A stretch of DNA of 64,000 nt, from contig NIVC01000130.1 in the NCBI GenBank assembly GCA_002269645.1, positions 62,001 through 126,000 on the forward strand, written 5' to 3'. A model generated the notes under the pieces. The model saw only the letters and a list, made by a program, of their open reading frames with translations, had not been told where the DNA came from and did not search any database. Shown here in pieces: positions 1 to 64,000 of the stretch. The stretch is from Macrostomum lignano (Eukaryota). How positions within the stretch are numbered: the first letter of the stretch is position 1; each line of letters opens with the position of its first letter. The position numbers and the translations under genes are program-made.

Positions 1-414
1 GTTGCTGGGCCAGCCTCCCAGAGTGTCAGTTGCTGGGCCAGCCTCCCAGAGTGTCAGTTGCTGGGCCAGCCTCCCAGAGTGTCAGTTGCTGGGCCAGCCT
101 CCCAGAGTGTCAGTTGCTGGGCCAGCCTCCCAGTGTGTCAGTTGCTGGGCCAGCCTCCCAGAGTGTCAGTTGCTGGGCCAGCCTCCCAGATCCTCAGTTG
201 CTGGGCCAGCCTCCCAGAGTGTCAGTTGCTGGGCCAGCCTCCCAGAGTGTCAGTTGCTGGGCCAGCCTCCCAGATCCTCAGTTGCTGGGCCGGCCTCCCA
301 GAGTGTCAGTTACTGTGCCAGCCTTCCAGAGTGTCAGTTACTGTGCCAGCCTCCCAGAGTGTCAGTTGCTGGGCCAGCCTCCCAGAGTGTCAGTTGCTGG
401 GCCAGCCTCCCAGA
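1..414. repeat. 28-bp minisatellite (gtcagttgctgggccagcctcccagagt), intronic in CAND1
   Basis: About 15 tandem copies with variants (cccagatcct). A related array lies at 34105-34495 on the reverse strand. Confidence 0.95.
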
Positions 415-455
415 TCCTTGATAAAAACGGCAGTCTCGCCAATTGTCTCTTCCAG

Positions 456-974
456 GTGACATTCGAGTGCCTGTACACCCTTGTGGAGCACTGCGTCGAC
501 CGTATCGACCTGTTCACCTTCATCCAACACATCGAGGTCGGCCTAAAAGATGTGGCAGACATTCGAATCCTGTGCTTCCTCATCCTTGAGCGGCTGTGCA
601 GCCGAGCGCCCAGCACGGTATTTGCCGCCACCGAGGCCCTCGTGCCAGCGATTCGGGCCACATTTGCCGAGAAATCCACGGAGAAATCCGTTAGAGCTGA
701 ATTAGACAAACAAATCGAACTGAAACACGCTGCTATGCGAGTGTTCCTGTGCTTAGCTAAACTTGGCGAATCCAAGGCTGTTCAGGATTGCACCCAGATG
801 ATCATGTCCGATAGAGGCGGCCTAACTGTCTCGGCCGCCCAGCAGCACCAGCTGCAGCTGCATCAGTCGGGCCAGCAGGGTTCACAGCAGCAAGCGGCCG
901 CATCGTCTACGACTGTTGTTAGCCTCTACCAGCTCTACCTTACCGTTGAAAAAGAGTTGGCCAGTCAGAATTGA
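456..974 (+). CDS. CAND1: Terminal exon of cullin-associated NEDD8-dissociated protein 1 (gene starts upstream of the window)
   Basis: Acceptor tcttccag|GTG at 455/456. TFECLYTLVEHCVDRIDLFTFIQHIEVGLKDVADIRILCFLIL...KSVRAELDKQIELKHAAMR matches the remembered CAND1/TIP120 C-terminus ([38 protein letters not shown]...KQEFEKQDELKRSAMR). Confidence 0.88.
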   Translation: MTFECLYTLVEHCVDRIDLFTFIQHIEVGLKDVADIRILCFLILERLCSRAPSTVFAATEALVPAIRATFAEKSTEKSVRAELDKQIELKHAAMRVFLCLAKLGESKAVQDCTQMIMSDRGGLTVSAAQQHQLQLHQSGQQGSQQQAAASSTTVVSLYQLYLTVEKELASQN

Positions 975-1084
975 TTTTTGTTTAGTTTTTATGGAAACAA
1001 ATACTTTGAATTAATTAATCGAGGCACTTGGAACTTCTCTGACGCCCTTTTTGAATGGGCGACAATATAAGTGAAAAAGTGTAA

Positions 1085-1850
1085 GGATTTCATTTAGAAG
1101 TCACCTGTTAACGGGTGGTTCATTTAGAGGTCCTTGTAGGACGGATGGTTCATTTAGAGGTCCTTGTAGGACGGATGGTTCATTTAGAGGTCCTTGTAGG
1201 ACGGGTGGTTCATTTAGAGGTCCTTGTAGGACGGATGGTTCATTTAGAGGTCCTTGTAGGACGGGTGGTTCATTTAGAGGTCCTTGTAGGACGGATGGTT
1301 CATTTAGAGGTCCTTGTAGGACGGATGGTTCATTTAGAGGTCCTTGTAGGACGGATGGTTCATTTAGAGGTCCTTGAAGGACGGATGGTTCATTTAGAGG
1401 TCCTTGTAGGACGGATGGTTCATTTAGAGGTCCTTGTAGGACGGGTGGTTCATTTAGAGGTCCTTGTAGGACGGATGGTTCATTTAGAGGTCCTTGTAGG
1501 ACGGGTGGTTCATTTAGAGGTCCTTGTAGGACGGATGGTTCATTTAGAGGTCCTTGTAGGACGGATGGTTCATTTAGAGGTCCTTGTAGGACGGGTGGTT
1601 CATTTAGAGGTCCTTGTAGGACGGATGGTTCATTTAGAGGTCCTTGTAGGACGGATGGTTCATTTAGAGGTCCTTGTAGGACGGATGGTTCATTTAGAGG
1701 TCCTTGTAGGACGGAGGGTACACTTAGAGGTCCTTTTAGGACGGCGGGTACACTTAGAGGTTCTTGTAGAACGGAGGGTTGATGGAAAGATCCCTGTAGA
1801 ACGGAGGAAGGTCAAGATGGAAGGCTCATTTAGAGGTCCCTGTAGGAGGT
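1085..1850. repeat. 30-bp minisatellite (catttagaggtccttgtaggacggatggtt)
   Basis: About 22 near-perfect copies plus degenerate edges, downstream of the CAND1 stop. Confidence 0.95.
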
Positions 1851-4800
1851 AGGGTTGATTTAGAAGTCCTAGAAGGTCCTTAATGTTTTAAAGTCCTACG
1901 CACGTTTACTGCGAATTGCTATCTCGGAGTGGGGATCAGTAGCTGTTCATGTTGAATCGGAAAGGAATGAGTTGATATTCAATTTATCAAGAAGTGAAAC
2001 TTTGAAAGTGTATCTATTTAGCTAAGATTATGTTTGTATGTTTGTGTTTCACAAAAATAATTTATGAAAGTTTTCTAAATAATACTACATACCTATTCTT
2101 GTCCGTTGATTAACTATATACATACTAGCAGCTAATTAATTATATTTTGATTGGGTATCTTTTATTAACCCTGTGTTTATTAATGCTAGCTATAGAAGTA
2201 CTCAAAGTATCAAAAGTACTCAAATCTATTTCTGAGTAAACTCCAACCCGTGTGAAATAGTATCTTACGTTAATGCATAAAGTCCCGGTCCCCTTCTTAA
2301 TTTATACTACTGTAATGATTTTACACTATAGTAGTATCGAAAGTTTGGACTAAAACAGATCGGAATAATAATAATAATTGTTGGTGTGAATGTCTCTATC
2401 TTGTTAATTTTCAACGGCCGTTAATCAGTAAAATAAAATAAAGCTTATTTATGCTTAACGTTTCAAACAAAACTATAATTTGCTTGTGTTTATCTTAGCT
2501 TTTTAATCGTGTTTCGAACTTATTTTTCATTGGTAATCTATTGGAATCCAATTACGAGGGGTGTCCGGAAAGTCCTGACACTTGTAATCCCAAAGCGAAA
2601 AACAGTGAGATTTGCGTACAATTGACAGAGTTGATAAAATACTCAACACAGCAAGTACAGTATATCTTTTCTTACACAAGAACGGCAAATTAAGTTGCAT
2701 ATATACAATACACGTAATGTTCATTTGCGTCTCGCATGAAAATATACTAAAAATGACTCAAATGAGTTGTTTGTATGTATGTATATGGGTATGCAACTGA
2801 AAGTGATGGGGGTGAAAATGAGGGACAATAGTAATAATTGGATACTGCCACGCAATAATCTTACAATCGTAGCTTATTAGAGAGCACGATCCTTGTATTC
2901 ACTTTCGTTATACGATGCCCTCAATGGAGAATTTGTTAATAATGCCATGTTGTCATCTGTTAGGAAACAGAGAAAATGGTTGCAGTAAATCCTGCAGCGT
3001 ATCAACTTTCTTTGTAGGATTAAAGGAGCCAGGAGACTTGCGTTTTGCTGCCTGTGTACGTCTCAATTCTCACTATTTTCCATTGGGTATCGTATAACGA
3101 AATTGACGCAAAATGCGAGTATCGTAAAACGAAAGAATGCCAATTTTGTGATGCAAAAAGTCATTTTTCCTATCTTCGCGCGGTGCATTTTTTCCAGGAA
3201 ATCGACCAAAAAATTGATTCCTATAGTCATTTCGTCATCTGGGGTGTCACGTCGACTAGGGCGATCACTTCGTCATCTTAATTAGCATGCACTATATACC
3301 TGAAGAGAGTCATTTTCGTCATCCACCAATCATATTAGTTCTAACTTCCAAGTGAATTAATGTGGCAATTAAACATATTTACTTGGAATCCTAATGAATT
3401 CCTAGTGATTTTGTCATCTCGATTGGTAAAACCTGTCGATCGATCGGTTCTGCTTGCCACAGCTTATAGTTAATAAAAACTTAAAAAATCGAGTTTACAC
3501 TAACTCGAATCTAACACTGACCCCCATGGACTTCGTAATTTCCTTCGTAATTTCCATCGTAATTTCCATGGAATTAGTACATGCTAGTTTATACAAATTA
3601 CAATATGATGCTTAAAATGACGCCATTAAGTTGGTGAAATGTACTGCATGTACTATTGTGTGGGGCGAACATGTTGATGGAGTTAGAAAGTCACTGACTT
3701 CCAGAGACTAGAGTGGAAGTATATTTACATTTACACCATGTTAAAGTGGCTGGAAGAAAAATCGATTATAGAACAGGTCGGTATAGGGGCCAGTTGGGGC
3801 CCAGTAAAAACTGAAGGGGCAACATCATATCGAATTAAGTTTTTTAATTATTGTAAAAGCAAATTTTCACCGATCGAATAGTAAAAATGACTTCCAAGAA
3901 TTAGCGAGGCAACGTGATCAGCTGACAAGTTAAACTGCAAAGTCTACAGGTGCTTTTGGCCGCTCGGCTTCTCGAGTCCGGTTGGCAACTCGTACCAGCT
4001 TATTAATTCCTGGAACTTCTGGTCCTGCTCGAACTTCGTTGTACTCCAAAAGTTTTTCCTCTATATTGCAGCTGCAGTAGTAATAAGGGGCTATATGCCA
4101 ACTTAAGCTCATAAAGTAGAGGTTCCTAATCCCCTTGCTTATTCTGCCCTATCCTGAGTCCAGTTTTCATCGCTTTTTGCCAAATCCAGCTTCCTACTAG
4201 TGTCATGGTGAGCAGAATGACATCATTTGTGTACATAGGTTACACGGGCTCCACTAGCCTAGCTTTGAGTTTAGTTTGATCCGGCCGTTTGATTCTTCTT
4301 GTACATTGGTCGTGTAATTTAGTGGCTCATTTGATGAGTGTGAATGAGCCTTAATGTGTAAATTAAATGCAATAAATGCACCATATTTTAAATTGTTTAT
4401 ATGTAGGATCTTTGGCAGTCCAGTAGTATAGTGTTTATCTACCAGCTTAAGCCAAACATTTAGAGATAATTCATGCAAGCCTGCAAAAGCTGAAAACTAA
4501 GTAAAGAGATTTTTCATTGTTTCCCTTACAGCTAGCTCTTTAGCAATTAAAAATTATTAATTCGATTTCATACAACACATATGCAGTCAAAATTCAGACC
4601 TCTAAGCTGGTACCAATCATTTTTTTTCCTATCATGATGTACGTGTACGGGTTGCTTTGTTTTTTTATGTAATATTTGCTGTGTTTTACTGTTGTTTTAG
4701 CTTATTTACTTCTACATGCAGCAAAATCCTATATAAATCCTAAAATCACAATATACTAAATCTCTAAGGTTTGACCGGTATTCCAGTCTTTAAGTGTACT

Positions 4801-5481
4801 GAAGATGATACCAGGGATGGACATTCTAGCAGTGCAGGCTATTATAAGGTTTTTGGCCTGGCGTATGCATTAAATATTTTTATTGTACACTTAAAAACTA
4901 GTAACAGAGTGAATTATTGCACATTCAAATTTATAAAAATTTGTAATTTTTTTCATTTAATTGTCATTAAAAATATTTCATCCGTCAAGCCGTCCACATA
5001 AAATTAGTATACGTCTTCTGTTCAGTGTTACAAGTTTTGATGTAAAAAACAATATTGGCCTATAACATTTTCATATATCCTCTCTACATTTTCATATATT
5101 TTAAAAAGTATTTAAAAAACATCTTAAAAGTATTCCATTTTATTATTAACTGAAAAACTAACATAAAATTACAATATATCTCAAAACTTTCTAAAGTCGT
5201 ATATTTTCCGGCATCGTTAATTTTAACGACAATCGTGAAAGTTCGTGAACAAGTTTGCTGTTCCTCACCTAAATTTGAATTACTATCGCTCTTGTCTGAA
5301 TGGATTTCTTACTGCAGATATCCTGAAGTAAGTCTTTCAATTTGTGAATTGTAAGTAAAGTATTTTTTATTACTGCTATCATATTTGTTGAATTTGTTCC
5401 AAATTACTATTTCTTGCTTTTAATTCAGTTCCTTTTATTTATTCCTAAACTCAGGTAGTTTAACAACAGCATTAAATCAGA

Positions 5482-8400
5482 ATGGCGCCGTCTCCGAAAA
5501 TTCACGTCAACATCGTGGTCATTGGCCATGTCGACTCTGGAAAGTCTACTTCCACTGGCCATCTGATCTACAAGTGCGGTGGCATTGACAAGAGAACTAT
5601 CGAGAAGTACGAGAAGGAGGCACAGGAGCTTGGCAAAGGCTCGTTCAAGTACGCATGGGTGCTCGACAAGCTGAAGGCCGAGCGTGAGCGCGGTATCACC
5701 ATTGACATTGCTCTGTGGAAGTTCGAGACTGAGAAGTACTACGTCACTGTCATCGACGCCCCTGGCCACAGGGACTTTATCAAGAACATGATCACCGGTA
5801 CCTCTCAGGCCGACTGCGCCGTGCTGATCATTGCTGCTGGTGTTGGCGAGTTCGAGGCCGGTATCTCGAAGAACGGTCAGACCCGCGAGCACGCTCTGCT
5901 GGCTTACACCCTCGGTGTAAAGCAGATGATCATCGGCGTAAACAAGATGGACTCGACCGAGCCGCCGTACTCCGAGGCCCGCTACAACGAAATCAAGAAG
6001 GAAGTGTCCGCCTACATCAAGAAGGTCGGCTACAACCCGGATGCGGTCGCTTTTGTGCCCATCTCAGGCTGGCACGGAGACAACATGATCGAGGAGAGCA
6101 ACAACATGTCCTGGTTCAAGGGTTGGAGCATCAAGCGCAAGCTGCCCGGCAAGAAGGAGGAGACCACCACCGAGGGCAAGACCCTGATCGAAGCTCTGGA
6201 CGCGATCATTCCGCCAGAGCGACCCACCGACAAGCCGCTACGTCTGCCGCTACAGGACGTGTACAAGATCGGCGGTATCGGCACCGTTCCGGTCGGTCGC
6301 GTCGAGACTGGCATCTTGAAGCCCGGCATGGTCGTGACCTTCGCGCCACAGATTCTCTCGACTGAGGTCAAGTCCGTCGAAATGCACCACGAGCAGCTGG
6401 CCGAGGCTGTACCTGGTGACAACGTAGGCTTCAATGTGAAAAACGTGTCTGTGAAGGACATCCGTCGTGGCAACGTGTGTGGTGACTCCAAGAACGACCC
6501 GCCTAAGGAGACTGGAGACTTTGTTGCTCAGGTGATTATTCCGATGATTTTATTTTTTTCGTTGCAATTGCAACATTTATTATCATTGTCACCACACTTA
6601 AAGACACGGCGGCCATGTCTTCAATCCAAAAGCATATAGAAACGGCGGCCGTGCCTCTAAGTCTAATAGTGATTAGGTCCATACTTATAGTCGTTATAGA
6701 TACAGCCGGGCCGCCGTGTCTGTAATATTAGAGGTTAGAGCTTATAGACCCGGCGGCCGTATCTGTACTATATAGAATGAGTCTCACACTGGAGACAGCA
6801 GCCGTTCTTAATATTGAATGAGTTCACTTTTAAAGACGCAGAGGTAGGCCGTGTTCCTAATATACAATCCACTTGACATTAAAGACAGCGGTGGTCTCTT
6901 TTATTGTCAAAATTTAAAGCAACGGTACCATGTGTCTTTACACAGCGGACGTGCCTATAAGCTCCAATCTGGGTTTATTTTTTGTGCGTAGTGTGCGTAT
7001 GCACCTTAAATTTTAAAATTGCACCTTGAAATTAAAATGTAGGTGCGGTTTAGGTGCAGTCTCAACCTATTTTTCTATTAAAGCCTCATTCGCACTGCCT
7101 TAAAATAAGAAAAAAGAGAAATTGCACTTTGAGCCTTAAATTTGCACCATGAAAGTGAGCATAGGGTGCGATTTTGCACCTTGTCTCTGGCGAAAAGGAA
7201 AACCCTGGCTCCAACATTATAGACACGGAAGCCGTTTCTATAAGTAGTCAGTTTATAGTAAGGTATGTTATTTAATTATTAAATAAAATTTAAAATGACT
7301 TAAAAACTTGAAACTTGTATTATATTTATAGCTTCTAATACCATTATACTGCTTGATTATAGCTATAATCAATTACATTATTTGATTTCCTTTTAAAAAC
7401 TTGGGGTCTGGCTAGTTGATTTGACCAGTTAACCTGGTCTGATCCTAGCCTTTGCAGTTTTTTGCTTAGTATAAGTAATTTCATATATTAAGCAACTCTG
7501 CAGACTCCTAAATTATTGCAGCTGCAGTATCTATTTGCTGCGCTCAGGCCTGTATATTCCTTTTCCTCTTTAGCCTTATATGGGCTATGAATAGTTGGAT
7601 AAACCATGCAGGTCACAGCTCACAAATCATTGAATGTTTACTAAAAATGCGAGGGTAGGGGGCAGATATCCACTGAAGGATAGAAAGGATCATACTGCGT
7701 GTTTTATTACCCCATTTACAAAATTTGGTTTAAAGTGGTGTAATGGTGTTCCGCCGTAGCTACGGCTACAGGATCCTACAGAAAATGTGGTAAAATTGGT
7801 GTCTGCCTAAGGCAGCTACAGAAAGTTATACCTAATATAGTGCAGCAAAACACTACACTAGCATATTCTGTTAACTGTTATTAATGAGAAAAGGCTCCAT
7901 CTATATACTACTAAGTGATTTCAGTAGTAGAAAATGTAATCTTACAAAGGCAATCGAGTGTTTCAGTTTCTACCTTATTTGCAGTCATTTAAATACCAGT
8001 ATATCTTATTCAGAGTGTTTAATTTCACGAGACAAACAAAACTATGGCTACGGGAATACAGTAAATATTGGAGTCCCTACGGCCACGGAATAGGGAAAAC
8101 TGGAATAAGCCGTAGTTTTGCTTACGGCCACGGCACATTAACCCCTAAGTCTTGTTTTGTATATCATTGAAAAAAGTATAAAAACTTTGTATTTCTTTGT
8201 GACTCCGCAGGTCATCGTACTGAACCACCCCGGCCAGATCCAGCCCGGCTACGCTCCCGTGCTCGACTGCCACACCGCTCACATCGCCTGCAAGTTCAGC
8301 GAGTTCCTCAAGAAGATCGACAGGCGCAGCGGCAAAGAGCTCGAGGACTCTCCGAAGATCCTGAAGAGCGGCGACGCCGCCATGATCAAACTGATCCCCT

Positions 8401-8570
8401 CCAAGGCCATGTGCGTGGAGCCCTTCGCCCAGTACCCGCCTCTGGGTCGCTTCGCCGTGCGCGACATGAAGCAGACCGTGGCCGTGGGCGTCATCAAGGA
8501 GGTCAACAAGAAGATCACGGAGGGCAAGGCGACCAAGGCTGCTCAGAAGGCTACTGGCAAGAAAAAGTGA
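5482..8570 (+). CDS. EEF1A: Elongation factor 1-alpha, copy 1; exons 5482-6531 and 8211-8570; 469 aa
   Basis: [17 protein letters not shown] and NKMD GTPase motifs. GT-AG intron 6532-8210 (CAG|gtgatt...ccgcag|GTC). AATAAA near 8642. Confidence 0.98.
6590..6960. repeat. Degenerate ~40-50-bp tandem repeat (agacacggcggccgtgtct core) in the EF1A copy 1 intron
   Basis: The core recurs about 8 times and resumes at ~7220 after a MITE insertion. Confidence 0.65.
6969..7207. mobile_element. hAT-like MITE
   Basis: Ends ctgggttt...aaaccctg, flanked by an 8-bp target duplication gctccaat (6961-6968) / gctccaac (7208-7215). Confidence 0.65.
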
Positions 8571-10349
8571 ATGACCCGCACCTGTGTAATTCTGGAGGCA
8601 TTGCAGTTAACTGAACTATTTGGAATGCTCGATTGTCGATCAATAAAGAATGCGAAGTTAAAGTTGCGAGACTTGTTTGTTTGGAAATTCCTGTCTCGAT
8701 TTGTTTAATTTCTTTGTGTTTCAATCTATTTGTTGCTAGTATTTCCTGACTAAAGAGCGACGTAAAGCCCGAACTTCACAAATGTATGGGCACAAGTATA
8801 GGCTGCATAATGAAGTAGCCAGTTAATTGCAACGAATTAACAGTTCATTTATTCATATTACAAGGGGCGGGAACTGAAAAGTTGGGAGGCTGTACTTTTT
8901 AATAACATTGCTTCAAGCATTACTTGAAGCAGTATTTACCACAGACTAAGTGACTGCAAAGGAACACTAACTCGTTCTGTAAGTCCCTAAATTTGATGTC
9001 TTCTGTTCAATTTCAAACAATAACTTGGAATCTCTGGGTAAAATTCTGAATCATACAATTGTCAGTATCAGTACATGCTAACAACTGAGTGTACATGCCA
9101 ACTGTGGGCTAGTATCAGCGAAATGTACTATTGTTAATACAAAATTGTTGATTCCTCTTAGCTAAAGAGAATAATCTGCAATCCAGGTTTTAGCATACTT
9201 GTATACAAAATCCTAGCCTGCTGTGCTTCTACAGGATCAACCGTGGATTTTGCTGAATCATTCTGCACCGAACTGCTGGTTTTTGGCCCGACCGAAGCTT
9301 TAATTTGTTCATTGCTCTGCTGCCCCACTGAGTGAGCGCCCTTCACTCCCACTCCCCTTTCCTAAACCAACGCATGCACAACCTTTGCACCGCAGCGGGC
9401 CATGCAACCCCACGCAAGCTACTGCAGCAGCTAGACTCCATGCCGCTTTCCGTTAGTACGAGTATAGTCTGCATGCAGTGCAATCGAAACCATGCATACC
9501 ACATTTTCTATTCAGAAATTTACACGATATTCACGTGTTTAATATAAGTGTTTGTCTAGTGTTGAAAATTATAATTAACGCGTAAATTAGTTGTTCGTCC
9601 ATGCTTGCAGAAATCAATTCCGGCCGAACATTAAGCCAAGTTTTTAAATTCGTTTTGAATTTTTTACAATTTGTCAACAAAAATGGTGTGCGCCATTCGT
9701 TACGCAAAATTTTTGCAAGGTACATGTACTATTTGTATGATTTGCAAATTTGTATTGCGAGAGAGATCGATCGAGAGCTGTAAAGATTCATATTATACTG
9801 TAACAGAAGAATATTGTGCGTCACGCGGGGTGAGAGTAATTTGGGTGAGTCAGCGCGGGTTCCACGCCCTGGCTGCAGCTGGGTCTGTGGCTCAACGCTT
9901 TCAGTCAGTATTAGGAAACAATTTGCCTGCCGAAGCAAAAATAGGCGCGCATTTTTCTACATGTCTACTATATACACTATATATATAGTAGCGCAATTAG
10001 GATTTTTTATTAACATTATTTTTCCTCCCGTTGAACTACCATTCACCCCCCTGACAATTTTTTGCTGTGCGGGAACGGAGCAACGAAGGCACACGAAATT
10101 CAAAAACAACTTTTTGTTGCGCACCTTCTCAAACAAGAATTAGGTCGCCAGCCCTCCGGACCGTCAAGATATTCGACGATTCTGCCAGAAGAAGGTCGGA
10201 TTTTTCCCATAAGCGCCACTAGTGTCAGTGCGCCAATCAGCACTGCGCCTCGGTGCAGCCTTGCCAAGCCTCCAAATTTCATCAGCATGTCGATCGCATG
10301 TGTCTGCATCAGCTCTGGCTTCGTTGGTCATGAGCCTTCACCCAGGCGG

Positions 10350-11065
10350 AGCTTCTGGACCTTCAACAGGTGGCACCTGCAGGAGACTATGTTGCAAAAT
10401 TTTCCGGCTTCGCCTATCAAAGCCTCGAAAGCGGGCAAATCTCAACTGCTGGACATCCTCAGCTACATGTAGCTCAAGCATTCTGTCATCACCCGGACGC
10501 CGTCGGCACCTTCAAGAAGACAAAAATAGGACTATGGATCGGAGACTCAAAAAAGATTATGAATTATTTTTTTAGATTTTAGTTATACTTTTACTTGATT
10601 TTGAGTCCTACAGAAAATTTGATACTTGTTTGTAAATTTTTCTCTTGGCGAAAATTTGGTTTAACTGACTAATTACGTCATCACGTCGGGTGATGATAGA
10701 CTGTTGAGAGTCTAGCTGAGAATGACCAGGAGTTAGAGTTTGCCTATTTTTGATGCTTGATAAGCGAAACTATAATAGAAATTCGCATCAGGGTGTTTAT
10801 GGTCACCTGGCGCCACCTGTTGAAGGTTCCGACGGCGTCGGGGTGACAAAAGAATAGCAAACATCAACTGCCGGAGTAAGCGGAGCCGGATTAAGCTTGA
10901 AAAGAAAAATCTGACATATAGTTGCAACCTGCAGTATCTCCAAATATAGTCACCTGGTGCCACTTGTTGAATGTGCCGACAGCGTCGCGGGTGATGACTG
11001 AATGCTTGAGAGACTATAGCTGAGGATGTCCAGCAGTTGAGGTTTGCCTATTGTTGAAGCTTTAT
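10350..11065. repeat. Foldback: a ~150-bp unit on + and about two copies on -
   Basis: caactgctggacatcctcagcta...tcaagcattc.gtcatcaccc at ~10440-10495 is inverted at ~10990-11045. A more degenerate inverted copy lies at ~10690-10850. Confidence 0.75.
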
Positions 11066-12039
11066 TGTCCGCAGCCCATTCATTTTTGGTGAATGATTGT
11101 TGTTGATTTTATAGCCAGGCGCGGGTCCTAGCTGCCCTCTCGGCTGCTCCATCATCTCACCAAAATGTCTCTGATCGCACTAATACTACACATCCTAGAT
11201 TCGGTATAATATATAGCGAGTTTTCCTTGAATCAGGTGCACGCAGGTGAAAATTTGGCTCAGCTAGGACCCAGAATCTCAAGGTGCGTCAAGTTAATCAA
11301 AAGTGACAAATAAGAAGCTAAATTTACACCTGAGAGAGTACACGGTTCTCAGCTGATTTTGCTTTTATACGGACACCCGGCCAATAATAATAATTGATGA
11401 TTACACCTGCCCCTATAATGGACAGATGTGCAACCGACAGCTCAGCCGCAGCTATTGCGCGGCGCATCTGAAGGCATGCGTACGGCTGTTCAGTCCAAGG
11501 ACTGGGGAAGGGGGCGCCACACACACCCTCAATTTTCCCAGCTTATGGTGGCTCCTATTTCCCATTGACCCGTCGTTGAGAGTCTTGCTTAATTAAACAC
11601 AACAATTTTTCCGAGTGGGACCAAGAAACGAACCTCCGACCTTCAAGCTTGGACACCTTTGGCTAGCTTTCAAAGCCGACTCAAAAAATTGTTGCAACAG
11701 GTTCTGTTGAATTTTGTCTGACAACTTCTAGTGGTCCTTGTGTCTGACTTGAAGACAAGTCTTACACCATGCATCAATCTCCAAATTTTTAATAAGGCTT
11801 TGGTAAACATTTTAAGAGATTCGATAAAATCTATATATTCCACGGTTTGTCGCAATGCTCTTGAAGAGTGCTCATCGTGCCTCTCAGATGGTGTTTCCGT
11901 CAGCATCAAATGCGAGTAATTTCCAATCTCCCTGCTCTGTCACTATCCCTTGTTGAACACGTCAGAGATCTAATAGAGATTCATTGGTTGCTATGCCCTT
12001 CATAAGCCCATGTCAACAGTTCGTCTACCGATCTCGGCG

Positions 12040-12600
12040 GTCTGGTGCCTGACGTTTGCGAGGACCTGCGACCTCCCAATGGACTTTACTGGGCTGCCTT
12101 CCGTTCCATGAGGGTTTTCCTGCAGTCCGAGGCCCTACCCGACCGCCAGAGGGCGGCGTTGTTCCTGGCGGTGATCGAGACCGTCCTGTTGTACAACGCC
12201 GAGACCTGGACGCTGACAGATTTGCTCGAACAGCTGGTCGATGCGGCGCACGCTGGCCTGCTGTGCGCCGCCTTCAAGATCGGCTACAAGCGAGTCACCA
12301 TGCAATGCGGCACTCTATCGCCGAATCGGCCTGTCGCATCCCAGCAAACTTTTGCGCCGTCGGCGACTCCAGCTGGCAGGCCATATTATCCGAGCCGAGT
12401 CCTGCTGCCCACAGCCGGTGCAGGAGGTGCTGCTGCTGACGCTGCAGGCACCCTATCGGCGGGGGCAGGCGCGCACTCGGCGTTTCGTCGACTGCCTTCT
12501 GGATGATGCCGGCGCCCCGGACACTGCCGGCGGTGCGGCCTACATTCGCGCCCAGCCCTTGAAACGTGCCTTGTGAAGTCTGCTGACTGACTGACAACGT
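12040..12600 (+). mobile_element. 5'-truncated, frameshifted RTE-clade non-LTR retrotransposon, 3' fragment
   Basis: VLLYNAETWTLT and RRLQLAGHIIR...RRGQARTRRFVD are typical post-RT RTE motifs, here in two frames. Followed by ctgactgactgac and a (ttg)n tract. Confidence 0.8.
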
Positions 12601-13202
12601 ATTTTGTTGTTGTTGTTGTTGTTGTTCATGTGCCCGATGTACATGTATAGTCCTTAACGTCGGCATTTGCACCCATAAAATCTGAAGTCCAAAGTACATT
12701 AAACACCTGCTAATGCGTGGTTCTTGACAGAAAAATTCAAGTTTTTTCACGATATCCACAGCACTCAGTGAATCAATTGCAATTTCGACATGGAATTCGA
12801 GTGCTTGGAGTCAAGTCTTGCTATTCGAACTCTGTGCACCTAACAGTATACTGTTATCTGACCTTTGGGGCCCAAGCGCGGCACCTTCCACAAACCGATG
12901 TTGAACAGCTAGAGACAGTGGACATCTGCATGTAGCAGTGCAAACACAATGTGCAGTGTATGTACATTGTGCAGGTTTGTTATCGTTTTACATATTGTTT
13001 GTAGCAGAATAAATATTTTTTCATTTGAATAATATTTTTGAGGCTAGCTGGAAATAACATATTTATAACTAAATGTAATTTTTTGCAGCCTGCACTCGCA
13101 AAACAGTGTTAAGAACGAAAATGGCGAATTCTGCTCGGAGGCTGTGCTCTACTCAAAAACAAGTTATTTACAAAGACTAAATACAGTGTTTTGACTAAAT
13201 GA

Positions 13203-13230
13203 TATATAAAGCGTGTGATATTTCAGTGCA
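13203..13230 (+). promoter_or_regulatory. Putative TATA box and initiator of the CUB-domain gene
   Basis: TATATAAA at 13203 and TTCAGT at ~13222, about 110-130 bp before the predicted ATG. Confidence 0.35.
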
Positions 13231-13330
13231 TAGAACCGCGACGCCTAAAGGCGAGCTACAAAACTGAAAATCCCAGCAATAAGTACAGATAAAAGCTTTC
13301 TTAGAATTTAGATTCCGGATTTCAAGAATC

Positions 13331-16300
13331 ATGTCAGCGACAAAGGGTAAGGGAGACTGGACTGCATCAGTTCCAGAGACTGGACTGCATCAGTTCCAGA
13401 GACTGGACTGCATCAGTTCCAGAGACTGGACTGCATCAGTTCCAGAGACTGGACTGCATCAGTTCCAGAGACTGGACTGCATCAGTTCCAGAGACTGGAC
13501 TGCATCAGTTCCAGAGACTGGACTGCATCAGTTCCAGAGACTGGACTGCATCAGTTCCAGAGACTGGACTGCATCAGTTCCAGAGACTGGACTGCATCAG
13601 TTCCAGAGACTGGACTGCATCAGTTCCAGAGACTGGACTGCATCAGTTCCAGAGACTGGACTGCATCAGTTCCAGAGACTGGACTGCATCAGTTCCAGAG
13701 ACTGGACTGCATCAGTTCCAGAGACTGGACTGCATCAGTTCCAGAGACTGGACTGCATCAGTTCCAGAGACTGGACTGCATCAGTTCCAGAGACTGGACT
13801 GCATCAGTTCCAGAGACTGGACTGCATCAGTTCCAGAGACTGGATAGACTCAAGCGGTATATTGTAATATACATGTACTATCAAGCCTTCTTCAGGTAAA
13901 GCTGCATTCGAAAATCGTTACTTGCTGATTTCCAGCTATCCGTGTCGTCACTGTTCTGCTGTTGCTAAGCTGCGCGTTTCACCGCTGTAGCAGTCAGGAA
14001 AGTGAGTCATATCCGCCATGGGGTTGAGTAGGCAGTGCATGTACAGTTACTAGTTAGGCGTGTTTTCAGAGTTTCACTTTGAAGACTTCTCTATTGGTCT
14101 CTGGGGGTCTCTGGGAGCTAAACTTTGGTCTTTGAGGGTCAACTGGAGGTCAATCGGAAACAGGTCTTTGAGGGTAAACTTAGTGGATCAGAAAGTCCCT
14201 GGGTCAACTGGGGGGGCGGGTCAAATCGGGGTCAAGATACGTTTCGAGGTTACATTCCATTGCTTACAATGTCTCGCAGACTGCAGCAGACTGCAGAATG
14301 TGTCAGCAACTGAGGCCGGAGGGGACATTGTCAGTCACGCCAATGTCGGACTGTCCGCCTACCACAGCGGCGCTCACTGCTCCTGGTTCATTCAAGCTCC
14401 AGCTGGCAAAATCATTGTGGCCTGGTTCACCTTTCTTGACCTGGAAGAGTCGAGCGAACAAAACGACAGCGTCTCTCTGTTTGACGGGTCCCCGAAGCCT
14501 TTCAAATTGCTAAAGGTGGTCAATAAACTTCAGCATACCGGCTTCATTTGGCCGCCAAGATCTTGGCCGGAGCCTCCCATCTCTCCGAGATTCGTTTCCA
14601 GCTCGAACCTGATGACTGTGAAGTTCCGGTCGGGAAGCGGAAGCACAGACCGGAAAGGATTCAGACTACACTATGAGCTCAGCAGCTTCCGTGAGTCAGG
14701 GTGCCGCCATTCTATAGTTGTCAGGGTGGCGCCATTCTATAGTTTTCAGGGTGGCGCCATTCTATAGTTTTCAGGGTGGCGCCATTCTATAGTTGTCAGG
14801 GTAGCGCCATTCTATAGTTGTCAGGGTAGCGCCATTCTATAGTTGTCAGGGTGGCGCCATTCTATAGTTGTCAGGGTGGCGCCAATCTATAGTTTTCAGG
14901 GTGGCGCCATTCTATAGTTTTCAGGGTGGCGCCATTCTATAGTTGTCAGGGTAGCGCCATTCTATAGTTGTCAGGGTAGCGCCATTCTATAGTTGTCAGG
15001 GTAGCGCCATTCTATAGTTGTCAGGGTGGCGCCATTCTATAGTTGTCAGGGTAGCGCCAATCTATAGTTGTCAGGGTAGCGCCATTCTATAGTTTTCAGG
15101 GTGGCGCCATTCTATAGTTGTCAGGGTAGCGCCATTCTATAGTTGTCAGGGTAGCGCCATTCTATAGTTGTCAGGGTAGCGCCATTCTATAGTTGTCAGG
15201 GTGGCGCCATTCTATACTTGTCAGGGTGGCGCCATTCTATAGTTGTCAGGGTAGCGCCATTCTATAGTTGTCAGGGTGGCGCCATTCTATAGTTGTCAGG
15301 GTAGCGCCATTCTATAGTTGTCAGGGTAGCGCCATTCTATAGTTGTCAGGGTAGCGCCATTCTATAGTTGTCAGGGTGGCGCCATTCTATAGTTGTCAGG
15401 GTGGCGCCATTCTATAGTTGTCAGGGTAGCGCCATTCTATAGTTGTCAGGGTGGCGCCATTCTATAGTTGTCAGGGTAGCGCCATTCTATAGTTGTCAGG
15501 GTAGCGCCATTCTATAGTTGTCAGGGTAGCGCCATTCTATAGTTGTCAGGGTGGCGCCATTCTATAGTTGTCAGGGTAGCGCCATTCTATAGTTGTCAGG
15601 GTGGCGCCATTCTATAGTTGTCAGGGTAGCGCCATTCTATAGTTGGGTGGCGCCATTCTATAGTTGTCAAGGTGGTGCCATTCAATAGTTGTCAGGGTGG
15701 CGCCTTTTTATACTTGTCAGGGTGGCGCCATTCTATAGTTGTCAGGGTAGCGCCATTCTATAGTTGTCAGGGTGGCGCCATTCTATACTTGTCAGGGTGG
15801 CGCCATTCTATAGTTGTCAATGTTGGCGCCGTTCGATCTATAGTTGTCAGGGTGGCGCCGTTCGATCTATAGTTGTCAGGGTGGCGCCGTTCGATCTATA
15901 GTTGTCAGGGTGGCGCCATTCTATAGTTCCCAATATGGTATCGTACTCAACCGTCTCCTCAGCCAATGCCAGCGCCTGCGGCTCCATCAGCTGGAACTCT
16001 AACGATACTGAAAAGTCAGGAGAACTCGTCAGTCACAGGGAATACAACGGATTAGTGCCCTACGCTCGGAGCATGTCGTGCAGATGGGACCTGCCTGCAG
16101 ATGGTTCAACTGTAGCCATCGTGACAGTGGTGAATTTGTCTCTTTCTCAGAACGACTCTATTTACATAATGGGCGCCATACCTTCTAAATATCGAACCAA
16201 TTTGTATTATCAAGTGAAGACCTGGGCGGCTGTGAGCAATGCTGAGCTGCAGCCAAGATCCAAGATTTTGATTTTGTTTAAATCGACTGGAAGACATCGA

Positions 16301-19300
16301 TCAACCGGATTTTGGCTGAAAATTGGTTTGTAGCTGGTGATATTCCCATTACCCTCACTGTCTACACTCTCAACCTGTCACTCTACCCTCACTGTCTACA
16401 CTCTCAACCTGTCACTCTACCCTCACTGTCTGCACTCTCAACCTGTCACTCTACCCTCACTGTCTACACTCTCAATCTGTCACTCTACCCTCACTGTCTA
16501 CACTCTCAACCTGTCACTCTACCCTCACTGTCTACACTCTCAATCTGTCACTCTACCCTCACTGTCTACACTCTCAACCTGTCACTCTACCCTCACTGTC
16601 TACACTCGCAACCTGTCACTCTACCCTCACTGTCTACACTCTCAACCTGTCACTCTACCCTCACTGTCTACACTCTCAACCTGTCACTCTACCCTCACTG
16701 TCTACACTCTCAACCTGTCACTCTTCCCTCACTGTCTACACTCTCAACCTGTCACTCTACCCTCACTGTCTACACTCTCAACCTGTCACTCTACCCTCAC
16801 TGTCTACACTCTCAACCTGTCACTCTACCCTCACTGTCTGCACTCTCAATCTGTCACTCTACCCTCACTGTCTACACTCGCAACCTGTCACTCTACCCTC
16901 ACTGTATACACTCTCAACCTGTCACTCTACCCTCACTGTCTGCACTCTCAATCTGTCACTCTACCCTCACTGTCTACACTCGCAACCTGTCACTCTACCC
17001 TCACTGTCTACACTCGCAACCTGTCACTCTACCCTCACTGTCTGCACTCTCAACCTGTCACTCTACCCTCACTGTCTGCACTCTCAATCTGTCACTCTAC
17101 CCTCACTGTCTACACTCTCAACCTGTCACTCTACCCTCACTGTCTACACTCTCAATCTGTCACTCTACCCTCACTGTCTACACTCTCAATCTGTCACTCT
17201 ACCCTCACTGTCTACACTCTCAATCTGTCACTCTACCCTCACTGTCTACACTCTCAATCTGTCACTCTACCCTCACTGTCTGCACTCTCAACCTGTCACT
17301 CTACCCTCACTGTCTACACTCTCAATCTGTCACTCTACCCTCACTGTCTACACTCTCAACCTGTCACTCTACCCTCACTGTCTGCACTCTCAATCTGTCA
17401 CTCTACCCTCACTGTCTACACTCTCAACCTGTCACTCTACCCTCACTGTCTACACTCTCAACCTGTCACTCTACCCTCACTGTCTACACTCTCAACCTGT
17501 CACTCTACCCTCACTGTCTACACTCTCAATCTGTCACTCTACCCTCACTGTCTGCACTCTCAACCTGTCACTCTACCCTCACTGTCTGCACTCTCAATCT
17601 GTCACTCTACCCTCACTGTCTACACTCTCAACCTGTCACTCTACCCTCACTGTCTACACTCTCAATCTGTCACTCTACCCTCACTGTCTACACTCTCAAC
17701 CTGTCACTCTACCCTCACTGTCTGCACTCTCAACCTGTCACTCTACCCTCACTGTCTACACTCTCAATCTGTCACTCTACCCTCACTGTCTACACTCTCA
17801 ACCTGTCACTCTACCCTCACTGTCTGCACTCTCAATCTGTCACTCTACCCTCACTGTCTACACTCTCAACCTGTCACTCTACCCTCACTGTCTACACTCT
17901 CAATCTGTCACTCTACCCTCACTGTCTGCACTCTCAACCTGTCACTCTACCCTCACTGTCTACACTCTCAACCTGTCACTCTACCCTCACTGTCTACACT
18001 CTCAACCTGTCACTCTACCCTCACTGTCTACACTCTCAACCTGTCACTCTACCCTCACTGTCTACACTCTCAACCTGTCACTCTACCCTCACTGTCTACA
18101 CTCTCAACCTGTCACTCTACCCTCACTGTCTGCACTCTCAACCTGTCACTCTACCCTCACTGTCTGCACTCTCAATCTGTCACTCTACCCTCACTGTCTA
18201 CACTCTCAACCTGTCACTCTACCCTCACTGTCTGCACTCTCAACCTGTCACTCTACCCTCACTGTCTACACTCTCAACCTGTCACTCTACCCTCACTGTC
18301 TACACTCTCAATCTGTCACTCTACCCTCACTGTCTACACTCTCAACCTGTCACTCTACCCTCACTGTCTACACTCTCAATCTGTCACTCTACCCTCACTG
18401 TCTACACTCTCAACCTGTCACTCTACCCTCACTGTCTACACTCTCAACCTGTCACTCTACCCTCACTGTCTACACTCTCAACCTGTCACTCTACCCTCAC
18501 TGTCTACACTCTCAACCTGTCACTCTACCCTCACTGTCTACACTCTCAACCTGTCACTCTACCCTCACTGTCTGCACTCTCAACCTGTCACTCTACCCTC
18601 ACTGTCTACACTCTCAACCTGTCACTCTACCCTCACTGTCTAAACTCTCAACCTGTCACTCTACTCTCACTGTCTACACTCTCACCCTGTCACTCTACCC
18701 CCACTTTCACTCTAACTTTAACTCTAATGTGATCATCAAGCACACAAAACCGTTAATACAGTTTATTACAGGTCGCATATAATCTCTCACAAAGTTGGCG
18801 AATTCAACGGCTCGAACGCAACGCGGTCCATCTGGTTCATCGAGGCCGCAGCTGGGAATGGCGTCCGACTCCAGCTGACATACTGTGGACTTCGTCCAGG
18901 AGATTCCATCAAGGTTTATGACGAGCGTTATTCTAAAACGATAGCTCGAATCAATGGGACAACTTGCAAAAAGTTCTTGGAAACGTTCGAATCGCGCTCA
19001 AATTTTGTGAGAGTCATCTTCGATCGAGGCGACAGAGGCACCGACAGAACGTTCGGCATGCAGTACGACACTACTCAGGAAAGTAAGTTGCTTTATTGGA
19101 GTTGAAATTTCTGCTTTTAAAGACGTCAATTACTCGTACTTTTTGATTGGCCAAGCATACGGTGTACTCGTATAGGCCCTTGCAAGGTCACCAATGGTAT
19201 TCTAAAAGGTGTTGGGATCTATGGTCAAGGACCACTGTCCTGTACGTCCTGTGGTACAACAGGACGTAAAACTCGAAGATCGTGTAATTTTTAGAGGCCG

Positions 19301-22226
19301 ATTTCCTGGAAAAAATACACTAGCTGGGAAGATAGCAAAAAATATAGATTTTTTTCATCACAAAATCAATGATTGCATTTGATCTTGTGCATACAGGGAA
19401 GATTTTCAGTCATTTAATTTAGTGTTAATAAAAATATAAGTAAAATAAATAAATATAAGAGCTATAATATAAATTAAAAAATATTCAAAAAAACTTTTTC
19501 CTATCTCCGAAGTGTATTTTTCCTGGAAATCGGCCTCCAAAAATTACACGAACTTTGAGTTTTACGTCCTGTTGTACTACAATGTTCGTTACTCACGGTG
19601 TGAGTATGTTTTTCATACGATATGACAATTTTTCGAAAGGTATTCCTAGAAAACCATGTCTAAGATATTTCTAGGAAAGCAACGGGTCGAAACCGAGCTT
19701 GTTTCCTTGAATAGGAGGAGCTTATAAGTTTAGCCGGAAGGCCAAATTCTGCAAAGCTCAGTGCACGCGATCAAGTTGTCCTTGATGCCAGCCAGTTACC
19801 AGAAGCCTGACTGTTTAATTCACCTTTTAGTCAAATACTGTTTCGGCTATGTCATTAAGGAGGCTAGCAGTGACGTCGGAGAAATCTCTAGTCACAGAGA
19901 AGCCGGCTTAACCAATTACTTGAACCATATGCGATGTTTCTGGGAGCTGAATGCAAATATCAACGAAATTGTTGTTGCCTGGTTTTTGCACATGGATCTG
20001 CAAAACAATTCCGGCGATTTTATTCGAATCTACGATGGCTGGCATGTGAACAAGGAGCATTTGATAGTCAACATTAGTCTGGAAGGCCACGCTGGTTGGA
20101 TCTCGCCGATATTTGCCACAACTTACCCTCGAATGGTGGCATTCTTTGAAACCGATGCTGCAGTAACGCGCACCGGGTTCCGGCTGCAGTGGAAGGCCAG
20201 GAGACCGCGTGAGTGCAGTTTGGTCAAGTCAGCCTTGCATTGTGCGTAGGTAAAGGAGTTAGAACTATGAGAGATGTGAGAGATCGGGAGGAGAGAGAGG
20301 TGAGATGTGAGAGATCGGGAGGAGAGAGAGGTGAGATGTGAGAGATCGGGAGGAGAGAGAGGTGAGATGTGAGAGATCGGGAGGAGAGAGGTCAGATGTG
20401 AGAGATCGGGAGGAGAGAGGTCAGATGTGAGAGATCGGGAGGAGAGAGAGGTGAGATGTGAGAGATCGGGAGGAGAGAGAGGTGAGATGTGAGAGATCGG
20501 GAGGAGAGAGAGGTGAGATGTGAGAGATCGGGAAGAGAGAGGTGAGATGTGAGAGATCGGGAAGAGAGAGGTGAGTGATCGGGAGGAGAGAGGTGGTACG
20601 GTGAGAGAATAGCACAGAGATTGAGGAGTTAGGATTCAATGCATGATCATTAAGTGCAGTGCCCGTCAAAAAAGCATGTAGGCTTGGCACTTACAGACTT
20701 TGTGTTGATTTTCAGTGACCAGCAACAGGTGCGGATCTGTGGTGTGGTCGGACGCCTCAAACTCATCGGGCGAGCTGGCCAGTCACGAAGGATACGACGG
20801 GTTCACGCCGCATCCGGGAAATTTGAGCTGCGTGTTGTACCTGCCCGGACTAAGTTACAGCAGAGGTCTGGTTTACGTAACCCTGGTCAGCGCCTCCCTT
20901 GCTGAGGGCGACTGCTTGCACGTGACCTCATCCGGAATTGTCTCTGGGAAACCCATTCACCTGTGCGGCTGGGTAGCCGTCAAGAATTTGACCCTGGTGG
21001 GCCCGGTTAACATTGTTGTGCGCTACAGCTCTTACAGCAAGTACAAGTCTGCTGGCTTTTTGATTCGCTTCCATAGCAGGATGGACGGTGAGTCTTGGGG
21101 TTGTTAGGCACTCACTGAAGCTGTCTGGGGGTTGTCAGACGTTCACTGAAGCTGTCTGGGGGATGTCAGGCGCTCACTAAAGGTGTCTGGGGGTTTTCAG
21201 GCGTTCACTGAAGCTGTCTGGGGGATGTCAGGCGCTCACTAAAGGTGTCTGGGGGTTGTCAGACGTTCACTGAAGCTGTCTGGGGGATGTCAGGCGCTCA
21301 CTAAAGGTGTATGGGGGTTTTCAGGCGCTCACTGAAGCTGTCTGGGGTTGTCAGGCGTTCACTTAAGCTGTCTGGGGGTTGTCAGGCGTTCACTGAAGCT
21401 GTCTGGGGGTTGTCAGGCGTTCACTGAAGCTGTCTGGGGGTTGTCAGGCGCTCACTGAGTGTCGAGAGGTGTCAGGCGCCAATATCAAGCATTTCACCAA
21501 AGTACAAATGTAACTATTAGTGACATATGAATTTCATCATTAGACACAACGCCGGAAGCTACAACTCGCACACCGGAAGCTACAACTCGCACACCGGAAG
21601 CTACAACTCGCACACCGGAAGCTACAACTCGCACACCGGAAGCTACAACTCGCACACCGGAAGCTACAACTCGCACACCGGAAGCTACAACTCGCACACC
21701 GGAAGCTACAACTCGCACACCGGAAGCTACAACTCGCACGCCGGAAGCTACAACTCGCACACCGGAAGCTACAACTCGCACACCGGAAGCTACAACTCGC
21801 ACACCGGAAGCTACAACTCGCACACCGGAAGCTACAACTCGCACACCGGAAGCTACAACTCGCACACCGGAAGCTACAACTCGCACGCCGGAAGCTACAA
21901 CTCGCACACCGGAAGCTACAACTCGCACACCGGAAGCTACAACTCGCACACCGGAAGCTACAACTCGCACACCGGAAGCTACAACTCGCACACCGGAAGC
22001 TACAACTCGCACACCGGAAGCTACAACTCGCACGCCGGAAGCTACAACTCGCACACCGGAAGCCACAGCCTGCCCTTCGACTCCTCCGTTAAAACCTAAC
22101 ATTTTGCACCGGCTACTCAACTCGTGCGTGAGTAGTCTCGAGTCCTGCTCTAAAGTCTTAAGCTCGTGCTCCAGCAGACTGGAATCGTGCGTTAAATCCA
22201 CGTCATGGGACTCAAACGGGAATTAA
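13331..22226 (+). CDS. Secreted protein, 869 aa: signal peptide + 5 CUB domains + (PEATTRT)x24 + Cys-heptad C-terminus. Exons 13331-13346, 13936-14001, 14280-14690, 15963-16325, 18762-19082, 19831-20208, 20716-21087, 21544-22226
   Basis: All seven introns are GT-AG and phase 1, and the summed CDS (2610 nt) is open. The N-terminus MSATKAIRVVTVLLLLSCAFHRCSS looks like a signal peptide. Each middle exon has a CUB pattern (G.I.S, C.W.I, D.v.iyDG, v.F.s...GF...Y). Confidence 0.82.
13352..13845. repeat. 23-bp minisatellite (gactggactgcatcagttccaga), intron 1 of the CUB gene
   Basis: About 21 perfect copies beginning a few bases after the donor. Confidence 0.97.
14695..15928. repeat. 25-bp minisatellite (gtcagggtggcgccattctatagtt), CUB gene intron 3
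   Basis: About 49 copies filling almost the whole intron. Confidence 0.97.
16350..18715. repeat. 34-bp minisatellite (accctcactgtctacactctcaacctgtcactct), CUB gene intron 4
   Basis: About 69 copies. Confidence 0.97.
19260..19571. mobile_element. MITE with ~70-bp terminal inverted repeats
   Basis: caggacgtaaaactc.aag.tcgtgtaattttt.gaggccgattt is inverted at 19500-19571. Flanks tggtacaa/ttgtacta fit either a degenerate 8-bp TSD or a TA TSD. Confidence 0.75.
20265..20600. repeat. GA-rich ~29-31-bp minisatellite (gagatgtgagagatcgggaggagagagaggt)
   Basis: About 10 copies in CUB gene intron 6. Confidence 0.9.
21095..21478. repeat. ~31-bp minisatellite (aggcgttcactgaagctgtctgggggttgtc)
   Basis: About 12 copies in CUB gene intron 7. 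Confidence 0.9.
21552..22064 (+). repeat. Coding 21-bp repeat (ccggaagctacaactcgcaca) encoding PEATTRT x24
   Basis: In frame after a phase-1 acceptor at 21543/21544. The only variant (ACA>ACG) is synonymous in this frame. Confidence 0.82.
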
Positions 22227-23631
22227 GCATCAATCAACAAGGGAAATTGATCGCTATTCTCTCATCAACACTCTCGATGGCATATAAAGACAAGATTGAT
22301 CGCATATCAATAAAATCGCATACCGAAGCTCATTCGTTTTTTAATCGCCCCAAGTCGCTCAAAATGTTTATTATTTCACTAAAAACATGAAGAATTTATT
22401 TTCATTTATCGGAATTCAATATTTCACTTTGTCACTAAAATGGACACAAGAAACTGTAACACTATATGCCACAGTGACTTATTGTTGATCAGAGTTGATA
22501 CAAGTCCTTGTCATTGCTGTAATCTAGAAACCTTACATAATGCTACATAATTTCTTTTAAACTTCCAAGATTTGACAAAAGCCAGCCAGATTTCATTGCT
22601 GTTTATTTATTATGGAAACACATTATCAAATATACTTCGTTCCGAATTCGCGAATTTCTAAAACGAAAAAACGAATATTATGTCTTCATTTTAATACAAA
22701 ATACAAAGTTTTGCGCCACCTTAAACTCCACTGCAGAGTTTTTTACCTGTATAATTTAATATTCACTCAACCAAATTATTGAAACAATTGTTAAAAAGTT
22801 AAAACAAGTTTGTATTACTTCATGCTAAGAAGTTTAATTTAGAAAAAGTTATATGTTATTTAATAAATGCCTTTAAAAGCTAAATTAATAATAATTTTTA
22901 TAATAAAAATCTCTAGCATTCTTTTCTGCTCAATAGATGATTGTGAAGTATAAAATAAAGCTAAAATCACTGCTTTCAACTTTCATGAAAAAATAAGGGA
23001 TTTAGTTACGTGAAACTGCACCAAATATAAGGTTTTAAGGATTAGCTAATTATTTATAATTCGGACTTTGTCTAAAGAGCAACGTTTAATTTACGCTCGT
23101 AAGAAGTCTGGAAGCTTTAGACTTAGTGAACATTTTCTGTGATACTAACATAAATTAATTTGAATGAAATAAATGGACCAGCTTTTTATATTTCTGATTT
23201 TAGCTGACAACAACTAATTCGCCAAAAGTTATTTTATAAAGCAGCTACTGTAAATCAGATAAAAACTTTGAGAAACGGGCCTTCGGCCATATTTGCGACA
23301 TCGCATTTCAAATATCGTACGTCATAGAACTATCGCACCACTTACTAGAATAACAAATTTAAACGAAATATTTTTTTATACTTTACTAAGACTCTACAGA
23401 AAATTCCTGCTAGTAATATTCGATCAAAGTTTTAAAAAAATCTATAGGTATTTTTCAGACATAGATTTCGTCAATGTGCTATAAAGTGATGAAATTGATT
23501 GCAATTAGGCGACTGATGGGTTATAAATATTGTACGCTGTCGTCAGCAAAAAAGGCCATTAAATCAGACATTCGATTATGATTTCCTGACGATATAGCTT
23601 TAATTGCTACACAAAAATTTGAAAGCCGCAG

Positions 23632-25116
23632 ATGCCGTCGGATAAGGTTCACATTAGCATTGTGGTCATTGGCCATGTCGACTCTGGAAAGTCTACTTCC
23701 ACTGGCCATCTGATCTACAAGTGCGGTGGCATTGACAAGAGAACTATCGAGAAGTACGAGAAGGAGGCACAGGAGCTTGGCAAAGGCTCGTTCAAGTACG
23801 CATGGGTGCTCGACAAGCTGAAGGCCGAGCGTGAGCGCGGTATCACCATTGACATTGCTTTGTGGAAGTTCGAGATTGAGAAGTACTACGTCACTGTCAT
23901 CGACGCCCCTGGCCACAGGGACTTTATCAAGAACATGATCACCGGTACCTCTCAGGCCGACTGCGCCGTGCTGATCATTGCTGCTGGTGTTGGCGAGTTC
24001 GAGGCCGGTATCTCGAAGAACGGTCAGACCCGCGAGCACGCTCTGCTGGCTTACACCCTCGGTGTAAAGCAGATGATCATCGGCGTGAACAAGATGGACT
24101 CGACCGAGCCGCCGTACTCCGAGGCCCGCTACAACGAAATCAAGAAGGAAGTGTCCGCCTACATCAAGAAGGTCGGCTACAACCCGGATGCGGTCGCTTT
24201 TGTGCCCATCTCTGGCTGGCACGGAGACAACATGATCGAGGAGAGCAACAACATGTCCTGGTTCAAGGGATGGAGCATCAAGCGCAAGCTGCCCGGCAAG
24301 AAGGAGGAGACCACCACCGAGGGCAAGACCCTGATCGAAGCTCTGGACGCGATCATTCCGCCAGAGCGACCCACCGATAAGCCGCTACGTCTGCCTCTAC
24401 AGGACGTGTACAAGATCGGCGGTATCGGCACCGTTCCGGTCGGTCGCATCGAGACTGGCATCTTGAAGCCCGGCATGGTCGTGACCTTCGCGCCACAGAT
24501 TCTCTCGACTGAGGTCAAGTCCGTCGAAATGCACCACGTGCAAATGTCGGAAGCCGTTCCTGGCGACAATGTAGGCTTCAATGTGAAGAACGTGTCTGTG
24601 AAGGACATCCGTCGTGGCAACGTGTGCGGTGACTCCAAGAACGACCCGCCTAAGGAGACTGGAGACTTCGTTGCCCAGGTAAAGGCACACTGTTGCTAGG
24701 GACCTCAAGTAACCAATAAAACGTTATGTTCATTTACATAACTTGTTCCGCAGGTCATCGTGCTGAACCACCCCGGCCAGATCCAGCCCGGCTACGCTCC
24801 CGTGCTCGACTGCCACACCGCTCACATCGCCTGCAAGTTCAGCGAGTTCCTCAAGAAGATCGACAGGCGCAGCGGCAAGGAGCTCGAGGACTCTCCGAAG
24901 ATCCTGAAGAGCGGCGACGCCGCCATGATCAAACTGATCCCCTCCAAGGCCATGTGCGTGGAGCCCTTCGCCCAGTACCCGCCTCTGGGTCGCTTCGCCG
25001 TGCGCGACATGAAGCAGACCGTGGCCGTGGGCGTCATCAAGGAGGTCAACAAGAAGATCACGGAGGGCAAGGCGACCAAGGCTGCTCAGAAGGCCAGCGG
25101 TGGAAAGAAGAAATGA
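23632..25116 (+). CDS. EEF1A: Elongation factor 1-alpha, copy 2; exons 23632-24678 and 24754-25116; 469 aa
   Basis: Same motifs as copy 1. 75-bp GT-AG intron at the same codon position. AATAAA near 25257. Confidence 0.98.
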
Positions 25117-25546
25117 CTACGAGTATAGAATGCTGCGATTGACTTGCTTGAGGGAACGAAAGTCCAGTGAATCCAGTCCAGTTTTCACATGCAACCAGAC
25201 TGTGCGCCGCATGATCGTTGCGGCAATTCTCAGAACGTTGAATTTTTTTCACCTTTAATAAAAACCCTCCAGAGTGGCATTAGAGAGTGCAGACGCTCTG
25301 ACCTCTAGTTTAAAGATCTCAGGAAATATTTTCAGTCGATTTGTCTGTGTTCGGCCGCTAAGGAATCAGCGGATGGGCAGAATTGCCTCAATTTCGCCGA
25401 AGGCGTTGTGTTAGAGTGCCCTCAGCCCTCCTGAAACAATGATGCATGGCTTGTATGGCCATTATTTCACTCTATTACCTAGCTACTATGCAATGTCATT
25501 GTACGAGTACATGTATCTAACGCACAGCGATGGTTCAATGAAAAAC

Positions 25547-26243
25547 CAAGGACGACTTAAGTAGAAGGACGGGAAACCTCGTTTCTTAGAAAAGTTTTGA
25601 AGGCACTTTTTCTCGAAAAAATACACTACGGAGATAGGAAGTTTTCATTTTTTCAGCACAAAAATTGTTATTGCGTTTGATAGGAGGCAGATCCAGTGTT
25701 CATCTTTTGATATGTTGTGCCTTTTTTATTGCTCTATCGATATTTATAAAGCTTTTCGTTCAGAAAATTAGGATTCTATGTTAATTTTTTATTCTACGTA
25801 TATTTCCTGTATCTAAAAATCACAAAAATGCATGACACAGCTCTAATATTTGGTTTTATGAACCTATTTTATCATCTCTGTTACAAATATTTGCTACACA
25901 GTCGGGTAAGAATGATAAAAAAGACTCATGAAGCTAAAGAGCCGAGCCGTGGCATTCTAATGTATTTCAAGCACAAGACACGCGAAAATATACGTAGAAT
26001 AAAAAATTAACATAGAATCCTAATTTTCTGAACGAAAAGCTTTATAAATATCGATAGAGCAATAAAAAAGGCACAAAATATCAAAAGATGAACACTGGAT
26101 CTGCCTCCTATCAAACGCAATAACAATTTTTGTGCTGAAAAATGAAAACTTCCTATCTCCGTAGTGTATTTTTTCGGGAAAAAGTGCCTTCAAAACTTTT
26201 CTAAGAAACGAGGTTTCCCGTCCTTCTACTTAAGTCGTCCTTG
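25547..26243. mobile_element. 697-bp MITE with ~250-bp TIRs and a perfect 8-bp TSD (hAT- or P-like)
   Basis: caaggacgacttaag...cttaagtcgtccttg, flanked by tgaaaaac at 25539-25546 and 26244-26251. Confidence 0.9.
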
Positions 26244-26310
26244 TGAAAAACTTGATTGTAGGATTGAAATTTACACACGATAAAACTGGATGATAAATCG
26301 TGAATGTATC

Positions 26311-26898
26311 AGCCATAGACAATCATTACTGCACGCTTTTTTATTTACTGCAGAAAACAGGATATCTCTAGGCCATAGAAGTTTTCTATACATATAAAGA
26401 GGAGATCAATCCACGAACTAGAAGAAAGTGTTGCAAGTGTCGGCACCAGCTGACGACGTTCTGTACCTTCCCGAAATTTACGTTAGGAAACTGTTCGACT
26501 TTATGAAACGTAATCCATCTGTAAGGATTGACCTGATGACTGCGGATCCACCAGCCATCAATCGTTTGTTTCGGACTTTTTATGGTGCGTCTCGAAAGCC
26601 TGAAGGTAGTTTTTATGCGCCGGCGACGCTAATCTGCATCCGTGCGGCAATCTTCCGCTTCCTAATGCGGAACAGGCAACTATAAAACATCATCGAGGAC
26701 GATGCATTTATGCCGCTAACGCGACGCTGAAGGCAATGGCGCGTAATTCATTGTTTAGCAATTTGAAGATCATTATTCACATTTTTAATGCAGAACAATC
26801 CATTACTACAAACAATGCATTGTCTGTAGGATCGGCAAACAGAAAAACAATGCAAATAATCAGCGGTCGCAGCACGTGACAACGATTTGTCTATGGCT
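26311..26898 (+). mobile_element. Internally deleted Crypton-like element carrying a tyrosine-recombinase N-terminal fragment (~26430-26745)
   Basis: INRLFRTFYGASRKPEGSFYAPATLICIRAAIFRFL..NIIEDDAF resembles the remembered Crypton/ZMYM/KCTD1 motif (L..FY...RK.dG..Y...sL..iRa.i.R.L...nIi.D..F). Bounded by the 12-bp inverted repeat agccatagacaa/ttgtctatggct. Confidence 0.68.
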
Positions 26899-28149
26899 CG
26901 CGCCGGTATCCATTGCATCCGGTGGCCGAGTTAGGTTTAGTTTTGCCCATAGAGTGGGATTTAGTGCACGATTTTTGCATTGCTTGAAATACGATTGCAC
27001 CATAGACCAAGGTCATTTACAGCACGCTTGAGTGTTTTACAATGGTCATTATTTCAGCCGGACTGAAGGGAAATGAATGGTTGATTTGGCCATAGACTAT
27101 AAGAAAATGTATGGACTGGAACCAAGTGCGGTTTGAAATATCGAATTACTGCAGCCTTTTTTATGAAGGGACTTATCTTAAAATTAAATCACTTTAAAGC
27201 TCACTTTCGGGGAGGTTATTGACATAGATTTCATTTTGCGGGATTTAATCGCGATCACTTTCCCAGGCATATTGCAAGGATTATTGTATATGTATCTAAA
27301 TAAGCGAGCTTCTCTCTTCTCTTCCTTCGTGACTCGAGAAATTTCTTAATGAAATTTTGTCTATGGTAAGAATCTTCGGCTCTCGGGATTTAATCACATA
27401 CCGACCTCAAACCCATAGAATATCTTATACATATTACTATCTTATAATCTTGTATATATTATTATGTATAACATTGAAGTGTGTTTCAGCCATAGACAGA
27501 AGCTCGGAACCAATGAAACCCCAGATCTAGACTTGACTATGCAATAAATGTGTTATGAACAATCACGGGTATTTGTTAATCAAACAGACTTAGTCAATCA
27601 ATGGGTCTCTGGAAAACAATCTTAGAAACAAGAGACCGTTATTTTAAAAACTTTATTGCAGCAAAATCTTCCGACAAGAGGCGCAGACAGTAAATTTAGA
27701 TTATAAATAAATCCAAATCGCAAAAATGATCAATACTGACTGCTAGAAAATCAGGTTAATTATTAGAAATATTGCTTAAAAATATCCCATACCTCATACG
27801 TGTAAATATGTTCCGTGAAAATAAACTAAGGAACAGAAACGGTTGATTTTAAAAAGCGAAAACCCAATAAAACAAAATCAACCTGTATGACAGAAAGCAC
27901 TTTGAAAGAATGAATTACAGAAAATACAGAATCAGGTCAACTCTTTTTGAGCAAAATGAATTAATAAAATTTCTTGACACAACGTTAAAAAATTGTAACA
28001 CGATGTGTATATTATGAAGCAGAAATGTAGAAAAATCTTGCGAATGTACTTTTAATTGGCAGTAAGAGGGATAATAAAAACACACTAGTTCAATCAAAGG
28101 CTTTGTTAAGATGCAGATTTAGTTCATGTCAATACTATAAGATACAGAT

Positions 28150-28372
28150 TTAGTTCTAGTTTAGGTCATCAGATTTAGGTCAGTGCTCAAGTTTAGGCCA
28201 TTGTCATGTTTAGGTCAGTATTCAGTTTTAGGGATTGTCAGATTTAGGTCAGTATTCAAGTTTAGGGATTGTCAGATTTAGGTCAGTATTCAAGTTTAGG
28301 GATTGTCAGTCAGATTTAGGTCAGTATTCAAGTTTAGGGATTGTCAGATTTAGGTCAGTATCAGCGTTCAAG
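28150..28372. repeat. ~34-38-bp degenerate tandem repeat (gatttaggtcagtattcaagtttagggattgtca)
   Basis: About 5 copies just downstream of the NAGPA stop. Confidence 0.8.
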
Positions 28373-28452
28373 TTGAGGCCATTGCAGTGTCATAGGTCAT
28401 ATGCAGCAGGTCAAACTAAAATTCAAACTGAAGCCAGACCTGTCAGGCAGTG

Positions 28453-31400
28453 TCACAGTCCGCTCGTCAGCTCCTTGCCTGACCCATCCGAGTCGGAGCC
28501 ATCAGCGGCCACTAGCCTGCGCATCTCGTGCCGTTGAAGCCGCCATCGGCTTCTCAACCGACCGGCGCTCCTGCGCAAGCGACACAGCTTGGCAACCAGG
28601 CAGGCGTTGAGCAGGCAGCTGGCGGCCAGCACCGAGGGTAAGACGACCACCGCCCAGTTGATGGTCGACAGACGGCGTCTCACAATGAGCAGCAGATTGT
28701 AGGCTGGGGGGGGGGGAGTGAGGGAGAACTGCTCACTGCCAGCGCCTTCATATCCCTCATCTCAGCCATAGATAGCTAATCTCATTTCTCGAACCTTCTA
28801 ATCTTCTTAGAATCTTTAACTCTCACCCTTGAGAATCTCTAACTCCCACCCATGAGAATCTGCAATTCCCACCCTTGAGAACTTGAGAATCTGCAAATCC
28901 TACCCTTGAGAATCTGCAAATCCTACCCTTGAGAATCTGCAAATCCTACCCTTGAGAATCTGCAAATCCTACCCTTGAGAATCTGCAAATCCCACCCTTG
29001 AGAATCTGCAAATCCTACCCTTGAGAATCTGCAAATCCCACCCTTGAGAATCTGCAAATCCCACCCTTGAGAATCTGCAAATCCTACCCTTGAGAATCTG
29101 CAAATCCCACCCTTGAGAATCTGCAAATCCTACCCTTGAGAATCTGCAAATCCCACCCTTGAGAATCTGCAAATCCCACCCTTGAGAATCTGCAATTACC
29201 ACCCTTGAGAATCTGCAATTACCACCCTTGAGAATCTGCAAATCCCACCCTTGAGAATCTGCAAATCCCACTCTTGAGAATCTGCAATTATCACCCTTGA
29301 GAATCTGCAAATCCCACCCTTGAGAATCTGCAAATCCCACCCTTGAGAATCTGCAAATCCCACCCTTGAGAATCTGCAATTACCACCCTTGAGAATCTGC
29401 AATTACCACCCTTGAGAATCTGCAATTACCACCCTTGAGAATCTGCAATTACCACCCTTGAGAATCTGCAATTATCACCCTTGAGAATCTGCAAATCCCA
29501 CCCTTGAGAATCTGCAATTACCACCCTTGAGAATCTGCAATTATCACCCTTGAGAATCTGCAAATCCCACCCTTGAGAATCTGCAAATCCCACCCTTGAG
29601 AATCTGCAATTACCACCCTTGAGAATCTGCAATTATCACCCTTGAGAATCTGCAATTACCACCCTTGAGAATCTGCAATTACCACCCTTGAGAATCTGCA
29701 ATTACCACCCTTGAGAATCTGCAATTATCACCCTTGAGAATCTGCAAATCCCACCCTTGAGAATCTGCAAATCCCACCCTTGAGAATCTGCAAATCCCAC
29801 CCTTGAGAATCTGCAATTATCACCCTTGAGAATCTGCAATTATCACCCTTGAGAATCTGCAATTATCACCCTTGAGAATCTGCAATTATCACCCTTGAGA
29901 ATCTGCAATTATCACCCTTGAGAATCTCTAAATCCCACCCTTGAGAATCTCTAAATTCTACCCTTAAGAATCTCTAAATCCCACCCTTGAGAATCTCCAA
30001 ATCTCACCCGTAGAATCCCCATATCTCACCCCATAAAATCTCCATATCTCACCCCATAGAATCCCAATATCTCACCCCTTAGAATCTGCAAGTCTCACCC
30101 CTAGAATCCCCAAATCTCACCCCTAGAATCCCCATATCTCACCCCATAGAATCTCCACATCTCACCCCATAGAATCCCCAAATCTCACCCCTAGAATCCC
30201 CATATCTCACCCCATAGAATCCCCATATCTCACCCCATAGAATCCCCATATCTCACTCCTTAGAATCCCCATATCTCACTCCTTAGAATCTCCAAATCTA
30301 TCCCTAGAATCCCCAAATCTCACCCCATAGAATCCCCATATCTCACTCCTTAGAATCCCCATATCTCACTCCTTAGAATCTCCAAATCTATCCCTAGAAT
30401 CCCCAAATCTCACCCCTAGAATCCCCATATCTCACCCCTAGAATCCCCATATCTCACCCCATAGAATCTCCACATCTCACTCCTTAGAATCCCCATATCT
30501 CACTCCTTAGAATCCCCATATCTCACTCCTTAGAATCTCCAAATCTATCCCTAGAATCCCCAAATCTCACCCCTAGAATCCCCATATCTCACCTCATAGA
30601 ACTCCCAAATCTCACTTGATAGAGTCTACAAATCTCCCAAAAAACTGCCAATCTCATTGTCAGACAAACCTCCATTAGCGGTGAAGCCTTCGCCGCCGCC
30701 GCTGCCCAAGCAGGTGCCGTTGACGTGATGGCAGACTGCAGGCTCGCCGCCGTCTGGGCAGACGCAGACCCTGGCGCAGCCGGCCCCGTAGAAGCCGGGA
30801 GGGCAGCGGCTCTCGCACAGTCGGCCTCTGTAGCCGGGCGGGCAGTCGCAGTCACCGCTGACCGGGTGGCAGGACGGCTGGTAGCCCGGAGGGCTGTTCA
30901 AGCACCGGCACCTGGAGTGGCAGCCCCAACCGGTGTAACCGGGACGGCACCGGCATTCGCCTTGGAGGCATTGGCCGCCGATTGGGCTGCAGATTTCACC
31001 GTTGCAGATGCTGCCACGGCTGGCGTTGACGCACAGGATTGATGTGACCGGACGCTCGCAGGACCGGTGCGGGCTGTCCGCGGAGTCCGGGCTGGGAATT
31101 GGGGAGATTTTGGGATTCTTTGGTAGTGAGATTTGGAGATTCTAAGGGGTGAGATATGGGGATTCTATGGGGTGAGATATGGAGATTCTATGGGGTGAGA
31201 TATGGGGATTCTAGGGGTGAGATTTGGAGATTCTATGGGGTGAGATTTGCGGATTCTATGAGGTGAGATTTGGGGATTCTAGGGGTGAGATTTGGAGATT
31301 CTATGGGGTGAGATTTGCAGATTCTATGAGGTGAGATTTGGGGATTCCAGAGGTGAGATTTGGAGATTCTAGGGGTGAGATTAGGAGATTCTATGGGTTG

Positions 31401-33752
31401 AGATATGGGGATTCTATGGGGTGAGATATGGAGATTCTATGGGGTGAGATTTGCGGATTCTATGGGGTGAGATATGGGGATTCTATGGGGTGAGATATGG
31501 AGATTCTATGGGGTGAGATATGGGGATTCTATGGGGTGAGATATGGAGATTCTATGGGGTGAGATATGGGGATTCTAGGGGTGGGATTTGGGGATTCTAT
31601 GGGGTGAAATATGGGGATTCTAGGGGTGAGATTTGGAGATTCTATGGGGTGAGATATTGGGATTCTAGGGGTGAGATTTGGAGATACTAAGGGGTGAGAT
31701 TTAGGGATTCTAGGGGTGAGATTTGGCGATTCTAGGGGTGAGATATGGGAATTCTAGGGGTGAGATTAGGAGATTCTATGGGTTGAGATATGGGGATTCT
31801 ATGGGGTGAGATATGGAGATTCTATGGGGTGAGATTTGCGGATTCTATGGGGTGAGATATGGGGATTCTATGGGGTGAGATATGGAGATTCTATGGGGTG
31901 AGATATGGGGATTCTATGGGGTGAGATATGGAGATTCTATGGGGTGAGATATGGGGATTCTAGGGGTGAGATTTGGAGATACTAAGGGGTGAGATTTAGG
32001 GATTCTAGGGGTGAGATTTGGCGATTTAATAAGTGAGATTTTTTTTATTTTATGGGGTGAGATTTGGAGATTCTATGGGGTGATATTTGGAGATTCTATG
32101 GGGTGATATTTGGAGATTCTTAATTTCTTTGGAATGCTATTTGGACTTTCTGCTAGGATTTTACAATAGTTCAGTTCCCAAATTTGTTGCTAAAAATAGA
32201 TTAGGGAAGAGAGGCATAGGGCGCAACGCTTCAGCTAGTCTGCTGCTAGTGCAATAAAAATGTTGAAATGTTGTTGCAATCATTTTTAATGCCATCACAA
32301 ATTGCGACATTAATTTGCTAACCAATAAGTAGACAAGTGAGTAGCGCGAATGAATATTTTCAAAGAATTTTTTCTTGGCAGTTTAGTTACAAAATTTTTA
32401 TCATATTTAGAAGACATAAAAAACAATTATTCATCATTCACTCACCACCTGTCTGACGGACTGCCAACTACAGTGCCATTCACGACCAGGGTTGACGAGC
32501 CGCCGCCGTCCAGGTTGACGGCGTTGTACACGCCAAGGTCAATTAGCAGATCGGCCAAGTCGAACAGATTTATGCTGTTTGATGGGGCGAAAAGGAATTC
32601 GAGTCATGGAGGAGTTCGGGAAAAAAAACTGCGTGCAATTAAAGGGGCTCCCTTGTCGAATAATGAAGGGGAATGGTACGAAGGGAATTTCATTAGACAG
32701 TCGGAAAGGGAATTACAGTAGGGAATCGATAGGGAATGACAGTAGGGAATCGATGGTGAATTACAATACGGAATCGGTGGGGAATTACACTACAAAAAAT
32801 TGATGGGGAATTACAGTAGGGAACCGATGGGGAATTAGATTTAGGGAATCAGTAGGAAATAACAGTAGGTAATCGATGTTAAATCGATAGGGAATTACAG
32901 TAAGGAATCGATGGGAAATCGATAGGGAATTACAGTAGGTAATCGATGGAGAATTACAGGAGGGAATCATTAGGGAATTACAGTAGGGAATCGATAGGGA
33001 ATCAATAGAGAATTACAGTAGGTAATCGATAGGGAATCGATGGATAATTACAGTAGGGAATCAGTAGGGAATTACAGTAGGGAATCGATAGGGAATCAAT
33101 GGGGAATTACAGTAGGCAATCGATGGGAAATCGATGGGTAATTACAGTAGGGAATCGATGGAGAATTACAGTTGGGAATCGGTAGGGAATCTCAATAGGA
33201 AAATAATTTTTACAAGTCGTAAAGGCCTCATTAATATCAGTATTTGAACAAATACAAGCAAATTGATGATGATATGCTCTAGGTACTCTACTTATAAACT
33301 TTATAAGTAGCAACATTAGAAAATGGCTCTAATTTTGCTCTTTAAACAAAACAATTATCATGCTATGAAATTAAGTAATCATAATTGAATAAATAATTTC
33401 ACTTGCTCACCCGGAAACATCGGTTTTGCCAACAATTTTAATCAGAACGAGGTCGCCGTTACGCAATTGACCAACCGCGGAGCGAGCGGATACCACCGTG
33501 GCGAATCGTCTCAAACTGCCGGTTGTTTGAGTTTCAGAGCACTCGGCCTTGATGCTCTGCTCGACAAACTGGGTCATGGAATTGTGGTGGACGGTGGAGC
33601 TAAGCAGGGAATTTAATTGGGAATTTCTAGGTCCAGAATCGGGTGTACACAGTCACTCACGTTGCTGCCATTGCGCACAAGCCAAATAGCTCCACCCACT
33701 AGTTGATGATACATCCCAGACAATAGTTGATCCTCAGTGAGATAGCTGCAAT

Positions 33753-33826
<74 letters not shown>

Positions 33827-35689
33827 TAGAAAGATAAATGTTGATCTCATTTAAAAATCAACATACCCAAAGAACACCTCCTTCTGCGCTGTAATACCGA
33901 AATGAGCATTCTTTACACCGCCTGAGTCATGTAATCTTCGATCGTCACTAACCAGGTTGCCAAGGCAACGGGAAGTGGAAGGGTCGAATAGGCCGGCATT
34001 GAGGGCCACCGAGCAGCCGTGGCGAGCGGCCGTCTCGGACACCGTGGCCTGTGGGGGCGGTTTGGTGTGTGCTTTTACTGAGAGTTGCTCAGGCCTATAG
34101 GGGGTTGGGAGGCTGGCCCAGCAACTGACACTCAGGGAGGCTGGCCCAGCAACTGACACTCTGGGAGGCTGGCCCAGCAACTGACACTCTGGGAGGCTGG
34201 TGGCCCAGCAACTGACACTCTGGGAAGCTGGTGACTCAGCAACTGAGGATCTGGGAGGCTGACGACCCAGCAACTGACACTCTGGGAGGATGGCCCAGCA
34301 ACTGAGGATCTGGGAGGCTGGTGGCCCAGCAACTGAGGATCTGGGAGGCTGGCCCAGCAACTGGGGATCTGGGAGGCTGGCTAAGCAACTGAGGATCTGG
34401 GAGGCTGGTGGCCCAGCAACTGAGGATCTGGGAGGCTGGCCCAGCAACTGACACTCAGTGAGGCTGGCCCAGCAACTGAGGATAACTTAGCAACTGAGCT
34501 TTACTGATGCAGATGCAGCGGAGGCGCCGCAGACCCCATCAGGTGCAACCACTCGCAGTGCGGCCGCAGCCCCCGACCCTGACAGTGTGACTAAACTGCC
34601 GGTCCAGAAGCCGCGGCTGCTGGTCGAAGATGGCGGCGACATCAGAGAGTTCAATCGCACTCTGATGTCATTCGAGGTCAGGCCTGCTGCCGATGTAGGC
34701 GAAGACATCAACGAATGGCGCAGAGAGCCATGGACAAAATTTGGACAAGATGAGGCATCGCTGAGCTCAGATGGATGAGCTAGTGGAAGCAAGTTGTCGC
34801 TTCCAGGTTTCTCTGGTGGTCTGGCATTGGTGGTTTTTGATTGTTTGAATGTCATATTTTAATTCAAATTAGAATTTACTTTATCATATGCTTTTGTTTG
34901 CATGTATATACATGTATATAGTTTTTATAGTTCATTATTACTTTGCCAGTCAATATGATTATTAAGAAATTAAAAGTTTGACTAAAAGAAATTTACGAAG
35001 CAACCTAAATATTGAATTATCTAAACTTCAACTAAAATAAACTAATTTATTAACTACTTTGGCAAGCAGTAGTGCTACTAGGGAGGGGGTATGGGGTGGT
35101 CATCCCTTTAGGTGGTGACTTGAAAAGTAAATCAAAAGGGGGACCAAGCACAGTTTTGCCATAGTAAAAAACCACCCCTTCCATCTTTTTGGGTTTTTAC
35201 CATCTAGAATCTATCTCCTTCAACAAAATTTCTAGTTGTACTACTGATAATAAAATATTATGGTAAGACACAAAAACCTTTGCCTAAATTTAGCATTACT
35301 TAATTGTACTTCAGAGTGAACAGTGGGATCTGAATGCTGTTATCAGGACATTTCCTTATGTAAGGTTAATTTAACTCTATTTATTTAAGACCTTGCAAAA
35401 TATATCTGAATGTTTTGTGCTTATTAACTATGCTTATTGAACATGAGAGTATACTGATGAATACTATACATGTTTCTATCAAAAGTATATATGTATGCAC
35501 GTAGAATCATAAAACAAAACAACATGAAACTAATGTCAATGACAATGGTCATGAAACTTATCAACTTTGGAAGACAAACATCTGAAGTAAAAAAATAAAT
35601 ATTACATACCTGTCGACATTTATTTCAAACGTTTTAGAACTAAGGCCAGCTTGAAATACTGCGATGATGATAAGCGTAATTAATCGCAT
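28453..35689 (-). CDS. NAGPA: N-acetylglucosamine-1-phosphodiester alpha-N-acetylglucosaminidase (uncovering enzyme), 540 aa. Exons 35689-35610, 34820-34505, 34048-33867, 33745-33661, 33568-33411, 32574-32446, 31091-30670, 28703-28453
   Basis: Signal peptide MRLITLIIIAVFQAGLSS. Motifs NAGLF...CLGNLVSD, GYL..QLVGGAIWLVRNG, SARSAVG and AVNLDGGGSST. EGF-like repeats, then a TM helix (WAVVVLPSVLAASCLLNACLVA). All GT-AG phases are compatible (1623 nt). Confidence 0.92.
28800..30000. repeat. 23-bp minisatellite (ccttgagaatctgcaaatcccac)
   Basis: About 50 copies in the last NAGPA intron, grading into the next array. Confidence 0.95.
30000..30640 (+). repeat. ~22-23-bp satellite (cccatagaatccccatatctca)
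   Basis: Tandem variants. Reverse complement of the 31105-32125 array. Confidence 0.92.
31105..32125 (-). repeat. ~22-23-bp satellite (tgagatatggggattctatgggg on +)
   Basis: About 40 copies, inverted relative to 30000-30640. Confidence 0.92.
32690..33200. repeat. Degenerate composite repeat (gggaattacagta / gggaatcgata)
   Basis: Recurrent 11-13-bp subunits in a NAGPA intron. Confidence 0.85.
33753..33826. repeat. (GATA)n microsatellite
   Basis: About 18 perfect units in a short NAGPA intron. Confidence 0.97.
34105..34495 (-). repeat. 28-31-bp minisatellite, same family as 1-414
   Basis: ccagcaactgacactctgggaggctggc is the reverse complement of the unit at 1-414. Confidence 0.92.
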
Positions 35690-36235
35690 CTTTCGAAATG
35701 TCACTCAAGACATAGATAGCTTAATGATTTCAACATAAAAACGACAAGCACTGTAAACAAGTTCTGACAGCCTGTATAAGTATTTATAATTTTTTATGTA
35801 CCCAAATCTTCGTAGCCTTCATTTCCTAGTGTTCAGATAGTTCAAGGTCATGATGTGGGTGGTATACGTATACAATTTTAAAGTTTGTGCGCCTGCAGGG
35901 ACACTGGTGTGGCCCGGTGTATATTGATTTCGTATAAAACAAGCCAAGTTAAAACAGCGCGATTTTGTTGAAAACCTACGTTTATAACATTTTTAGTTTT
36001 TTTTCAAAATTAAAGACAAGAGAAGTATTTGAGAACTAGTTGCTTCTGTACCTTGAAACATTATTCTTAAAAGTTACGTGATAATTTCTGCTTAATCTGT
36101 ATGTTCTTTTTCGTATCTATTGTCGCATTTTCTTGACTTAAAAAATCGCATCATTTTTCATTTATGAACAGCAAACCTTGGTCGAACGGTATTAATAAAA
36201 AGTTTCTCTATTTGCTTTTTTCTCCGGCTACCTAT

Positions 36236-43506
<7,271 letters not shown>

Positions 43507-44130
43507 AACTCTATTTGAGTATTGAGTAGCAATTTGAGGTCTTATAGTCAAAACAGATCTTTTTAACTGTTTCTCAAGCAATGTTTTTTATTTCTTTTAA
43601 TTTACACGGTAGAGTAAATTATTCTGCACAGCTAAATTTGTTTTGCAGGCTTCAATAAACTGAATTTTTTAAAATAACTTCTTGCAGACATGCTTAAAGA
43701 GAGTTATTTCTGAAGATCAAGTCAAACTCCTAGGCTCTCATTCTAGGGACTATTTAATAGTCCTTGCCTCATTCATAGATTTGAGTCGAGTCGCAAGAGA
43801 ACCCTCCGGGCCAATTTTAGTCTCCCATTACCCGATGAAAACAGTACCTAGGCTAAGAAGCGTCCCAAAGTCACAGGTAACACAGGTAAGATAGTAAACA
43901 AGTGACTCTAGACGACTCTAAAATGAGATGTCACGGTACATGTCGCCAAAGGTCGCCAAACGCCAAAGTCGCCGAAAAATCAATTTGGTGCGTTTTATTG
44001 TCTGCTAAATCTATTTAGTCTACTCGAGTTAGTAGAAAGGTAAGCGATAGCACGACTCTTTTGGATGACTTCGATGCCCAGTTAGTCAGTGATTAAGCAA
44101 AGACTTAATCGAAAAATGAATATAATAATA

Positions 44131-44647
44131 ACGGGTGTCCCAAAAAAGGGCAACACTTTGTGCGCTCACTGTGAGTGAGCAGTTAGGCCCACAGCACAGC
44201 AATTCAACAGGTCCACAGTAAACATTTGTAAGTTTTTCCCACAAACATTTGGTTGCGAAAAATTGCTCCAGAGGCGAGTTATTGAGCACAGAAGTGTACG
44301 CTAGCTTCTCTGCTAAGCTTTGCCATACACAGCTGCCATAGACAATCTTAACGTTTAAGAAATTTAAGAAATTTTAACGTTAGATCAGTCTCAGAGTCTA
44401 TGCATGCTCTGTCATTTTTCTTACGCAAAAGATTGTCTATGGCCTCCGTCTATGGCAAAGCTTAGCAGAGAAGCTAGCGTACACTTCTGTGCTCAATAAC
44501 TCGCCTCTGGAGCAATTTTTCGCAACCAAATGTTAGTGGGAAAAACTTACAAATGTTTACTGTGGACCTGTTAAATTACTGTGCTATAGGCCTAACTGCT
44601 CACTCACAGTGAGCGCACAAAGTGCCACCCCTTTTTGGGACACCCGT
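44131..44647. mobile_element. Tc1/mariner-type MITE, ~195-bp TIRs, TA TSD
   Basis: ta|acgggtgtcccaaaaaaggg...ccctttttgggacacccgt|ta. Confidence 0.85.
44335..44443. mobile_element. 109-bp CCATAGAC mini-element at the centre of the Tc1-like MITE
   Basis: 15-bp IR gccatagacaatctt/aagattgtctatggc. The terminus matches the Crypton-like element at 26311. Confidence 0.7.
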
Positions 44648-44837
44648 TATATGCTTTTTATTCTCAAAGTATATTAGCAATTTTTATTATCACATACTAA
44701 AGCTTTACACTGTGAATATGTATCAATGACAAAGTGAACAATGCCAACAATTAAAACAAGACTGCAATGCCCCGAGAATGATTGCTGTATTATAATATTG
44801 TAGCCGAGGCTACTGACGGAAAATTTAAAAAAAAAAT

Positions 44838-45452
44838 AATGGTAAACCAGGAAAAATTAAATGGATTGCACATCAATGGATTGGACCAAGAGAAATTAGA
44901 TAAAAATATGTCAACCGAATGGCTAATAAGAAATTAAAGCTTATCATTTTCAAATGAAACTTTCATAGCTAATTATTTAAAAACAGAAGCAGCAGCTCAA
45001 CAACTCAAGCTAAAAAATAAAATATAAAACGAGGCAAACGATTCAAAAACCTCAATGTCAGAAATAAACTGTGTGTACAAACAAGCTATAAGACTAGGCA
45101 AAAAATTTACTGCTTTCTTTATATAAAGCGAAAACTTACTGGTGTGACAGAATGGCATGCGATTCTCTACCTACCCGCTTTTCAATGGCCATAAGACAAT
45201 TTGACAAAAAACCGAAAATGTAGAAACAATGATTTTGTGAATGCCATCGAAAATATTATTCATAGTATGATATAGCTTATAAACTATAATAGAAAAAATC
45301 TGATACAAAACATTAAAAGAATGTGTTTCAATGAATTGCGTTATAATCAATTTAGAATATTGTTTTTTTCCCCAAAAAACAAATAAAGGTGGTAGTTAAC
45401 CTGGATGCAGCTAGTCTACTTACATAAGTAAACGTTATCATGTTTAATTCGA
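44838..45452 (+). pseudogene. Decayed non-LTR retrotransposon C-terminal region (possibly R4/RLE type)
   Basis: EKLNGLHINGLDQEKLDKNMSTEWLIRN*SLSFSNETFIA resembles the remembered K.LHG.....D...S..WL...L...E.FI.A motif. Many stops. Confidence 0.45.
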
Positions 45453-46105
45453 AAGAACTGAAGATGATAGTCAGTCCTCTTCACCCGAAGGGGGGAAACT
45501 ATTGCTAGTCTAATATACTAAAATGGTATCATGACTGAAGATGATAGTCAGTCCTTTTCACCCGAAGGGGGGAAACTATTGCTAGTCTAATATACTAAAA
45601 TGGCATCATGACTGAAGATGATAGTCAGTCCTCTTCACCCGAAGGGGGGAAACTATTGCTAGTCTAATATACTAAAACGGCATCATGACTGAAGATGATA
45701 GTCAGTCCCCTTCACCCGAAGGGGGGAAACTATTGCTAGTCTAATATACTAAAATGGTATCATGACTGAAGATGATAGTCAGTCCTCTTCACCCGAAGGG
45801 GGGAAACTATTGCTAGTCTAATATACTAAAATGGCATCATGACTGAAGATGATAGTCAGTCCTCTTCACCCGAAGGGGGGAAACTATTGCTAGTCTAATA
45901 TACTAAAATGGCATCATGACTGAAGATGATAGTCAGTCCTCTTCACCCGAAGGGGGGAAACTATTGCTAGTCTAATATACTAAAATGGCATCATGACTGA
46001 AGATGATAGTCAGTCCTCTTCACCCGAAGTGGGGAAACTATTGCTAGTCTAATATACTAAAATGTCATCATGACCAAAGAGATGATGATGATGATGATGA
46101 TGTCT
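45453..46105 (+). repeat. 77-bp tandem repeat x8 followed by a (GAT)n tail
   Basis: catgactgaagatgatagtcagtcctcttcacccgaaggggggaaactattgctagtctaatatactaaaatggcat. (gat)7 at ~46081-46101. Confidence 0.95.
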
Positions 46106-46263
46106 TTCATGATGTCTTCACTCAAAGAGAGGGGGCACTGTAGCTAATCTAAATTACAAAAATAGTTAAGGTAACAATCTGTAACTTTCTGACACCTGCT
46201 ATACCATATTAAAATGATAAGAATAACCTGATTGTACATTCGTGGCCCACGGCCTTCCACCGT

Positions 46264-49200
46264 CTATTCCCCAGTCGGGTCTACAAAGGCCCAGATTTCT
46301 AAATCGCGCACTAGAAAATCTTCTTCAGTAGAGTCGCCGCACAGCACCGGACTATTAAAGGTCTCACAAGGCTGCGAGCGGCCACGGCAAAGATCGGCGT
46401 CTAGCCAGATTGCGCAACGACCGCCGGAGCTGCCAATGGCGAAGTGGTCCAGATCGCCACGCATAAAGAACATGTTCTCGCCCGTCCAAGCGTATTGATA
46501 GAAGTCTTTGTCTGCTTCGCACTCGGCTGAGCCATCGTTTGAGTCTTTGTCGCTTTCTGAATTATCTGAACTTGCTTCGCCGGCAAGTTGACCTTGGCCA
46601 TGTGACTGTTCGCTGAAAATAATTTATGGAGTTGTCACTTAGGCGACGTAGAGGACAACATGTGATGCAACACCCGTATGAGCAAATGCAATGCCCACGC
46701 TAGGGTAAGAAAGTAGGGTTTCTAAGGCTGTCGAACTCTTGGGGAATCAGCGAGATGGAATTCCATGACAATCTACCAAGATGGGAATCTATGAGATGAG
46801 AGTCTATGGGATTAGAACCTATGGATGGGAGTCTATGGGATGGGAGTCTATGGGATGGGATTCTATGAGATGGGAGTCTATGGGATGGAATCCATAGGAT
46901 GGGAAGTTATGGATTGGAGTCTACATAAAAGCAATGCAATAAATAAGCGAAACGCCAGCCAATAATTGTAATACATTGCACTTCTCCTCACCATTCGGGC
47001 CTCTCCCAGCGGAACACGAACGTCTCTCCAGTTCCATAGTAGCGCCGTTCGGACACGCGCAGCTCCGCCGATAGAAAAGCGCCAAACAGGCGCCCAGTCA
47101 CGGTTGCCACTAGCAACAGGCAGTAGGGCTCCCGGGCGCCGATGCAGCTCTCTGTCGCTGTCAGTCGACAAGCCCGATAGGCCGACTTCAACGAGAAGCC
47201 GTCCCGACGAGCCGAGTGCACCAGCCGCAGGTCAAGTCCTTCCGCTCGGCTGGGCAGCGCGGCGACAACATGTCGAAGCCGGCGACGGTTCAGTAGCCAT
47301 CGACGTCGAGCCGACGACGGCGACGATGTCGATAGGCGACGCGGCAAAGGCAGGTCGGAACGAGTCGGCAGAGCGGCGGCGACATTGGCGGATTCCGTTG
47401 AATCGGCCACTGTCGTCGGGGTGGCGCTCATGGCAGCCAGAAGGCCCCGATAATAGTCCGGGTGACTGCAGTCGGACGCCGTTGCGGCGGCGGAGGCGGC
47501 GGCCGCTGCCACGTCATCAGCCGTGATGTCGTCGTAGCTGTCGTTGTCATCGTCGTATTCCTCCGCCGAGGATGACGCGGCGACGTCGATTTCTACGGCG
47601 GCGACGTCAGCGCAGTCCTTGACTTCGTTGGCAGCCTGGGAGTCGCCGCTGGCTGGCTGCTGATGTACAAGGCGTTATTGACAGATTTGGTTTGATTGAC
47701 AAGCGTGTTAAGCGACATTGTCACACAACCGGCGAGAGGCATTGCTGCCCATTCCACCGACTCCCCTGAGCAGGCACACAAGAGCGCAGATACGTACGCA
47801 GCCATACGAAGTGTACAGCGGCCCCAACTCAGGCATGTACACTTCCCTGTGCTTTGGGGGTTGGCCCTCAAAGCTGGACGTTAATTGCACGAGCAGAGCC
47901 AAGCCGAGATTCCGATTTTTTAGCCCCAAATTAATGCGACTGCACTTGGAATCGAGCCTGGGCCGCTGGCACATCAGAGCGCCTCGCTGAACAACTAGGC
48001 TACGGCCCCTATTACTGTATAGTCTCAGTAAGACCCAGGGTGCTTGAGGGCGCTCGGGGAACAGAGGCACATTTGAAGTACATACTGCACTTTTCATTCT
48101 AATGCTTTGTTGGTCTTCGACTTAATTACGGAATAAAATTTGAAGAAAGTCCATTAAAAAAGAGGTTATATAACCGGCATTTTGATGGGCAGGTATGTTA
48201 AAAAAATAAAGGTACATTCTACATGTACAAATAGTGCGCGAAATAAATCTTGTCCGCAACCAAATTATGATTGGCAAGAATTTGGTCGTAAAAAAACATT
48301 TAAATCGAAAAAAAGTCTCTTTAGAAAACCTGAAACATTGACTCGCAATGAAAAATGTTGTGCATAAAAGCGTTTTATAGAAAAAAATCATATTGCCAGA
48401 TTTTGCAACAAGCGATTTTGCTCATTTTACCATGTGAGCAAATTTGCCTGAAAACAAGAAATACATTGTACTTCTTGTATATAACATTGTACTTAAAAAT
48501 TTAATGCTAGACACATGAGAGGAAAAAGGTGGGCATGGGGACACGGGGGGCATGGGGACACAAGGGGCATGGGGGACACAGGGGGCATGGGGACACAGGG
48601 GACACAGGGGGCATGGGGGACACAGGGGGACACAGGGGATACAGGGGGCATGGGGGACACAAGGGGCATGGGGGACACAGGAGGCATGGGGGACACAGGG
48701 GCATGGGGACACAGGGGGCATGGGGGACACAGGGGGCATGGGGGACACAGGGGGCATGGGGGACACAGGGGGCATGGGGACACAGGGGGCATGGGGGACA
48801 CAGGGGGCATGGGGGACACAGGGGGCATGGAGAGGACGCAGGAGGGGCATGAGAGAGTGACAATGAAACCAAAAAGGACATAAAAAAATTAACAGAAAAG
48901 CGACTGCCGAACTGCTAAGAACTTGAATTACCTTCGCCGTTTGAAGTTCTTTGCCGAGAAAATATAAGCAAAAATATAAAAAACATTTTACAATCAGTTA
49001 GCTAGTAATAGAAAATCAGCTACGTTGCAGAAATTATCGATCTACAAAATTATTAATCCTAGGTTAGGGTGAAATGCCTGCTGTTACAACAAAATCCTAC
49101 AGCTAGTGACTGTGTACACATGAATTTTTCGACTCAATACCATGCTTGATTCAAGTGGTAGGCAATTTCTGCTAGAAATTTCATGTCAGATTGCAAATAT

Positions 49201-52200
49201 TTAAAAAAATTGCTGAACTTTTTAACTTATGATCCGATAAAAGAAGATTTATGTACTTCAGAGGGGGTAAAGAGCTTTATATACTGAAAAGAACCATATT
49301 TAACCATAGAAATCCTTCGTAATTCACAACCGTAACTAAGTCGTTCCTAAACTTTCAGAGCCTTCACTCTTAAACCTTTAGTCCCTTCACTCCTGAACCT
49401 TCAGACCCTAAACTCCTGACTGAACCTTCAGTCCCTCTACTTCTGAACCTTAAGATCCTTCAATCCTAGACCTTCAGATTGGTGTAACCACTCTCTGGTC
49501 GCGGGGTCTGGTGGGGGAAATTTTTCAAAAGTTACCTCCGACCTCCGTGCACCTACTGGGCAAGAGCTGTCGAGACTGGGCCGGGTCCCTGACCAGGCCA
49601 GCTGACTCCCGCTCTGCTGCATCCCCCTGCTGTCTCGGTTCCGTCTCCCACTCAGCCACACGTGACTTTCCGGAGCCCCCTTTTCTTTCTAAACCTCACC
49701 CGCTTCTCCGTTTCCCATGCGCCCCACCCTATCTATCATGTACTTCTCCTGCTTCCCATCTTTTTGTCTCGTTTTAGCCCGTTTTTCTAGCGATGTCCCC
49801 TTCCTACTCCGTGCTTACTTACAGTATTTCCTGTGCTCACCGTCGCCCCATCTCCTTTTAGAATCCCAAACGGTGACGCAAGGCTTTTGACCCTTCTTTC
49901 ACCCCGATGATTCATACCCCCTCTTGCGCAACCTTTTTTCTTATGCTATTGTTCTCTTCTCAAGATTTCTCATGCGACACCCACCCCACATCCGCTTCTA
50001 TTGTTCTCGTTTTTTATTCTTTTGTTCTCCTTTTCGCACCCAATTAGCCCCTTTTTCCTATGTTTACTTTTCTATTGTTCTCGGTTCTCCCCAAATATCC
50101 CCGATTTCCATTTCCTTTGTTCTCGACCCGAGCCCCATTGTTCTCAATGTTTGCTTGCGCAACACTTTCTCTCGACCCCCCGCTGTGCTCATTATCCACC
50201 CACCCCACCTCCGGATTGCGCAATTTTCCCATTTCTCATGTTGCTATGGCGTTCTCATGCTTCTCATCATGACTCATTCTGACGTCATTTCTCCGGCAGC
50301 CAATCAGAGAGAGGGAGTTATGGAAACGACCTTGGATCGGCGGCTGTGAGGCCTATTTAAGGAAGCAGTTTTCGGCATGAGAATCCTCAGACTGTCTTTG
50401 TCTGGGTCTCCGACTACAAGCGTTCCTTCTCGTCCTATCTTTGGACTTGCCGTCAGACGCCGGTCTGATCCCCATTCGTCTATAGGACGAATCTCTGCCG
50501 GTCCGCGGTCTGATACCGCCAAGTTACCTCAGCTCCCTAAGCGAGCTCATCTGCCGGCCCGCGGTCTGATCCGCCCAGCATCGTCAGCATCGCCTGAGCT
50601 ACATCAGCGCCTCTCTCTCTCTCTCTTTGCAGCTGCCGGTAAGTTCCTGTACTAATTTGTGCTTTAATTGCCTTTGCTTATCCGGGGTTTGCTTATTTCC
50701 CATTGTTTGATTAGAGGGCTGAGCCAATTGCGATACCGTATCTTTTGCTGTATTTTATTGAATAGTGAAGCCGCCTAATTGCCTGTTTATTTTGCCTAAG
50801 GGCCTAATTATTAACCATTACTAAACTCCTCATTATTCACACCTTCAGAATCATTTCTTTCATGGCTTACTAAGCCTTTCTCCCTGGGTGGCAAAGCATA
50901 AGGAAATTTGGGTAAGCTAATGGCCTCTCCCCGTGCAAAGCCCGCCTGTGTGTGCGTGCTGCGGGTCCGTGTGTGCGTGCAGTAGAGGGATTAGCGGGTC
51001 TCGGCACAGAATGGCAGTAGGAAGGTTGCAACCCCATGCTTACGCGTCCCTTCGCCCTGAGCAATCTAAACTTTAGCTAGTATATTTTCATCTCACACTA
51101 CTCTTAGTAATTGAAGTCGCAAGTCCGCCTCGCTCATAGCCACAAAGGATCCCCTTCTGAGAAATCCAGATTGAGCCCAGAGTTCCCGATCATGCCCCAA
51201 GCAGAGTCCCTGTACTCGGCTGCATGTGTCTCCCCTGTTAGCCTAAATCCCCTGGTAACCAATCCAGACGGGGCTCTGGCCTCGAGAGGTCTGGTAGTGA
51301 GATCTAGGTGCGCCAGGTCACATAGAGTGTTGGCAGCCACTCGGGTCATGCTATGACCGAGTGACCAACTATTGCACCTTGGCTACAGGTGGGGTCCATG
51401 TGGGTCCTTGGCCCTCTGGTCACGAAAGCGCTAGCAAAGCTACCAATCATGTGGGCGGGACAGTCTGGTGCTGGAGGTCCGTCAGGTCATTGCCCGGTCA
51501 TAGGCAGCCTACGATCATTGCCCCCTATGGTCAGGCGTTCGCCTCCCCGCGGAGCGGACGGTCATCAAGGGCGGTTACATAAAGATCCTAAATTCCTGAA
51601 CCTTCAGTCCCTTTACTCCTGAACCTTCAGACCCTTGACTCCTGAAACTTCAGATCCTTAACTACTGAAACTTCAGTCCCTTCACTCTTGAACCTTCAGT
51701 CCCTTTACTCCTGAACCTTCAGACCCTTGACTCCTGAAACTTCAGATCCTTAACTACTGAAACTTCAGTCCCTTCACTCTTGAACCTTCAGTCCCTTTAC
51801 TTCTGAACCTTGAGAGTCTGAAGTCTGAAGATCCTTTACTCCTGAACCTTCAGACCCTTCACTCCTGAACCTTCAGACCCTTCACTCCTGAACCCTCAGA
51901 CCCTTCACTCCTGAACCTTCAGATCCTTCACTCCTGAACCTTCAGATCCTTCACTCCTGAACCTTCAGATCCTTCACTCCTGAACCTTCAGATCCTTCAC
52001 TCCTGGAACTTCAGTCTCTTTACTCTTGAATCTTCAGATCCTTCATTAAGCGACTCCGGAACCTTCATGTCTTCAAAATTTAGTTTCAACAAAAAGTTGA
52101 ACATAAAAATGCAATTTTATTGAAACACGAATTAATAAGCTACTCACATTATTCCTATGCTTCTTTCTTGGCCTCTTATTACTGTGCTTGCCAATTCCAC

Positions 52201-52846
52201 AATGCCGACAAAACATTAACAAAGCGTCAGCATCTGTCGGTCTAGCCGTAAACCAGAACTCGTCAACCGGTGCACTACTATTAGTAGCAGTTTTATTATT
52301 ATGACAATCCTGTTCAATTTTTCTACAACCAAAGCACAGATACAAAGGCATTGATTGATTTTCGCTGGTTAAATCTTGACCAGGCTGATATTCGAACTGG
52401 GATTGGGCTGGCCGATCCTCAGGTCTGGTAGCAATCAGTTCGGGGCTGGTGTAGGCAGACAAATAGGCCAGGCCGGCTAACGGCCTAGCAACACAGTAAG
52501 GCTCGGGCCCTCGGTCAACAACCAGCGGATCAGATAGAGACGGTTGGAACAGCAAGCTATTCGGCGTCACCAATAAGCAGCCCGTAGCAACGCCTTCGCA
52601 ACGGGTTACTAATCTAGCATTGGCTCGAACAAATCTTGGCGGCCTTGACAACTGAGCATTGGGCTGATCATCTCTATCTGCTTCGGCTTTGTTCTCCGAA
52701 TTCTTGCTGCCGCGCTGCGGCACTGCCAAGCGAAGGCCCGGATACAGGAGGCCGCTGTTTAGTCGATGCCGATTCAAGCAGCGAATTTCGCCGGGGGTTG
52801 TGTCGAACCGAGCGGCTACACTGTTCAACGTGTCGCCGTCCGTCAC
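46264..52846 (-). CDS. OXR1: OXR1/NCOA7-family protein (LysM, GRAM-like, TLDc), 5'-incomplete. Exons 52846-52148, 47659(or 47656)-46992, 46612-46264
   Basis: LysM: VTDGDTLNSVAARFDTTPGEIRCLN. GRAM-like: GCLLVTPNSLLFQP..DPLV. TLDc: DGFSLKSAY, FGAFLS, YYGTGETFVF, YAWTGENMFFMRGDLDHFAIG, CETFNSPVL, DFLVRDLEIW. Phases are compatible. The first exon(s) were not found. Confidence 0.88.
46780..46922. repeat. Short array of the 15-bp gagtctatgggatgg family
   Basis: Same unit as 41488-42052, in the last OXR1 intron. Confidence 0.85.
47885..48009 (-). mobile_element. tRNA-derived SINE with intact head
   Basis: GGGGCCGTAGCCTAGTTG (A-box-like)...GGCTCGATTCC (B-box-like). Second copy at 40625. Confidence 0.65.
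48525..48850. repeat. G-rich 17-18-bp minisatellite (ggggcatgggggacaca)
   Basis: About 17 copies in an OXR1 intron. Confidence 0.92.
49340..52070. repeat. 23-bp satellite (ccttcactcctgaaccttcagac), split by the 2.1-kb insertion
   Basis: Units at ~49340-49480 and 51585-52070. Confidence 0.85.
49483..51579 (+). mobile_element. 2.1-kb solo-LTR-like element
   Basis: Inverted termini TGTAACC...GGTTACA. Internal CCAAT (~50300), TATTTAA (50354) and a strong donor ccg|gtaagt (~50639). No convincing ORF. No TSD found. Confidence 0.6.
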
Positions 52847-52912
52847 CTGTTGGTTAAAATTGCGATTGCCGATATGTATAGAAAACAAATTATTAAAAGC
52901 AATTGTGCATAA

Positions 52913-53741
52913 TAGGGGTTGGCAAACTTTATTACCTCGAGGCCCAGATATAGAATCTAGGAAGGGAAAGGAAGAACGAAAAGAGAAGAGGGAAGAGGAG
53001 AGAGGGTAGCAGGGACAAGAGAAAGGAGAGGAGAGAAGCGAGAAGAGAGAAGGAAGAGGAGAAAGGAGAAGGGAGAGGAGAGAAGGGAGGGGAGAGAAGG
53101 GAAGGGAGAGAAGAGAGAGGAGAGAAGAAAGGAGAGAGAAGAGAGAGGGGAGAAGCGAGGGGATAGAAGGTAGGGGAGAGAAGGGAGGGGAAAGAAGGGA
53201 GGGGAAAGAAGGGAAGGGAGAGAAAAGAGAGGGGAGAAAGGAGGGGAGAGAAGGGAGAGGAGAAAAGAGAAGGGAGAGGAAAGAAGGGAGAGGAGAGAAA
53301 GTAAAGGGAAGAATGGAGAGGAGAGAAGGGAGATGTGAGAAGGGAGAGGAGAAAAGAGAAGGGAGAGGAAATAAGGGAGAGAGAAGGGAGAGGAGAGAAA
53401 GTAAAGGGAAGAAGGGAGAGGAGAGAAGGGAGAGGTGAGAAGGGAGAGGAGAGAAAGTAGAGGGGAGAAGGGAGAGGAGAGAAGGGAGAGGTAAGAAGGG
53501 AGAGTAGAGAAGGGAGAGAGAGAAAGGATAGGAGAGGAGAGGAGAGAGGAGAAGGGAGGGGAGAGAAGGGAGAAGGGAGAGAAGGGAGGAGAGAAGGGAG
53601 AGAGAAAGAAGAAAGGAGCTAAAAAGAAACACCAACATTAAACGGGCCAGATTGCTATTGTGAAGTTTCAAAGGATCCAAGGGCCAGATAGAGAGGCTTG
53701 GTGGGCTGCATGTGGCCTATGGGCCAGAGTGCCAACCCCTG
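52913..53741. mobile_element. hAT-like MITE with an internal GA-rich expansion
   Basis: TIR taggggttggca/tgccaacccctg. 8-bp TSD gtgcataa/gtgtataa. Confidence 0.8.
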
Positions 53742-55952
53742 GTGTATAAAAACTAAGATAAATAAACATTCCTGGTATTCAAATGTAGTTTTTTCTTCAG
53801 ATGCCATGGCTGATGAACTTCAAAAGATTCATTTATAATAACTGAAAAAAATTTAAAGGTTGGATAGGATCAGGATCTAATTTCTGTTGGGATCTAATGA
53901 TTTATTTTAGTGGTTGAATAGGATCCATTTTAGATATATGTAATAAATATAATGATTTATTATTAAGATGTGTTCAATTAGTCCCTTCTCTTTTGAATAT
54001 AGCTCAGATTATAGAGGTCTGATTGCAAAGCAGTTTCTGACTAACAGTTAGAACTTTTATATATGCTTGTTGACACAAAATTATATTAAAGTAAGAAACT
54101 AGTTCTGAGCTATATTAGTTTTTTAGTAATAGTTCACTTTGGTAACAAGTGAGAATAGCAGTATATATTGATTGATATACTTCAAAAGAATGTGCTAATG
54201 AACTTAAAGAAAAGAAAGACAAAAAATAATTGAGATACATTCTTTCACACTTTGAGAGATTTTGATTGATGCAGAAAACTACTTGTTTAAGTATTTTAAC
54301 CAATCTTTTTTAATAACTGGGTGCACTAGATGCATGCAACAAAGACATCCTATAATTGACCAAATATTGTATATATTAGAATTTCTGAGTTAGCAACTTG
54401 AAATTACAGAATCTAGGCCTACTTTCTTTTTCATTAATTACTTACAATATTTTAATTTTAAAAATGCACTTTGAAAGTTAATTTGTAAATTTGAACAGAT
54501 TAAAATGCACCTTAGCTAGAAAATTAAACTATATGTGACAATAAAATATTTAAAATACTAATTATTAAATTAATTAGAGCTAAAGTTAGGCCTAACTACC
54601 ATAAAGATATAGTGTTAATAGTTCTAGATCTGCTTTGTTATTGAAGTGGCTGTTACCAAAATGGTTTGTATTTGTTTTTTTTCAAAACACTAGGTTTAAA
54701 TAAATTGATGTCTGCAAAAAGCTATTTTTTCTAGTAACAAACACCTTTATTATAAAACATGGCATTTAGTGCAAAATTAGATAAATGTTGTAAATGATAT
54801 TAGAATTTAAAAAAACTTATATAAAGGTTCAACTAGCTTTCAAAAACTGCTTTCCTCCATAGCTAAAGCTATACTCAATAAGAAAAAGACTTATGGAATA
54901 CTGCCATGTAACTTTATTTAATATAAAAGCCTGTGATCTTGTTAGTTAAGGTGGCCTAAAGGATAAGGATAAGGATGGTTCAATAAAGGATACCATTTTA
55001 TCAACTATTAGCTATAAGCTAGAAGACCATGGCTGATAAAGAATCAAACATGCTTTTTCAACATATTGACAAGTTCTTTATTAGCAATAGCTAAGGGCAA
55101 TACCAATTGCCTTATCTTTCTCTTTTTTATTTGCTATATTTGATTGGGTTCAATATAGAAATAAATATGCCTTTAATGACCTTAACCTATTTGTATAAAT
55201 TTAGGCCTAGTCTACCTTATATAGGAATAGATATTTGACTTGATATTATTCTATATATATCATTTATACCATTGTTAGCTTTGTCTTAGAGTTGAATAAT
55301 GCAAGAGTAGATCCTCCCTTTCCTTAGCAATATATACTGGCATATATGAAGTCAGTCAAGCAAGTCAATAATAGTGCACAATTTTGGTCCAAAAATGGAG
55401 TCGGTGATTCATGGTTGCGTGATTCTGTAAGCCAATTTAAGCATGCGAAGTATTGAAGTGAAAGTAAATTAGTTTATTGAATATATTAATTGTTTCCTAG
55501 AAAACGGTTGCTACAAATACGTAGGACAAACAGCGTAAAATTTAAATTTATTAAAACAGCCTTTAGAGTATTTGTAAACTTATTAAAGACTTAATGTTAT
55601 TGTAACATAGAAGCTTATGTATAACACAGAATGCAAGTTCTTATAGTTATTTTGTTTTACTTTAATAAATCCATACTTTGTTCTGTCAATTGTAGCCGTT
55701 AGCTAAGTGAAATTCTTTGGCTGTTGTTACGGCAGTAACAATTTACTTTGATATACGCGTATAGGGGAAAATAACGTGCGTGAGTAAAAAAAATTACTCA
55801 TACGAGTACCTACCATAAGTCGATATCTTTGTGCTAATGAACCAAAACACCATTAACTTAGTTGCAGTTATTAAACTGGTAGCAATAAACTATGACAAAT
55901 ATTTAGCTGAATAATTGTATCACCTTTAATGTATGTACTATACGTTCGCTCT

Positions 55953-55955
<3 letters not shown>

Positions 55956-56010
<55 letters not shown>
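55956..56010. repeat. (CT)n microsatellite
   Basis: About 27 units. Confidence 0.97.
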
Positions 56011-56013
<3 letters not shown>

Positions 56014-56374
56014 TCGGGCCTTTGTTGATTTTTGCACTGCCACATACATGAACATGCATGTACCACGTCTTGCACATGAATATTTTAAAATAAGTTGATT
56101 ATATAAATGCTTGTATATTTAGAATTTTTAATATATATACACATGTATATTTAATTAAGTTTGAGAATTATTGCATGCATGTGTTTGCTACATGTACTCG
56201 TAAAATTCCAAAGCTATAATAAGGTCTGGCAGAATTCTGCTTAGGTAATGTATGTATGCAGTGCAGTGCAGTCTCAACAGCAGAGTGCAGTCGGCTGTTG
56301 TGGGTACTTCTAAATTAACTTGTACGTTATTAATAATACCATACGTGTGTACATGTACTATTGCTACATTCATA

Positions 56375-56552
56375 ACGGGTGTCTCAAAAAAGGGCAATTT
56401 TCAACATCGTGGATCGGAACTTCCTCTCAAATTGGATACGAACTCTATTAGAACTCTACAAATCAGCAGCAAGCACTTGTAAGCTTTTTGGTGAAGTTAT
56501 TTCCAACGGAAGCTGCTATAGCTCTGTGTCATGTCAAAGAAAGATAAAAGCT
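56375..56552. mobile_element. Left end of a Tc1-like MITE related to 44131, apparently interrupted
   Basis: ta|acgggtgtctcaaaaaagggca matches the 44131 terminus. No right TIR in the window. Confidence 0.5.
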
Positions 56553-57228
56553 CCCTAGGGACCCAAAATGGACAAATAATGCATTTTCAGAATCTAATGA
56601 CAAAATAGTGCATTCTTGGTGCATTATATGTACGTGCATTTTTAATGCATTTTTAGTAAAAGTTCTATCTACACTATTTAACAAAATAAGCATGAATTTA
56701 GTTCAAGATTGGCTTTATTGCGCATCTGTGTATTTATAAATTATACTTCCGTTGCTAACTTTGAAGAACAAATAATAAAACGTGGTGCGATAAAAATGCA
56801 TTATTTTCTGTAACAATTATCAAATTACAAATGCATTTTTTATATCCAGCCGTAGCGAATTAGACCATCACAAATTGAAATTAAAATGGCGGTCTAATTG
56901 CGTGCTGGATTATTTTGTTGCTCGAAGCGAAATTCGTAATTAAATTTCTATTTCAGGTTCTTATCTAGCAAACAAACTTACATTCGTACGCAAAAATTGG
57001 GTCGCTTTTGTTATTTCTCTATAACATAGCTTGTTCAATCGATTTTGATTGTCGAAATAAAAGCTTTGTTTTCTTCACTATTTTATGACATCCTCTCAAC
57101 AATTTAATTGCATTAATCAATCTGGTGTGACAATTATTCCAATTTCTAATTATTCCAATTCAGTTAATATATTATTATTATAGGTTTGAATTTATTGACT
57201 TCAGACACTAAGAGTTGGTGGATCTTGA

Positions 57229-60200
57229 ATGGATCTTGCGGCTGGTTCAAGTAGGCGCTCTTCGAATAGAGTAGTGAAACCAGTGCAACGATTGGCAAAT
57301 TCTGCTGCGTCATTTTATGATTCGAAGTACCTACTATTCTTCATTCGAAAGACAAGAACTTATCATAACTTTTCCCGTGGCAGTCTTGCACTTAGCCATA
57401 ATGAGCCTGATGTGAAATTCATTTTTGTAAGTAATTTTTTGCTTACTTACTAGGCCCAGGCCTAATCCTAGTAATTGTTACAAATGCTATTGCATATTGT
57501 ATACAAAATTCTGCAGGATTTGAAAAAATAAATAAATTGCTTGAGTGCATATGGCTTAAAATGAATGTAGTTTTGTGTGCCTAACTATCAAATATCTATT
57601 AACTCCTACAAATATATTTATTAGGGCCTAAAGTTAAATGAAGCTAAATAGTTTTTTATATTGTTTTACTAGTAGGCTGGGCTTCTATAGCCATATGCCT
57701 AGTTTAGGCCATGTAGGGAGTAGGCCCTGATGCCCAACTATAGAACTAGTTAGGTATTTTTTAGTGAATTAGGCTTATTCTAAGATTTCATCTTTTTATA
57801 GTTTTAGTAATACTAGGCCAAGGCTGTTTAATTTGCAAAAGACTACTTTTTAGTGCTTGAAATAGGCTGTTTAGTTGCTATCAATGTTAGAGTATGATTA
57901 GCTAACTCATGCATAAAGAACTATGGTTGGTTTGGCTAGCTTTCCTTTCTTTTCTATATGTTCTCTATTCTAAGTATAGAGAGAATATATTGGGCTGTTA
58001 GGAAAATTCTGTCCGTTTTGACTAAAATATGTTGGAGCGAGTTTTTATAGGAATGCAGCAGTGTTACTCAGTAAAATAATTGCCATCGCAATCGATGACC
58101 CTCTGCCAACGAGAGGGCAGACTTTGGATGCCAGCTCTGTAGAAATCCTTGGGCTGTGATTCAAAAAAGTTAGTAATGCAGTCCTTGACCCCTTTGTCAT
58201 CTTCAAACGTTTTCTCTTTCAGATGATGGTGCAGCGCTCGAAAAAGATGGTAGTCTGTAGGGGCCAGATCGGGGCTGTACGGTGGGTGGGGCAGCACTTC
58301 CCAGCCCAGATCCAGCAGCTTTTGTCGGGTCAAATTGGCGGTGTGCGGCCGAGCGTTGTCATGAAGGAAGCGAACATGCTGACGCCCTGGACGCTGTGTG
58401 TGGAGGCAGTCGGCCACATTCTGCAGCTGGTTACAGTAGAGCTCGGCGGTGATGCTGGTGTTGGGCGGCAGCAGCTCGAAGTATACAACTCCTTCACTGT
58501 CCTACCAACAGCAGAGCATCACCTTCTTAGGGTGCAGTGGGGCCTTTGGCTCTGGCTGTGGCGGTTTGCCGGCATCAACCCACTGGCGCTTGCAGTGTAT
58601 ATTAACGTACATCACCCACTTCTCATCGCCAGTGAGTATTGAGGCCAGCCAGTCTGTTGTTCTCTTGTAGGAGAGCAGTGAGGTGCAAATGTCTGCTCGG
58701 CTTTGACGGTCCCTGTCAGTCAGGTCATGGGGGGTCCACTGTCCGAGCTTGCTTTTCTTGCCCATGGCAGCCAGGTGTTCAGCGACTTGCACATGGGAGC
58801 ACCCAAGAGTGGCTGCCAGCTCTCGTGTAGTCTGGTGCGGATTGGCCTCCACAAGTGTCCGCAGCAGCTCAGTGTCTATCTCAGATGGGCGTCCAGGGCG
58901 AGGTTCGTCAGCAAGGCTGTAGTCGCCGCTGCGAAAGCGATCAAACCAACGACGGGCTGTGCGGTCAGAGACAGCATCCTGGCCAAATGCACTGCACAGG
59001 CGTCGAGTCGATTCGGCTGCTGTAATACCTGCTAGAAAATCATATAGCATGCACTGCCTTAGAGCGATGCTGTTTAATTCAAAATTTCTGGCCATAATTG
59101 GGCGCTGAAAAGCAAATGACTTGGTTAGAATGACCACAACTCTGGCTGTATATGCATACACAAGTATTGGATCCAACACAGCTTCATGATCCTCTGCATA
59201 GAAAAATAAAAAACGGACAGAACTTTCCTAACAACCCAATAGAATTTTGGCCATTTTTAAATGTCTTATTGTCTATTTTTTTAATATATATTTTGTATAA
59301 TGTATTCATTTTCAAACTTGACTGCCTTCATTGATTTTTATAACATTTTATATAGTGGTCTCAGTATGTTTATATATCTATTTATCTATGAGCTATTTTA
59401 TTCCTATGCTAAGCCTAAGGTGTTCAATTCATAGGAAGGTCTATTTGCTGATAAGGTAGGCCCTATATTCTATCCAATAGCAAGTTTACTATTTGAACTA
59501 TTGTCCAGTGCTTTAGTTTTCTATTTTAATATTTCTTATACTTTTAGTTTTCCTAGTATTTTAATAGGCTATATTTGCCAACTCTATTAAGCTATCTAAA
59601 GTTTTATTTTAGTTAAGTTTGTCTATTTTTCCAATGGATTTATTCTCTTTAGCTTGTCTATCTTTCTAAAGGACTCTTTTGTTTAGTTTGTCTAACTTTC
59701 TAATAGGCTATATCTATTTTGTTAACTATTCTAAAAAGAATTTTCTATTTAGTTTGTTTATAATTCTTAATTAAAAAATTAATTTGGTCTAATATTAGCT
59801 CAAAATCTAATAATGAATCACATTTTTATTTTAGGGTGAGGACTACCCACTTGCTCTCAAGGATGGCATTTTCAATGGCATGTTCATTGCAGCTGAACCA
59901 TGGTCAAAAATGATCTACCTTGAGAAGGAGCTTGATGCATTCATAACTGAAAACAAGGAGAACTCCGAGCTCTCTGATCATGTCCAGTCTCATATGAAAG
60001 TCTTCATGAGACAACAAGAAGACTCAAGTGATGAAGATGCAGGTGATATTGACGATTCGGATGATGATGAGACCTGGCAGCCTACTCCGCCTCCTACTCA
60101 GGTTTCTTTTGTAAGCCCAAGTCCAGTTTCGACACCTACAGCTGCTCATTCTCGTGCTAGGAAGCAATCTCAAGGCAGTCTAGCAAACAAGCGGCCAAGG

Positions 60201-61378
60201 ACAGCTGGTACTCATGTTGAAGACAGACACCAAAATTCTGAGGCATCATTGGCTTTAATTGCAAGTGAGGAACAGCGTGCCTTACCACCGGAACTACTTC
60301 CTCAAGTTCTTCAGGCTCATGAATCAGCAAAGGCAGCAAGTGCAAACGATCCCACAAATTCCAAGCCTCTCACACTGGCTGAATTTCAGGAAGGAATGGG
60401 TAAGGTTTAATTATTTCTTTCTTGTGCTTTTGTTTTTATGCTTTATTCTCATTATCTCAGTGTAATACAACTTTTTTACTCACAAATCCTGCATTTCGTG
60501 CTGCTTATGTAATCACTATCAGTATAGTACAAATGTGAAACACCAAATGTTTCAGACAGTTTGAAGCGGTTCATCGCTCACAAACTGAGGAAGATTCGCA
60601 CTTCATCATCCAGCTTGCATCAAATGGTATCAGCTGATTTCCTTAAGGAGGTAGGTTTCTCAGTTTCTGTGCAAATTAATTTACTTTCTTTACTAACCAT
60701 TTACTATAAAATTATTATATGCTTTACTTTGCCATTTTACTTTACTGTTTTTCTTATTTTTCGCTCTTCTTCATGTGGCTTGACGTTTTCACATTTCACT
60801 GACATTTATCATGACATAATCCAAACAATCGGTCCTGAGTACCAATTTTCTTTGTACTTTTTCGTAGGAATTTGAAGGCCACGATGGGCGAGTTTGCAAT
60901 TTCTCAGATCTGCCTCGTACAACGACGTCGAAGTTCATCAGGGCATATGCTTCTGCGAGGTATGGCGTCGAGTATGTGCAATCGCATGTTTTCGGAGAGT
61001 ACAAAGGCACGACACAAAGGCCAAAGGCTCCAGGAGAAGTGCAAGACCATCTTAAGAGTAAGCGATACAATTTCTTTGCAACTGAATGTTTTTTGGCAAC
61101 TGACTTAGTATTGTGGGCATTAGATGGATGCAGGTCATTCTATATAGTCTTTTAAAGCTAAAAATTCAAACTGGCTCACTGTAGCCATTCCATTGTTGGA
61201 AAATGTTTGTGTGAATTTGCTGCTACTATAAAATCTTTCTTAAAAAAAACTAGGCATTCTGAACAAGGCCTTCAATATCCCGAGGGATCAAACGGTTTCT
61301 GCGTGGACAGCCGTCAAAGACTCTCTGAATCGACTTGGTCCAGAGTCAACCTTCCGCAAGCGAAAGGCCGGTGATTAG
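57229..61378 (+). CDS. Putative CACTA accessory protein, ~390 aa, with an acidic/low-complexity middle and a possible BEN-like C-terminus. Exons 57229-57426, 59835-60399, 60556-60650, 60868-61057, 61254-61378
   Basis: Five phase-compatible GT-AG exons giving an open 1173-nt CDS. C-terminus ...HVFGEYKGTTQRPK...SAWTAVKDSLNRLG..RKRK. Confidence 0.55.
57990..59239 (-). mobile_element. Full-length mariner (DD34D), 1250 bp, nested in intron 1 of the accessory gene
   Basis: About 29-bp TIR ttgggctgttaggaaaattctgtccgttt / aaacggacagaactttcctaacaacccaa. TA TSD on both sides. Confidence 0.95.
58064..59095 (-). pseudogene. Mariner transposase, 343 codons, with a single in-frame TAG at 58502-58504
   Basis: WTPHDL, TGDEKW, HDNARPH and YSPDLAPTDY (34 residues between D2 and D3). 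The two listed ORFs share one frame, and CCW*D replaces CCWWD. Confidence 0.93.
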
Positions 61379-61803
61379 ACTGACGGCTAAACGTGTGTCG
61401 CAATATTTTAACTGAAGATGCAATCACCCAACTGCCATTCGACATGTAACAAACTATAACGTTTTTGAACTGAATCGATCCCTATTTTACGTTATCTGCG
61501 CTAAAGTCAAACTCTTACTCTGTAGTGTTTTTTTAATATAAAATGAAGCGACTACCTTAATTATTTTTTTAGAATAATAACTGTTGCGTTTGAAAAGTGT
61601 TGGCACTCTTTGTATGGGTAGTTAGGATACCCTTAATGATTTCCGTAGTCGTTCAAAATGTATATATGTGGAAGAATCTAAACTCCTTCAACTTTAACGC
61701 CACCGAGCTAATTTATTCCACTTCATTTCATATTTATCGATAGATGATGGTGCACATTCTTATTTCGATGGCACGGGTACGTAATTTTCTCCAAACTTTT
61801 CAG

Positions 61804-64000
61804 TCTATCCTAACACTCGTAGAACTGAAGTTGAAATTATGAGTTCGTCGTCGGAAAGTCTGTCCTCTGGGTCGTCGGAAAGTCTGTCCTCTGGGTCGTC
61901 GGAAAGTCTGTCCTCTGGGTCGTCATATGTCTCGATGTCGGTTGATTCAAGTACACATTCGATTGACACATCCATGGGTGAATACAGCGATTCGAGCTCT
62001 TCCGCTGCAATTCAAGCAAACGTCGGCGAGCAACCGACTATTGCAATTCCTGCTGATGACGAGAATGAAGTGCAGGCAGCTGGTCCATCTGATATCGAGC
62101 ACCCTGAAATATTTTCTGCGGATGAGGATAGTAACCTTCTTTCTGTCTTTTGTATCCAAGGTATCTCTATGGAGGTCAAATGTGCCCTTCTAATGTTGTG
62201 GATGATCTTGTCGAACGTTTCCAAGAAAGCTGTTAAAAACATGCTTCGCCTCATTTCCATTCTGTCTCCTCGCGCTGCTTTACCTACATCTTACAAAGCA
62301 ATGGAAGCGGTTCTGCTTCGTTCATTCATTTTAAAACCGGACTTCGTTGTGAAAGTTTGTTTAGCGTGTCTACTTATAAACTGTAGTGAACATCCAGTCG
62401 ACTCTTTCGAGGGACTATGGCTCTTAAATGTAAACCATCAGGTGGAGCTTACAGTTGAAAGGCATTTAAATGATATTTTATCTTACCAGCGTGAGCTAAG
62501 GCGAGGATTTCAAACTGACATTCTGAACTCTGCTGTTAGCAATGAACTAGAAACCGGCTCATCTCCTGACATTTTTCACTTGTATTTTCTTCTTTCGGCT
62601 GACGGAGCAAACTTCTTTAAAGTTTCTGAAATGTCTGTGTGGCCTTTCTGTGCACTGTGCCTCAATTTGCCTGTTAGATTACGCCAGAAGTTTGTCAACA
62701 TTATCACAATCGCTTTGTTTACCAATCGAGGAAAGCCGAATTTTGAAAAGTTTTTGCCTACTATTTTAAATCGCTTGCCTTCGTGTGTAAAAGTAAGGAA
62801 TGTGACGTTTTTTCTTCACTTCTCGTTTTTTACCTGCGATTTGCCCGCTTTATCTCACCTTTTTGGAATCAAGCAATTCAACGGACAATTTGCTTGTCCC
62901 AGATGCATCCTACCTGGCAAGTCTCTAAAGGTGTCAGAAAAAGGCCAAGTTCGTGTCTTCCCCGCTGTCCATGGAATTCCGCTTCGAACTAATGCCATGC
63001 ATGCGCAGCATCTCACAGTTCTCAAGGCTCAAGGGCTTAAGGATTATTTTGGAATCAAACGCGAAACTGCTCTTCTCAAAATCATTCGTTTTCCAGAAAA
63101 TTTCATTGTTGATTCTATGCATTGTCTCTGGGAAGGTCAAGTAAAACACATTCTAGCCTTCTTGACTGATTCTAAGACTAAAAGCTGCAATCCCAATCAT
63201 TACCGTGTGCTAGGCTCAGCATCTGTCAATGTAATCGACTCTCAGATTATGCAACTGAAACTTCCCCAAGGTATTAGCAATGTTCCTCCAATTAGTCAGC
63301 TCTCACTTTGGAAAGCGAAAACATACAAGATTTTTGCTCTGTATCTGTTTCCATCAATTCTGCTTCCACGAATCGAAAATCCCGAACTTAGGGGCCTGCT
63401 CCTTCTTCTTAATTCTATTTATAACTTGCTGTACTCGCAAAATTCTTGTGTTTCAACTTTAAAACGTCTGTGCAATATGTTTCTTAACCTGTGTCCTGAG
63501 TTTTTTGGCGAACGTGTTATGCTTCTTAATTTTCATCTTCTCTATCATCTACCCGACCAGTATGAACGATTTGGTCCTCTGTATTGTGCATCAATGTTTC
63601 CCTTTGAGTCAGCTATGCATGGCTTTAATATGCTTCATTTTGGCAGTCGATTTCATGGAAAGCAAATTTCCGAAAAGTTTTTCTGGCTAAAAGTGCTATT
63701 GTATTCACTGCAACCTGCTGCAGGCTCCAATCCCTCAATTTCTGATGCACTCCTTGTCATCGCTAAGCACTACTGCAATCCTCCTGAGCGCGAAAATCGA
63801 ACTCTAGGCGCTTCTGGGGGTAAAATTTTAACAACCACTTCTGCGGATTGCACTTTAAAAACATGTAGTTCGTATGTCCTGGATGTATCAAATTCATATT
63901 TTGCTATTAATCATTTTGCCGATAGCAAAATCTTTGGCTCTTTTCTGACTCCACAATGTCGTTTAATCGACTTACTGTTCAATGCTGTTCCGGATTTTAC
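61804..64000 (+). CDS. CACTA/EnSpm-type transposase, open to the window end (missing from the ORF track because it has no stop). Exon starts 61804, in-frame ATG at 61839
   Basis: Manual translation gives about 720 stop-free codons with SADGANFF..SVWP, TCDLPA, KQFNGQFACPRC, VDSMH, WKAKTY and NFHLLYHL..FGPLYCASMFPFES. Confidence 0.88.

Follow-up and report, generated by a model that had tools for sequence, protein, structure and literature searches.

An intact multi-CUB gene of Macrostomum lignano with satellite-filled introns, a minisatellite-encoded Pro/Thr stalk and a predicted Leu/Cys tail helix

Many tandem CUB domains are found in cubilin, which carries 27 CUB and eight EGF domains and multimerises through a short coiled coil; this coiled coil is N-terminal, and the protein has neither a mucin-like stalk nor a ladder of Cys residues. 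DMBT1/gp-340 and SSC5D are secreted scavenger-type glycoproteins that combine arrays of small binding domains with Ser/Thr/Pro-rich mucin-like regions; DMBT1 also has CUB domains (PMC3100851). Spermadhesins, known from mammals only, are secreted and CUB-only, and consist of a single domain with no stalk and no tail. In COMP, matrilins and collectin necks globular heads are brought together by a short coiled coil at one terminus, which interchain disulfides fix covalently; to our knowledge, the Cys of these proteins flank the heptads and do not occupy four consecutive d positions. The cysteine zipper of engineered RSV F, a man-made construct, has one ring of Cys after another within its coiled coil (PMC4476739).

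A 64,000-nt stretch of Macrostomum lignano DNA (hereafter the window) contains a real, intact protein-coding gene that partly resembles these systems. The gene consists of eight + strand exons (13331-22226) joined by seven GT..AG introns, all in phase 1, and is flanked on both sides by intact EF-1alpha genes that form a tandem pair. The spliced exons sum to 2610 nt, that is 869 amino acids and a TAA, with no internal stop or frameshift and with all 14 splice dinucleotides intact; this independent rebuild reproduced the length and the tail of the eight-exon join proposed in a first-pass annotation. The product reads, in order, as a signal peptide, five CUB domains, 24 PEATTRT units and a Leu/Cys tail. 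Like cubilin, it has tandem CUB domains, but only five of them and, by Pfam, no EGF domain. The likeness to DMBT1/gp-340 and SSC5D is compositional, not homologous; SRCR and ZP domains are absent here by Pfam. The likeness to spermadhesins is no evidence of a seminal role. The resemblance to COMP, matrilins and collectin necks concerns a predicted tail helix whose oligomerisation is putative.

Exon 1 (13331..13346) begins with the ATG, supplies five codons (MSATK) and ends in phase 1 at the donor AAAGG|GTAAGG; exon 2 (13936..14001, phase 1-1) encodes the remaining signal peptide (AIRVVTVLLLLSCAFHRCSSQE). Upstream, a candidate TATA box (TATATAAA, 13203..13210, + strand) lies 121 nt before the ATG, and downstream a candidate poly(A) signal, AATAAA (22309..22314, + strand), lies 82 nt past the stop; both were identified by reading the sequence. 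Each of the next five exons encodes one CUB domain: exon 3 (14280..14690) domain 1 of type A, exon 4 (15963..16325) domain 2 of type B, exon 5 (18762..19082) an N-terminally shortened domain 3, exon 6 (19831..20208) domain 4 of type A and exon 7 (20716..21087) domain 5, again of type B, which has the Cys of both CUB disulfides. The terminal exon 8 (21544..22226), entered through an in-phase acceptor, carries the stalk, the tail and the TAA, and is the least secure part of the gene model. Only in its N-terminal signal peptide is the product strongly hydrophobic (Kyte-Doolittle maximum of 1.66 at residues 2-20), and the hydropathy scan finds no transmembrane (TM) segment beyond this peptide, in agreement with the earlier view of a secreted product.

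The five CUB domains of the first-pass annotation were all recovered, although by different means. Pfam CUB (PF00431) recognises domains 1, 3 and 4 with scores of 37.9, 24.3 and 32.8 bits (E-values 2.4e-9, 4.2e-5 and 9.2e-8), above the gathering cut-off of 21.4 bits, and gives no direct match for domains 2 and 5. Despite the Pfam miss, domains 2 and 5 are CUB domains: they share 30% identity with each other and 32-42% with CUB 2 of paralogs from M. lignano, where Pfam calls CUB. Both are homologous to CUB 2 of A0A1I8G727, where Pfam calls two CUB stretches, the identity being 36% for domain 2, and the type-B profile matches the CUB domain of ADGRG6 (E=0.008). Domain 5, modelled alone by AlphaFold2, is all-beta (pLDDT 82, pTM 0.79); in a Foldseek search of PDB with this model, ranks 1-13 are all CUB-containing entries with TM-scores of 0.56-0.69, the best matches being CUB domains of PCPE-1, TSG-6, C1r, NRP2, MASP and a spermadhesin (1spp). 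The C1-C2 pair of Cys is present in domains 1, 2, 4 and 5 and the C3-C4 pair in domains 3 and 5 only; CUB domains often lose part of their disulfides. The CUB array carries 15 N-glycosylation sequons. CUB is the only Pfam domain found in the product, which bears out the proposed lack of a protease domain.

Relatives were found with a profile built from the five exon translations. This search yielded 2836 multi-CUB proteins, dominated by cubilin-like proteins; the closest per domain are four M. lignano 'CUB domain-containing proteins', A0A1I8G727, A0A267DLF5 (PAA50045.1, BOX15_Mlig010673g2), A0A1I8G0Q1 and A0A1I8GDA1. Per-domain identity to M. lignano multi-CUB proteins is about 27-42%, domain 1 being 43% identical to CUB 1 of A0A1I8G727, and BLASTP alignments of CUB1+2 and CUB4+5 with the latter protein show 35-38% identity over ~250 aa (E about 5e-39). 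The M. lignano proteins share with our gene the alternation of type A and type B CUB domains, the invariant motif G-x-I-x-SH and a stretch rich in S/T/P beyond the final CUB; the PAA50045.1 locus likewise has one CUB per phase-1 exon, and at the paralog locus L001 one extra nucleotide precedes each donor (phase 1). Unlike our gene, none of these relatives has a PEATTRT array or a Leu/Cys heptad tail. The architecture had been called unrecognised, a description that does not hold: the gene is a divergent and unusual member of a flatworm-specific (Macrostomum) multi-CUB family, in which at least one relative has an S/T/P-rich tail. The literature searched contained no functional characterisation of Macrostomum CUB proteins.

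The relatives also bear on the question of a membrane anchor. At locus L001, by our own splice reading, an S/T-rich stalk exon is followed by a clear TM exon (LSAIFLVVSAAVVAVVIYKVRK, hydropathy 2.56), and in the annotated protein A0A1I8GDA1 an S/T/P-rich tail gives way to a hydrophobic stretch at the end. The product of at least one paralog locus thus looks like a type I membrane protein with a CUB array, an S/T-rich stalk and a TM helix. In our gene the TM exon is absent. The possibility of a hidden downstream TM exon was rejected, as the region 21088-23640 has no credible TM frame; its sole candidate is an AT-rich stretch of 17 residues, broken by Lys, at 22879. The absence of a TM segment claimed earlier is upheld in both the product and the downstream frames up to 23640, and the comparison suggests that in this gene the Leu/Cys helix replaces the membrane anchor of the family.

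The introns are, as had been noted, filled with satellites: tandem repeats make up 4775 of the 6286 intronic bases (76%), and a private minisatellite covers 60-97% of five of the seven introns. These are a 23-bp repeat of 21.4 copies with 100% matches in intron 1 (13353..13844, 84% of the intron), a 25-bp repeat of 49 copies in intron 3 (14695..15928, 97%), a 34-bp repeat of 69 copies in intron 4 (16350..18705, 97%), and two 31-bp repeats, of 10 copies in intron 6 (20271..20575, 60%) and of 12.6 copies in intron 7 (21092..21479, 85%). The paralog locus, in contrast, has short introns and zero tandem repeats in 24 kb.

The sixth array of the gene is exonic. The 24 PEATTRT repeats reported earlier were counted exactly, as 24 units of 21 bp at 21552..22055 (+ strand), and encode a mucin-like stalk of ~170 aa with three Thr and one Pro per seven residues. 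The array is young and homogeneous (98%): 21 units are identical and three differ by one A>G change, synonymous in the coding frame. Its 21-mer has no other occurrence in the window. In composition the array is a Pro/Thr/Ser-rich tandem repeat of the kind that defines mucin-like (PTS) domains; domains of gel-forming mucins (VWD, C8, TIL, cystine-knot) were not found, Pfam detecting CUB only. The length of the array probably differs between individuals.

Beyond the stalk, AlphaFold2 (in a single-sequence, monomeric run) predicts one tail helix, PNILHR...CVKS, with block-mean pLDDT of 86-94 over its core. The predicted amphipathic helix PNILHRLLNSCVSSLESCSKVLSSCSSRLESCVKS has 35 residues (22095..22199, + strand), and its hydrophobic moment is maximal at 100 degrees, a value equalled in one of 5000 shuffles. 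The Cys residues 837, 844, 851 and 858 are spaced by seven, each with a Leu three positions ahead, so that the heptad register reads L,L,L,L at position a and L,C,C,C,C at position d; hydrophobic residues at a and d of the predicted helix give the tail the heptad repeat characteristic of a coiled coil. The helix prediction, the a/d register and the moment test agree with the earlier proposal that four Cys lie on one helix face. The exact spacing itself had been overstated: it is there, but it exists because the four Leu(a)/Cys(d) heptads (22116-22199, + strand) are four tandem 21-bp units, and is not an independent coincidence. Among these units nucleotide identity at codon positions 1/2/3 is 62/62/33% (exact column test p=0.05, marginal), amino-acid identity is 24 of 42 in the coding frame vs 11 and 7 in the other frames, and the Leu is conserved through the codons CTC, TTA and CTG. 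The tail gave no match in a PDB sequence search or in Foldseek, as expected for a single helix, had no family match in Pfam and showed no similarity beyond composition to the tails, stalks and TM regions of paralogs. An origin of the tail from the PEATTRT minisatellite, whose end would have shifted frame and decayed, was considered and not established: in an ungapped register test 38 of 84 positions match the PEATTRT unit, a score reached by one of 5000 mononucleotide shuffles but in 5% of trials under a null that keeps the tail's own periodicity, and the gapped alignment is non-significant.

In the reading that we prefer, and to which we assign about an even chance as a whole, this real gene encodes a secreted 869-aa glycoprotein in which five CUB domains and a PEATTRT stalk are followed by a Leu/Cys helix in place of the family's membrane anchor, and which would form multimers or a matrix. 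The CUB array may bind protein or glycan ligands, with the stalk, presumably O-glycosylated, acting as an extended spacer. The five tail Cys (C819 and the four at position d), which have no intradomain partners, would form intermolecular disulfides, most simply via a parallel coiled coil. The outcome would be covalent multimers or a cross-linked secreted matrix rather than a cell-surface receptor. The disulfide-locked coiled coil of the first-pass annotation is putative, as are the roles in mucus, adhesion, cocoon or seminal fluid that it proposed.

Three other readings have to be weighed against this one, and two of them concern the gene model. The locus could be the duplicate of a multi-CUB gene with a membrane anchor, now silent or in decay: the copy would have lost the TM exon, its introns would have filled with satellites, and expression or function would have ceased. 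Recent duplication is extensive in the M. lignano genome (PMC5730564), the paralog locus with its TM exon and repeat-free 24 kb is the reverse of ours, CUB 3 is N-terminally truncated, and the only matching database exon is just 86% identical. Decay is nevertheless hard to see in 869 codons over eight exons that keep an open frame and every splice dinucleotide, together with a signal peptide, a TATA-like box, AATAAA and, in part, the CUB disulfide pairs, and we consider this reading very unlikely. A different doubt, which we regard as unlikely though less so, accepts the gene and leaves out exon 8: the 21-bp array would be another non-coding minisatellite of a satellite-rich locus, translation would stop beyond CUB 5, for instance in intron 7, where a stop follows after six codons (...HSRMDGESWGC*), and the Cys-heptad tail would be an untranslated repeat remnant. 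Indeed, the homogeneity of the array equals that of the neighbouring intronic satellites, and the array can be read without a stop in each forward frame and in one reverse frame, so that openness by itself proves nothing. The array, the tail and the exon 7-8 junction occur in no protein of the databases searched, a protein search with exon 8 gave compositional matches only (the best being an SSC5D-like protein), and the acceptor, tcatcattag|AC, has a modest pyrimidine tract. Against exclusion, this acceptor, 8 nt ahead of the array, has the required phase; 21 bp is the only period divisible by three among the six arrays of the gene; and the sole variant within the array is synonymous. Past the array the coding frame alone stays open, for 52 more codons, while the other two forward frames stop just after it. 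The tail has relaxed third codon positions and keeps its Leu through three different codons, an AATAAA follows the stop, and the paralogs are likewise S/T/P-rich after the last CUB.

The remaining doubt, somewhat unlikely in our view, accepts the whole protein and questions the coiled coil: the Cys spacing would be a by-product of 21-bp duplications, and the Cys would serve heterotypic matrix cross-linking, intramolecular pairing or thiolate metal binding. In its favour, the tail is a tandem of four 21-bp units; there are only four to five heptads, 12 Ser among 29 residues make a poor helix-forming composition, no solved structure is similar to the tail in sequence, and heavy-metal binding is known for three-stranded coiled coils designed to carry Cys at a or d. 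On the other side, Leu(a)/Cys(d) in four of four units fits a hydrophobic seam in which Leu has survived synonymous changes, the helix is confidently predicted, and the number of unpaired tail Cys, five, is odd, so at least one intermolecular disulfide or free thiol is needed. The preferred reading can also be extended to a natural 'cysteine zipper', in which a short parallel coiled coil with four consecutive d-layers and C819 would form successive interchain disulfide rings and lock two to four chains, displaying five-CUB heads on O-glycosylated, length-polymorphic stalks; in its origin it would have taken the place of the TM anchor in a receptor-like family, giving cross-linkable secreted material (mucus, glue, egg coat or ejaculate). 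In this full form we think the proposal quite doubtful. If interchain disulfides do form, engineered cysteine zippers would have an equivalent in nature in this four-heptad Leu(a)/Cys(d) ladder. More broadly, the gene suggests a route by which a family of membrane-anchored multi-CUB receptors can yield a soluble protein, its stalk gained by in-frame minisatellite expansion. Current understanding is not overturned, and the gene should concern mainly researchers of secretion in Macrostomum (adhesion, mucus, seminal fluid) and genome annotators.

For the latter, a complete gene of 869 codons is present in public protein sets only as one exon, its own or that of a diverged copy. A word-indexed protein search with the 869-aa model gave a single match, UniProt A0A1I8GGZ6, a chimeric "EF-1alpha" model that includes one CUB exon; exon 5 is 86% identical to its residues 454-530 over 77 aa. 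The CUB exon in this model comes either from our gene or from a diverged copy, and the claim that the gene is unannotated stands with this one trace. Since the only comparable database exon is just 86% identical, the sequence may be evolving fast or be under relaxed constraint. Transcripts that overlapped annotated repeats were explicitly left out of the published GenBank annotation of M. lignano (PMC5730564), and the gene is probably missing from protein sets because tandem repeats make up 76% of its introns and some of its coding sequence. A minor ambiguity concerns the exon 4/5 junction, where the donor 16325|16326 (GTTTGT) is weak; splicing from 16329|16330 to the acceptor 18771|18772 would keep the phase equally well and give a product of 867 aa.

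Three-frame translation and boundary inspection rebuilt the gene at 13331-22226 (+) identically to the first-pass annotation: eight exons join to encode a protein of 869 aa, and the ORF track of the locus shows fragments only, as reported there. The exons lie on the plus strand at 13331-13346, 13936-14001, 14280-14690, 15963-16325, 18762-19082, 19831-20208, 20716-21087 and 21544-22226, with a coding total of 2610 nt (869 codons plus TAA). Every one of the seven introns has GT..AG ends and sits in phase 1; with phases taken as arbitrary, the chance that six further introns share the phase of the first is ~(1/3)^6. Exons 1 and 2 encode MSATKAIRVVTVLLLLSCAFHRCSSQE, the sole strongly hydrophobic stretch of the protein. 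The sequence TATATAAA is present at 13203-13210, and an AATAAA at 22309-22314 lies 82 nt 3′ of the stop codon. The junction of exons 4 and 5 is ambiguous, since donor 16329|16330 and acceptor 18771|18772 are likewise in phase and give GL in place of VYYR (867 aa); the donor is weak in both versions. In our estimate, the eight-exon gene probably exists and is expressed in much the modelled form.

The five CUB domains, encoded one each by exons 3–7, were borne out. Domains 1, 3 and 4 are recognised as CUB by Pfam, unlike domains 2 and 5, which belong to the second (type B) of two alternating CUB classes. The latter two domains are assigned to CUB because they resemble each other (30% identity) and the second domain of M. 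lignano A0A1I8G727 (36–38% identity), where Pfam recognises two CUB stretches, because the type B profile finds the ADGRG6 CUB domain among PDB sequences (E=0.008), and because the AlphaFold2 model of domain 5 (pLDDT 82, pTM 0.79) is matched by Foldseek to CUB domains of PCPE-1, TSG-6, C1r, neuropilin-2, MASP and spermadhesin. By these criteria the protein has the CUB fold. Canonical CUB pairs account for 12 of its cysteines, and the CUB region holds 15 N-glycosylation sequons.

The architecture had been described as unrecognised; relatives do exist, in a multi-CUB family of the same species. A search with a five-exon profile matched 2836 multi-CUB proteins, and the closest relatives of the individual domains are four M. 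lignano proteins, all sharing the alternation of types A and B. These nearest known relatives are uncharacterised, and we found no paper on Macrostomum CUB proteins in the literature searched. At the genomic locus of one paralog, PAA50045.1 (BOX15_Mlig010673g2), each CUB is likewise carried by one phase-1 exon; in contrast to the window gene, its introns are short and no tandem repeat occurs in 24 kb. Extra CUB exons are located 5′ of the annotated start. On the 3′ side, the same splice logic extends the last CUB exon in phase into an S/T-rich stalk exon (phase 1-1) and then into an exon whose product, ...LSAIFLVVSAAVVAVVIYKVRK..., is clearly a TM anchor. The GenBank model of this paralog appears incomplete at both ends (8636-10270 and 14484-14970 of the paralog locus). 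Another relative, A0A1I8GDA1, closes with an S/T/P-rich segment of ~110 residues and, after it, a hydrophobic stretch. On the basis of this one locus and the A0A1I8GDA1 terminus, the family looks like type I membrane proteins, in which a stalk links the CUB array to a TM helix. The window gene fits the family with the exception of the anchor: its stalk exon ends in a Leu/Cys helix instead.

The stalk contains exactly 24 PEATTRT units of 21 bp at 21552-22055, as had been counted. Of these, 21 are identical and three carry a single A>G in the third base of the final Thr codon; the unit has no other occurrence in the window. Since none of the three forward frames is interrupted within the array, other coding evidence was sought, a matter of weight for the rival reading that exon 8 is not used, as the most interesting feature of the gene depends on this exon, read here from genomic sequence. 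An in-phase acceptor lies 8 nt upstream of the array, directly past the array the other two frames meet stops and the coding frame continues for 52 codons, and, of the six arrays within the gene, this one alone has a period divisible by three. Most likely, the stalk arose by expansion of an in-frame minisatellite.

Beyond the stalk, four 21-bp units (22116-22199) encode LNSCVSS, LESCSKV, LSSCSSR and LESCVKS. The exact seven-residue spacing of four cysteines, earlier taken as coiled-coil geometry, is confirmed as a spacing, and it follows directly from tandem duplication of the units. By codon position, nucleotide identity among the units is 62% (first), 62% (second) and 33% (third); the coding frame preserves 24/42 amino-acid identities, as against 11/42 and 7/42 for the alternative frames, where stops also occur, and the Leu is retained through codons CTC, CTC, TTA and CTG. 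The units thus appear to have diverged in a protein-like manner, marginally so by a formal column test (p=0.05). A second rival is that the locus is a decaying duplicate having lost its anchor. No credible TM exon was found before the next EF-1alpha gene, and the tail has no sequence similarity to paralog tails beyond composition. In a single-sequence AlphaFold2 prediction, PNILHR...CVKS forms one helix (block-mean pLDDT 86–94 across the core), with L,L,L,L in position a and L,C,C,C,C in position d; the hydrophobic moment is maximal at 100 degrees, a value equalled by 1/5000 shuffles. Five tail cysteines, including C819, have no intradomain partner, from which we infer that at least one of them must be a free thiol or engage in an intermolecular disulfide. 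On the favoured reading, the helix with its five unpaired cysteines would mediate covalent self-association or cross-linking. A disulfide-linked coiled coil is a tentative reading, less likely than not; alternatively, homo-oligomerisation may not be what the cysteines are for, and they might bind metal or cross-link the protein to other partners. Within the tail coding sequence, GTGAGT at 22128-22133, at a codon boundary directly after LLNSC, matches the donor consensus perfectly and could be an alternative phase-0 donor; no partner exon was found downstream.

Most likely the gene is functional and its product a multivalent CUB protein that is secreted and heavily glycosylated; the initial detection of the gene was sound. 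Mucus, adhesive, egg coat and seminal fluid are candidate settings for the protein. Functional analogues are cubilin (CUB array with coiled-coil multimerisation), DMBT1 and SSC5D (binding-domain arrays with mucin-like regions), COMP, matrilins and collectins (short coiled coils fixed by disulfides) and, for the tail, the engineered cysteine zipper; the gene itself is neither a cubilin nor a gel-forming mucin.

The gene is indeed unannotated. The only match to the model in a set of 5.8 billion proteins is UniProt A0A1I8GGZ6 (M. lignano, ‘Elongation factor 1-alpha’, 961 aa), in which 77 residues 86% identical to CUB exon 5 stand between two EF-1alpha segments. Two intact tandem EF-1alpha genes (5482-6531 and 8211-8570, +; 23632-24678 and 24754-25116, +) flank the CUB gene in the same order, with an intron at the same codon (1679 nt in copy 1 versus 75 nt in copy 2), and copy-specific residues match between the window and A0A1I8GGZ6; the window is therefore the M. 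lignano locus of this entry or a diverged duplicate. A0A1I8GGZ6 is a chimeric model fusing both copies via one CUB exon, so that the public trace of the gene is a single exon, its own or that of a diverged duplicate. According to Wudarski et al. 2017 (PMC5730564), 15% of the M. lignano genome consists of tandem and simple repeats, and the GenBank annotation left out transcripts overlapping repeat annotations, a plausible explanation of the missing annotation; the tandem-repeat share is 23.6% for the window as a whole and reaches 76% in the intron sequence of the CUB gene. Introns 1, 3, 4, 6 and 7 (within 13347-21543) each consist to 60–97% of a private minisatellite (units of 23, 25, 34, 31 and 31 bp, respectively) that begins merely 4–62 nt past the donor site.

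Between the CUB gene stop and the ATG of the second EF-1alpha gene lies an AT-rich spacer of 1.4 kb (22227-23631). Transgenesis in M. lignano uses a 1.3 kb EF-1alpha promoter as standard (PMC5730564); if taken from copy 2, it would start almost at the CUB gene poly(A) signal. Just upstream of the CUB gene, overlapping ORFs at 12045-12576 (+), translated as …LFLAVIETVLLYNAETWTLT…, resemble by eye a reverse transcriptase in its C-terminal part, which points to a fragment of a retrotransposon; they have no Pfam match at E<=0.001. Elsewhere, an open frame at 30-974 (+) matches Pfam TIP120 (CAND1-type, E=3e-26) and lies among satellites with units of 28 bp (1-414) and 30 bp (1089-1805); the 28-bp satellite recurs in opposite orientation at 34106-34483, 34 kb away (consensus units 27/28, by eye). 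Adjacent 23-bp arrays at 28882-30580 and 31104-32120 are reverse complements (17/23). On the minus strand, a TLDc domain (E=3e-10) is encoded by an exon-like ORF at 46988-47512, and a Mos1/mariner-type transposase fragment (HTH_48, E=4e-20, with a partial DDE domain) lies at 58502-59179.
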